Source: Neophaeotheca triangularis (taxonomy: Eukaryota). Taken from it: a stretch of DNA of 64,000 bases. This document shows, one piece after another, positions 1 through 64,000 of this stretch; position 1 is the first letter of the stretch, and the number at the start of each line of letters is the position of its first letter. The notes under the pieces are model-generated. The model was not told the origin of the DNA and did no database searches. It worked only from the letters and a program-made list of their open reading frames with translations. The translations under genes were made by a program, and so were the position numbers. The stretch spans positions 124,001 to 188,000 of the forward strand of contig BAAIJX010000024.1 of the NCBI GenBank assembly GCA_054600435.1. The letters run 5' to 3'.

Positions 1-357
1 GTCAAAGGATCAGAATTGATTCTAATAATTAAATTAGGCCCTTCGAACTATTCGAAATCTTTTTGGCGTTTTTTAAACCTTTTTTTTTTGCCGGAATATG
101 AACCGCTGGGTGTTACCCGACGTGACAATCATAGCTTGCCTCCGGGGGCACTTGCGGCGAGCATGTTATCTTTTTACGTTCGGGACGATTGTACTACTAT
201 CGTAAGTCTATATTCCTTCTAGCGTCGTCTTACTTCGGAAATAGTACAAGGTATGCATGGGTAAGGTTCGTCGGTTGCACAATCGCGGTCGTACCTGGAA
301 GTCACCTCTTAAAGTACTTTTCAAGTCTGTAGGGCTTGGCAATAATGCCGACGGACA

Positions 358-1665
358 CTATCTTGCCATTGCACGAGATAGACTCTGTCGAAATCGTGCA
401 GCTACACCGTCAGATGCAATGTTCCTCCCTATCAGTACAATTTTTCCGCCACCTCCAGACCCATCACTTCCACCATTGGCGTCGATCAGCTCAAAAATCT
501 CTCTTACGCCTTGAAGCACCTTCACAGAACCCGAATGCATTGGCAACCTCCCCTTGACGCGATGAACCTCCCAACTACCCCTTTCCCCCTCGCACGGTAG
601 CTTACCCTCCCATAACGTCGATCGAAGCCATCTATCCAGCTTCGGTAGCGAAGCCTCATCCAGAACGGGTACATCCAGCACAATAGTTCCAATTGCCGGA
701 TCCAAATGACTATGCCCCTTGCTCGCAAAATCTAGCGCATCGGCAGAAATATCATCGTAAGCATGCAAATCCAGCACCAGCCCTTCCAGCTCCGGTATCC
801 GGCTGTGGTCGGTCACCTCAACCTTCGCAAGAGCATTGATACTCTGCACCCTATCCTGCACAGCCTGCAACTCCGCCTCGGAAACAAGATCAGCCTTGTT
901 AATAACAACAACATCGGCGTGAGAAATCTGTAAATGCGCAGTCGACAGATGCGGGCCATGAGCGTGTGAGCCGGCCTCATCATCCTCGACTTGCTCCTCG
1001 CCGACAGGCTCATCCAGACTGCGTAAAACATTCTTCGCATCTACGAGCGTCACAATGCCATCGAGGTAGATTGTCGAGCCCAAGCCCTCGTCAACCCAGA
1101 AGAGGGGAGCGAGATTTCCGGGATCAGCCAGTCCAGTCGTTTCGAGAAGAATGTAGTCGAAAGTCCCGCGCCTCTCCATCAGCGATTCGATGGCATTGAC
1201 GCCGCTGTCTTTGACCGAGCAGCAAATGCATCCGTTGGCAAGGTCAAGCCATTCTTCCGCTTTGGTGTCGCCTTGGGAGACGGTCAGGGAACGCTCGATG
1301 TCGCTGCTATTGCCGAATTCTGTTATATAGATAAGGAGTCAGTTGATTTGACTGAGGGAGTATATTTTTGTTGGTGCTGATTACGGCACTAACCTACCGT
1401 TCAAAATTACTGCGATTTTCTTGCCATGGCGTGCTGTGAGGATGTAATTTAGGAGGGTGGTCTTGCCTGCTCCTAGGTAACCTGCGTGGCCGTTTAACAA
1501 TTGTCCCGTCAATGAAGATCAAGGTCTTCTATATAAAATAAACTCACCCGTGATGATCGTTATGGGAACTCTAGAACTCGGAATATCTGATGAGCTAGCT
1601 GTTTCGTCGACAGCCTGGCCATCAGCGTCGACAAGCATAGGAGGAGCATCGTCGTCGTCGTTCAT
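358..1665 (-). CDS. ZNG1: CobW/COG0523 zinc-metallochaperone GTPase (Zng1/CBWD-like); exons 1665-1548, 1481-1398, 1319-358
   Basis: The spliced product reads [16 protein letters not shown] (Walker A), AVILN|EFG, GCICC (CxCC), [17 protein letters not shown] and a C-terminal CobW_C-like HRVKG/QGVRE. The N-terminal PPMLV resembles the Zng1 MetAP1-docking motif. Two GT-AG introns restore the frame. Confidence 0.92.
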
Positions 1666-1998
1666 GTTTGCGTCAAATGGAAGAAAAGATTCGCATACTA
1701 CTTTAGAGGAGGTCAAGATGGCATATATGGGTCGCTGCACAAAGTGCAGGTGGTCTCGCTCTGATGAAGCGATCGCTGGCGCCGGCTTCAACCGTAGAGC
1801 CTCACCGTGCTGCAGGGACTAGATCAAAGGAGCGGGAGCTTTACTTATGCCCAACACTTGCCCTCTGCGTTTGCTTTTATAACATTTGGCCGTACTGATC
1901 TTCAACGATACAGAGTCTCCTCACAGTGCAAAGCGACCCTCCTTACTCCCACCTTAGTCCTCTTTTGGCCGCGAGACATCCAACCCACCGCGTACAAC

Positions 1999-3654
1999 AT
2001 GGCTGCGCTCTCACCATCAGCCTCCCCACGACTACCCTCACCTCCCCCTATAGCCGAAGACCAGATAGGACCAACATCTCCAGGTCTCTCTTTATCAGAA
2101 GACACCAACAAGTTCCCAGGTGCGGGCAATGTCGACACTGGCGCCTCAAGAAGAATACGGCCGGGTACGAGAGCAGAGGATATGGCGGAGGGGCCTCCTT
2201 TAGTTGAGCTACAAGACGTATGTCAAGGATACCCCCTTCCAAAATCTCTGCTCGACACTAACAGTAATTGTCAGATCGACAGCGCTTTCCCCCTTACTGA
2301 ACATCTCAAAGCGCTCCACCACTCCCACACGCACCCATCGCACACCCTTTCAACGACCCCCATGACCTCGGACCTCGCCAGACAGCTCGCGCAACCCCCA
2401 CCCAACACCAGTAAAGAAATTTGGCTCTACGAACTCGGACGCTTCCTCATCCAAAAAACCAACGCCATCATTATAGCCCTGTTCGCCGATTCGCCCTCCT
2501 GCTCCGCCCAAACATGCCCCGAAATGCGCGCTTCCGAATGGCAATACCTTTGCGCCGTCCATGATCCCCCTAAATCCTGCAGCGCTATTGACTACTGCTG
2601 CCACACTCTCGACTGGGCGGCCTCGACCCTCACAGCGAGTAAGATGTTTCCCAGCAGGCTCGGCTTAGGCAGCGGCAGTGGGGTCGGCGCCGCCAGCGAC
2701 AAAATGCTGCAACAGCAGATGAAGGAGATTACCAACATTTTCCGCCGCGTCTATCGCATTTACGCCCACGCGTGGTTCCAACACCGTGAGATGTTCTGGC
2801 GTGTAGAGGGGAATACGGGGCTGTATGTCTTTTTCAAGACAGTATGCGACGAGTATGGCATGATTCAACCGGAGAACTACACCATTCCTCCGGAGGCTGA
2901 GGGTCTGGAGACGTCTAGAGATGAGCAGAGCGCGCAGCCGACTTTGCTGAGGAGAGACGAACTGCCTATCCACGGCCCACCCGATCAGAACCACCCTCTG
3001 GAGCCAATCGGCAACCACACCGTCGCGGCCGGAGATACTACGAAGAGGCACAGACACACACTTTCGGATCGCGCAAGCTCGGTCTCGACTGTGATTCACG
3101 AGGAGGCAGAGGAGGATGAGGAAAATCAAGGACGGGGACGCGACATCGACGATGACGACGACAAGCCCTCGCTGGAGCGGCAGGCTACGAGCCTCCGTGA
3201 TTTCGCGCAGAGTTTGAGTGATAGGCAGCAGCAGCAGCAGGCTGACAACAACAACAACAACATCAACATCAAGCAAGAAGGGGAGAAAGAAGGCGATGGA
3301 GATGAGGAAACAACGCCCGTGGATCCGAAACCGAGCGTGATTACCAGGTCTGAAACCATCACTCCCGAGAAAGCTGCTGCAAACGGCGACACGGACGACG
3401 CTACGCCCGCTTCTGCTACGGATGATGTTGCCGACGCTGCTGAATCGGCAGACGTTACAGTTGTGGAATTAGAGGTCAAGCCTGAAGAGGAAGGGGAGAC
3501 GGAGGGAGACGCTGGCAAGGAGGAGGTCGAAGCAGATGCAGAAATTTTGAAACCCGTTGAGACGGCCTCTGCGTCTCCAGTCGCGAACGTCGTGAAGACT
3601 GAGGAAGCGGAAGCCAAAGCCGAGCAGGCTGATGGGAAGAGCGTTGGTGATTGA
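1999..3654 (+). CDS. MOB4: Mob4/phocein (MOB3) STRIPAK subunit with acidic C-terminal extension; likely intron 2218-2274
   Basis: Contains IWLYELGRFL, CPEMRASEWQYLCAVHDPPKSCSAIDYCCHTLDWAA, FPSR and IFRRVYRIYAHAWFQH, typical of phocein. The 57-nt intron runs GTATGT...ACTAAC...CAG. Confidence 0.92.
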   Translation: MAALSPSASPRLPSPPPIAEDQIGPTSPGLSLSEDTNKFPGAGNVDTGASRRIRPGTRAEDMAEGPPLVELQDVCQGYPLPKSLLDTNSNCQIDSAFPLTEHLKALHHSHTHPSHTLSTTPMTSDLARQLAQPPPNTSKEIWLYELGRFLIQKTNAIIIALFADSPSCSAQTCPEMRASEWQYLCAVHDPPKSCSAIDYCCHTLDWAASTLTASKMFPSRLGLGSGSGVGAASDKMLQQQMKEITNIFRRVYRIYAHAWFQHREMFWRVEGNTGLYVFFKTVCDEYGMIQPENYTIPPEAEGLETSRDEQSAQPTLLRRDELPIHGPPDQNHPLEPIGNHTVAAGDTTKRHRHTLSDRASSVSTVIHEEAEEDEENQGRGRDIDDDDDKPSLERQATSLRDFAQSLSDRQQQQQADNNNNNINIKQEGEKEGDGDEETTPVDPKPSVITRSETITPEKAAANGDTDDATPASATDDVADAAESADVTVVELEVKPEEEGETEGDAGKEEVEADAEILKPVETASASPVANVVKTEEAEAKAEQADGKSVGD

Positions 3655-5218
3655 ATTCAAAAGAGAGCGAGCGCGGCGGAACTCTCGTTATCAAAACGGG
3701 GTCCGCACGGCTAGGCTCTCCCCTAGACGGTCTCTTCCTTTTCCCTGCGCAGCAACCGGCCGCACTCACGTACCTTCGACGCCAAACCGAGGCCAGGCGG
3801 AGCGAGCAGAACCAGAGACACCAACTGCTGCCCGCTCTTCGCGCCCCGAGGAGAGCGAGGACGTACTGACAGTGCCATCTGTACTTGCTGGCGCAGACAG
3901 ATGCCACAATACCTTACTGCTTGTCCTTTCCACAGCCGCAGGGTGACGTGGATGGCGGTAGAGGTTGGAGAAGTAGATAAATTACTGTAATGATACCCCG
4001 AAAAGCGGGACACCGCTACCTCTAGAACAAGAAAAGCTACTTTCCCATTTTCTTCTGGGGTTGTTGTGTCTCTCGGGCCTCCTTTTTTTTTTCTTTTTCT
4101 TTTTTGGTCTATTGTATGAAGACTTGGAAGCAACGAGGAGACAGTTCAGGCGTTCGAGAACAGGGGTGAGGGTGGAAACGATTTATTTCCAAGTGTTCAT
4201 GCAACGGCATTAGACATCTCTTGCTACTCGAGACTTCGCTAGCTGATCAGGGAGCTACACTACACTACACTACCACCCGGACCATTTTAGACACAGGCCG
4301 ACAACGATAAGAAACCGTTTCATCCCGCCGCTCAACCCGCACCACCTCGTTTTCGCCTGCCCGTCACGCCTCTTGCTCTATCGCATGGCGGGAGTAGTAG
4401 AAAAAGCCCATCTGGCGTATTCGCTAGCTGGCTACATACTTCCTCCCAATCCATTGGGGTCCCGGGCACAACCCACGCCAGAGCCCCTCACAAACTCAAG
4501 CTTCCCAGCCTTTTAGCAAAAAGGGCATCGCAAAACAAACGAAGCGAGCACAAAAGAAGTTAAAGAGCAAAAAGGAAAGAAAAAGCAAATGGTATCCCGC
4601 AAGTGTGCTCGCTCAACGATTGAAAAGACAAAACCGCTTGTTCAAATGGAGTTGATCATAGTCCCCCGTCCCGTTGCTCCTCTTGCTCCGCTTGTTAACG
4701 CCGTAGTCGTACTCGTAGTCCTGGTCCTGAATTTGCGATTTTTTGCCCTAGCGTTGTGTCTTGCATTCAATGTCTTGTTTGAGTTCTTGCTCTTGGGTCC
4801 CGTTCTGCGCACGGTGTTGAGCCTGGCGGTGTCGTTGTATACCTAGCGTTAATGGTAGTGATGTATCGCTTTTTTTTAAGCCGGTCCTTGCGCGGTCGCG
4901 ATCGTTGGCAGCCAAGTATGCGTCAGAGGGCGATGCTCAAGATTGGACTGTCCTGTGGATGCCATGCAATAGTGTCGAACACAGTGACGGTGCTTCTTCC
5001 AACGCTGTAGCCATCCATTTCGATTCTACTTTTCCAACCTCAACGTCAATCCAACACCTAGACCATGCAGCCAACACCAACGAGACCCAAACATGCAACG
5101 CCTCATATCAAGAGCGATGCTCCAAGTAAACTTCATTCACCACAGCATGTGGTATCATCAATAACCCTCCCTTTGCATCTTCCTTTCGCTAGTACTGCCA
5201 AAGGTACTGCTAGCCCCT

Positions 5219-6966
5219 TCATCTCGAATGAGGTGTCCCACTAGCACTCCCACTCGTCTGCGTCATGCTTCTCGCCAAACCAGGATCGCCAAAGATGTGC
5301 GGCCCAGGCCCACACGGCTTCTGCGCCGCAGAATCCATAGGGCTCTTGCTGCTCGCCTTCTCGGAACCGCCGTTGCTGCTTTTCGTTCCCCCGTCATCTT
5401 CACCAGCATGCTTTGGATCGCTCGCCCAGACAGCCACCCCGTCCGCGGGCCACGATTGGCCTGTGGGTTTGCCCTGTCCGTAGTCGGCCATAGAACCGTT
5501 GATGCCTGTAAGTGCCCAGGCGAAGATGGCCTGGTCGCGGATGGCGCTCATGAAATCCGATGAATCCGGGCCACCAGCGTGAACCGGAGTGGCGCCGGAA
5601 TCGTGACGCGCGCCTTGCGGGCCGAGAGATGGTGCGAAACCAGAGCCAAAGCCTGCGCGGGCCCGGGTCTCGACGGGTGGGAGCATAGGTTCGGTGGCCC
5701 ATGGGGCGGCGAAGAGACCGTTGGCATAGACGGATTGGGAGGGGCGGTGGGTGGGGTGCGGGATCAGAGGGCGTGCGCGCCGGAGGCAGACGACCAGACC
5801 GTCGGATGTGCAGGAAATGACGGCTTCGAGTTCGATAGGTTCGGTTACGATATCGTTGGGTGGTCCACCTTCCGAGCTCGGAGACTCGCCTAAGGAGGAC
5901 ATGGAGGATTCGGCGTGCCTTGCTTGGCCAAAAATGGCTTCGTGTGTGTCCTGATTTGGCATGCTATCACCGGATGATGTTCGCGAGTTGGGGCCAGTCT
6001 CGTCCACGTCCATACTTTCATCCGAATGAGCGGCATTCGATCTGTTGGAACTCCCACTGTGCATTGAGGAATTGTTGTTAGCGAGGTGCACGCCACCGTC
6101 TTCGTGATCTACACTCTCTTCTGTTGTCATTTCTTCGTCACTATCGTCAACTGGGTCGTGAGTTGGGTTGTCGTCTATCCGTGGGTCTCGGAACCAGAAT
6201 CGCAAGTACGCTATCGAGTCATTGCCTTTTGCATTCTCCAAACATTTGACTGCATCTTGCAAGCAATTTTGCGCAATGCAATAGTAGAAACTTCGACCTC
6301 GCATCGCCTCGGCTGGTATACCGATGACATCCTCCAGGCCTCGTGTGGCGTACATGGTCGTGAGGGTCCGTGTAAACCTGTTTAGAAAGAGTGCGGCTCT
6401 GGGTTCGTGCTCTTGCTCCTTTGAGGAATCTACAAACTTCTGTGAGATGTGCGACAGCATGTGGTATCGTGGGTCGCGAGGCGATGAAGAGAATATCCGC
6501 CGTACGATTGGCGCTTCCAGTGCTCGTCCTATGCAAGTGTCAATGCTTTGGCCTCTTGACCACGATTCCCACCGGTATACTCACGTTCACTGTTTGTCCC
6601 TTTCATGTAAATGCTAGTACACACAATCATCACGTCGTAGACAATGGTAAAACAGCATTCGCAGCCCACCCACTTCCCCTGCTTGTCCTTGACTCTGCAA
6701 TATGCCAGCACCGCAGCCTTATCCATAGACACTCTCTTTTGGTGAAATTGCTGAGCATAGGGTAGTTCTTCGGGTGGGAAGAAATCCCAACATGACCGAT
6801 TGACGATTTCATCTGGAGTGTAGCCGAGAATGTCGATGACTGAGTCTGAAGAGTACAGGATGCGTGCTTCGGGCGTGAGATCTGCGCCATATCGTCAGCA
6901 ATGGACAGGCCGCGGTGGTGATGCAGGCGGCGACACACCGTGAATAGAGATGAAGGTGGCTTCCAT
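5219..6966 (-). CDS. PAS-domain protein (two PAS-like regions, no obvious effector); exons 6966-6939, 6881-6585, 6528-5219
   Basis: The spliced N-terminus MEATFISIHD|LTPEARILYSSDSVIDILGYTPDEIVNRSCWDFFPPEE...CECCFTIVYD is a PAS pattern. A second PAS-like stretch reads TMYATRGLEDVIGIPAEAMRGRSFYYCI. Both introns are canonical and restore the frame. Confidence 0.8.
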
Positions 6967-8490
6967 GCTTGCTAGTCACCTGCTGGGCGCAGGGTGGCTT
7001 GAGGCGGGAAGACTTGACTTGGGCAAACAGCTGGTGCTTGCTCTTGTGCTCCGTCTGGTTCAACACTCGTTCAGCCGTTGACCGTTACGCGCCCTTCTTG
7101 ACCGCACGTCCCTCGGTGGGAGCAGGGCGACGACGCCGCAGGCGTTGTCCTGAAAGTCGCGCCCGACAGTGATGATGCGCTCGTTTTCAAGGCGATAGCT
7201 TATCTTGCTGGCTATTCAATGGCGGAGTACTGAGCGGTAGAGTGTCAATATCGGAGGTGAGAAGATGATAGTTAGAGGCTTGTTGAGACGAACATCAGAG
7301 ACCGGGGCAGGCAGGTATTCGAGAAGTCAGAGGGCAGGAAGTAAACGAGAGCCAATCAGGATTCGAGAAGGATGGAGAAGGGAAAAGCGACGGGTGGCGA
7401 ACAGAGCGAGGGAGGTGGCGAGGGAGGTCGGAGGGAACAGGCACGTGAAATCAGGTGCCGGACTGATATGCGAAGTGCCTGACGAAAGAGGGGTCGGTCT
7501 CGTGTGTCGATGCAGGGATGGTGGGTAGTGGGCAGTAAGGTAGTGAGGCGAGCGGGAGGGGTTGATGATACGATAGTACTAGGTAAGGTAGTATTCGAAC
7601 TACCTTGACTTGAAAGTACCTGTAGTGGAAGTAGTTGTTGGTGAAAAGCAGAGTCGGGGAGACAAACGGGACAGGACCAAGCGAACCTTGGAACCTTACC
7701 CAAGGTTTGGTTAAAGAAGGCGCAAAAGTAGTACGTCACAGTCTACACTCTACACACGGCCGGGGGACAGGACTCTGTGAATCGTGATCACTGACAGGCT
7801 TTTATTATTATAGTAGTTAAATCACCCAAGGCACCTACTGTACCTACCTGGACTTACCTTACCTTACCTACCTTAGCTATACCTACACTACTACCTATTC
7901 AACCTAGGTATTTACCTAGTTACACACCTTAGCTATAATCAAACTGCCAAGCGTCAATGTGCCCTACCTAAGACTCTACCTACTACAAGTACCCGCACCT
8001 TAGTATGAAATGGGACCGACAAACGGTAACGGTCACTACTCCGTCTCCGTCTCGGTTTCACGATTATCATCACCTGGATTGTGGTTTACTAGTCGGCAAA
8101 ACATGCCTGCCCTGCCTCTGTCTCTGTCTCTTGCTCTCTTCGCATCTGAGATAATAAAGTAGTAGCTCCTACTCCCGTCGCTTCACCCTTCATCGTCACC
8201 TCAGGCATGCATGTACCTAATAACGTGGATAATACGGGAGGCTCACGAACCCGGTCACACGTTACATAGTACTTGTGAGCATTACATGCACGTGAACTTG
8301 GCAACGTATTCTGCTAATGCATAGAAGCTACCTACCTCAGGTACTACTACTGTGCCTCCACTTCGCGTAGAGCTGCATAATAAGGTAAGCCCTGTATCAT
8401 GACTCGCGTTATTCCCCCTTCTATCAGATTACTATAGTAGGTACGGTATTAACATTGAAGTTGAACGCAACACGGCACCATAACAGAGTA

Positions 8491-8573
8491 GGCAGTAGGC
8501 AACAAGCAACAGGCAACGGGCAACGGGCAACGGGCAACGGGCAACGGGCAACGGGCAACGGGCAACGGGCAAC

Positions 8574-8607
<34 letters not shown>

Positions 8608-8609
8608 CA
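8491..8609 (+). repeat. 7-bp minisatellite GGCA(A/G)(C/T)(A/G), 17 units with a core of 8 perfect GGCAACG
   Basis: Read directly. GGCAACG x8 spans 8512-8567, flanked by GGCAACA, GGCAGCA and GGCAGTA variants. Confidence 0.95.
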
Positions 8610-9313
8610 GACTTCTCCCACGACATACATGTATCTCTCTACTACCTTAAGGTTCCATGCAATAGCCCATACCGTCTTGCATACCTTATAGCACGACCAT
8701 CAATCACTACAACTCCCCAACTACCGTACGCCATCTTCACTCCCTCCCCTACTTCCTCTAGCTCCTTATCCAACTTGTGCCCGACACACAGAGCTGCAAG
8801 GCGCCTGCACTAGTCGTGCCGCCACCCTCGAACCTCGCCCAGCCCTGCAAGCCACTTTACGCTACTGCAGTAGTGATTGACCCGGCGTGAAACTGAAGTC
8901 ATCCCCTCCGGATCTTGCCAACCGAGAGAGACGACCGGAAGACAGCCCGGCGAACCAATTTCACACCTCCTTTGTATACTTACGGTACTTACCTTACCCT
9001 ACATCACCGCTACCGAGCCGACACAGCTTCATCTAGCTCCGCCCTGCAATACCCCCTCAAAGCCGAACGACTCCGACGCTAGCTTGCTTTTTCTCTCTTC
9101 ATCGGCGTGCCGACTGCAGCTCGGCATACAAGCGCGTGCCGACGTTGGGCAAACGTCGTCCCATTCAGGTCCCTGCACGGCAACTTCCACTACGAAAACG
9201 CCTGTACTTCCAAGCGCTGTGCAAGGATTTGAATGAAATTCCGACACATTGCACAAGCCATCGTTGATCCTCCAGCACTCCCGCAGCCTCCCACACATTT
9301 CACTCCACCAGGC

Positions 9314-10964
9314 ATGGCGCCGACGGGGTCTGACGTCTTTCCAACTTTGCGTACTTGCCTCAGGCTTCAGGTAGGTAAGCTCTCTGCAACTCGTCGGTCG
9401 GCATGTGTCTTGACTGGTGTTCTAGGTAAGTGGGAAAGACGACGTCAGCAATCAATCTCTCTACGATGTGAAGTTTTACCCCTGGCCGACTGCAGACGAC
9501 GATGCCATCTTCGTTGTCACGGGTGAAAGACAGACATTCATTTGCTGCATCGACGAAACTCATAAAGATGGCTTCGAGATTCTGCATTGGTGGAAGGATG
9601 CCGATCAAGAGACTTCACAGAATAGTGTTGCTTGGGCACGTGATCCCGAGACTGGGAAACCGTTGATATGCCTGGCCGGTCACACACCCAAGTACGTCAA
9701 GATCATAGACGCCGAGACTGGTAAGATACAGAGGGTCATCACTGGGCATGGAAGAGGCGTAAACGATTTGGCCATTCACCCGCTGTCACCTCACATTCTG
9801 GCAACTGCTGCAGAGGACCACAATGTTAGGTTTTTCAACTTGCATCCCAAATACGCAAAGCAGCCATGCGTGCACATTCTCGCTGGTGGAGGCTCCAAGC
9901 AACCACTGATGGGCTTCCGATTCCACCCCAATGGAAAGTGGATGCTTACGGGAGGGATGGATACTGCTGTCTGTCTTTGGCATCTACCACCTGTAGAAGA
10001 GCTAGCAGATCCGCCATTCCAGCATTCGGACGATGCCGACAACGCGCTCGGCGAGCCCGAAATCACCTACTACCCTCACTTTGCGTCTACAGAAGTCCAC
10101 CACAACTATGTCGACTGCCTGGAATTCTACGGTGACCTAATCATCTCCCGCGCGGCAAAAGACATGAAGGATAAGACGAACGAAATCCTCATCTGGAAAA
10201 TCGATGGCTTCTCCGCCGACGCAACCGCACCAACCGAGCCCCCCGTACCCCGACCAGGCGAATGGACGCGCTCCGCCTTCGCTCATGGTCCCTCTACCCG
10301 TGGTTTCCAAATCCTCCTCACCCTCAGCATGCCGGAAACCACCAGCTTCTACCTTCGCTTCAGCCTGCTGCACCAGCCCTCCCTCCGCCCCATCCTCGCA
10401 ATGGGCAATCAAGCCTCCAAAGTCTGCATGTGGGACCTCTCGCAGCTCGAACTCGGCGAAGACCCAGCTCCACCCAAATCCCGAGGTCCCCGTCGCGGTG
10501 GCGGCCGAGGCGGCGCCTCTTCCAGATCCAAAGCCTCCATCTCCGCCTTCAACCTCCTGACAACGTCAAGCCGACGCGGGGAATCAGTTGGGAGCGATGC
10601 AACCCCAACGGGCACCGCGACACCCACAACCCTCCACGACCAGCTCTCCTCCACCGGCGACATGGCGTCCTACCCAAACAGCCACAACACTCCGCCCACC
10701 GGCGGCAACGAAACCCCAACTGCAAACAACGGCAAGAGGAAATCAAAATTACAGCTTGAAGATCCATTCAACCCTCTCAAACCGCATTTTGCCCAGGTCG
10801 CGCAGACGGATTTGACGAGGGATTTTCGCAAGGATAGGCATTTTGATACGAGGCAGATGGCTTGGAGTCCTGATGGCAGGTGGTTGGTCGGCGTGGGGCA
10901 GAGAGGGATGTTGTGTCTTTTCGGGAGAGAGAGGGGGGCGGGACTGTTGGGAGCGGGGGATTGA
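9314..10964 (+). CDS. EED: PRC2 WD40 subunit EED/ESC; exons 9314-9370, 9426-10964
   Basis: Contains LYDVKFYPW, ITGHGRGVNDLAIHP, FHPNGKWMLTGGMDTAVCLW, YPHFASTEVHHNYVDCLEFYGDLIISRA, FYLRFSL, ILAMGNQASKVCMWDL and RQMAWSPDGRWLVGVG, which match the fungal EED pattern. The 55-nt intron runs GTAGGT...TAG. Confidence 0.88.
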
Positions 10965-11330
10965 GTGAGGTGGTGGGAACGAAAGGGGTTGGGAAGAACG
11001 GGGAGTCGCACGAAGGTGCGGGTAAGAGCTGGGTTCGTATGTCGCTGTGGTAGTGGATGACGAAGGGCGGCAGTCTTACGAGGAGTCTTGGCCGAACATT
11101 CCAAGCTTTCCAGAGCTTTTGACACTGCCGTTGTTCTCCAAAGGAGGCTGTCAACAAGAGCACTGTTTAAATGAAGCGTGTGCGTGAAGAGGTCTTATGG
11201 CGGACGAGCGTCAAGCGGTGCATCCTTTTTCATTACTTTCATGCATGTTTACTTATTATTTGTTGGTCATTAGATAGCTCGTATCCCTCCTCCCAAAGTT
11301 AGCTTTACCTCTCATGGTACAGCATGACCC

Positions 11331-12418
11331 CTACAACTCCACCACAGCCTTCTGCGCACTCAAGCCCTGACGATTCGCATCCATAGCCGCCTCAACACCC
11401 TGCAAGCCCTTACCCTTGACCACCGGTGGAGGCAAACACTTCAGCTGCCCGCTCTCCAGCGCCTTTTCAACCCAGTTCTCCCAAATCGGGTGCGTGCTCT
11501 CATCAATACCAAAAAGCTGATGCGTCTTGACGTTCGCAGGCACCTCAGCCGAGATGGGGAGGACAGCGGCATAATGCCCGCCACCGAGCTTGGAGAGGAT
11601 CTGCATGCTTGGGTCCTGGCTAGCTTCCTTTTCGGAAATGGCGTCGTAGAGGCCGACGAACTCGGAGCTGGGCAGATCCTTGACGGCTTTGACGACGTCG
11701 TCGACGACGGTGGCGCTCTTGTAGTCGACGACTGCTTTGGCGCCCACGGACTTGCAGAGCTCGTGGTTCTTGGCGGAAGCGAGGGAGACGACGTCGATGC
11801 CGCTCGCGGCCGCGAGCTGGGTCACGAGGATGCCGACGGAGGAGGAGCCGCCCCAGAGGACGACGGTCTTGCCGGCGGGTTTGGGGCTGTGGCTGGGCTG
11901 CGGCAGCCCGAAGCTCTTGTAGAGACCGACGGCGGCCGTGTCCAGGGCTAGCGGGATGACGCAGGCGTCGTTGTAGGAGAGGGACGAGGGGATAGCGGCG
12001 GTTTTGCCCGCTTTGACGCGCGTGTACAGCGCGAAAGCGTTGTCTTCGGGGACTTGGGTCGTGAGGCCGTGGCAGTGGCTGCGGGTTTGAATTGTTAAGT
12101 CTGTATGTTTGCTATTGGACCGGGCTCCATGGGTGGGAGGGATGTTTTGGAATCGACTTACGCAGTCACGCGGTCGCCCTTCTTGAACCTGCTCACGCCG
12201 CTGCCGACTTCGTGGACTTCGCCTGCAACGTCGCAGCCCACGACGATGGGGTACTTCTGGACGTACATGCCCGTGTCTTGGATTTTCCAGTCGACGGGGT
12301 TGATGGCGAGCGAGTGGTTCTTGACTACGATTTCGTCGGCTCCTGGTTTAGGGAATGGAGCCTCGCGGACCTGAGTGGGCTGGCCTTTGCCATCGATGAA
12401 TGCTGCTTGGTTCGACAT
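11331..12418 (-). CDS. MDR-family oxidoreductase (enoyl-reductase-like, ToxD/CipB type); exons 12418-12162, 12078-11331
   Basis: Contains VKNHSLAINPVDWKIQ, IVVGCDVAGEVHEVGSGVSRFKKGDRV and the NAD(P)-binding VLWGGSSSVG. The intron runs GTAAGT...CAG. Confidence 0.9.
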
Positions 12419-13436
12419 GGTTGTGGTGTGATGTCAGTGAAGGTTTATGAGTCTGGGATATCGATGAAAGGTCAATGTCAATCACAGATTGGGGATATGA
12501 GGGTGGAAGAGGATTGTGAGTTATTGGAGATAGAAAATCGGAAGGTCCTATATGTATTTATCACTCACTACCTACGTATGTAGTGGTGGTTCTTATGATG
12601 TAAGTCAGAAAGCATCCGTGACCTTGCACGCCCGGGGATTACGGTCTTAGCTGAATCCTCACTAATCGTGGCGTCTCCCACCTTCCAGCTTGCTCGAAAC
12701 CCACCAAATCGCTCCATGTTTATTAATGAAGGAGCGCAACTTACAAATGTAACTTCAGTCTTCTGGAGGGTCAACACCAAGATAAGGTATCAAGTGTTTA
12801 CTGTAAAAGGGCCCGTAGGAAATTTTGAGCGCTTAAAGTAGCCAGGCTCAACTTTTACAAGTACCTAGGTTGCAAAACTCCATGTGAATGCCACCAGAAG
12901 TGTCTAGTCATCAGCACCCAAACGTGATCAGCGCATGAAGAAAACCACAGGACTCATAAAACGGGCGGCGCACCATCGCCATGGCACTCAGCGCGATTCT
13001 CCCTTTCTCTAGAGAGATTGTTGCAAAACTCAAGAAGACAGACACTTGGTGGCTCTTCCCCAGCGTTCAGTCAGCGTGATGGCGAGAAGACTTCCTTTAC
13101 GTTCGACCGAGAAAGCAACATTGGCTCAGTCCCTTGGTGATCATCGGGGGCAAAAACCCAAGGTACGGCAATTTCGTTCATACCACGGGCTTGCAATGCC
13201 GTGTTGGACTGCAGTCTAGGGGAGGGCTCAAACCCTTTCACTGCCACTCCCTCGTTTGTCGATTTTGCTTGACATGGGTCGAGGGAAAAGACTTTGACTT
13301 CCTGCAGCGATGTCCAGTCCAATAATCTGGATGCCCAACAAGGAAAGCGATGATAGGCTCTGTTTCAATAAAAGGAGGCAACAATATATATATTAGTTAG
13401 CAGTCTATCTACCACACAGACCAATCTTGAACCTCT

Positions 13437-14970
13437 TCACTCCCGAATCCAATCAAACACAAACCGCGCAAACACCTTGGTCGGCCTCTCAAAAACCCAG
13501 TAGAACACCTCGCCAGCAGCGAGAGTGACAAGGAGGGTGGCGATGAACGCAATGCCGGTAGCACTCTCGTAGTTCGCCAGGTCCTCGCCCATGTTATCCG
13601 TGCACAGCTTAATGCCGAGGGTGTAGATGATGATGGACTGGAGGAGGAAGTACGCTGGAATAGTCTGTCAGTGATGCCATTTCTTCGGCTCAGGAAGGTT
13701 GTCTTACAGAATGATCTCTCGCCGAGGAATCTGAACACCGGGTTGGCGAAGATGGCCCGCATCCAAGCGAAAGTCTCCAGCAATAACCAGAACCCAATGA
13801 TGATTAGGTAGATGTCAGCGCGAAGCTGTGGGTTATTGGGGTCGTTCCATGTGTATAGACCGCCAGTGTCGTACAAACCGGTGTGGTATTTGATTTCCTC
13901 ATTAGCCAGCTCTGGCAGAGCGGCCACCCAGATGAATTGCATGATCCACCCCGCAGCCATGACAAGTATGTAGAGAGGCCACGCCGGGAATCTGATAGGG
14001 CCTAGTGAGATTCCGGCCTTGGACTTCTCGCGGAAACCCATGTTCATGATGACGTCCGCTAGCAGTAGGCCGGAGATTGAAAACCACGCCCATGAGTAGA
14101 CCCACCAAGCCGTCAGGATGAAGAGAAAGGCGCCCCAGACCCTCCAAGACTTCCTGGTGTATGGGATAATAACCATAGCGACGAAGACTGTGTAAGACTG
14201 CTGGAATATAGCAGTCACGATCCACATGGTCTGACTGGGGAAAGCCCAGTTGCTGTGAACATGTTAGCCACGCAGTCTTTGCAAATCAACGTGGCATATC
14301 CGACTCACCCTGACTGTGTTTCAAATCCGTGGCTAATCCAGAAAACGTTGAAGAGACTGTTGAAGTTTGAAAGCGAATTGGGCATGATGTACATGTCTGC
14401 AGACATTGAAACATTCGAAGTGGCATCGGCGAAATCGAAGAGGTACTGGTTCCCAAGATTCAGAGAAAAGACAATGTAGAGAACAATGAAGCACACCGCC
14501 ACGGGTATCCATAGTCTGATGCCACGGCGGAGGACAACGCTCATCAAAGTCAAGTTGGTTGGGTCCAAAAGGAACGGCAGGCAAATCGTCCGGGCCGACA
14601 GGAAGATGATGGATGAGTAGATGAGCGAATCGTTCCAGAAAAGGACGGATAGCGACTTTCGAAGGGCAATCTGAGGCGCAGGTCCTGTATCGTTTGCTGA
14701 GCCTTTGACGGTGGCAGGGGCAAAAGTTTCGAGGAAAACCCATAGGAAGCTCATGATTGCCAGACATCCTCGCATGCCAACAAGGTAGTTTTGTGAAGGA
14801 TCATGAGGACTCTTAGTAGCAGCAGCCTTCTTGTCGGCCAGTTTCTGAGGCATCACGGGCGCCAGGAAACGCGGCAAGTTTTTGTCTCTTCCTGGTGCTT
14901 CCTGTTGATCTGGAGCCCCTTCCATGGCGACACCTTCAGTATCGTGGCGGTTGTACGTAGGACGGTACAT
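13437..14970 (-). CDS. Stand-alone acyltransferase-3 (OafA/YrhL-like) multi-pass membrane protein; exons 14970-14309, 14252-13708, 13654-13437
   Basis: Contains YLVGMRG (DGLRG-like), FLSAR, RRGIRLWIP (RxxR), QTMWIVTAIFQQSY, FLGERSF|SYFLLQSII and FYWVFERPT. It has many hydrophobic segments, and two canonical introns restore the frame. Confidence 0.8.
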
Positions 14971-15517
14971 GGTGGTCAGGCAATGCGTAACGAGTGCGGA
15001 GTCTTGCCCTCCTGTTGTCGCACTCGTAGGCGGAAGTGAGTGAGGTGGTGGCGTATGTCAGAATGCAGTTCAGTGATGATATTTACGCGGTGTTGTCAAG
15101 GAGGTGCTATCTTGACTCCTTGAGCAGCCCAGCTTAGCTCCGGGCCGTCTGCAGGGACCGTCTGGCGGACTTGTTGAAATCCAATTGTTACCTAGGTACC
15201 TAGCTACTATCTACTACTGACCGGAGGCGTTACAGTCGGGAGTCGGGACCTCACCTAGCTCACCTGGGCAGCCCGTGGCAGCTAGCCTCTCACGCCTCCC
15301 GTCCCGTCTTCAGCCGCTAAGCGGCTTGGAAGCTACGTGGAGCATAGCGCCAAGACCCCACGGGTGTCTCATTTACGGAGCAGTCACTCCCGTCTTGTCC
15401 CCGTCCTTCTTCGCAGGGCTGGCGGTGCAAACACCCGACGGCGAGAAACAGCCTCCCCTACTACCTCCACTTACAGACAAACAATTGTTTCGAAACACAC
15501 ATCACTCATCGACAAAC

Positions 15518-17179
15518 ATGTCGTTCCAACCAGGCTCGCCCATGCGTGGCGACGAACGTGGGAAGCACCAGGGCCTCGATGTCGCAGAGCAGCCTGTGAC
15601 CTCCAGTACCGAATATGATGGCTACGCCTACCGGACTACGATGGTAGAACCTCAGGCGCCTCAGCCACAACAGCAAGGCGCCCTGAACAGGATATCAGCG
15701 GCTATAGGCAGCTGGACGCCGGCAGTGATGTTGGTGACTTACTTCATCTTCTCCATCGCCTTCTACACGCTCCTCAATGACTACGCGGAGAAAGTCTTCT
15801 GGTTTTTGCTACTCACCATCGCCACCATCACGGCCGGCTCGACAGCGTTCGAGGCCTACGACAGCATGAGCCTCCACTCTGAAGCACGGAAATCCATCGC
15901 CAAAGCTGAGGAGAAGGATTCCAAGACTCTCACTATTGCCGAGGAACTCCCTACTCTCGATCTCATTTTTGACAACGACCTTGATCAGAAACTAGACATT
16001 CAGCAACTGCGCCAATTCCTCGAAACCACCACGTATCCGAGGGAGAAGTTACGACTTATCGTACTTTCAACCCCCACCAACCAAATCTCTCCATTTGAAG
16101 GCTACAATAGCGGCGAAACGTTATTCGTCAACGTGCCTCATTGGTGCTCAGCATCACTTGGCTCCAGACTCACCTACGCCTTCCAAGCCAGCACTCCAGC
16201 TACCATCGCTGCAATCTTTACTGGCGATCAGACACCGCACCCCCATGCTCCGCTCTACGCAGTCTCGCGTCTTGTCCAGGACGCAAAGATCAAGCTCATC
16301 CAGGGTCGTAGGGTGCTAGCACCGCAGTCATCTTCTTTAATCGCTTCCCTCGCCAGCTTAGAATTTGACTTTGAATACGCTACTCTCAGACCCGGCCGTA
16401 CCAACACATGGGCTCTGCCCGTAGCAAACGGCTCCAACACCTACTGGAGGTCCGACGTCCTACAACAAGCAGCTGCAGATATTGCCAACTCTTTCGGCCG
16501 CGGCGAGGACCTGGGCTTTGCCGCTTTCTCCAGGTTCGCCAATGCGAAGAACGATATGAGCGTCATCTCCTACGAGCCATGCGCGCCGGGTTGGTTTGCA
16601 TACTGGAGGCGACAAGTACAGCATGCCAAAGATTCGTGCGTAGCGACACTGAGATGGAGTAAGCTCGCGTTCATGCCGACTGGGAAAGGCAACCCGAAGA
16701 GAACCCTGTTGACACGCCTGGGTGTCGTATACTGCCTGCCACTACAGCGAGTTGGCGCCCACGCCGTCTTGCAGTACTTCTCCATGGCTCTCTCGTTCCT
16801 CTTCACGCAAGCTCCAAGCTCAGCGGCAGATTTAGCCTACTTGATCTACTTTCCCTACACTATTTCGATTTGGTTCATCGTTGGAGGGTGAGTCTTCTCG
16901 AACAGCCTCACACGAAACGCCATTGCTAACTGATCAATCAGCCTCGTCTGCATCCTCTCCACCCTCCTCATCGCCTACAAGAACCGATCGGAGTTTGTTT
17001 CCTGGTGGTCTTTCCCGTTGAGTGCCCTACTCTACACGCCCGTCATCGTCTTTTGGTCTGTAATCGACTTCTATGCGCAAGTTGGGCAGTTGGTAAGCAC
17101 ACTCCGTTCACCATCGAAGACTTTCAACCTCTCTTTGCAGTTGCTGACAGTTAATGTCTAGGTGGACATGTGTGGCTGA
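15518..17179 (+). CDS. Membrane glycosyltransferase family 2-like protein with degenerate catalytic motifs; exons 15518-16887, 16942-17092, 17162-17179 (last exon uncertain)
   Basis: Two N-terminal TM helices precede a GT-A-like region (ELPTLDLI, YPREKLRLIV, IAAIFTGD, IQGRRV, LEFD, NGSNTYWR, ISYE), followed by C-terminal TM helices. This is the layout of processive GT2 synthases. Confidence 0.75.
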
Positions 17180-18100
17180 GAGTCTGACTGCTTTCGCATG
17201 CTTGAGGAGACACGTAGACTATTATCTTAATGCTAATATGTTATGTTGCCATGCTTGTACCCCATTAAATGATGGACAAGGGTGGGCCGTGCTGCGATAC
17301 AATAGGAGGGGGTATGCGTCCGTATCACAAATGGTATGCTCCGTAGTGAGACAGCGTGTTTTCTGTTGGCCCATGCAACGGGCCCCTCGGCAGTGGCGCC
17401 TTGTAAGGCTGTCTTAGAGTTGGAATTGCATCACACTTTATGTACCTAGGTATTGTATAGGTAGGTACTTTGTTGATGTACATAGTGAATCCTTTCTCAG
17501 CAACAATGGAAGCAAAAAAACGGTCAAATTGCATGTGTTCGTCGCTATTATGTTTACTTGCAAACCGGATGTCCAGGTGTGTCCAGATGCAGTCGAGACC
17601 ACAGTAGACGGGAGTGCAGGTGGAGGTCCCCATGCAAAAATCAATAGCCCGATGCCCGGACGGGAATGATGGATGGAACTCGGGGCAGCTCTTGGCGTGT
17701 CGTAAGCAATGCAACTAGCCAAGGTACGCGGGCGAAGGTAAGAGAAAAACGGAACCTTACAAGGTACACCCGCCGTCAAGACCTCATGATAGGAGGTCCT
17801 CCTGGTTACCTAGGTACCCGCCAAGCTCTGTACAGGCTCCAAGCCTCCTCCCACGAGCCGACATCCTTGGGAGGGTCTGCCATTACCCGAAGTAAGTACA
17901 TAGTGTGCAATAATACCTCCTAGGACACAGCAACCGGTAGCGGTGGTACTAGGAGGTACTCCAGCTAGTACTGTACTCGGTTGCTAGAGTAATTGTTACT
18001 ACTCCTCTGTAAGTGGCAGACTTCTACCTCCGCCACCACAACAACCGCTACTCGCCACTATACTGTCGTTTCCCTCCTTCTCCCTCCAGTGGCCGCCGCA

Positions 18101-21100
18101 ATGCCGCCTCCTTGGGCGCGTCTGCGTACGGTAGCGCTGCTCTCATGCATCTTCTTCGTGTCACTCGCTCTGGCTCAAAACGGCAACAACGACGACGACG
18201 ACGACGATGACTCGGCATCATCAAACAGCACTCGCGATTGTAACTGCGGCTTCGTCGACCCCACCACAGACCTCTTCTACACCGACTCCTTCATCACCTA
18301 CTTTAACGAGACATCCTCCATACCGGACGAGATCTTTACCGTGAACGAGTGGGACAACAAGTATGAGAAGGGCAGGTACATCTACTACCGCGAGGGCGCG
18401 GATCCGGACAATGTTTACTTCATGGACGGGCAAGATTGGCCGCAAGAGTCCTGGCTCAACCTCAACGTCACGGAGTGTCCGGAGGATGGAGACCATCTTT
18501 GCGAGGGCGCCGAACTGCAGACAGTTCGGAAGGACATCAAATACGGTACCTTTCGTGCCTTCATGAAGTCGCCCGGTGCAGGAGTGGGCGGCAGTGCCAT
18601 GAGTATGATTTTGGAATACAACGAGACGGAGTCGGCCGAGCTGGATCTGCTCAACACCAACGATCCTGGAAACATGGCGAGGGTGCAGACCGTCCTGGCC
18701 AACAAGGATCCGGATCTCAGCGCCGGTTTTAACTACACCGACCTGGAGAGCGACGATTTTGTCGGAGATCTCGAGCCCTGGCAGTGGGTTGCGTACCGCA
18801 TGGATTGGACTGAAAATGGTATTGATTGGTACGCGGGCGAGAACAGGCTGCGGACAGTCTTCACCAAGAATGAGACTGTCCCTGTTGTACCGCTTTCTTT
18901 CTACTTGAAGCACTGGTCAAATGGCAACGAGAACTGGATGGAGGGGCCACCGTCAGCCGACACCACTGCGTCTGTGGGCTGGGTTCGAGCCTTCTTCAAC
19001 TCTTCGGTCACAGGTGGGTCAAATTTGCCTTCGGACTGTAGCGCCTCTCAGCGGTGTTCTACCGAAGACTGGACGTTGCGCGTCACAACCGACTACACAG
19101 AAAGGTCGACACGGGAATGGGATCCGGTGCGAGATGGCGAAGACAGTGGAGATCAATCTGCGGGAATCGCACTGATCGCGATCAGTTTGGCCATCACCGC
19201 GGCTTTGCTCATCCACTTGGCTTTGCGCAAGCTATTCGTGAAGAAAGACTCGACAGCACTTCCCCGCCGTTCAGGAGCTCCTATCAACGAGATGGAGCTG
19301 CAAAAGATGAAGAATCACGCGGCGACCGCCAGTACTGCTACTCTTTTGGCGAACCAGGAGCAGAGTGGACAGCGGACGCCTCAGTTCATCGGGACGCACG
19401 GTAGAAGTGTGAGTCAACGGCCACTTCTCGGTCAAGATGGGCCTTACGACTCGTACGCTAGCGGCACCAACACTCCCCAGCGAGGCCAAGTGGCCGGGCA
19501 GCACAATATGCAGAGCCCATACGGAGATCCCTTTGCAACCCCAGGTGCCGAGAGGCACGACCCTATCATGCCCGCAATGGCGGCAACCACAGTGGCGGCG
19601 ACGGCGATGCCTGCAGCAACTTATGCTCAGGACGGCTCCTTTATGTCGCCAAATATTCCTGGCACGACAAACCCAGATCTTGCTTCGACGGGCCAAACTG
19701 GCGCACAAGCGGCAGCTACAGAGCAAAAAGCCGAGGGTGCGTCCGCCGCAGCGAATCCAGGTGCTGCACCTGCCGCAATCGCTCCGCAGAGAATGAGAGT
19801 CGACTATCTCGCCGGCCTGGTAGCGATATGTTCGCTACTAGTGTCAGCCACGCATTTCGTTCTCACGTTCGTTCCCTCGGCCATCATGGAATACCTCCCT
19901 CGACACTACGAGAGCGAGTTTTGGGCAAGAGGGTCGTTCGGTCCATTCTTCTTCAACGGTATCTGGGTTGGTGTCTTCTTCACCACCTCGACCCGATTTT
20001 TGATCACTGGCTACCTCCGTAACGGAAACCTCAAGGGTATCGCGGAAAAGATTGTCTGCCGTACTCCACGTTTGATGATTCCCATCACTGCAGTCATTCT
20101 CCTTGAATACTTCCTCATGGACCTCGGTGCGGTGCACTATCTCCAGTACATCCCCTCTATCACATGGTCCACCTGGCCATGGACAGAAGTCTACACCAAC
20201 TTCGGCTACTTTATCAACGAGACCTTGCAACTGGTCTACTTGATCCCCAATGCAGCACCTCAATTAACCTGGAACTTCTGCACCGGTGTCCTCTGGACCA
20301 TTCCCGTACAGCTCCAAAACTCTTGGCTCGTCTTCCTCGGCGTAGTGATTATCCGGCAGATCAAAACACCGTGGAAGCGTTTCGGCTACTACGCCTTCTG
20401 CATCCTCAACCACTGGTACGCCCTGTCCTGGGGCTCATACTTCTGGTTCGGCATCATGCTCGCGGACCTCGACATCACTTACAAATACAAAAAATCCATT
20501 CAACCCAACCCAGCCATCCACTACCCCCTCCTGACCGTCGCCTCCGTCCTCGTCCTCCTGTCCCTTGCCACCGGTCTTTTTGGCTTCTGGACCGACTTTT
20601 CTTTTGAGACGGCCGAACGCAACATCCACCCAGAGCCAATGACGGGTCTCAACTACGGTCAAACCGACAGCGCAGGCTACCCCTCGTACACAGAGCCCAA
20701 ACTGAACGGCATCATCTTCGCAGTCTTCAGCCAGTACATCGTCGAACTCTCGCCTTGGGTACAAGCCCTGCTCTCGCTCAAAGTCTTCCTCTGGCTCTTC
20801 CCCCACGTCTTCACCATCTACCTGATCCACGGCCTGGTGCAGTGGAGCATCGGCAGCGTCGTCTGCGTCTACTTTGCCGGCCAGAGTTTCCCCTACTGGC
20901 TCAACATGCTGCTCACCGCACTCATCACTTACGGCATCCTCTTCCTCTCGCTCCCCATCGTGACGCCCGTTATGGAGTTCTTGGGTAAAGAGTGCACGAA
21001 GAACATCTGGATATCCGCCAGTACCGAGCCCGATCCCAAGCGCCCGACTGCTTGGCCTTTTGCCGCTGAGGAAGTTATTCCGAGGGTTAGCAAGGAGGAC

Positions 21101-21127
21101 AGCAGGAGGGTGAGGGATGGGGTTTGA
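18101..21127 (+). CDS. GH16-like (ConA fold) ectodomain + TM + acyltransferase-3 fusion protein
   Basis: A signal peptide is followed by CNCGF, GAELQTVRKDIKYGTFRAFMK, YRMDWTENGIDWY and KHWSNGNENWMEGPP (fungal GH16-like). A TM helix and low-complexity linker lead to RVDYLAGL...H, FFTTSTRF, RTPRLMIP, GVLWTIPVQLQNSW and FTIYLIHG (AT3). The ORF has no introns. Confidence 0.85.
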   Translation: MPPPWARLRTVALLSCIFFVSLALAQNGNNDDDDDDDSASSNSTRDCNCGFVDPTTDLFYTDSFITYFNETSSIPDEIFTVNEWDNKYEKGRYIYYREGADPDNVYFMDGQDWPQESWLNLNVTECPEDGDHLCEGAELQTVRKDIKYGTFRAFMKSPGAGVGGSAMSMILEYNETESAELDLLNTNDPGNMARVQTVLANKDPDLSAGFNYTDLESDDFVGDLEPWQWVAYRMDWTENGIDWYAGENRLRTVFTKNETVPVVPLSFYLKHWSNGNENWMEGPPSADTTASVGWVRAFFNSSVTGGSNLPSDCSASQRCSTEDWTLRVTTDYTERSTREWDPVRDGEDSGDQSAGIALIAISLAITAALLIHLALRKLFVKKDSTALPRRSGAPINEMELQKMKNHAATASTATLLANQEQSGQRTPQFIGTHGRSVSQRPLLGQDGPYDSYASGTNTPQRGQVAGQHNMQSPYGDPFATPGAERHDPIMPAMAATTVAATAMPAATYAQDGSFMSPNIPGTTNPDLASTGQTGAQAAATEQKAEGASAAANPGAAPAAIAPQRMRVDYLAGLVAICSLLVSATHFVLTFVPSAIMEYLPRHYESEFWARGSFGPFFFNGIWVGVFFTTSTRFLITGYLRNGNLKGIAEKIVCRTPRLMIPITAVILLEYFLMDLGAVHYLQYIPSITWSTWPWTEVYTNFGYFINETLQLVYLIPNAAPQLTWNFCTGVLWTIPVQLQNSWLVFLGVVIIRQIKTPWKRFGYYAFCILNHWYALSWGSYFWFGIMLADLDITYKYKKSIQPNPAIHYPLLTVASVLVLLSLATGLFGFWTDFSFETAERNIHPEPMTGLNYGQTDSAGYPSYTEPKLNGIIFAVFSQYIVELSPWVQALLSLKVFLWLFPHVFTIYLIHGLVQWSIGSVVCVYFAGQSFPYWLNMLLTALITYGILFLSLPIVTPVMEFLGKECTKNIWISASTEPDPKRPTAWPFAAEEVIPRVSKEDSRRVRDGV

Positions 21128-21527
21128 TGGGGTTCTTGAGGGTGTGGCGTCGTTGTTTCGTTTGTGATGGGCACGGTTAGATCAGATGGATTTTACTATT
21201 ATTTTGGTCGGCATTTGTAGCGAGCTTTAATGTTAAAAACCTATGCTTCCATGTATATCACCATTGCTGGAGAGACTTCGGCTGAGCAGTGGCTCGCCGT
21301 TCGAGGGGTGAGTGGTAGGTATCGTACCTTACTATGTCAGTGGTCTTAGTAGTAGAGCCACCTACCTAGCTTTGCTTGTCAGAGTCGTGCGGGGCTCCAG
21401 GGCAATAATAACAACAATGAATGGTGTCGTTGTATTTTCTGCTATCGGAACTCCATCGCTTGACTGCATTGCTGCATTGTATGAAGCAAGTCGGTTGTGA
21501 TTTGAGGCCTCGGTCCTTTGATGCAAC

Positions 21528-21530
<3 letters not shown>

Positions 21531-21602
<72 letters not shown>
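21531..21602 (+). repeat. (TC)36 microsatellite
   Basis: Uninterrupted 72-nt TC run, read directly. Confidence 0.98.
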
Positions 21603-21606
<4 letters not shown>

Positions 21607-23317
21607 TACTCAACGCTGCCAGCTGATGAGAAGTTGATTGAAAGTTAGAAAACAACTCAACACAGCAGTAGTAGTGTGGCCGTGTGTGTACCTGAAACAG
21701 CGACTTCCAGCGCCCGTTGACGCTAACAAGTTAGTCGCAGCCATTTCCACTCTTTGGTCCTGACTCCTCTGGCCATCATCCTTGTACGAGTAGTAAAAGG
21801 TTAGGTTAGGTCGCTTCCCGCGTCGAGAGAAGAAAACCCGTCTCCGTGGCTTCTTGCGGGCCGGCACCTGCTTTCACACTTTTGCCCTGAGCTTGCGCTG
21901 AGTCTGCTCTCTCTTAGTGCTCACTTTGCGTTGCAATAATCACCATTATCATGATGATAGTAATAATAATAATAATAATCAATCTGCCGACTCTACCATG
22001 AGTACTCGTACGTACAGCCTCGTCTACTTTAGTCAAACAGGGTGGACGCGACGGCTGCGAGATGGCTGACCGCAAGGCGAGAGGCTGAAAGACGACGTCC
22101 CCTTTCGACCGGGTCAGGTCCTAGGGGACGCCGGCTGCAGCAGACGGCAAGCTTTCGGGATTCTCATCGACGACGCTACTTGGGCAGATCTCGTGAATCT
22201 GAGTTTTAGTGTCAAGGAGTCGCTGGGGGGCGGCGATACTACTGCTTGAGCCTGACGATTGGAAGCAGAGGGGTTTGATATGTGTGTACGCTGCTACTGA
22301 CTTACTAGGAGGTAGCGGGCGATGATGCTTAGAGGCTCACGAGACGAGTCGGCGGATAGGAAGAAACGAGAACAGCCTGAACAGGTCCCCGGGAAACATT
22401 TCTCGATAAGCCATAACTTAACTAATACTAGGAACATGTTCCGACGAGATCACCACGAGGTGACGAGATCGGTCGAGTAGTCTAACACCGGCGAACCCTA
22501 TTGCCTCATATCCCTCCCCCACTAGGATCAATACCCTCTGCCGAAAAGCTTCTTGCCCGCAGACGGTAGTAGTAGTCACTAGTCATCAGACTTTCTCAGA
22601 CTCTCAGACACCTTATAAACAAGTTGGGTATAGAAATTAGTGCCGAGTTGAAACGGCTCCGCACCGTTCAGTGGGAACCTCGGCGAATTGTTTCAAGACT
22701 CCATCTTGACTTGCTCGAACCTCCTTCCCCTGACCTTTAGCTTCAACTCGCTCGCTGTAATAACTCCGTTGTCTCTCCACAGGCGCACGGCGTGCTCGCG
22801 CCATGCAGCATGCTTTGCCTCTTGGGCAAGCCGTTAGTAGTACTTCCTTAATAGTTAGTAGCAGCCTAGGAGGTAGTAGGAAGTCAAAAGCGAGCTCAGA
22901 TCAGATATTGCCGACTATAGTGCACACGAGAGTTGCGGAAGAGGTACCTGTACCTCCTGATGAGTCCCTTACCCGTTCAACACCCTGCATTATTGACATG
23001 CTGAGTTAACACCCCAAGACAACTCTAACGGCCGAGCGCCCAACCTTTCTTGTCGTCTCCAGACTCCATGCCTTATTGATCAAGTCCTTCCTGCACGAGA
23101 GGTCACTTCGAGCTTCGTGGCGGTTTCATCTTCAAATCCATCACGACTCCCACCCTACTTTTACCAAAGGAGAGACGACCACATACATTATTTTTGATCA
23201 TTGAGACTGGCTTGACAGCTGTTACACGCCCATTGCTTTCCGCCCGACTCGCATGACCTGCAAGTACTCGACCGTCTAATTGTTGTTCGAAACACCCCAT
23301 TAGATTCAAGCAAGGCA

Positions 23318-24634
23318 ATGGCAACCATGACCCTCTCTAGACCTTCGGAAGCAAACCACAGACCCGCATACCTCGACAACCTTTTCAAGACGACACCAAC
23401 ATCGCCAGAGTCGAATCTGCACTCAACACAAAGCGTCCAGTCCGTACCGAGCCTACATACACACTCAGCCAACAGCAGTGTCTCCAACACGTCCTCGGAG
23501 GGACCCACGCCTCACTATCCACAAGAAGAGCCTCAATTCGCACTCGTCTCGGCCTTCGACGACAGCGACGACGATGATGCCTCTTCCGTACGCTCGCTTC
23601 GCGTCATGATGAGCCCTCGCACCGGCCTTCGATCCTTCTTCAGCCGCAAGACACGCCCACAACAAAGAACAAGCCCGCGTGTCAGCAGCGACGGCAGCAC
23701 TTCTTCCCAGACCACCCAACGGAGACCTACCCCCACAGCAGATACCCCGGAAGCAGCACGACCCTCGACCAGTGTCTCCCGCCGTCCCTCGTTTCCAAAA
23801 CTCCAACCGGCCGCGACTACCTCCAAAACCGCTTCCCCAAATACCACCCAAACCCTTCCGCCGCCGGCCCCGCAATCAATCCCATCAACCCCCGGCTCAT
23901 CATCAGCCCTCTCACCAGCCCACCTCAACAAGCCGCTCCCACCAACCACGAACCTGGCAACGGCCATGACCAGTGACTCCCAAATACCCAACCCCGCTCC
24001 CACCACGCGCACCAACCGCAAACCGTCCAAACAAATCTCCTTCAGTAAGCCCCTCCCCTCCCAACCGCCAGAAGCAACCGAAATGCTCCCGGCCGCCTCC
24101 ATCCCCACCCCACACCCACCACGGAAACAAAGCCTCTCGCGCAAACTCAGCGACGTAGCAATAGCGGCGACAGCGACAGCGACAGCCGCAGCAACCGCCA
24201 CACCACCCTCTCCATCACGACAACGCGCGTTCTCCAAGACCAATGCCCCTCCTTTACCGCCGCCGGAGGAGGAAGCTTCGAACCAGCTGAAATCGCAACG
24301 GTGCTATTACTTCGCCGCGAGGAATTGCCGGGGTTGGGTGCTGGGGGGACGGCATGGAGATGCTTGTGAGGGATGTAATGTGAGTTTGAACTCTTTTTTT
24401 TCCTTTTCTGTTTTTTCTTCCGTTCCATGCTTCAGTTGGGGGGAAAGATGGGGGAGGGGGGGCGGGGGGATTAGGAGACTTTCGTTCGGCTTTTCGTAAG
24501 CTTGATTTTGCGGCAACTGGATCGGTAAAATGGGACGCGTTGGTTCGAGGTCGCTTTCGCTTATCTGGTCTTCTTTTCTCCTCGCTGACTTTGGTCTCCC
24601 TTCACAGCAACTTGGGTATTTTGGCGCGCCTTGA
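23318..24634 (+). CDS. Uncharacterised Ser/Pro/Thr-rich protein with a C-terminal four-Cys motif; exons 23318-24379, 24608-24634
   Basis: A long low-complexity ORF ends in RCYYFAARNCRGWVLGGRHGDACEGCN. An intron (GTGAGT...GCTGAC...CAG) joins it to QLGYFGAP*. Confidence 0.7.
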
Positions 24635-25447
24635 CTGAGCTCGATGTTGTGTTGTGAGCTGCCAGCGAGCGGGAAGTGGTGGTACCGCTGTTCGTGGAGG
24701 ACTAGGACGCTGTAGCGCTCTGTGCGAGTTGGGGAGGGCGTCCGGGGTGGAAGGCGAGGACGGACGGGGCGAGAGTGGTATTGAGCCTACGGAGTTACGA
24801 GCGATTGACTGGCAGTGCTTGAGCTCGCGGAGCCTCCCGAATCATACTTGAGAGACTTTGGTTTCGGGACCGTGTCGCTAAGGCGGCACCCAGTCGGTCG
24901 GTCGGTGCTCTCGCGAATGGCGCCTTGACGGTCCATTGCCGCACGGCAGATTGTCATTGTCATGTATATGTGTATGTACGACGTTGCCGCAGCGCAAGGT
25001 GTCGACTAGAAGTCATGTCCCGTTTCCATGTTTGTACTCCCTTACGCTATGTATGCACGTTTCCTTCGCTGCACGTTCAAGGGCAAATGCGCTTTTTCGT
25101 GCATCGCATTGTTCCTCGCAAGTCACGCGATTCGAGCCCTTGGCTTTTTCTGGGTTTATCTCCCGGGTGCTTGCTGGGAGTTTTCTTGTGATGGTTTTGG
25201 CGGGTAGTCGTTCTCTGCGAGTGTGTCCTGCATTTTGTCCCTTTCGTTTGCCAGATGCCGTGGGCTGTCCAGATCAGTCCGCACAGCTGTCTCTGGCATA
25301 ATCCGGAACGTCCATCATCCCTCTGAAGCATCGCTCTGCTTTCGGAGATGGCAACAGCGAGCGATATCTCTGCCGCACCATCCGACAACCACAGCAATCA
25401 ACAAAAGGTGCCAGATATCCACACATCTCAACCAAACCCAGCAACAC

Positions 25448-26275
25448 TCACCCCAACTCAACAACCTCATTCCGCTCCTCGACCAACCCCAGCAACGGCG
25501 CCAACGCGTCCGGATCCCTAAACGCCTCGGCCACATTCTCCCGCCCCCGCCTCAACTCGTCCGCCAAACCCGCATACTCCCCCTCCTTGGCCGTATACTG
25601 CCTGACGACCCTCCCGAGCGCAAACTCGACATAAACCCGCGTCTCCCGCAACCGCACCACGACGCCATCCAACCTCAAGAAGAACCGACTCAGCACCAGC
25701 AAGCGCTCGGGCATGACGCGGATCTTGACCGCCAGCAGCGCGATGCCGTTGTCCGCCAGCTCGTCCTCGTACAAGTCGACGGAATCGAAAAAAAGTATCG
25801 GATCCGGTCTCCTCAGCAAATCGGTACGGATGACGGGGGGGGCCTCGTCGTCGCCGCCGGAGGTGGTCGGCCGCCAGCTCCCGCTCTCCGCCCCGCTCGT
25901 ACTCCCGCGGTAATCGGTACTGTAACTCCAATCGAACGGGCGCACGACCCTGCGCACGTCGTCGGCCTCGATGGTGCTCTCGCGCGTCTTCTTCCACTCC
26001 CCGGCCACGGCGACTTGCAGCATGCCCTCTTCGGTCTTGGAGACGCGGTCGAGGGCGTCGCGGGCGTTGAAGCCGAGCTTCCAGCCCGTGGGGACGTGTT
26101 CGATGGCGACGTGGTTGTCGCCGAAGATCATTTCCGGTATCGGGATCTGTATGTCTTCCGAGAGGGCTTCGATGGGGCCGGCTTTGAGGATGGCGTGTTT
26201 GGCGGTCGTGATGCGCCAGGGATATTTCGGGTGGGTGAAGACTTGGATGCCCGGGGCGGGTTGCTGGGTGGCCAT
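25448..26275 (-). CDS. TIP41: Type 2A phosphatase activator Tip41/TIPRL
   Basis: Contains IPIPEMIFGDN, FNARDALDRV, VRPFDWSYSTDYRG, PILFFDSVDLYEDELADNGI, KIRVMP and RFFLRLDGVVVRLRETRVYVEF. Confidence 0.95.
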   Translation of the reverse strand: MATQQPAPGIQVFTHPKYPWRITTAKHAILKAGPIEALSEDIQIPIPEMIFGDNHVAIEHVPTGWKLGFNARDALDRVSKTEEGMLQVAVAGEWKKTRESTIEADDVRRVVRPFDWSYSTDYRGSTSGAESGSWRPTTSGGDDEAPPVIRTDLLRRPDPILFFDSVDLYEDELADNGIALLAVKIRVMPERLLVLSRFFLRLDGVVVRLRETRVYVEFALGRVVRQYTAKEGEYAGLADELRRGRENVAEAFRDPDALAPLLGLVEERNEVVELG

Positions 26276-26689
26276 GTTGGTTGGTTGGTGTTTCAACGGT
26301 CTTGGTGTGTGGTTGAGTTTTGTGGTGAAGCTGTGTTTGACGACTGAGCTTGAGAGCTTTGAGCTTTCATGTGATGCTTTCGAGAGCTCCACTGTCCGAG
26401 CTTCATCCGGGGTTTTAAGATGCCACTCGATATACATATAACAAGGCGAACATAACTTTTCGATCGACGAGATGAGGTAGAGCAGAAGTCAATCCCGAAT
26501 TACATTGTTCAATCCGACAGTACGTCTAGAAACAGGCTATGTGTACATTCAATGCAACTACGGTGCCTACACAATTTGTCCCACAGTCCCCTCGGATATC
26601 AAAAGAAATGAGAAAATAAAAATATTGGTATCTTGTCGCTCTCCCAGACTCCAGAAAAGGGAAACGACAAGACAAAACAAAAAAAAGAC

Positions 26690-28673
26690 TCAAGCACATC
26701 CGACAGCGTGATGCAAACCCATCTCCCTCAACATCTGCGCCTTACCAGCGCGCACGAATTTCGGCCTGAAAACGCAATCATCAGCACAAGCACTCCGGCA
26801 AGAATACTTCAGTAGTAGTAAGTGTGGGTTCAAACTCACCAGGTATTCGTCAAAACCAAGTACTTGATACTCGCCTCAGCGGCATCAAAAACCTCGACAT
26901 CAAAGTCCGGTCCAATGCACTCGGCGGCAGCAGCGACAACGGGACCCAGATCGGTCTCGCCAACGACACCCGCCGGGCTGAAATCGAGGACTTTGACCTC
27001 GTGCTCGTCTTCCTCGTTGCGGGATATCGTCTGGTCACCGTTGTTGGAAGACGATGGCAACGACACTTCAGTCCAGCCGAGCTGCTTGGTCTCCCAGCCC
27101 CCCTTTCCGACACCACCAGTCTTGGCCGTCAAGGCGATGCGGTCGAAAGTCTCCTCTGTGCTCGGTTGCTTGAGGTCGAACATGGCGTCGAAATCGTCGG
27201 AACCGGCGTGGGAAGAGTTTCGGGTTTTGGTCTCTTCAGGCAGAGCGTGCTCGAAGACGGCGTCGAGCTTTGATCGGACCGAGTGTTCGATGTTGATGGG
27301 AAATTCGGCCGTGCTGTCGTGCACGCAGGTCGTGTAGGTTTCCAGACCTTTGCGGAAGAGTTGCGTGCGGGCTTCAGCGGTGAGCTCGTGTTTCGAACCT
27401 AGCACGCGAGGGCTATGGCTCCAGGTTTGACGCCAGTCTTTGACGCGCAAGAGGAAGATGATGTTTTCGGCTGTGAAGTCTTTGGTTGCGGCGAAGTGGA
27501 GGAGCGGCATTGGATTCACTGAGAGTGCCTTTTCAAGCGATGCCATGGCGTAGATTTCTTTGCTGCGGGTCGAATCGTCGTTGCTGCTGGGATGACTACT
27601 TCGCGATGAATCGCCGTAGGAGGATCCCTTGCCGGTGTCGTTTGAGTCGTACTGAGAATCAGAGTGGGCGGCGCGTTTGGCTTCCCACGTCTTGATGGCG
27701 CGGAGGGTGACGCCCATTTGGACGCGGTTTCGGTAGGCTTCGTACATGGGAAAGAAGATGGTGACGACTTGCATAACGATTATGCCTGGTGCGAGCCTAA
27801 TTTGTGTCAGTTGTCGCCATCTAATATAGACATGTTAAAAGACAATACTAACCACATCGGAGGCACCCACCAAGGGTTGACCAATTTGAAACCCGTCGAA
27901 TAGACGGACGCACACCAGAGAGGAGCGCCAGGAAGACCAGATACAACGCTCAACCAGACACCCAATCGCCAGTAGTGCACGTCGTGAATATCGCGAATCT
28001 TGAAGAGAATATAAGGTCCGTAAAGCCAAGACCAGGACATTTGCCAAAAAGCCGATGGGATCCAGACGTAAGACCCCCGGCACTTGACCTGGCCTTTGCT
28101 GTGAGGGATGTCGCCATAGCTGGTCCAATCGCCTTGGAGTTCCGGTGTTGTTCCATACAGTACAGCAGTGATGACGAGCTGCACGAACATGCCGATGCCA
28201 ATGTAGACGTATGATTGCTGTATTTTCGGTAGAGCGCTCCATGACCGCCAGAGCCTGCGGGGGCTACGCAAGGTAGTCGACAGTGATACGCTGCGGATGG
28301 AGCCACCCGAGGACATGAGGGTGCGTTGTTGATCGCTGATGCTACGTAGCTGCATGAGGTTGGCCTGGAAGAGAGCGATGCCAAACGGAAGGTAGATGCT
28401 CATGATCCAGAACTCGGCGCTGCATGAGAAGTGGCCATTCGTGGTGTAAGCCAGGAAGATCTTGACGAGGTAGACATGAAGGAAAGTGACGCTGACGACG
28501 GCGATGGGCACATTGCGGATGCGAATGTACGGCAGCTTACGGTGGAGGATGAACCAAAAGACACCGCTGTAGAGGATGATGGTCCAGGCGATTATGAAGG
28601 CTGTGTAAGCGATGCCCAAGTCGTCCCAGTTGACGAGGGAGCCCCAGTCGCGGCCCTTGGGGTTGAGTCCCAT
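26690..28673 (-). CDS. gprK: Seven-TM receptor with C-terminal RGS domain (GprK-type, class VI fungal GPCR); exons 28673-27853, 27796-26840, 26765-26690
   Basis: The TM region has CSAEFWIMSIYLPFGIALFQ and IRDIHDVHYWR. The RGS region has LLHFAATKDFTAENIIFL, AEFPINIE and VFDAAEASIKYLVLTNTW|PKFV. Both introns are canonical. Confidence 0.88.
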
Positions 28674-30817
28674 TTTTGCAAAGGTCTTGGATTAAAGTGT
28701 TGAGATGGACGGAAGCAAGGGGAAAAAGAGAAGGTGGCCAAGTGACGGTTTGGAGGCGCAACAGATGAGCAAACTTTTTTGAGGCTTGAAGGGCGGCGCT
28801 CTGGGGGTTACTTGAACGTCTTGCTGGTTTCCTGCCGCATGGACGGTCCAAGCGACAGATACCTAGGTATTGCTGGTTTTGAGGATTTATGAGAAAGCGG
28901 CAAAAGGGTGCTCCGGGCTTCGAATTGTCTTGGGATATTGCAAACGCATGGCGGTGCTACCTGAAGCGACGCCCTGTAGTCTGGAAATGGGAAGGGGCCA
29001 AAAGTTTGAGAAAGCAGCAAGGGAAGATGCAGTCAGTTTCTACACCTCACAGTAGTAGTAACTTCCACAGCCTGTCCACAGCCGTCCATCATGTCAAGAA
29101 GGTTAATAAGTCAAGTTACTCAACATGGAACAGCGTGCGGGTCGCGTGCGGGCGCCGTTCGGAAGGCATCTTCATTGGATTTGGCATGGATGCTTGTGGT
29201 TGGATGCTTCGACGCCACCTTGTCGTCGATGGCGAAGCCTAGCCCGAGTCCCCACTGGAGGGTGAGAAGGGCGCAGGACGAATGCGGCAGAGCTTGCATA
29301 TAGATAGTAACTAGTGCGGCGTGCCTAGGAAGACGTCTCGTCGTTGGTCGTTGTACGACCTTGAAACGCAGAGGCCGAGGAAGTGCTCTCGCGTGGCGCC
29401 GTTAAGCTGAGGTGTGCTCCTGCGGGATCGTCAGATTTATTCGATTCGAGCTCGAGCACTGCGAATCGTCAGACGTTAAGCCCAGGCAGGTACCGTACCT
29501 ACTGTAATGTTGTTAGTTGGTACTGTTACTGTTAGGTACCGACTGGGCGGTCGGCCCGGTCGTGCTTAGATCTGTCTCTCCATATGCTCGGGTTGGCTGA
29601 CTGTTAACATGACCGGGATACAGCTCTGGAGTAAGTACTTGCAGGATTGATTGATTCATATTGATTCGAATCAACATTATTAGTCGACACACTGCCTCAC
29701 CTATCTCACTCTCGCTTTCACTACTATCTGCATCTGTATCCCGGCGAGCTCGGTCAAGGATACGGCATGGTTCTCCTTTGTCCACGGCAGGATCCGGCCT
29801 CATAAGGTATGTAGTCGAACTTTCGTATATGTAGGTAATGGATTTGCTCGAGATAAGCGGGGCTCATCAAGAATTAAACTTATTAAAACACCGCGGCGAC
29901 CCTTTGCCCGTATTTGATTGATGGGTCGCACAAGTACCCTCCAATTCTGAACACTACCTAGGTACTGCATGGGTGTGTATGCAGCCTCGGCTGATGCTGG
30001 CCACGCTCCCCTCCCGTCTATGATTTCCGTTTCCGCTTCCTCAGCCGGCGGCAATTGATGACATGTCACGGATTGGCGAGAGGCCGCTCCAAGGTGGCAG
30101 TGAATGACTAGCTGAAGATGCTGCTTGCCCGGAGAGTATTATTGAGTTTGTCTCAGTACAAGGTAAGGTAGTGATCTGGTCCTGTCGATGGCACGTATGG
30201 AGAGGCCAGCTTCTCAGCTTCCACTCCCTCTGATCGAGTGTCGAGTGTCGCTTCTAGGGTGAGGGTTTGGTTGACTCGGTTTGCTCCGGGAGACGGTATC
30301 TAGATAAACCACTACAACGCATGCAACGATCAATCGGTGCCATGGCTGCAAAGATGATGATATCTCGTGTTTCCAGCTACGCTAGCGTCGCCGGATTAGA
30401 GCATTTGGTTTCATCATGCAGTTCTACAAAATACATACACCAACCTACAACCGGCTGAATTCTATTTCAAAGGGTTAAAAGGGGCTTGATCGCGAGACCG
30501 AGGTCAACAAAGGCGAGTCCATCAAGTTCCTCCGTCTTCCAAACTCACGAGCAACTGCAATGTAGATATATACTGCGACCATGACCATCGCCACTGGAGC
30601 GGCGAGCCCGAACCCTTCTCCGCAACGTCCAAAAACTTCATCTCACGAAACCCCAATTGTTCAGGGGCACCGAATTCAACAACACCAAAATCTCTTTTAA
30701 CCTGTAATCCTACCTCCTCTCTCGCAGCAGCCGCCTCGCCTTCAGAAGTGGTCCTTTCGGCCTGTCCGTCGTGCAGCTCCGACCCTCGGCCACCAACACG
30801 AACAACACAACCATCCA

Positions 30818-31640
30818 TCAGCGGGTCGGGCGAGCGAGTCGTCTGCAGCGTGCTTCAGGCACAAAATCCGAGCCAGCGAACAGGCTCACTCTACTCGCAA
30901 CGGAGCTCCGTTTCCTCGGCAGCGTGCCCCTGAGCTCCGTCACCGCGAAGGCGAGAGTACTAAGCAGCACCATCGCGCCTAGCATGGCCCAGGAGCGCGA
31001 GCTTAGACGCCCGCTCGACCGTCGGTGACCATGGACTATGTGCATCGAATAGTCGATATTACAAATGACGGCCGCTGTCTTATGAAGTTTGGGATTCGAT
31101 TCCTCGAGAAGCCTGTCTCTGAACTTATGCACGGGGTTGGGTACCATCAGGAAGGGTTGGCCAAGGGTGAAGTTGACTACCTACAAAGCGTACCGAAAAT
31201 CCAGGTGTTTTTCTCGATCTCGGATGGATTGGCCGTGGCGTCGTCGCTGACTCTTGAGAGAGCATCTGACCGGCATGAAGTGGGCTGCCAGCTAGCGCAA
31301 TCCTCGCTGCAGGATTTGTTGTTTGTCGCACTGTTGATGAACGGTAAGTCGTTCTCGTTAGTGCTCAGCATTCACTTGGCCTTTACCCAGCTCTTGCCAT
31401 GGCTGCATCAGCTTGCACTGATATTCGACCTGGCGCCAGAGTGCAAGGCCGCAGACCAGCACGGCGGTCGGGCCGTAAGTCCATGCGTAATGATATGTCG
31501 ACATAACCGGTGTAAAAGCCGTGGGTAAGCGTTGTCGGTGATTGCTAGAACGATTGGCGATGCGGCCGTGCATGCGAATAGAGCGGCCCGGGCGAACAGA
31601 GAGGGTCGGGCGCAGCCAGGCTGGTTTCCAAACAGATATA
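30818..31640 (-). pseudogene. Degraded DUF3433-like membrane protein gene
   Basis: Fragments in order: WKPAWLRPT, then LFARAALFACTAASPIVL in another frame, then YHYAWTYGPTAVLVCGLALWRQVEYQCKLMQPWQELGKG...AEH*, and further down MLGAMVLLSTLAFAVTELRGTLPRKRSSVASRVSLFAGSD. They are separated by frameshifts and a stop. Confidence 0.65.
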
Positions 31641-32636
31641 TTCCGACTTGTTTAGGTGTTGCTGTTACTCCGACAACCGGTTTCGCGCCTGCGATGCTCG
31701 ACGTTCCTTGCTCGGGGGCGGCGAGAGGAGGCTGGCGGCATCGTCATGGCTTCTTGTCTCGCGTTCGACCTCGCCACGACTCCTGGGACGATCAATCGCA
31801 ACAGACCGGTGCGAGGGTGAAGGAGATGGGGATGGAGGGAGAGGCAGCACGCTTTGCGAGCGGCGGGATGTTGTCCATCTGCACGTGTAGCATTTATATG
31901 GCATGCTGGCGAATGGATGAGCTTGCGGTGCGAGGCACAGCCTAACGCAGCTCACCGGTCAAATGTAGACTGCCATGTGCGTCCGACTTCCAGTGCGACA
32001 AGGCCAGGTACCTAGGTAGCGAGGCTGCGGTATGTAGAGCTGCAGAGACGGCGCTGAGAGATATGTATATATGCAGCCAGTATACTCTGTACAAGATAGG
32101 ATGCTACCTTAATGGGTATATCAGCTAGCTTTTGTCTGATTTTAAGAGGTAGAGCGCAGCTGCCACGCTTGAAGGTGAGTGTCTAACCAACATTCCTCCG
32201 ATCGGCTTAGAAGGCAGATTCTTAGGAGAGAAGCTCGAGCCGGCGAGAGGTACCCTAGGAGGTAGGAGATACGACATACGGTAGACAAGGTAGCATTTGT
32301 GCTTGTGGAGTATCGCACAGCTGGTCTGGTCGAGATATATAGACCCTCTACCACCAGCCCCGCCACGCCGTTCCCCTCGCTCGCAACCACCCTCCATCGT
32401 CCTTCGCCCAAAAGGAGTTTGTCTGATGAAACGCCTTCTCGCGGCCAGCAAAGTAGATTGGCCGATAGGTCCATCAGATGGAGAGAAAATGCCCACAATA
32501 GGAGGAAACCCCAGCTTTCCCAACATTGAGCGACCTGACCCCCCCCCAAAAAAAAGGCCAACCAACTATCTCATACCAGCCCCCTCACGCCCTTACGCTA
32601 CCACCCCCTCCTCCAAACCCACCCATCCTCCCCTCC

Positions 32637-33200
32637 CTACCTTCTCCCCATCTCCACCTCCTCAGCCCTCCCCCCATCCCCATCCCCATCACTCCCATTC
32701 CTCCACCTCTTCTTCCTCCTCTCCTCCTCCTCCTCCTCCTCATCCCTCCTCCTCTTCTTCTTCTTCCGCTTATTCTTCCTCCGCCTCCACTCGCACCCCG
32801 CTATCCCGGCGCCTACGGCCACTGCCGCGACCACTCCAACGCCTATACCCGCTTTGGCACCCGTGGAGAGGCCATCGTCGTCATCGTCATCGTCCGAGTC
32901 GGAGTCGGAATCGTCGTCGTCGTCGTTTTGACGGGAGCGGAGGCGGCGTTTCCCGCTCGCAGCACGCGCTGGCGCGACTTCTACTACAGCCGGCGGCGTG
33001 GGAGCCGCTGTGATCAATGTTGTTGCTGCTGTGGGGGTTCCGCACTCTACCGCGCCGTCGCTAGCTTGGTGGCAATTCTGGCGCGCGCGAGCGGGGTTTG
33101 CCGCGAGCGCAAGTTGGGGCGAACATGCCAGCAGCAGGAGCAGGAGAGCTTGCTGGGTTGTCGGGGTGGTTGGAGATTGCCCCGGTTGGAGGGTACGCAT
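32637..33200 (-). CDS. Small single-pass type I membrane protein (Mid2-like TM)
   Basis: A signal-like segment (ALLLLLLACSPQLALA) is followed by an acidic D-rich tract, the TM segment GLSTGAKAGIGVGVVAAVAVGAGIAG and a basic stop-transfer RRRKNKRKKKK. Confidence 0.55.
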   Translation of the reverse strand: MRTLQPGQSPTTPTTQQALLLLLLACSPQLALAANPARARQNCHQASDGAVECGTPTAATTLITAAPTPPAVVEVAPARAASGKRRLRSRQNDDDDDSDSDSDDDDDDDGLSTGAKAGIGVGVVAAVAVGAGIAGCEWRRRKNKRKKKKRRRDEEEEEEERRKKRWRNGSDGDGDGGRAEEVEMGRR

Positions 33201-34128
33201 CGCGGCGAAACTACGTAGCAGAACGCCCCTAAGGTATGGATGTGTGGGGGAATGCCCGTGGGGAAGGGGAATCGCAGGTGCGAATTCAAAAGTAAGGGGA
33301 GACTGCATCCCTTCTATATGCCTGCTCCTACCTACCTCGTCTCCTTCTCCCTCAACCGACCCGTCCTGGGCATTACCAACGCCCAGCCGGCCTACGACGC
33401 TCGAAGGGCATGATCCAAGCAAGGAAAAGTAAGTTCCAAGATACTGGATCTTGCGAAAGGAAGTTCGGCACGTCTGTGGCTTGCCCAGCGAGCCTGGCAC
33501 TTCTACGCCAAGGTCTGCCCGTATCGTATCGTATAGTATCGCGTCCTTCTGATGGCGCCAATGGTTCGATCGTTGGCTTGTGGTGGTTGCTGTACACCTG
33601 GGCATCTATTTCGACTGGACATTGAGGGTGTGCGGGAGTTGCGGAGGGAGTTTGGAGGACTCGTGATATTATGTGCTGTGCCCAGGATAGCAGCTAATAA
33701 TAATGCTCTCCCCTCCAGGTCTTGGCCCTCGGCGACTGAACGACCTGGAGTCAAGCCTCCGGGTTGTCAATGAGGATGTAGGAATGGTAGGTTGATAGCG
33801 TGACCCGAAACACACGCTTCTGGTACAGTACATATCTCTATGAATACAAAATGGTCGCCGAATGCTCACAAGCCCCCCTCCGTACATGCAAAACCAAAAA
33901 CGTAATGTAACTCAAAGACCCGAATGTGCCGTCGATCTATCGTATATGCCAGACAGAGAAGAAAACGCCGTAACGGCCCCATCATGCATAAACGCTACTC
34001 GTGCAGCCCCAGAAACCAGATCAACACAAGTACGCTATGCAAACACACTTCTCGCACCCAAAATCCACTTTTCCCCCATTCCCACACCCATTATCCCCTC
34101 GCAACCGAACCCCATTACCCCCTCTATT

Positions 34129-35156
34129 CTATTCCAAGCCCTCCATAACCCTCCCCCGGAGCGCATTGTTAACAACACCCCCGACCCCAAAAGCAGGCAC
34201 GATCCTACACATGCGAGCCAAACTGCTCTTCAACCAGTCAACCCTGACCTTCCTCAACCGCTCGCTCACCGGCGTCCCGCCATTGCGATTATACAAATCC
34301 AGCCCGTACAAATGCAGCGGCGTCGAGAGGAGCTGTATCGCCGCCGGAGCCAAGAACTGCGCCGCCGAAGCTCGCGTAACGTGGCGTTCCATGCTCTCGG
34401 TGAAGGGGAGGTGCGGGCCGAGGATTTGGGGGAGGTTGAAAGATGCGAAGATGGTCAGGCAATCGCGGGCTGCGAACAGGAAGTATGAGGGCATCGGGAC
34501 GGGGCGGGCGGACGTCGTGCCGAACATGCGCGTGAATTGCGAGTCTTTGTATAAGCAGAGGGAGAGGTTTGCGGCCGAGGTGGCGACGAATTTCGAGGGG
34601 CCGCTGCTGCGGTAGGAGGCGACTTTCGACTCGGTGGTGGACTTGAAGGTGTCTAGGGTGTTGGCTGTGAGGTAGGTGCCGCTGTAGAGGGCGAAAATGA
34701 GGGCGAAGGGGCGGGAGAGGAGGAAGTTGTGGGGGCGGAATAGGAGGGTCGTGAAAGACGCCCGGATCGAGGCCATGAGGGGCCGGGCGCCGGACGCGTT
34801 TTCGATGATGGCTCTGTACATTCTCGTCAGCTTGGCCACGTCTCTAGTCTGCAGAGGGGAGGCATTTCATACTTGTCGATAAGCGTGATAATAGGCGCAA
34901 CGACACCACCTGCAACCGCAGCAGCTCCCGCATCCCCCATGAGCCTCCCACCGAGGTTCTTCGTATTCCACGCCTTGGCCTCTTTAACGCCAGGTATCAG
35001 TCCCTGAAAGCCATTCCTGTCCACGACCGGCGGGGCACCGACAGAAGCCGTTGTAGTAGTAGTAGCTGGGGCAGTGTTACTGTCTCTTCCTCTCGCCAAC
35101 TCATGATTACTCCTCGCCGACACCACTGGCGCCGGCTCTCCGGCTTCTGCACCCAT
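34129..35156 (-). CDS. Uncharacterised conserved fungal membrane protein, possibly distantly sideroflexin/mitochondrial-carrier-like; exons 35156-34873, 34813-34129
   Basis: The spliced ORF reads WNTKNLGGRLMGD...APIITLIDK|AIIENASG...TYLTAN...SYFLFAARDCLTIFASFNLP...STPLHLYGLDLYNR...RIVPAFGVGGVVN. The intron runs GTATGA...CAG. The family call is tentative. Confidence 0.7.
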
Positions 35157-35887
35157 ACTCGTTTGAACCTAGGTAGCGGGTCTGGCGCATTGATGAGACA
35201 CGCCGTGCGCGTCAAACCGAATAATCAAATCGGATCGATAAAATCCGGGTAGAGGAAGAGGAGGAAACGAAGGGCTTTGTCCTGGCGGAAGGAAGGGGAT
35301 TGGTGTTAGACGGACCGTCCCAAGGAAATGCAAAGTAATGACAAGACGACCTCCTCACCTATCTATCCTGCTTGACTCCGTGGAAGAGGAAGCTGATGTG
35401 TAATGACGAGCAAAGTGTAAAGGTACAACCAAGCCACAAGGTAGTTCGTTACAAAGCCCGGAGCGGCTTTTGATGTGCTCCGAAATCGGACAGAGCTGTG
35501 CCGTCTGACGAAACCCCCAAATCTTCCCAAGCTTGACTTGCGTTGAGAAAGCTGGAAAGTCATGAAAACCAAACAACGGAGCAGGTGGTGCTGGGACTCA
35601 CCCTTTCAAACCCACGATTGAGAGATAAATCATCCGTCAATCAAAGATAGAATCGCTCATCTACGGCTCTTCAGGAGCGCATCCTACGACAAGACTACGC
35701 AACCAAAGCTCCCATCACGGCAATTCCCTCACCTTACCCAGTGCCGTTCAAAAGCATGAACTAAACAAAACGCCATCGTAGCTCATCCATGCGCGCAACG
35801 CTGTTCGTACCCAAAATCCAAATGATACCCCGTAAAACCGTCAATCACCATCCTTCCTGTGCCATCTTACCTGCAATGCACAGCACT

Positions 35888-38800
35888 TCATCCCTCCCTC
35901 CTGGCCGCAGCAGCAATCTCCTCCCACTTCTCCCCAGCCAAAACCTTCCTTCCAATACCCCTAGCCTGACTATCCCTCCTGGCCCCCTCAGCAGCCACGC
36001 CGACGATATAAGTCAACCCCACGGTCCCCGCCGCGACAGAGAGCGTCCATTTGAACGCCCTGTGGCGGTTTTCACGGTGACGCGCTTCGGACTTTCTCTG
36101 GCTTCGGCTCTGGCGGCCATTCCACTTCCTACCGCTGCCGGAGAAGACGGGTTCTTCCCGCTTGACGCGAGGGTTTCGGCTGTTATCAAGGTCTTCGGGC
36201 GAGGTTGATGGCTCGTTGGTAGTGGTTGGCGAGTATTGGTTGCCGTAGTCGTAATGTCTGCCTAGGTCGGAGGTTGCGGAGCGGTTCTGGGAGTCCTCCG
36301 CGATCACGGGGTCGTGGTTTACGAAGCCCGTGGGAGAGGCGAAGTTGCCTGTGGATGGCTCGGCGACAGGGCGGGAGTAGCTGGTGCCGTCTATGGGGTT
36401 GACTCGGGCGTGATCGCGGACGGCGGTGGCTCCGGGCGAGGTAGACACGATAGATTGTGTGTCTTGTGCCTTTGTTGGCGGTGTGGCTGATGCGGTGCTC
36501 TTGACGAGTTTGAAGACGAGAAGGTCCTTGGTACCGTGGATGACTTGATAGCCTTCTTTTTGCAGCGAAGCAAAGTGTGGTACGAACCTAGCCGGCTGGT
36601 ACAGCTGTGAGAGTGCTTGGGGGATTGAGATTGGGGTCTCAGAGCCAGTGAAATTAGACGTTGTAGTTGCGGTGGAAAACATGTCGTTGCCGGAATCGTA
36701 AGCCAACACTTTGTAGACGGGTGGCTCCTCCCACTCCACGGACTCGGTTTGAGCTTTGGCGCTGGCACTCTTGGCCGGGCCAGACGCCACAGATGTCTTC
36801 CTGGTGTTAGTGGGAATGAGCTTCGGCAGCTTATCGTCGACCAATTTATTATCCTGTGTGCTAGCACTGTACGAGTGCTCATCGAGACCCTCATCCGGCT
36901 GGGGAATGCTCGACGCCCCGTAGCAGTGTTCCTGCAAATCCTCGGCAGGGACTTCGCGCACCTTGCTGGCAGGCTCTGGCTGCATGATGGTGCGTTTCCT
37001 CTCCATCTCTCTTTCTTTGGCAGCAAGAGTCTCCTTGAGGTTGTCGTCCTTGAAACGGTAGGTCCCTGGTGTCTCGTTTCTCTCGAATGCCTGCTCGACG
37101 GTGCGGTCGCCCACTGTCTCTACATATTTGCCGGCGATGGTCGCTTCGAGGTTGTCATCCTTGAAACGATACGTCTCAGGTGCTTCATGCCTCGCCAGCT
37201 CGTCTCCAAGCTTCCCATCCTCGCTGATCCCGATACTCTTGTTGTTAGGGGCACTTCTCTCTTTAACAATATTAGCTTGAGTCGGTGGAGACGCAAAAGG
37301 TTGTCGGTGGCCGATGTCGATAGTGCCGAAACGCTTCTCGTAGATGTCTCGAACCTCATTTACAAGCTGCTGATCCCGAGCCTGTTGTGTGGCTTTCTCA
37401 ATCTCACCCTTGGCCGATTGAGGAGTAACTGCCGGTTGCTTATACCACATGCTGCTGTCCGCCCACCTTGTGATGTTTGGACACCAGTCTCCTTCGCCTT
37501 GCAACTCTTTTAGTTCTTGCTGAGACCCAGCATTCTGCACTTTTTGTGGGACTGTCTGGCTTTGATCCGAAGGAGAGCACTTGTGTGCATGGCGGTCATC
37601 GCGGTGCGCATAAGCTGCTTTGAGTGCGTCCACTTCTGCCTGGAGTTTCGCGTTCGCCTTCTCCTCTTTGGTGATACGCTCGGCATCCTGAGTGTGCTTC
37701 TCCCTTTTAGTTTCCATACCCTCCGCCCAGCCAGTCAGAGGACGCGGTGGGTTTCCAGCAGTCCGCTTGACTCGGTCAGCTTGGAGTATGTCGGCTTGCT
37801 TTCGCCATTCCCTTGGAACGGAGCTTTTAGCTTGTATGGACTCAGTGGACTCGTGAGCAGCAGAGTCATCGAGGTCGTCAACGAGCTTCCTGGATGATCT
37901 CGGTTGCATTCGTTCATGCGCGAGTCCTAGAGGCTGGCTTGATGCGTGGTTAACTGCGCTTTTTGCCAGCTCTGGTCGCGTCCTCTCGAGAGAGGTTTCC
38001 AGACGGGGCTCTTGCGAGGCTGCCTTCTTTGCTGCTTCTCGCTTGCTAGCCTTCTGACTGTAATAGAACTCTTGAGTCTTCACAAGCTCGCTGTTGTCTT
38101 TTGCCAACCTGGAGTTGTTCTCCAGGCTATCGATCAAGCTCTTGAGCTGTTGCGTCCTTTGGTCAATCCTCCCAAGCTCGCCTTTGTGCCTGTGAACTTG
38201 TTGGGAATCTTGCAGTACTTTGTTCTTTCTAACCTTTAGTGATCGTAGCTCGTTCTCGTATTGCCAAACCAGCTCGGCTTGATCCCACATCTTCTTGGCA
38301 CTCAGGACAGCCCCCCTGCCACGGTAAGATTCGTTCAAAGAATCGTGCTTTTGCGAATTGCTGTCGAACGATTGTTGCAAATCTTGCTTGTTCGAACCAG
38401 AGGACGTGGTAGGCTTCGTCTTGCCCATCGAAGCTCGGACAGAATCTGGTGTCATGAAATCGATATCTTGCGCGGGTAGCTTCGCAAGAGCAGAGGGCTT
38501 GTTGAAGCTACGCGGCGTAGACAACATGTCTGCCTTCTCTGGCGAAGCTATCACGTCCGCGTTCTTAGCAGATTGAGACTGCACTGTGTATGTCGGGACT
38601 GGGGCTTTGGTGGCGTCGGGTTGCTCAACTGGCATCTTCGTAACAGCACCGGTGGACTTGCTGGGCGGTGGACCATCGGGATCCAGAGTGCTTGGGAATG
38701 GCTTCGATTCGGCTGGAGCGTCGACCGGTACCATTCGGTTAGAGACAGGATCGTACTCAAATTCTCTGACTTTGTTTGAGTCTGAATCCCAATCTGTTCG

Positions 38801-39577
38801 CCGAGCTCTCTGAGTCCAAGAGTCGTATGCTGTCGTCGAAGCAAAAGAGTACGTGCGAGGCTGGTTCACGCTTGAGTCCAGTTTCCCCTCGAGCACAGCA
38901 GCCTTGTGTGGCTGCTTGGACTGCTTATCAGCGCTAGCGACCACGGTGGACTTGGGCTTGTTCTGTGGCGAAACAGTCGTATTCGAAAGATTGCCAGCTT
39001 GCTTTGTAGCTTTCAAGCCCATCTCTTCTCTCATCCAGCTAGGCACCAACGGACTCCAAAACGGTTCGAACCGTTTGCCAAAGACAGCCTCGTAAGGATC
39101 CTGCTCGACACGTTTCCGCATCCTCTCCATCTGGTCTTTCCACGCCTTCTCTCTTGAGCTGAGTTCAAGCTCGATCCCTTTTCTCCTGTTCTCAACGCTC
39201 TCTTCCACCCTTGCTGGGTCGTCGTTCTCATATCGATATCTCGCACCCGGCGGACGTTGGCCCCAATGACTGGCCCATCGTGCGTGCTTGGGGGAGAAGA
39301 AGGGCTTGACTCCATTGTCCCAGTGGAGCTTCGATCGACGTTTGACACTGGCTATCAGCTTGGCCTTGTTCTTGAGGGTGTGGTAACGATTGAGGCGGTA
39401 GTAGTTGGGATCAAGTGTCGAGTCCCATTCCCTACGATTGCGGCCCCGCCAGAACAAACGAGACTGAGCCCGAGCACATGCTGTTGACGCATACGCTAGA
39501 GCAGTAGGACGAGTACAAGCAAGGTTACGAGGGGTGGGTTGTTGGCGAGCCGCCACCCTAAGATGAGGAGGCAGCAT
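35888..39577 (-). CDS. Large uncharacterised, probably mitochondrial, Ser/Thr-rich protein with C-terminal TM anchor
   Basis: An ORF of about 1230 aa. The N-terminus is Arg/Ala-rich like a presequence. Conserved-looking blocks are DPYEAVFG, EYDPVSNRMV, YKVLAYDSG, VNPIDG/PSTGNFASPTGFVNHD and KREEPVFSG. The C-terminal segment TLSVAAGTVGLTYIVGVAAE is hydrophobic. Confidence 0.75.
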   Translation of the reverse strand: MLPPHLRVAARQQPTPRNLACTRPTALAYASTACARAQSRLFWRGRNRREWDSTLDPNYYRLNRYHTLKNKAKLIASVKRRSKLHWDNGVKPFFSPKHARWASHWGQRPPGARYRYENDDPARVEESVENRRKGIELELSSREKAWKDQMERMRKRVEQDPYEAVFGKRFEPFWSPLVPSWMREEMGLKATKQAGNLSNTTVSPQNKPKSTVVASADKQSKQPHKAAVLEGKLDSSVNQPRTYSFASTTAYDSWTQRARRTDWDSDSNKVREFEYDPVSNRMVPVDAPAESKPFPSTLDPDGPPPSKSTGAVTKMPVEQPDATKAPVPTYTVQSQSAKNADVIASPEKADMLSTPRSFNKPSALAKLPAQDIDFMTPDSVRASMGKTKPTTSSGSNKQDLQQSFDSNSQKHDSLNESYRGRGAVLSAKKMWDQAELVWQYENELRSLKVRKNKVLQDSQQVHRHKGELGRIDQRTQQLKSLIDSLENNSRLAKDNSELVKTQEFYYSQKASKREAAKKAASQEPRLETSLERTRPELAKSAVNHASSQPLGLAHERMQPRSSRKLVDDLDDSAAHESTESIQAKSSVPREWRKQADILQADRVKRTAGNPPRPLTGWAEGMETKREKHTQDAERITKEEKANAKLQAEVDALKAAYAHRDDRHAHKCSPSDQSQTVPQKVQNAGSQQELKELQGEGDWCPNITRWADSSMWYKQPAVTPQSAKGEIEKATQQARDQQLVNEVRDIYEKRFGTIDIGHRQPFASPPTQANIVKERSAPNNKSIGISEDGKLGDELARHEAPETYRFKDDNLEATIAGKYVETVGDRTVEQAFERNETPGTYRFKDDNLKETLAAKEREMERKRTIMQPEPASKVREVPAEDLQEHCYGASSIPQPDEGLDEHSYSASTQDNKLVDDKLPKLIPTNTRKTSVASGPAKSASAKAQTESVEWEEPPVYKVLAYDSGNDMFSTATTTSNFTGSETPISIPQALSQLYQPARFVPHFASLQKEGYQVIHGTKDLLVFKLVKSTASATPPTKAQDTQSIVSTSPGATAVRDHARVNPIDGTSYSRPVAEPSTGNFASPTGFVNHDPVIAEDSQNRSATSDLGRHYDYGNQYSPTTTNEPSTSPEDLDNSRNPRVKREEPVFSGSGRKWNGRQSRSQRKSEARHRENRHRAFKWTLSVAAGTVGLTYIVGVAAEGARRDSQARGIGRKVLAGEKWEEIAAAARREG

Positions 39578-40624
39578 TGCAACGATTATGGCCTTGATAC
39601 TCGTCTCAAGATAGCAGCAAGACGGCAAGTGGTCATCAGTCTGCTGAGTTTGGGAGTGTCGTGCGGTGTCAGCGAGGTGTAAGTGGGAGTGGGAAGTGTA
39701 ATGGTGAGTGGAAGAGAGGGAGAGCAGTCGAGGAGAGGTGGCTCATGATAGCTGCCGTCAGCCACGGCATGGCATCAGACACCCGCCGGGTCGACGAGCT
39801 CCAAGAGGTAACCCGAGGGCAGTAGTGAGGCGGGCATGTGATGCTTGGAAACAGCCAGCTACCCCGCTGTGCCCGCTCTCGCAGAATCCGGGGACTCTCC
39901 GCATGACTTCATCCAATCATACTGGCTAGAATCCGATAACGCCCGCTTACATGATGTACACGCCTTGAGTTAACTACTTGTACCTGTTGCTGGCTACCTA
40001 GGTATGTACTTGTTATCTAGGTACGGTGTTATTCGAGTCTGCCTTGCTCTACAGCCCAGAGTAACTTACAATCCACCGCCACGAGACACTCTCCACGATC
40101 TCGGTACACCATTCGAGACATGACAACCGATACCAACCTACGCCCGTGATAGATGATTATGCATCCAGCACATATGGTCCCCACAACGGCGGCAAAGGCA
40201 CAGTAGTTCTCCTAACCACGCTACTACCTGCTGTTGTGGGTCCTGGGAACAACCGTCGCAATGGCGGCATCCCGTTCTCAACTCCGATCACGTGCCCGAT
40301 CTAGACTTCGAAGGTAGGCCTTTGAAAGAGAAACGTTTGTCGAGAACAAGAGGCCGCAGGGCCAATAGCCTTGTCCACGCCTAGTCAGGCTGCATTGCGA
40401 CCCACTTCAAAAGGCCTTACAAAAACGGACCCGTGGTTCTTTTGCAAAAAAGGAAAGGCGTAGGTATTATCCGATGTGAAGAGCTGCGCGCCTTCAACGC
40501 GCTACCTATCGCTCATTAAGCTCCTCTCCCTGGTAGTGCTTCTGGGTTTGGTGTTTACAAGACATGGAACTTCCTACTCGCAGATACGATGGCGGCAGGA
40601 CGCTTTCCCCTCTCATCGGCTCCA

Positions 40625-41682
40625 TCATCCACCCGCCGCACCAGTAGTGCTAAACTGAACAGGCTCCTTCCCGGGCAATTCCACTGGATCCCGCTGCGCG
40701 CCCATCTCATGCACCGCATGCTCGCTATTGAGCTCCACCTGCTGCGGCCGGCCATAGTACGACTCTTCCATTGCTCTTTGTCCACCAGGCACGGGCTCGT
40801 ACGCCTGTTGCTGATGGTGTGAAGGGCTTTGTCGCCGCTGGCGCCTGCGGCGGAACAAGATCCAAGCTAGAATGCCTACAGCGGCTATGATGGCGAGAGC
40901 GACTGCTACGCCTATGCCTGCCGAAGCGCCTGTTGATAGCCCACCGCCGCTGTCGTTGCTGTCGTTGCTCTCACTATTCGAGTTCCCCTCTTGATCCTGG
41001 GCTAACGGGGTTGGTGCATTTGTGCCCGTGGCTGCGGCAGATGACGAAGAAGCCAAGCTGATTGACGCCGTGGCAGTGGTACTATCAACAGCATCGCTGC
41101 CGATTTGAATGAGCTCTGGACTTCCAACGGCAAACGGTAAAGTGTCTTGTTTTGGCCCTGACAGCCACTCGACCGGCGGCCCCGTGAAGTTTAAGCTCGA
41201 GTCGTCGCAGCAGTATCTGTCATCCTTCTCGTCCCAGTTCTTCACCGTTCCGCAGCAATACTTCCCTAGGTCGCAAGCGAGTACAAAAGCCGCAGTTTCT
41301 GCAGGGAAATTTTCGTATCAACACGACCAATTCACTTGAATTCCGGAAGTCGTGGGTGACGAAGCTTACCTTGGGATTGGAGACAGTATTTGGGGCAAGC
41401 ATCGGACTGCCAGGTTCTATCTGTGCAGCCGTCGCGCCAATAATCGTTAAAACCATTTTTCTCCGGCGGGCGACAGAGCCCGTTGGTCAGACAGATGTCG
41501 CCCTTCTTGCAGCAAGCCGAGAATGCTGTGCTCCGGTCGCAAGGCTCCCAGTCCTCGTCCACTTCAGATCCATCTGGAAGATAACATGTGTCCGGAACGT
41601 CGTCTGCGGCCGCCGGGATAAGGCAGATGTGAAGCGCGAGCAAGCAGTTGAGCGATGCGCTCGCGGCAACGCGGGCGAACAT
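40625..41682 (-). CDS. Type I membrane protein with Cys-rich ectodomain (Mid2-like cell-surface protein); exons 41682-41370, 41298-40625
   Basis: A signal peptide precedes CYLPDG...SACCKKGDICLTNGLC...YWRDGCTDRTWQSDACPKYC|...YCCG. An S/T-rich stalk leads to the TM segment GLSTGASAGIGVAVALAIIAAVGILAWILFRRRR and a tail with ELP/EL motifs. Confidence 0.8.
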
Positions 41683-42583
41683 CTGGTAGAGCGACTGTAG
41701 TTTTCCTGGACGCGTCAATGTTTCGGAACAGGTCGCGGAGACTAGGTTGGTACGAAGATTGATGAGAGAGTCGTCGCCAGAGGATGAAATTCGAGATGCG
41801 AGTGAAGAGAAAGGAGAATATTGTGATAATAATGCAGACACAGCCCTCACCGTTCTGGTCAGGCCGACTCCTCCACAGCCACTCGTCAACAACCACTACT
41901 GCAGGCGCCCTACCTCCTGATATTTAAAACGATTATCGCTGCATGGGTCTCCACAAGGTCCACATCGACCATGATATATTTAACGTGAGCGCAGGGGTAA
42001 TCGTGGCTTGTGCAGACCGAGTTCCTTGTGTGGAGGTATGGTCACCTCCAATCATTCGGCCATCGTTGCTGCGGCGCGTGACCAAGACGATGGAGGTAGT
42101 TTGATTCATCAACTATCATGATACTGTTGGAGGCATAGTGCAAAAGTTTGGTGATCCTTCAAGGGGTTATTGATAGCAGCTGCGGCTGGGGACAGGGGGT
42201 GTGGTGAGCGGGAAATCTTCCAACCCGGCGGCGCACCTCAACATCTCATGTCTGTCTGTTCCAGAAGTGTCATTTATGTATAGTTAGGAAGTGCTCGATA
42301 CCAAGATAGAGGCACCTAGGGCAGAATGACTAAACCTAGGAGGGTTGTCTGGTAGGTCGGCTCGTCGGGCACGTGGTTGGCTCCGTCGGGAGGTGATACC
42401 CCGTCAAAACAGCCTTTCGGGACGAGGCGCGACTGTTGATAAGATAAGGCGGTCGTGGAAGCTACTAGAGTAACTACATAGACGTCTGACTACCATAACC
42501 CCAAGGCGCCCACGATTGCGCAACGCCTTGAGTGGCAAGTCGCTTCGCCGCAGAGATTATAAAGACCTCGATCAAACACCATC

Positions 42584-43528
42584 ATGACCTCCTCATCAAC
42601 GTCGGGCACGCCTGCCGAAGAAAGCTACAGCACAATGTCCGTCGGCGAAGTCGAAGCAATCGGCTCCCACTGCCAGGCGGCCTTCTGTCGCCAACTCGAC
42701 TTCCTACCCTTCAAGTGCGAAAGCTGTAAAGGCTCCTATTGCCTGGACCACCGAAGCGAGACGGCACACTCCTGTCCCAAAGCCGGCGAATGGGCGCGAA
42801 GACGCCAGCAACAGCATCAATCCCAAACCGGCTACAAACCCACGCCCCGTCCCTCGATCCTCACCCACGAGCAGCAATGCGCCGAGACCGCTTGCAAGAC
42901 CCTCATCAATACGCCGCTGGTGACGGGCGTGCACTGCGAGAAGTGCAACCGCCACTACTGTCTTAAACATCGTTTCGGCTACGATCACGACTGCGCAAAC
43001 CTCAAACCTCTAGGAGCGCGGCCAGCGGCCGCGGGCCCAACCCAGCGTGAGAAAGGCATAGCCGCTCTAGACAAACTGCGAGCCTGGGGCGCCCGGAAAA
43101 AAGAAGCGATGCCCAAAGCGCCGCAATCGCGGTCCAAAGCCGAAGCGGCGGCGCGGGTGCAAGCGACCGCGACGCTGAAAAAGAGCGCCAAAGGCGACGA
43201 TAAGATCCCGATCGACAAGCGTGTGTATTTACACGTCGAAGCATCGGCCGACACGGTCACTAGCAAGCTTCCCAAGGGCGCCTTCTTCTACAGCGTTGAC
43301 TACAGCGTCGGCAGGGTTTTGGACATCGCGGCGAAGAATTTGCAGGTTAGTAATTTGAACAATCGGTCGGAGAGTGAGGAGGATAAGTTGAGGATCTTTC
43401 ATGTTGAGGGCGGGAGGTTGTTGGAGTTTGGAGAGAAGTTGGGGCAGAGTGTGCAGACGGGGAATACCATTGTTTTGTTGAGGGGGGTTGGGGCTGGGAT
43501 GGCTAAGACGCCGGATAACACTGCTTAG
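42584..43528 (+). CDS. AN1-type zinc finger protein with C-terminal ubiquitin-like domain (Cuz1/ZFAND1-like)
   Basis: Two AN1 fingers (IGSHC...CRQLDFLPFKCESC...YCLDHRSETAHSC and CEKCNRHYCLKHRFGYDHDC) are followed by AKGD and SVGRVLDIAAKNLQVSNLNN. Confidence 0.9.
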   Translation: MTSSSTSGTPAEESYSTMSVGEVEAIGSHCQAAFCRQLDFLPFKCESCKGSYCLDHRSETAHSCPKAGEWARRRQQQHQSQTGYKPTPRPSILTHEQQCAETACKTLINTPLVTGVHCEKCNRHYCLKHRFGYDHDCANLKPLGARPAAAGPTQREKGIAALDKLRAWGARKKEAMPKAPQSRSKAEAAARVQATATLKKSAKGDDKIPIDKRVYLHVEASADTVTSKLPKGAFFYSVDYSVGRVLDIAAKNLQVSNLNNRSESEEDKLRIFHVEGGRLLEFGEKLGQSVQTGNTIVLLRGVGAGMAKTPDNTA

Positions 43529-43697
43529 TAGGTGTGGTGGATGCGGATGACGATGTGGGTTATGATGCTATGATTGCCTGATGCATAGCGAGGCGTTGGG
43601 AGTGGTAGCCTTGATCGGGCACCCTCGTGGTTAGCATGACGAAGCTACGAAGTCCAGATGAATTATAGAGTTGCAACGGAGTCACGATAATAAGATT

Positions 43698-44624
43698 TCA
43701 GCATAGCACGAAATCACGCTCTCGAAACGCAGGCCGAGAACAAAGCCCCACAAGCTTCCCGTCTATGGTACCCTTCACATAGGCCAGACCGTGAAACGTG
43801 ACTCGATTCTGATCGACTCCGCGTAAAACGACAGAATACTCGGAACCGTAAGCTGAGACGACATTATCGCCCGGCTCGATGTCTCTGGGAACGGCGGCAG
43901 AAAAACCTCGCGCCGTGACCGCGACGTCAAAGGCTCCCGCCACGACCTGGCTGTAGTCCCGATAGCCGCGAGGTAGTGTGTTGCTCGAGACGCGGACGCG
44001 CGTGAGCAGCTCTGAGCGCTGCTTGTGCTGTAGGGGCACTATACAGGCCAGCCAGTTGTGCACGAGGTGTGTGACCAGCGCGTCGGTGGGCCAAGGTCGA
44101 GCCAGGGTGTCCATAATTTTCGAGGCTGCTTTCCAGCGCTTTAGGACAGAGTGCAGCTCGCTCCAGTCGATACAGGTTGCCGAACACAGGCACAGCACAT
44201 GCTTCTGGCCGGCCTGAGAAAGGGCTCTGTAGGGGTTGAGGGAGGGCAAGTGGTCCATGGCTTCAGCAACCTTGGACTTAGCGGCGTCCATTGCTTCCGC
44301 TTCTTGGGTGGGCGGGAGGTTGACCATGGCGAGGATCCTGTCGAACCCGTGGCCCTTGGTTTTCAAATACCGCCAATCGCTGCCGAGGGAGGTTGTTGCT
44401 ATGTGGTCTGCCTGGCATGTACGTCACGTTTGCTTCGCGTCGAACATGTGCAAGACGTCGTACGCCAGCCCTACGCCGCCGCCAGGCGTGGCAAACTTGA
44501 CGTTGAAGTTGGCCGTCCACGCCAATAAGCGGAAGAGGTCGCGAAAAGGGAAGATGGGCCTTCTGGTTGGGGCGGAGCTTGCTCATCATGTCTTGTCATC
44601 ACCAAGGTAGTTGAGTATGTTCAT
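43698..44624 (-). pseudogene. Truncated HET-6-like (heterokaryon incompatibility) gene remnant, C-terminal region
   Basis: The C-terminus TARGFSAAVPRDIEPGDNVVSAYGSEYSVVLR...FHGLAYVKGTIDGK matches the het-6-like tail pattern. The same frame upstream carries TGA stops at 44424-44426 and 44583-44588. No HET domain proper is visible. Confidence 0.55.
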
Positions 44625-45246
44625 GAGGTGCTGTGGTCGCGGATGGATCCTTCGTCTTCATGACGCGAGTTCGAGATCGCTCACAGCCATCAGCTACCTA
44701 TGAATTAATTTTTTTTGACGCAAGCGTCCGGGGTGTTCTCACTAGTATCCTCGAGACGATGGAAGCTATCAATGGACTTTTATAGGACTGTACACAGAAC
44801 TTAGTGGTATCGTGTTTCACGACAATCATGGAAACGACGAAACAACGAAGGCCACCTGCACCGCATGCGATTGATCCAAGGTTGCCTTGGAACTTTGATG
44901 TCGGGTCTTCGGAGACGTCAAATGCCGACCTCGGTTTGCAGAGACAGCTCCACTGCTGCCAACTACAGCTCCAGTTTGCCAAACCACCTCAAAACATGAT
45001 CGGCACATCCCACTAACTTTCCTATTTCTCTACCCTCTCGCCATTCGCTCTTCTACACATTTGCTGCCTGATACCAGGCATTGGTAACGCTGCTGTGAAT
45101 ATTCAGTTTAAGTCCTTCGCGCCTCCCACACCTACTATGTAACGGCGATAACGTCCCGATCAGGCGTATCTCACGAGCAGCACCTCATACCCGTTCATAC
45201 CCGTTCCTCTGCTGCTGCTCGAGATCGAGTAGCCTATTTACGAAGC

Positions 45247-46932
45247 ATGGCTTTCTTCCACCCTCGACCAGGCTCGAGGCTATGGCAGTTGGCTCACGAG
45301 AACCTCCTTGTCGGCCGTCAACACAGATCACTCTGTCTGAGCTGTCTCTCGAAAGGGGCTTCTAGCTCAGCGCAGCCTGCTATTCATACAAGAGCAAAGC
45401 CAGTGTCAATCACCCGCGGACCAAGTGCTGGAATGCGAGCTTTGGCGACTATGGCAGACCATCGTAGCAGCGAGAATACCACCAAAGGGCCTCTTGCGGA
45501 ATACGACGCACGCGTGGGCTCGGGACGGTTGCGAGACGACGAGCATCAAAGAACGCTGATCCAATCGCTGCAAGATCTACACGATGGTCTCGTGGACTAC
45601 GATCCGCCGAAAGTTGTACAGCCTTCAATGGAAAACCTGCAACCTAAAAAGAAGGGATTGCTCGGCTCATTGTTCGGGGGCAGTAGTAAAAGTACGACAG
45701 CAGGCGGTGGCCCGATGGAAGGTTTACCAAAAGGACTATACATGTATGGTGATGTAGGGAGCGGCAAAACCATGCTCATGGACCTCTTCTACGACACCCT
45801 CCCGGCCAACATTCAATATAAAACCCGCATTCACTTCCACAACTTCATGCAAGATGTGCACAAAGAACTTCACAAGATGAAAATGAACCACGGGCAAGAC
45901 GTTGACGCTATCCCTTTCGTCGCCGCTTCCATCGCCTCCAAAGCCTCCGTCCTCTGCTTCGACGAGTTCCAATGCACCGATGTCGCCGATGCCATGATTC
46001 TACGTCGGCTAATCGAGAACCTCATGCACCACGGCACCGTCCTCGTGACAACCTCCAATCGCCACCCCTCTCAATTATACAAGAACGGCATCCAACGCGC
46101 CTCCTTCATCCCCTGCATCAACCTACTCCTCGGCCAATTGCGAGTCCTCAACCTCGACTCAACAACCGACTACCGCAAAATTCCCCGCCCGCCATCAGGC
46201 GTATACCACCACCCGCTTGACGTCGCGGCCAAATCCCACGCGGAGCACTGGTTCAAATTCCTCGGCGACTTCACTAACGACCCTCCCCACCCAGCCGTCC
46301 ACGAAGTCTGGGGTCGCGAGGTGTCCGTCCCCCGCGCCTCGGGCCGTGCCTGCCATTTCACCTTCCAAGAACTCATGGGCCGCGCAACAGGCGCCGCCGA
46401 CTACCTCGAGCTCATGCGCTCTTACGAATCCTTCGTTGTCACCGACGTCCCTGGAATGAACAATCGCACCCGCGACCTAGCCCGGCGCTTCATAACCTTC
46501 GTTGATGCCGTGTACGAATCCCGCGCCAAACTTGTCCTCACCACCGCCGTCCCACTAACTCAGCTCTTCATGTCCCGCGACGAGCTCGACGACATTTTCG
46601 ACAACGTCAGCAAAGATTCCCCCGAAAAGCCCAACAAAGCCAAAGAAGCTTCCGCGAAATCCGCCGAGACGGCAACCGCGGGCGGCGGTCTGGACGACAG
46701 TATGCGCATGATGATGGACGATTTGGGCATGAACATGGAGACTTTGAAGAGTTCTAGCATTTTCAGCGGCGAGGAGGAGGCTTTTGCTTTTGCGCGCGCG
46801 TTGAGTCGCTTGTCCGAGATGGGGAGCCGGGAGTGGGTTGAGAGGGGAATGGGGTTGGAGAAGGATGGTGGGAGGAAGGAGGCGGAGAGTTGGCAGAGGG
46901 TTAGGAGTAGGTGGCGGGAGGATAGTATGTGA
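45247..46932 (+). CDS. AFG1: Mitochondrial AFG1/LACE1 (ZapE-family) AAA+ ATPase
   Basis: Contains PKGLYMYGDVGSGKTMLMDLFY, RIHFHNFM, LCFDEFQCTDVADAMILRRL, TSNRHPSQLYKNGIQR, ARRFITFVDAVYE and EEAFAFARALSRLSEM. Confidence 0.96.
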   Translation: MAFFHPRPGSRLWQLAHENLLVGRQHRSLCLSCLSKGASSSAQPAIHTRAKPVSITRGPSAGMRALATMADHRSSENTTKGPLAEYDARVGSGRLRDDEHQRTLIQSLQDLHDGLVDYDPPKVVQPSMENLQPKKKGLLGSLFGGSSKSTTAGGGPMEGLPKGLYMYGDVGSGKTMLMDLFYDTLPANIQYKTRIHFHNFMQDVHKELHKMKMNHGQDVDAIPFVAASIASKASVLCFDEFQCTDVADAMILRRLIENLMHHGTVLVTTSNRHPSQLYKNGIQRASFIPCINLLLGQLRVLNLDSTTDYRKIPRPPSGVYHHPLDVAAKSHAEHWFKFLGDFTNDPPHPAVHEVWGREVSVPRASGRACHFTFQELMGRATGAADYLELMRSYESFVVTDVPGMNNRTRDLARRFITFVDAVYESRAKLVLTTAVPLTQLFMSRDELDDIFDNVSKDSPEKPNKAKEASAKSAETATAGGGLDDSMRMMMDDLGMNMETLKSSSIFSGEEEAFAFARALSRLSEMGSREWVERGMGLEKDGGRKEAESWQRVRSRWREDSM

Positions 46933-47231
46933 TGTCTTTATTTACTATTTACTCAGGGTGTGGGGCCGGTACGCTGTATGTGAGTTTAGTGGGGTCTGGA
47001 TGTGCAAAGTTGGCTTGCTATGGACTGGCATGTCCTGTTTGTCGATGAGGGGTCAGATGTGAATCGGGAGTGAGTTAGGCGAGGTAGTTAGGCGAGGGCG
47101 GTATTGTGAATCTCAAGGACAATGCCGAATGGAAAATGCACCTACGTATATACCCCCTTTTGTAGAGCGAACGTGGATTTCTGAGCACAATCATTTGTCG
47201 GCCACCTCTCCTGTTTCTTCAGTTCTTCGAA

Positions 47232-48452
47232 TTAAGGTGAGTAAGTCTCCAGTAACCGCATCGCCTCCAGCGGCAACTCTCCCCCTCCCGCCTTGACTTT
47301 TCGAAACAACTCCAACGCCTTCTTCCTCTCCCTCTCAGCAGCTTTGCGACCCCGCTCAGACAGCAGACGCTCTTCCGGACCGGGAGAGAGGCGTCTAGCC
47401 TCACCGTCACCACCGTCGTCATCGTCCCCGCCATCACCGTCAGCAGTCTCACCAGCCACACTCTCATGCAAATCCCCCACCCACAACCCCACCATTCCCC
47501 TAAGCCGAAGGAGTTCCCCACTAGAATCAAACGGCGGACTCAACAACAACTCGTCCATCCTCTCAACCAGCGCCGTTGCCTCGGTTAATTCCCCCCGCCG
47601 CATCTCCCTTACCTCAGACAGCCCACCCGCTTCCGACTTTGGCGCGAGGGGTCCTTTCCATCGTTGCTGGATTTCGTAGATCCAGACGGTGAACAGCGCC
47701 GGGTAGATTGCGCGAGCGTCGAGGATGCCGCGCGAGGCTTGGGCTGTGTAGGGGTTTTGCAGGGCTAGGCGGTCGTAGTAGGCGCGGGCTAGTGCGAGGC
47801 CCGGGGTGGTGAACACTGAGGGGTCCGGCGTTGCTGGTTTCGAGGTGGCCGGGTTCCCGTCGTTGTTCGGCTCGTCGGGTGGGTTGCTGCTTTGGTGGTG
47901 GTGGTCATGGTGGTGGTTCGGTGTCGTTCGCATCAAGATCTCTCCCCCGATGGCCCATCGTCCGTGAGCGCGGATGTCGGGGCCGCGGCCGTTGAGTTCG
48001 GATCGTAAGAGGAGGGACCAGGCTCGCGCGGCGCGGGGCCAGTCGTTGCGGAGGAGGGCGAGGTGGAGGATTGTTGTTATGTTGTCGATGTGGCGGCGTT
48101 TGGCGGAGGTTTGGGGACAGTCGTCCGAGGTGGTGGTTTTCGGGGGTCGTAGGGAGGAGAGTTCTGCTTCCAGAGTGGGGTTTGGTGGTCTTGATGATGA
48201 GGATTGTGATGATGGTGCGTGAGGGAATGGTGCCGGCGGAAGGAGTTCTTCTCGAGATGAGCCGGCGATGTGGTAGGGGTCTGTTTTGTGAACTGGGTGG
48301 GTTTTGGTGGTGGGTTCCGGGGTGGTTCGAGTTGAAGGACCGCCATTTTCGTCTTCTTCGTCGTCGATGGATGCTCGTTTTCTCTTGAGAGAGTTGGACC
48401 GGGCGGAAAGGGTTGATGATGGTATGCGATATGTTGGTTGGAATATGGGCAT
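47232..48452 (-). CDS. Probable RNA polymerase I core-factor subunit Rrn11-like protein
   Basis: KRRHIDNITTILHLALLRNDWPRAARAWSLLLR...DIRAHGRWAIGGEILM and AYYDRLALQNPY resemble the fungal Rrn11 N-terminal block. Confidence 0.65.
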   Translation of the reverse strand: MPIFQPTYRIPSSTLSARSNSLKRKRASIDDEEDENGGPSTRTTPEPTTKTHPVHKTDPYHIAGSSREELLPPAPFPHAPSSQSSSSRPPNPTLEAELSSLRPPKTTTSDDCPQTSAKRRHIDNITTILHLALLRNDWPRAARAWSLLLRSELNGRGPDIRAHGRWAIGGEILMRTTPNHHHDHHHQSSNPPDEPNNDGNPATSKPATPDPSVFTTPGLALARAYYDRLALQNPYTAQASRGILDARAIYPALFTVWIYEIQQRWKGPLAPKSEAGGLSEVREMRRGELTEATALVERMDELLLSPPFDSSGELLRLRGMVGLWVGDLHESVAGETADGDGGDDDDGGDGEARRLSPGPEERLLSERGRKAAERERKKALELFRKVKAGGGELPLEAMRLLETYSP

Positions 48453-49051
48453 GGTTTGAAGAGGCGATTATCCCGGTTTTTAGTCGTTAGTCCTGTTGTC
48501 TGAGAAATCTTGTGTTCTATTTAGGACACGGCGGCATGAATGGATAGTGATAAGTGTTGTAATGTAAAGTACAGAGAAGGTAGCGTTAATAGGCAATGTT
48601 CAGTAGGTCTTAATGAATATATCCATGCAGCAGCGAATGAAGTTAGACTGATGAAGTGCTCGCGAGTCGCATGGCGCGCATGCACCCACCGCACGGGCGC
48701 TAGCGAGCTGACCTGACGAGCGGCGAGCGAGCCTGAGAGCCTGACCCGACGGGACCTGTCTCGTACATGCTTATGCCATACTTTAGGTACTCCACTGACT
48801 GACTGGCTGACTGACTACTACCTTACCTCACGATCGCAACACCTCCTCTTCTCTTACTCGACACCCACGGCGATATACTCTCACACCCACTCACACCACT
48901 ATCATTTCTCTTCTCTTGCTTTCATTATTCATCACTACATCTCCGCACCACCACCTCCTCTTCAAGTTCCAGCGCTTTCACTTTCACCGGCCATGAACGC
49001 GGGGGATTCCCTTTCAACGTCGAGTCTCGATTGAATAAGCCCCGTCTCACC

Positions 49052-51813
49052 ATGGGTCAAGGCGCCTCACAACCGGAGCAGCGGCAGCAACACCACCACC
49101 ACCACCACCAACAAGCGACATCTACTCAGCAGGCCGGCCCTTCTAGGAGAAGATCCGTCTTTCGCCGTTTGGTGGCCGACGAGACAGACAACAGCGAGCG
49201 AGTGGAATCGAGGCCACATCGTCGCCGGAACAGTACAAACAGGCTATCTCAAATACTTCAAAGCTCGAGTGGGGACGATGGCTCACAACAGAATCAAGGA
49301 AACGATGCGCCTCGTGAGAGACCATCCACTCTACAAAGGTCGAGGACTACTCTGAGGAACGTCTTTGGTAGGAGGGAGGCTTCATCAGATGGCGACAGTA
49401 ACAGGCCAAGCACCGCACGTGCTCTTATCGGACAGCGATCCTCCTACATTCACCGACGAACACATCCGCGTGACGAATCCTCCAATTACCTCCTACCGGA
49501 CGTCGACCGCTCGACCCTCGATCTCAATTTCACCTCCGCTTCCGCTTCCGCTTCGTCTGACGCAGACCCGGTCCCTCGAACGTCACACTCCGCTTCACAC
49601 CGCAGCAGACACTCGCTCCGATTCAACCCACTTAGATCGACCGATCGTGCTGGTCCTTTCCGCACCCTAACTTCCTCCCTTCGACGAAGACGCTCGTCCC
49701 CGAGACGGAGAAACTCAACCTGGACAGAACGACCAAACGCCATGGAGGATCAGGCGGCGATGTTGAGCCGATTACTCTCAGTCGCCGCCGCTGCTACAGC
49801 TGCAACACTCATGGGGGATGATCATCAAGCTGTCAGTGAGGCCCGAAGTTTGACTGGTGGGGGTACTGGGGTAGGAGTTGGGGATGCACAGGGCGCGGAA
49901 GAGGATGGCACCTTTGATGGATTCCTTCGCGCTCTGCAGAATGGCAGGATAGCATCGGCTCTTCGACAGGGTAGTGGTGAGGGCGGCGAGGGTGAGGGAG
50001 CTCAGCAGGCTGGCCCGCTCAATTTCTTCCGCATGTTCCGTTTCGGTGCCTCTGCGCAAACAAGAAGAGATGAGGGACAATCACAGTCTCAGCCCTCGGA
50101 TAATGCCGCAGGGCCGGCTTCGGAATCGGAAGAGGGCACAAATGCTACGGATGGCAGGATGGTACCGATTATCATAGTAGGAATTCGGTCCATCAGTCCG
50201 AACGCTGCTGGTGCGAATGCGAGTACCGAAGAGTTGCCTCCATTCATCGACGCCTTGGGAAGCTTTCCTTCTCCTCTTCCAGCCAATACCATGGGAGGTG
50301 CACACCAGGACAGCATCGACTCCATTTTACGACCGCCTCAAAACGGGACTAGTTTCAGACACCGGCGAAGAGCGAGTATGGGCGGGTTTGGCATGGGCAG
50401 GAGTAGGATTAGTGAGAGGTTGGATGATAGACTGGACAACCAGCGTGATCATCGGTCGCCAGATAGGAGACGGCAAAGACCGTGGAGCATGGCAAGCTCT
50501 GACATGCGAGCACCACCCGTCACCCCAGCCACTGCGAGTCCAGAGTTGAGCCGTATCTCTAGTCGGAACAGCACGCCATCCCATTCGAGACCTACATCGC
50601 TCGTGGCTAACAGCATGCGCGATTTTGCTGGCGTGGACTCGAGACGGAATAGTGTGTTGCATCGCTCGTCAGCCGCAAGCCCGTTGTCCAGCCATACGGA
50701 AGAGACAGTCTCACTACACTCCACCCACTCCAGCACCAACCTCATGTCAGGCGAATCAGGCCGACAACGCCACAGTCACCGCCGCTCCGACACCGCGCCT
50801 AACATTCACTACCCTCGCTTTGCTTCCGGACACCCCCGACGAAACGGCGTAGTCGAGCCAGACAACCTCCCATCATTGTCAAGAACCTCCACAAGCAACG
50901 CTACAGACTCTTCCAACACTAACGGTGAGCGCAGGGGCAGTGGGAACGACAGCCGCAGTTGGATCATCTACGTGCTAGGCGGCTCTTACCCGGAAAACCA
51001 CCCCATCCTCACCACCCCGTCCCTCTTCACCGAAAACCCCACCTACGAAGACATGATGCTGCTATCAGCTCTCCTCGGCCCGGCCAAAGCCCCCGTCGCC
51101 TCCGAAGAAGACGTCGAGCAAGCCGGCGGCGTCTACACGATCGAAATTGACGCTGCTCGCACCGCGCATGAAGTCGAGCGAGCCACGGCAGAACTCCGTG
51201 GCGAAGAACCCATCGACAACTTCAAGAATCCCTCGTCTTCCGAAGCAGAGCCCGCCCCATCCCTCAAACCCCCCTACGTCAACCCCATGGCCGACGCGAC
51301 CAAAACCGCACGTCTGGTCGCTCTCGCTACCACCGAGGGCATCGAAGAGCGCTTCCCCCTCGAGCTGGGCCAGCGCTGTCTAGTCTGCCTCTGCGATTTC
51401 GAGGAAAAGGAAACGGCCCGACGGCTGGTCAAGTGCGAGCATCTCTTTCATAAGGAGTGTATTGATCAGGTGAGTTTGTTTGTCTTCTAAATGTGCGCAG
51501 TATAAGGGCTGCCCGCAAGCTAACAGAAATCTTTCATCATTAGTGGTTGACCCAAGGCCGCAATTCGTGCCCCCTCTGTCGCGGCCAGGGGGTGGATGAA
51601 AAGGAGAAGGTTGCTGCAACTACTACACAGGAAGAGGCGGATGCGGCCGCCGAGAACGACGCCGAGGCCGGCGCGCAAGATACGAGTTCTCGTGATCGGT
51701 CTCGTTCTCGTGCTGAGAGTTTTGCTTCCGCCTTACCTTCGCCTCAGTTGGCGGAGCAGGGGGGTGACGGTCCTGTCGCGCAAGCTGTTGGGATGGACGG
51801 CCGGTATGGCTAG
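49052..51813 (+). CDS. RING-H2 E3 ubiquitin ligase; exons 49052-51469, 51544-51813
   Basis: The spliced RING-H2 reads CLVCLCDF...CEHLFHKECIDQ|WLTQGRNSCPLCR. Conserved blocks are LNFFRMFRF, MVPIIIVGIRS and RSWIIYVLGGSYPENHPILTTPSLFTENPTYEDM. The N-terminal MGQGAS is myristoylation-like. Confidence 0.88.
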
Positions 51814-53504
51814 ACTGGCTAGGGGCTCTTTCGTTTGCGTCGCGAGCGCGAGTTTGCTGGCCTGGTCTTTGTGCTTGTACGTTCACAGCGCTGGCCTGGT
51901 GTAGTGGAGTGGGATGGGTCTTTACGGCATTTCCGCGCTCTCGACCATCAACGTCATTATCGCCATCATCATCGTCATTTTCCGGACGGCTGTCTTCGTT
52001 TATAAAGGGACCGGGGTGGCTATTGCTGCTTTGCACCAGAGATAGCGCGGAGAAGTCATGGGCCAACAACCGAAATGTCTCGCTCTGAAGAGCAAAAGCA
52101 GAAGTTCGAGCTGGCTTAAGCTGGTGGACTTTGATTTAATGGGATCGACGAGTGAGAAGTGCTTGGGAAGTCGTGGGAAGCGATCGGTGGTTTAATGGAT
52201 CTAATTTGCCCGGATCCGGATCAGATCATATCAATCGGGTCTCGGAGCTCGAGCGGAAGGGAAGGGATGGGATGAGGTGCAACGTGTCATTATTTGGGCT
52301 GGCAAAGGGCAACTCGAGGCTCAACTAGGGGGTTTTTTCGGCGGGTCATTGTTTTTTTTTTCTCTTCTTTACTGGCTTCGGTTTCAGCGGGGCGGTGGGA
52401 GGGGGGGCATGATACTCACGACTCGATTTCGTTGTTTCCTTTTGCTCTCTTTTTATCGGTGCGGGCAATGGTTTATACCGTTATGGCGACCATGGGGAAG
52501 GTCATTACTGTAGCGTATTTCGTATCGCAAGGTACTATGCATAGCGGCTTCTTTGCACTAGTTTCTTGGTTGCTTAATCGTTACGGTCAGTCGTCTACCC
52601 ATCTGTCTGTCTGATTTTCCCTTTGCCTATTCATCACGCACGCCATAGTCTTGAAAGGCGGGTTCCGCTGCCACGCCGATTGATTGCCGTCCACTGCCCT
52701 GAAGGCGAGGTGACCTTGGAATGAACTTAGTCAGCACACACCCTCGGTCGGTGCAGGTGTCGTCCGTCGGTCTACAGATGCGAACTCCCCGTTCTGAAAC
52801 ATCCAATATTTAGCGTAAGCGGGGTGGCGGGCGAATCATGGTGCATGCGTTGTGGGTTTTGGGACGTCACCTCTGCTTTGAACTTCACGTTCCCTAGTCA
52901 ATAAGGTACCTTAGGTGCAATGCCTCGATATCTTTGTTGTCTCACTAACAATAAGAGGCCGCGTGGTGTTGAGACAACTCCGAATACAATACCCTGTATC
53001 ACTGTACCTACCTAAGACAGAGTGTCGCAAAGTCTACGATACACTAGGGATTGAAGTTAAGTACTTATCCCTACCTTACACCATCACGTCTTCCTCTTCT
53101 TCCTCTTCCTTTGTTTAACCATAAAAGCTCTTGATTACCTCCGCAACCTTCTATTTACGACACATACACCCAAAGCCAAGACCTCATTCCCTAAGATAGT
53201 CAATTACGCCTATCCGCCTCCCGCACGAAAGAGGACTCGAGCATTTTGAGCCTGGAACCCGGCTTCTCGATAAGCTGCTCGGTCAAACGGCGCTGTTCGC
53301 AGAACTTCCATCCCGAATCAACTTTCAATCCAGCTCCGCCATCGCCGTTTACCCCCCAAATCCTCGCAAAGCCACAATCCCCGCAACCCTCGCCAAACCC
53401 GCCCCCACCCAACACCAAGACCAACCCTCCCAATCCCAGTGTTTACTCCACCGCCACCTGAAATCGAAACTCCAAACACTTCGCCCAACACGGCCGCCGC
53501 GAGG

Positions 53505-54200
53505 ATGAAAACAACAACTTACCTCGGCTACGGGTCCAACCTCTGGCGTTCGCAAATGCAGAGCCGCTGTCCGACGGCGGGGTTTGTCGGGATAGCCAGA
53601 TTGAGGGGGTTTAGGTGGATGATTAACCAGAGGGGGTATGCTAATGTTGTCGAAATTGATCCTTCAATTGAGATCGAGGCTTGGAAGGGCGAGAGGGTGG
53701 TTACTGGAAGCGAGGTCGGCCGAGAGGGTGTTGGGTATGACGGTGACGACGGTGACGGCAAGGGAAAGGGGAGGAAGCACGACTACACTCACGAAGTATG
53801 GGGACTCGTCTACACGCTCCGCAAAGCCGACGAAGAGGGCCTCGATGGCAACGAAGGCGTGCCCGTCGCTTATACAAAGGAATATCTGGAATGCGATTTT
53901 TGGCCGCTGGATTCTTCGTTCTCCTCCAAGCAGCTACAAGCCCAAACCCCAAGCTCCAATAATAAGAATAGTTTCGCCCCCTCCGACAATACGCCCGCTC
54001 CCAACCTCCCGATCGACACTTCCAAACCCCCACAAAAGACCACAATGCTCGTCTACATCAACCGCAAGCAAATCACCGACGCAAATCCGAAGACAGAGTA
54101 CGTGTACAGGATGAACCAGGGAGTGAAAGATGGTCTCGAAGCGGGGGTTCCCGAGGGGTATGTGGAAGAGGTTATCCGGGAGTTTATTCCCGCCGAATGA
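53505..54200 (+). CDS. Gamma-glutamylcyclotransferase (GGCT/AIG2-like)
   Basis: Contains YLGYGSNLW, QMQSRCP, WMINQRGYANVV, VWGLVYTL, LDGNEGVP (catalytic Glu position) and PKTEYVYRMNQG. Confidence 0.88.
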   Translation: MKTTTYLGYGSNLWRSQMQSRCPTAGFVGIARLRGFRWMINQRGYANVVEIDPSIEIEAWKGERVVTGSEVGREGVGYDGDDGDGKGKGRKHDYTHEVWGLVYTLRKADEEGLDGNEGVPVAYTKEYLECDFWPLDSSFSSKQLQAQTPSSNNKNSFAPSDNTPAPNLPIDTSKPPQKTTMLVYINRKQITDANPKTEYVYRMNQGVKDGLEAGVPEGYVEEVIREFIPAE

Positions 54201-55435
54201 TCGGACGCTTGACTACGGGGAAGGAGGGGGAAGGTGGTGGGTGACGAGTGAAGACGCGGGCGTAAATGCGGGGTGATGGATTGTAGTTTCATTGGGGAGG
54301 GGCTTCGGGCAGGCGAGGAAGGAGGGTGTGTGGCCGTAGGGGAACAAGGCCGGGGATGGAGTACAGGTGTCCGGCTCTCGGGTCGAGAACCACCACTGCA
54401 CTGGACAGGCAAGGACGTACGTTGGAAAGCAGTCCCGCCAGCCAGATCTGCAGACTTCTTCGCCACCACTCTTGGCTCGTATAGGCCCTCTAGACACTAG
54501 CTGGTCCGCCCTCGTCTCCCATTCTCCCCATGGTCGATTCAATCAATCCCACTCCTCTCTTGAAAGTTCATTTCTTCCCCAACAAGCACGTGCCCGGCCC
54601 CGCACCCCTCCCTCACTCCCTCCCTCGCTTTCTCACAGCCCACGCCAAAGCCTATCACTCACCACCCTGCGCTCAAGCGACTCGCAAACTCCCGACTGGC
54701 AATCTTCCTTAAATCGCAAAGACGAATTGCGATCCCTCGTGGATAACAAGCCATATCCCACGAGCGAGGGAAAATCGAGCAGGTAAAAAAAAAGAAAAAA
54801 AGAATAGAAGAATAGAAGAACATACGCGCCACCAGCCAGCCTAACGGAAAGGCCACCCGCTCCCTCCCTTCCACTCGCGAGTCGAACCCGACAACTCGGT
54901 TCAGGACTGCTGGAGTAGCTAGCTAGCGGGATGGCTTTGATCTGCCGAGTTCTCAGGTTTCGAGCTCGAGGATGGGAGGAAGCGTGGAGGTCTTTTTTTC
55001 CTGTTCTGCCCCTGTGGCGAGGGGAGGAGTGTGGCAATCTTGATCTTTGGGAAGGGCTGTGGACGCGGGGAAAGGGTTTTTGTGAGACGGGGTTGGGGTT
55101 GCTTGGGCTTCTTTTTTGGACAGGCTGCCTAGATGATCGAGGGTCGTGCCAAGTGGGTTTGTACCTTCTGGTTGTTGTGGTGTTTGTTGGTGTTGGTGTT
55201 GGTGTTTCGTTGGGCGTGTTCGTTAGCTTTGCGAAATTCGCATTTTGTGTCTTAGATCGTCGATTTAGGAAGAAACATGTTTTGAGGGTATCGTGAGCTT
55301 GATGAAATCCCTGAGCTCCCTTGGTCTCTCTCTGACTCTCGGTCACACACACACGTACACTAATCCTTTTCTCTCTCTCTCTCTCGCGCAACTCGGCCCT
55401 TACAACTACAATAACCCCACCTCCCGCCTTCCCCC

Positions 55436-56483
55436 TCACATCTGATACCCCAACCCCTCTTCCCCCAGCTTCTCCCTCAAAACACTCCCACAAAGCTCCC
55501 AAAGCCGTTCCTGCAACTTGACATCCTCAGCCTGCTTACTAACCCCGGAAACCTTGTTATCGGGAACCACATAGGCGCCATCGAGCTCCGCGCCCCTCTC
55601 GCCCACAACCCCTGCCGTCGCAGCCCACAACACAGGCCTACAGCCCTCATCGACTGGATCCTTCATAAATGGCCTAACAGCCTTGACACCCAATTTGCCC
55701 ATGCTGCCGTATGCTTCGACCGCCTGATCCTGCTGCCCCGTCACCACGCCACCGGGGTGGCAGGTTAGAATCCAGGGCGCGGCGTTGGATTGGAAGCCCA
55801 GCTTCCCTTGCGATTTCCGCCTAGCGAGAGCTTTGGCGTGCAAGATTTGGGCGAGCTTGGAGCGGGCGTAGAGTTTGCTGGGGCCGATATCGGTGTTGAT
55901 TTCGTCGAGGGAGGAGAAGGCGACTTGCGAGGTGCCGAGGCGGTGGAATTCGCTGGATTGCAGGACGAGGCGCGAGTTGGCTGTTTTTTGAAGGAGCGGG
56001 AGTAGGTGCATGGATAGGTGGAATTGGGAGAAGACGTTGACGAGCATGTGCGTGTCGATGCCATCCGGGGTGGATTCCTCGTAGGGGCCTACGCCTAGAC
56101 CTGCGTTGAGGATTAGGCCGTCCAGGCGGGTGAGGGTTTGGGCGAGTTGGCGCGCGGTGCTGTCAACGGCGGAAAGGTCGTCGAGGTCGAGCTGCATGGG
56201 GATTACGCGGGAGGTGTCGCCGTAGCTGGAGAGGGAAGAGTGCGCTTCGGCTATGTGGGATTCCTTTTTGCCTAGGAGGTAGAGTTGGGCGCAGTTGTGT
56301 TGGAGGAGGTGCGCGCAGATGCCGTAGCCTTTTGATTTTGTGTTAGTGGTCGGAGGCGAAGGGGTGGGTTTGGAATTGCTGCTTGCCTATGCCTGCGCTA
56401 CCGCCTGTCACTATATAGATCTTGTCAGTGAGATCGGGAATGTCGGTATTGGGGTCGAATTTGTTGTCGTTGGAGCCTGGCAT
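55436..56483 (-). CDS. Short-chain dehydrogenase/reductase (retinol-DH/WWOX-like); exons 56483-56387, 56328-55436 (GC-AG intron)
   Basis: Contains DIPDLTDKIYIVTGGSAGIG|YG (TGxxxGxG), LILNAG, QSS, YARSK (YxxxK) and HPGGV. Confidence 0.9.
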
Positions 56484-57083
56484 GGTTGCGAATGGACGGT
56501 TGATAGGGGGTGATGCTGGTGTGACTATTGGTGGTTGCTTCTGGGGGGGATTTTTGGTAGTTGGGAGATGGGAAGGCTTGGTATGCTTTCCAATTGTTGT
56601 AATAATCGGAAGTCACCCGTGAATGCATTAAGGCAAGGAAGACTATGTCATGGTATCATCATAGACTGCGCGCCAGACTTCACCATACCTAGGTAGGTAG
56701 GTAGGGTAGCTATCCTGTCCTACCTCGATACGTCAATGCTCTTGGCTAGTTACCAATATACCCTAAGTAGTGGTAGTATCGTGGCCAAGTCTGTGCCTCA
56801 GCTGCCCGACGACATGTCACATCTGAAGAAGGTGGAGAGAGGTATAATACAGATGTATGTTGTTGGTCGAGTTGTCTCGGGTCTGTATACTACCTACTTT
56901 AGGTAGTAGGTAAGTACATGAGGTAATGTCTGATCAACCCCCACTTCCCGCCCCCACACTCTCCCGAACGCGTGCGCGACAGCTTGCCAAAAAGAGCCCG
57001 GTGGATCAGGGAGCAATAGCAAAACCACCTACTTCTCCATCACGCACATGAAACGCATTCCCAACCCACCCGTACCCCTCACA

Positions 57084-58034
57084 ATGGCCTCCCAATCGCC
57101 ATCCCCACCACCCTCATACGACTGGCAGCAACTAGCCACAACCCTCCTCTCCCCAACCCCCACCATTATCGCCCTAACCCTCGTGACCGCCCTAACCCTC
57201 CCCATCCTCTTCCACCTCTACCTCTACCACACCGCCCCCTCGCAAACCGGCTCCAACCTACCCACCATCCTCCTCGCCGGCCCCTCCAACTCGGGTAAAA
57301 CCACCCTCCTCACCCTCTTGGCAACCGGCAGCCCCAGCGAAACCCACACCTCCCAAACCCCGCAATCCGCCCTCTGCAAACTCCCCCAAACCCTCCGCAG
57401 CAAAGCCGACCGCTACCGCAGCGAAAACGACACCTCGGCACGAGAGCGACCCCAGTTCCTCCTCCTCGACACACCCGGGCACGGCAAACTGCGCCACCAC
57501 GCCTTCGCCGCTCTCGCCGACCCGGCGAGCAGCAAACAGCCGGAGCCCGCGGCAGTGAGGAACCTTCGCGGTCTCGTCTTCGTAGCCGACAGCGCCGCGT
57601 GCGCGACGCAAGCCGGCTTGACGGCCACGGCCGAGTATTTGCACCATTTGTTGTTGCGGTTGCAGAAACGGCACACGCGGCACCCCGGGTCGAAACCGCC
57701 GGCGCCCGTGCCTGTGTTGGTTGCGGCGGGGAAGCAGGATGTTTTTACCGCTTTGCCGGCGGGGTTGGTGGGGAGGAGGTTGGAAGAGGAGGTGGGCAGG
57801 GTTAGGGAGAGTCGGAGTCGCGGCGTTGTTGGGGTTGAGGGGGAGGGGGAGGCTGGAGCCGCCGAGGATGAGGCCGAGTGGTTGGGGGAGTTTGGGGAGG
57901 GGAGAGCGTTTGAGTTTCGCGAGTTGGAGCAGTTTGGGGTTGAGGTGAGGGTTGTTGGGGGGAGTGGGAGGGGGGAGGGGGAGAGTGGGGTTGGGGTTCA
58001 GGGGTGGTGGGATTGGATCGCTGAGGTCTTGTGA
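57084..58034 (+). CDS. SRP102: Signal recognition particle receptor beta subunit
   Basis: An N-terminal TM anchor precedes LLAGPSNSGKT, THTSQ, LLDTPGHGKLR, GLVFVADS, VAAGKQD and LEEEVGRVRESRSRG. Confidence 0.92.
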   Translation: MASQSPSPPPSYDWQQLATTLLSPTPTIIALTLVTALTLPILFHLYLYHTAPSQTGSNLPTILLAGPSNSGKTTLLTLLATGSPSETHTSQTPQSALCKLPQTLRSKADRYRSENDTSARERPQFLLLDTPGHGKLRHHAFAALADPASSKQPEPAAVRNLRGLVFVADSAACATQAGLTATAEYLHHLLLRLQKRHTRHPGSKPPAPVPVLVAAGKQDVFTALPAGLVGRRLEEEVGRVRESRSRGVVGVEGEGEAGAAEDEAEWLGEFGEGRAFEFRELEQFGVEVRVVGGSGRGEGESGVGVQGWWDWIAEVL

Positions 58035-59530
58035 TGAGGGAAGTTGAGATCTGACGTGGAAATGGTGAAATTAAGAGCTTGCGCCTTGTAGGTGACAGCG
58101 GTGGCGAGGCATCCCAAGAACCGAGCCCGAGACAAACTGCCTGGCTTTCGTATCCCATGCCCTACAAAGCTACAAATAACGCAAGACCGTCAAAATTCCC
58201 ACGACACCCACAAGCACCCGACGAACACCAGAGAACAAAACGCCCAGAACCCAGGATAACAAGCGTCCTCAACCCCTTACACAACAACACCCCCCCAAGA
58301 CCCCCAATAGTTCCAGCCCAGCCGTCACAGCAACAGCCAAACCCCGGCCGACTGCCAAAGCACTCGCCCACCCACATACTGGACCAATCACCGCGTTCCA
58401 ACCGCACACATACATGCAAGCGTGCTCGTTGTCACTTGCCCGGTTTTCGTGAGAAGACGACTACCTTACCTACTGTGGAGACTCATTTGCGGTGGTGGAC
58501 GAAACGCGGCAGCTTGCAGGCATCCATAGCGAGAGGAAGCGGAGAGATGGAGGTGTGAGGAATGAGCTGCTAAACACACACAAACACACACGCACACGCA
58601 CACACACAAGCAGTGCGCGGCGCGACGTTCACGAAAGGTGATATGGAATTCTTCAATCTGCTTTCGTTGCCTGGCGTCCGGGGGTGAAGTCGAGATCGGG
58701 AGAAGGATTGATCTAGAGAAGCGTTTGTAGCGGGCTCGAGTGGTGGACTACAGTGACTACTTGGATGAGAATCTTGCTGTGGTGTATCGTTTGCACATGT
58801 CAGGTTGGGTAGTTCTCTGACAGCTTAGATGATACAGCTCATTTTACTGTTCCAGTTATTTTACAGACGTTTGACTTGGACTTCAGAACCCTTCCAGGGT
58901 ATACAGTTCGAGTCCCATGTACACGGCTGTGAGAGATGATAGCTCGCAAATGTAACGATGAGAGTTGCTCTCGAGAACACTGAACATGCGGCTTGACTAC
59001 GTACGCCGAGTTGCAGACATGTTGGCTACGAATTCAAGGGAGATGTCATTAGCACATATACTTTCCTTTTGGCCTGAGACACTACTATTGAAATATTGCC
59101 AGATTGGGTGGCCGCGAACAGTCGTGGGTGGCCTTATACCCCCTAGACAGGCAACTCCAGAGAGCGAGGCTCACATCTACCGCTCGCTCATGGAGGTTGG
59201 CTGCAAAACATAGCCACCCAGAGCATAAGCAGATATTTTTGCGAGAAGCTCAACGGGGCGTAGGTGGTGCCATGGAAGGCACGGGGATAAGGGGAAGGAT
59301 ATTGGCAATCAAGCATCATCATCAGGCTTTACGCCATCCGAATCAGCGACACCTGGTATGGGCAAACGTCTTGCTTGGCATTGATGCTAGCTACGAAGTG
59401 CCCAAAAAGAGAGCGCGTCTCTCGGCAGCTTGTTGTCTTGGTGGAACTATGGGTATCATGGACCGAGGTACCAGGCTTTGCCGGGAATTTTGACCGCTGA
59501 AAAACGCGCCAGCCATCGTGGGCGAGGCGC

Positions 59531-60093
59531 TTATCGGGGGAGGCGGTCACCGAAGCGGCGGGGACGGTCGGCGACTTGCTGCTGCTGGACGGCAACGACG
59601 TTGACGGGGATGGAGTCGAACTGTAGAAACACAACAACATCAGTAAACGATCTTCTTCCATCTTCACGTGTCAAAACTTACGCCCATGGACTTGAGCATG
59701 TCCTTGGTCTCCTGGTCGACATCCAACTGTCCGCTTTCGGTGTTCTGGGTGAAGTCGAGAGCAGAGATTTCGGGAACGTATTGATCCTTGCGCTCACGCT
59801 CCTCCTCTTGCAGCTTGAAGGAGATGCCGCGCACGGGACCGCGCTGGATACGCTTCATCAAGTGAGTGGTGTAACCGGCGATCTAACAGTACAAGTGTTA
59901 GTGTGCGATTCTCATATTTTCGTAGGGCGCATTGTCCGCTTTTTACCTTGTTCCTCAAACGCTTGCTGGAGATGACGGCAATCTCATCACAGATGCGCTT
60001 GTTGGTCTCAAAGTCAAGGGTCAGGCGCGGGTAGTAGCGCTCAATCATGACCTTGGCGGACTTCTTGACGGTCTTTGTGCGGACGCGACCCAT
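59531..60093 (-). CDS. RPS17: 40S ribosomal protein S17 (eS17); exons 60093-59947, 59882-59682, 59620-59531
   Basis: The spliced product reads [33 protein letters not shown]...[43 protein letters not shown]. Confidence 0.98.
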
Positions 60094-60570
60094 TTTGGCG
60101 GTGTTGACTTGAGATAATCCGGGATGGGGGTTGGGTGGTGGTGGTGGTTGTCGTTGGGCGGTGGTCACAAAAAGCCGACGAATGTAGAAGTGAATTCCAA
60201 GACTGTGGGCAGCGGAGTTTGTTCGGCTGAAGGAAATCTTGGCGGGGACACTGGACACATCACGTGCACGGTACTCAGCTCGACAGGACCTCGAACCTTA
60301 AACAATCAGCTCTGACGACATCCATCTCGGCCTCCCTAACTAGGTAGGTAGGTAGGTAGCAACCGGGCGGACGTCTTAATTGTAGTGTACTGTATGTAAG
60401 GGCATCCATCATCAAACTACTTTCGATCCAAATCCCTCATTTTGTGAACGCATACTCTCAAACCTGACAAGCTAATTGTCCAGACAAACCGGCATCCTCA
60501 TCCGGATCAGCTCAAGGAACCTGTCAAAGCCTCGACCTTCACGACTCTCAACTTTCCTCGCTCATTCCCC

Positions 60571-61476
60571 ATGGCCGAGGCGAAAGAACAGGGCGTAGTC
60601 CCGCGCACAGCTTCAACCAGCGGCTACCAACCGGGCGACTGGTTCTGGGATTCACGCAAAAAAGCCAACGACTCCAACTCCACGCTCTGGTTCAACGCCC
60701 TCCGCCTACTAGACCTGCCACTACAATGGTACATGCTACGCTCCGGCGTCGGCAGCAGCCTCATCAGGCGTCTCGGCGGCAACCCCATCATGCCCTCGGC
60801 CTCGCCCCCGACCGCCTTGGGTCTAAGCCCCTACCACACCCTCATCTTCGGTCTCGCGGTCGGCAGCTCCGCGAAGCAAATCTACTGGAAAACGCTCGTC
60901 AACGACACAAACATGCCCATGGGCTTCTCGACAGCCATCTGCGTCTACAACACCGTGCTCAACTCGTTCAACACGCTGCTGGCAATCTGGGCGGTGACGT
61001 CGCAGCAGCCGGTCGATGAGTCGTCGCTTTCCGCAACGTTGGCGTCGGCGCCCCTCGCGTTGAAAGTGGGGTTGCCTATGTATGCCGTGGGGTTGTTTGT
61101 GGAGTGGTGGTGCGAAATTCAACGCCAGTCTTTCAAGCGCGACCCAAGGAACAAGGGGAAGCCTTATGCTGGGGGGCTTTTCGGGGTCGTGAGGAATGTC
61201 AATTACTCTGGTTACACGCTTTGGCGCGCTGGGTATAGTGCGATTTGTGGTGGGTGGGTTTGGGCTGGTGTGCAGGCGGCGTGGTTGTTGGGGGATTTTG
61301 GTGCGAGAGCTGTGCCCAGCATGGATGCTTATTGCGAGAAGAGGGTGAGTTTCGAATATTGTAGTGGAATGCTTGAGTTGCATGGGAACTTTGCTGACTT
61401 TCGATTGCAGTACGGCGAGCAATGGGCTGAGGTTAAGAGGAAGGTGCCTCATGCGTTAGTCCCTGGTATTTACTAG
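60571..61476 (+). CDS. DUF1295 / steroid 5-alpha-reductase-like membrane protein; likely intron 61345-61410
   Basis: TM segments precede EIQRQSFKRDPRNKGKPYAGGLFGVVRNVNYSGYTLWR and YCEKR|YGEQWAEVKRKVPHALVPGIY. The intron runs GTGAGT...GCTGAC...CAG. Confidence 0.85.
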   Translation: MAEAKEQGVVPRTASTSGYQPGDWFWDSRKKANDSNSTLWFNALRLLDLPLQWYMLRSGVGSSLIRRLGGNPIMPSASPPTALGLSPYHTLIFGLAVGSSAKQIYWKTLVNDTNMPMGFSTAICVYNTVLNSFNTLLAIWAVTSQQPVDESSLSATLASAPLALKVGLPMYAVGLFVEWWCEIQRQSFKRDPRNKGKPYAGGLFGVVRNVNYSGYTLWRAGYSAICGGWVWAGVQAAWLLGDFGARAVPSMDAYCEKRVSFEYCSGMLELHGNFADFRLQYGEQWAEVKRKVPHALVPGIY

Positions 61477-62015
61477 GCTCGACTGCGATGCTCTTGGGGC
61501 GTAGAACACAGCATAAGACGTGCGAATGAAACCAGGCCGTTAATCGGTCCATCGAAAATGCAACCTACCACACCATTGATCCCTTCGCAGAAGGCCACGA
61601 AATATCCTTATCCCTGCGAGTCTTAGCAGCACACGCGATTTGATCTCTACCTCAGCATCGGTCACATGGGAAAATGTAGTTAATCGCCACCATCCCTTTG
61701 TCCAGCGTCTAAAAGCACTCTTTGTCCAAGAATCAGAGCCATTGTTCACTTTCTTTCAGATCCCGCGATCCTGTCGACCAACGTTCCTTTGTCCGAAAGA
61801 ACTATACAATCGTGCAGCTCCTACCAGCTACCTCTCTTCCAAACCTTAGCAAAAACCAAGAACTCACAACACTATCTCATGTGAACCATTTCATTTGTGC
61901 TACACCACGATCACAAACACGAACACCACAAACTACTACAACAAAACCACAACAAAAGACCACAAGACACAGCAACAACCCCCACAACCTCAAGTAGAAG
62001 ACAGCAAGAAAAATA

Positions 62016-62396
62016 ATGCACCAAAACCTCATCACCCTAGCCCTTGCCCTCGCGTTGACCGCGAGCGCACTACCCACCGGCACGCATACATCACTAGTCC
62101 CCAACCTCTCAAACCCAACCGACCTCGACCCAGAGCTAGCAGCCGACATGGCTTTCGCCCAAAACGAGGATGAAGCCGACGCCGCGCCCGAGTTCGAGTT
62201 CGACGCCTACGACGACGACGTTGCCGAGTTCCTCGAGCCCGAAGGCCACGATGTCGTGGACGAGGACTTGAAGCTTTTCGAGCGCGAGTTGGAAGCTCAG
62301 GTCGCACGGATGGAGGCCGAGATGGGGGAAGTGGAGGTTGATTACAGTGGGGAGGGGTATGGGGACTTGGAGGAGCTGGAGGAAGAGGACGAGTAA
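62016..62396 (+). CDS. Small secreted acidic protein, unknown function
   Basis: The signal peptide MHQNLITLALALALTASALP is followed by a D/E-rich, Cys-free mature region of about 108 aa. The C-rich to G-rich pattern matches neighbouring real genes. Confidence 0.6.
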   Translation: MHQNLITLALALALTASALPTGTHTSLVPNLSNPTDLDPELAADMAFAQNEDEADAAPEFEFDAYDDDVAEFLEPEGHDVVDEDLKLFERELEAQVARMEAEMGEVEVDYSGEGYGDLEELEEEDE

Positions 62397-64000
62397 GGGG
62401 GAGAGAAGGCCCGGGTCGGGCAGGCGCTTATGGAGGGCGTCGATTGCGGTTGCGATTGAGCGCGGAAGTAGATTTTGACGTACTTGTTTACCTTGAGGAA
62501 CTCTTTTTGCGGACCTGTGCTCGGTTTCTCGTTTTTCGGCTCTCGTGATGCTTGTGTTTGATATCCAAGCACTACCGTGCCGGACTGGAGCATGGAGTCT
62601 ACGCGGCGGATTTCAGCTGTTTTCGCTCAAGGGGTCCGACTATAGTTTGAGGTCGTTCTTTGTAGCCTGTATAGGACTTTTCAAATCGACGTCGGTGATG
62701 CTCAGTGTGCTTCTCTTCTATGAATGTGTTTCGAGGCTTGCACATCTTCCTAACGCACGGCTTTCTGCATCGGTCGTAAACGTGATTACTGACTGAACTC
62801 TCTGTTCGAGCTGCCGCGTAGTTTTTTATCTGTGATGGCTTTGAGTGCGGTCCTCCGTTTGGCGTGACTTGTCGCGTTGGTGCACTCTGCCGTTTTCCCT
62901 GGCCTCTGTTTGAGGCAGGAGTAGATACGCCAGGACTCGATCCTTTTGCGTCTTTTCGTCTTTTTATAAGGGGTGTGCAGGGTTTGTGAAACCCCACCCC
63001 TGTCCACTGGGCTGAGTGCATGCGGTACTCATGCAGTACCTGGTACTGCACAGTCTGCTCACAGTCAGACATCCTGGAGAATTATTTGTAGCCTCTTGCT
63101 TATCCTTAGGTGAAGATCGTCTTGACCATTTTTCTAGTGGCGTGATGTTGCATATCAAAATAACGATAAGTAGTTATGCTTTTGACAGGCATGTCAGACT
63201 GAAGAGATGGAAGCATGGATGATAAGAGTAGAGTTGAAGGTTTGGACGCCACAGATGTAATGAAGCATCAGGAACGCGAGGTTGCTTCGGACTAGGTAGG
63301 CCCGCAGACATCGGAACCCCTGGTGCCGTTACGCCGACTTGTCAAGCGAGTGCCACCTGCAATGCCAACGTTCGAACACAAGTACCTTTTATATATGGGG
63401 AGAGCAGTTGGACCAACGAGCAAACGAGTAGCAAGACGACCTCGAGCTTGATGGACCGCGAGGGATAGATTACCTAGGTTACTACTTGTTACTAGGTAGG
63501 AAAAGAGCAGGTGGGTGTGTCTTGCATTATTGTCCCTAGGTATATTATTGTTATTGTTATGATTATGATCATTATTATTATCGCACATGGCCAAGATAAT
63601 AAGGCGTCACTTGGCAGGAGCGCTGGCGAGGCAGCCAATGAAAGAGGGTATAGGCGTGCATAAAGATGAAAGCCGCGGGCTGTTGCAGGTCTAGCTTGGA
63701 CAAGATTCAAGACTAGCAGGAAATGGAACGAGTGAAAATGCTGGGCGGCTGGGCTTCTCACTATTATACTAGTACTTCCTCAGAGAGAGACGGCAGAGGC
63801 GATTCAACAAACATCGATTCCTCTAGTTTTAACGTTATTACCTGAACTTAGCCTGCCCCCAAACTCCGTCGCCGTCGTCCCGTTGCCGTCCATTCCTCTG
63901 CTTTGCCCTCTCTCTCTTCACAACCTTGGACGTCGGCCATCATCGTATTTGCCATCTCTGCCCTGCCCACTCTCGCTGCCATTTCACAAACTCTTTAATA

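Follow-up and report, generated by a model that had tools for sequence, protein, structure and literature searches.

What do three adjacent membrane-protein genes, each tied to glycans, make together in the fungus Neophaeotheca triangularis, and what remains of the one that resembles a synthase but has lost the motifs of an active enzyme? The genes lie at 13437..21127 of the window, the whole 64,000-nucleotide stretch of contig BAAIJX010000024.1 that was analysed. They look like an apparently undescribed apparatus that would build a sugar polymer of the cell surface and decorate it chemically.

Gene models and domain assignments

All three genes were confirmed; the introns of A and B are GT-AG with branch sites. 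The features of the locus are:

13437..14970, minus strand: gene A, AT3-like stand-alone membrane protein, three exons, 474 aa
14971..15517, no strand: A/B divergent intergenic region, 547 bp from ATG to ATG
15518..17179, plus strand: gene B, pseudo-GT2, three exons, 512 aa
18101..21127, plus strand: gene C, GH16-like/AT3 fusion, single exon, 1008 aa
18233..19135, plus strand: GH16-like domain of gene C, residues ~45-345
19157..19765, plus strand: TM helix (residues 353-380) and low-confidence linker (385-555) of gene C
19793..21025, plus strand: AT3 domain of gene C, residues ~565-975

Gene A is assembled as join(14970-14309, 14252-13708, 13654-13437), with introns at 14308-14253 and 13707-13655, and its product has about eight hydrophobic segments. 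Gene B is join(15518-16887, 16942-17092, 17162-17179), with introns at 16888-16941 and 17093-17161; a database model (P0001) is 100% identical to it over 508 aa and, by reading through intron 2, reaches 529 aa. The head-to-head placement of A and B across about 550 bp in the sequence-only reading agrees with the 547 bp measured, and this region is a possible shared promoter. As a trio-specific promoter element we rejected ACCTAGGT: it is found three times in the intergenic DNA of the trio, but the window as a whole has 12 copies, and in the two of 17 other loci that carry it, it never lies upstream of the fusion.

Gene C runs from an N-terminal signal or anchor through the GH16-like domain, one TM helix and a disordered linker to the AT3 domain. 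Its reading as a fusion was confirmed by Pfam matches to both GH16 (E 9e-5, 22.4 bits, cut-off 22) and Acyl_transf_3 (PF01757; E 8e-7, 28.8 bits, just below the cut-off of 31, which the smut-type relatives exceed). The fold of the GH16-like domain matched lichenase 3i4i_A (Z 20.4, rmsd 2.8, 204 aligned) and Crh5 (Z 19.2), and a Foldseek search with the whole of gene C gave only GH16 folds among the matches listed, beta-glucanases being the best. Active GH16 enzymes carry the catalytic motif ExDxE or ExDxxE. With the register set by a stand-alone GH16 of the same genome (EIDME), gene C reads ELDLL (18638-18652) at this site and the full motif was found in 0 of its 107 relatives, so the domain is probably a glycan-binding module and, by motif, no working hydrolase.

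The AT3 domain of gene C has the fold of HGSNAT (8jkv_A; Z 13.8, rmsd 5.0, 294 aligned, where a helical bundle makes such a Z only moderate). The exons of gene A matched neither the AT3 nor the GT2 models of Pfam, and only four of 40 A-type rows matched PF01757 at E<=0.1; its AT3-like nature emerged from a profile-profile match to the C family (hhalign, probability 99.5, E 2e-23) and from its Atlas features (AT3 clusters at 0.97). Gene A keeps the TMH1 arginine (Arg67), the RxxR (Arg149/Arg152) and a conserved loop, E340-x3-H344, and has Val78 at the AT3 catalytic histidine site. Across A-type rows TMH1 has Arg/Lys in 43/43 and His in 0/43, RxxR is present in 43/45, the loop is conserved (E 37/44, H 38/43), and the TMH9 histidine is mostly missing. 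Gene C shows the reverse, with His585 kept and Val574 at the arginine site: among the 107 ascomycete fusions the TMH1 Arg is found in none and the His in 105, RxxR after TMH3 is present in all (residues 654/657 in gene C), H843 is invariant, and little or no variation is seen at His585, RxxR and H910. By alignment, the R-X10-H motif is thus split between the two AT3s, Arg in the stand-alone protein and His in the fusion. It is complete in nine of 14 C-type rows of a wider set, and smut-type fusions retain the full DxxR-x10-H. The TMH1 Arg is reported to be essential in OafB, OacB and HGSNAT; as none of the 107 ascomycete fusions has it, the way in which C handles acyl-CoA may be unusual. The TMH1 His is dispensable in HGSNAT and GWT1, and HGSNAT uses a loop His; since A keeps such a loop His, it need not be non-catalytic.

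A direct Pfam search with gene B gave no GT2 match (exon 1 matched neither the AT3 nor the GT2 models). It is GT2-like through a paralogue on contig C58 of the same genome, to which it is 28% identical (E 1e-42) and which itself matches GT2 models, and it nests within the fungal GT2 tree. YLPNE, SKAxN, DxD, QxxRW and the C-terminal WxPTxR are lost and the membrane helices kept: B reads TGD in place of DxD, the RW and the WxPTxR tail are absent, and a GED (329-331) lies opposite TED in the pairwise alignment and two places off in the multiple alignment. The label pseudo-GT2 is supported. Gene B belongs to a clade of seven pseudo-GT2s (whose placement has a support of 0.84, on a long branch), all seven of which have lost the active motifs and four of which have an Asp at the TED position. 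None has a stop or frameshift, at pairwise identities of 39-41% (three with DNA); conservation centres on the membrane helices, and dN is 0.59-0.66 against a dS above 2, which is near saturation, so that dN/dS is rough. They evolve about twice as fast as the active copies (dN 0.6 vs 0.3). These patterns indicate that the pseudo-GT2 is kept under selection; with its motifs lost, the window trio itself cannot polymerise.

Conservation of the trio and its second copy

Only metagenome loci with 6 kb or more of sequence ahead of the fusion were counted. Both partners lie beside the fusion in 30 of these 32 loci and, after near-identical loci were merged, in 20 of 21 locus groups; the remaining group (L084/L086) has the fusion alone, and this fusion is seemingly broken. 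The trio gene identifiers are also neighbours in 12 named species from three classes. Three gene orders were found among the metagenome loci, with unconserved flanks; the order of the window recurs in L063-L065 and in read-through models, and annotation read-throughs merge pseudo-GT2 with C (P0009, P0027) and GT2 with A (P0282). This linkage is far beyond chance. A synteny check for unlinked orthologues, suggested together with the module, left the module reading standing, and the three genes are supported as a glycan-related unit that evolution has conserved. Sordariomycete or Aspergillus names were absent from the matches listed (best 120 of 213; best 120 of 987), and a profile search with gene B and its paralogue retrieved at least four proteins.

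In the 21 locus groups and both loci of this fungus we found neither a fourth conserved ORF of at least 90 aa beside the trio, a scan that short or spliced ORFs may escape, nor a conserved nucleotide-sugar enzyme. The sequence-only reading had placed a competent GT2 and nucleotide-sugar enzymes outside the window and called for a search for further partners. The GT2 was indeed found elsewhere, on contig C58 (G000:C58), where it belongs to another complete trio, so that this fungus has the trio twice; this GT2 is not a missing fourth part of the window locus. A literature search yielded no description of the trio and no fungal pathway coupling a GT2 synthase to AT3 acyltransferases, in keeping with the earlier statement that no characterised fungal pathway is built from these three parts; a search on the locus tags BC1G_05650-05652 and Mycgr3G35809 found no paper.

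All catalytic motifs are present in the C58 GT2 (DTD, TED, QRMRW and the tail WNPTAR). Of 31 other fungal rows, 30 likewise have the active motifs (the exception being a gap), as do all 11 bacterial rows, and the WxPTxR tail is found in 91 of 94 rows. The GT2 and C trees are concordant and identify the trios of the window and of C58 as old paralogues. In model comparison the intact GT2 resembles hyaluronan synthase (Z 26.2) and cellulose synthase (Z 24.2), its nearest NCBIfam models are PgaC/IcaA and CelA, and it is a candidate processive synthase that would make and translocate a polymer.

Proposed mechanism and rival readings

Our main reading, to which we give a probability of roughly 55%, is that the trio is a membrane machine making and O-acylating an extracytoplasmic beta-glycan of the wall or matrix, and that the window copy is a non-synthesising modifier set. 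AT3 genes next to GT2 synthases are reported to acylate bacterial exopolysaccharides. In the ancestral trio, the GT2, with four membrane helices, a catalytic domain and a C-terminal gating-loop-like WxPTxR, would polymerise a nucleotide sugar and pass the chain through the membrane. The non-hydrolytic GH16-like domain of C would hold the emerging chain on the outer face, and its His-bearing AT3 domain would move an acyl group from cytosolic acyl-CoA; the His-less A would be an obligate partner with CoA-binding arginines, likeliest a non-catalytic or donor-handling subunit. After an early duplication of the trio, the working synthase of this lineage would have stayed in the C58 copy, and in the window copy GT2 catalysis would have been lost while selection maintained the protein, which probably serves as a membrane scaffold; the window trio may then act on a glycan from another synthase. 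In a broader form, which we hold tentatively and think doubtful as a whole, this would be a Dikarya-wide undescribed O-acylated beta-glycan pathway with a bacterium-derived synthase, in which a heteromer of two AT3 paralogues, with the R-X10-H motif divided between them, shares acyl transfer, guided by a GH16 turned lectin, and in one black-fungus lineage the duplicate would be a synthase-free 'decorator' complex held by the pseudo-synthase.

One rival replaces the non-catalytic role of A. Both AT3 domains may be active, adding acyl groups at two positions or two kinds of acyl group, with A working through a relocated loop histidine; this is compatible with the polymer reading, and we regard it as a possibility well short of an even chance. 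The conserved E-x3-H loop of A-type rows, the invariant H843 of C, the A-type TMH1 Arg/Lys and RxxR, the use of a loop His by HGSNAT, and the precedent for a pair of AT3s on one polymer (GumF/GumG) all speak for it, against the absence of the TMH1 His from every A-type row and of most TMH9 histidines, and a loop His that, being common to A and C, may be structural. That the AT3-fold proteins serve the synthase as subunits for export or assembly, without acyl transfer, is rather improbable: R-X10-H is incomplete in both ascomycete domains, and the role of IcaC is debated between transporter and succinyltransferase, but smut-type fusions retain the full motif, the remaining C residues are (near-)invariant, and both AT3 genes still accompany a dead synthase.

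It is unlikely, though worth some weight, that the GT2 is not a translocating polymerase and instead yields a glycolipid or a short oligosaccharide, which the AT3s acylate in the secretory pathway. The top match of the intact GT2 in a wide structural search is PcManGT (Z 29.3, rmsd 3.2, 336 aligned), a lipid-acceptor, non-processive enzyme, and the model, which aligns with BcsA over 54-493 against 94-509, stops at the gating-loop position and hence is missing the later membrane helices of BcsA. In favour of this reading, too, acylation of a glycolipid by a fungal TmAT enzyme is known from GWT1. Against it, cellulose and hyaluronan synthases head the Foldseek ranking, the GT2 retains QxxRW and the WxPTxR tail, and the GH16 cleft is suited to a chain of several sugars. 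Slow decay of the window trio as a redundant duplicate seems highly improbable; it fits the lost catalysis and doubled rate of gene B and the full trio on C58, and is opposed by the seven open pseudo-GT2 frames, a dN far under dS, intact A and C genes (C being 49-76% identical across this lineage) and the repeated gene order. We give hardly any credence to tailoring of a small natural product: fungal AT3 genes are found in squalestatin and fusicoccin clusters with a proposed role, but there is no backbone enzyme in the 28 long ORFs of the window or among neighbours common to the loci, and the constant partners are all glycan-related.

Significance and relation to known systems

To our knowledge, few fungal wall or matrix glycans come from a dedicated gene cluster. 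Carriers of the trio include plant pathogens (Botrytis, Monilinia, Bipolaris, Alternaria), lichen fungi and black yeasts, with the GT2 also seen in industrial Aureobasidium, and this distribution suggests a surface polymer that is widespread but has gone unrecognised. Among fungal glucans, acylated forms such as the partly acetylated pustulan have been reported; the trio genes are specific candidates for such machinery and, on the broader reading above, could be the missing part for pustulan. Through its split AT3 motif and the pseudo-synthase that it retains, the trio is also relevant to the mechanism of AT3 enzymes and to the role of IcaC.

The nearest prokaryotic kin of the trio GT2 are receiver-GGDEF-like-GT2 fusions of Actinomycetota, Chloroflexota and others, which share the motifs of the fungal GT2 at 34-45% identity but have signalling domains attached. 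A bacterial origin of the whole trio was rejected: no A- or C-like ORF was found within ~3.5 kb in 80 bacterial GT2 loci, and close prokaryotic kin were seen only for the GT2. Streptococcal HAS is described with four helices and a gating loop at the extreme C-terminus, a layout shared by the intact trio GT2 with its four membrane helices and gating-loop-like WxPTxR. The PNAG systems (icaADBC of staphylococci, pgaABCD of E. coli) likewise link a compact GT2 synthase to an AT3-only gene (IcaC), and no NCBIfam model matches the intact GT2 better than PgaC_IcaA (E 3e-14), but at 53 bits against a cut-off of 422. The trio differs in being eukaryotic, in its two split-motif AT3 domains and GH16-like domain, and in having no conserved deacetylase (ORFs of at least 90 aa, 21 locus groups and both own loci). 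An IcaD/PgaD-like gene was not seen in that scan either, though one that is short or spliced may have escaped it.

Xanthan and succinoglycan are products of Wzy-type pathways. Their AT3 proteins (GumF/GumG and ExoH/ExoZ) resemble those of the trio in that two serve one exopolysaccharide, but they are stand-alone enzymes, whereas here one AT3 is fused to a GH16-like domain and the other is without the TMH1 His. Like the OafB/OatA AT3-SGNH fusions and Cas1/CASD1, gene C combines an AT3/TmAT domain with a globular one outside the cytoplasm, where the acceptor is met; its extra domain is instead an N-terminal GH16 fold without the full catalytic motif, separated from the AT3 domain by a TM helix of its own and a linker of 170 residues, and the TMH1 Arg is missing in ascomycete fusions.

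Among fungal systems, Tft1 of Aspergillus fumigatus (mixed-linkage glucan) is also a GT2 wall-glycan synthase, and the GH16 fold of the trio is nearest to lichenases. Tft1 is longer than 558 aa, its family is internally 70-96% identical, and identity of the trio GT2 with Tft1 found no support, given the difference in length and the absence of the switch motif from the proteins compared. The Cps1/ZtGT2 family also consists of compact fungal GT2s whose gating loop is C-terminal; here too identity found no support, as the trio GT2 had no BLASTP match to the C42 and C17 GT2s of this genome, which by their motifs are probably Cps1-like. The galactosaminogalactan cluster of Aspergillus, with a GT4 synthase, epimerase, deacetylase and active hydrolases, likewise combines a fungal synthase with modifying enzymes for an extracellular glycan; there acyl groups are removed, whereas the trio has a GT2 and, as proposed here, would add them.

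Gene models of the trio and of its paralogue

Three intact genes, which we refer to as the trio, were identified within positions 13437..21127 of the window:

within 13437..21127, minus strand: gene A, stand-alone acyltransferase-3 (AT3)-like protein; three exons, 474 aa
within 13437..21127, plus strand: gene B, GT2-family protein without catalytic motifs (pseudo-GT2); three exons, 512 aa; ATG-to-ATG distance from A 547 bp
within 13437..21127, plus strand: gene C, GH16-like/AT3 fusion; one exon, 1008 aa

The window DNA is fungal, and its short introns are of GT-AG type. Gene C has weak matches to Pfam GH16 and Acyl_transf_3, and genes A and B have no direct match to either; profile comparison with the C family identifies A as AT3-like (probability 99.5), in agreement with the Atlas features, and B is GT2-like via a paralogue in the same genome. 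Gene models, Pfam and profile comparison confirm the arrangement proposed in the sequence-only reading, an AT3 gene head-to-head with a GT2-like gene and followed by a GH16-like/AT3 fusion. Among the matches listed, those closest to C come from dothideomycete black fungi (e.g., Meristemomyces, Hortaea, and Oleoguttula). Two ends are possible for B at 17093-17179, where intron 2 is either spliced (512 aa) or read through as far as a stop codon at its acceptor site (529 aa, the form of database protein P0001).

Searches of the genome with B, C and exon 2 of A all converged on one 11-kb stretch of another contig, C58:

C58, minus strand: GT2, 493 aa, divergent from the A-type gene
C58: A-type gene, 438 aa, divergent from the GT2
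C58: GH16/AT3 fusion, about 1025 aa, after the GT2/A-type pair

This GT2 carries the motifs DTD, TED, and QRMRW, can be aligned with BcsA (E 3e-6) and also matches GT2 models. Since it has both A-type and fusion neighbours, the competent synthase resides in a complete paralogous trio; it does lie outside the window, as had been supposed, but it is not a missing partner of the window genes. Judged by the translations, the C58 trio (L011-L014, G000:C58:90000-129999) is flanked by syntaxin-like and APSES/ankyrin transcription-factor-like genes, with a trifunctional tryptophan-synthesis gene nearby.

The palindrome ACCTAGGT has 12 copies throughout the window where 0.62 would be expected (7902, 12863, 15190, 17444, 17808, 28861, 29956, 32010, 35167, 39996, 56687, and 63472); a 40-kb stretch of C58 contains three, and the loci of other species rarely have it. 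Downstream of C (about 21531-21602) is a microsatellite, (CT)n, with n about 35. An open frame of 1284 codons (35891-39742, minus strand) is strongly AT-skewed and has no Pfam match at E<=0.001.

Conservation of the linkage across fungi

Metagenome contigs were scanned with the 107-sequence alignment of C, and the best 80 of 86 loci were kept. Both the GT2 and the A-type gene were present in 30 of the 32 loci whose sequence extends 6 kb or more upstream of the fusion (20 of 21 groups once near-identical loci were merged), the other 48 having upstream DNA too short for scoring both partners; the GT2 was present in 36/38 loci with at least 3 kb. The sole exception (L084 and L086) is a lone GH16/AT3 fusion whose two domains are separated by a stop. 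This fusion (L084:10001-11835, and L086) is N-terminally short and looks like a decaying stray duplicate. Three gene orders were observed (20, 6, and 4 loci); beyond close relatives, the trio loci have no fourth gene in common.

In tables read by eye, GT2 and fusion identifiers are adjacent or next-but-one in at least 12 named species (Coniosporium tulheliwenetii, Elasticomyces elasticus, Alternaria atra, five Bipolaris species, Monilinia laxa, Chlorociboria aeruginascens, Paecilomyces lecythidis, and P. variotii), and in at least 11 more, among the matches listed, the two are on a contig of equal length. Five species of the window's lineage have the fusion and the active GT2 apart among the matches listed, as expected if there are two loci. 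The fusion is annotated in one reading frame with a pseudo-GT2 in two species (P0009 and P0027), and Curvularia P0282 has the GT2 run together with an A-type gene. In smut fungi, A- and C-type proteins are present at the protein level. The orthologues are thus linked, both in the locus groups and by adjacent identifiers, which answers the synteny check proposed with the sequence-only reading. We put the probability that the trio is one functional unit at 0.95.

Ordinary-looking genes flank the window trio at 361-12347 and 27810-61473 (CobW, Mob1, WD40, a zinc-binding dehydrogenase adjoining A, 7TM-like, AN1 zinc finger, AFG1 ATPase, Rrn11, RING, SDR, SRPRB, and DUF1295); none of these was found beside other trios.

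Synthase, pseudo-synthase and acyltransferase domains

Six GT2 motifs were scored in a 50-sequence alignment. They are intact in 30/31 non-pseudo fungal rows (the remaining row has a gap at DxD), kept with small changes in 11/11 bacterial rows, and lost in all seven rows of the clade holding B (support 1.0), so that the earlier designation of B as a pseudo-GT2 extends to its whole clade; the TED aspartate may be kept in B. A C-terminal WxPTxR resembling a gating loop is present in 91 of 94 active copies and absent from full-length pseudo copies. Identity is 39-41% among the three pseudo genes with DNA sequence, dN being 0.59-0.66 and dS >2 or saturated. Residues common to at least six of the seven pseudo sequences cluster in the first two and later membrane helices, so the pseudo-enzyme is still being kept as a protein.

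The trees of GT2 and of the AT3 domain of C are concordant. In both, the C58 genes fall with the adjacent Coniosporium and Elasticomyces pairs, and the window genes fall with the Pleosporales, Leotiomycetes, and Eurotiomycetes trios, with support of 0.84 (on a long branch) for B and 88.6 for C. The predicted model of the intact GT2 (pLDDT 92) matched cellulose and hyaluronan synthases in Foldseek, and a wide structure search gave PcManGT (Z 29.3), viral HAS (26.2), and BcsA (24.2). Other GT2s of this genome (on C42 and C17), which we read as Cps1-like, gave no BLASTP match to the trio GT2. Identity of the trio GT2 with Tft1 was unsupported by the motif test (available parts of 10.64898/2026.09.17.752320 and PMC4344333), as was identity with Cps1/ZtGT2 by comparison (available part of PMC5653360).

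A prokaryote scan returned 550 GT2 relatives, of which 80 were kept (34-45% identical; mostly Actinomycetota, some Chloroflexota). Five were domain-scanned, with GT2 in all, a receiver domain in four and a GGDEF-like domain in three. It is in this receiver-GGDEF-like-GT2 fusion family (L097-L176) that the fungal GT2 has its closest prokaryotic relatives. No A- or C-like gene was seen close to any of the 80 loci. Judged from these sequences, the GT2 is likely to be of bacterial origin and the trio to have been assembled in fungi.

AT3 enzymes carry R-X10-H in TMH1 and RxxR after TMH3 (PMC9833829 and PMC12423673, in the parts available). The 107 ascomycete fusions have RxxR in 107, the His in 105 and the Arg in none; A-type proteins have Arg/Lys in 43/43 rows with that region, RxxR in 43/45 and no His. 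Smut-type fusions keep the whole R-X10-H motif, so A lost its His first and ascomycete C its Arg later. It is possible that A and C are two active enzymes, since the His used by HGSNAT lies in a loop and both motifs are missing from GWT1 (PMC13043746 and PMC12423673, in part), and an E-x3-H loop is conserved in both A and C. The complementary losses nevertheless suggest that A and C share one job between them. Protein P0462 (817 aa) has two tandem AT3 domains, the first with full R-X10-H, and may represent a genuine fusion or a merger of two genes.

The GH16-like domain of C resembles lichenases and Crh5 in fold. The GH16 catalytic motif, ExDxE or ExDxxE, was found in 0/107 relatives of C, the window C having ELDLL and the C58 fusion NMDVM at that position. 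With a signal/anchor ahead and a TM helix behind, the domain should face the lumen or the outside, and we read it as a putative acceptor-binding module. A stand-alone GH16 on contig C1 (L007:1501-2073) with intact EIDME is 32% identical to this domain and possibly an active relative.

Proposed function and known systems

In the ancestral trio, the GT2 synthase would make and export a beta-glycan, which C would grip by its GH16-like domain and acylate, with A assisting. The window copy would perform no synthesis: B would be a membrane scaffold, and A and C would decorate glycan from the C58 trio or another synthase. We lean towards the trio serving an O-acylated polymer, and give the mechanism as a whole slightly better than an even chance. 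Lichen fungi, which are represented among the GT2 matches listed, are reported in a review to contain partly acetylated pustulan (PMC7389562); from this we infer only that acylated beta-glucans may be among the candidate products.

The sequence-only reading knew of no characterised fungal pathway built from these parts, and none was found in the open-licence literature, with main texts mostly at abstract level; a description of the trio or of the GH16/AT3 fusion was likewise not found there, nor one of the trio in the available parts of PMC13043746, PMC2824669, PMC8461298, PMC9558356, 10.64898/2026.02.21.705424, and 10.1101/2024.10.24.620076. The proteins may be listed in the additional file of PMC2824669 (fungal 10TM acyltransferase groups) or in tables on GT2s in the Tft1 preprint. 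The trio is real, conserved and apparently undescribed.

In OafB and OatA, an SGNH domain occupies a position comparable to that of the GH16-like domain of C. The trio would work in a similar way to icaADBC, yet falls outside it by membership tests, with a PgaC/IcaA model score of 53 bits for the intact GT2 against a cut-off of 422 and no deacetylase gene conserved beside it. Exopolysaccharide systems that combine a synthase with an AT3 protein are known, and, as far as we searched, the trio is new to fungi.
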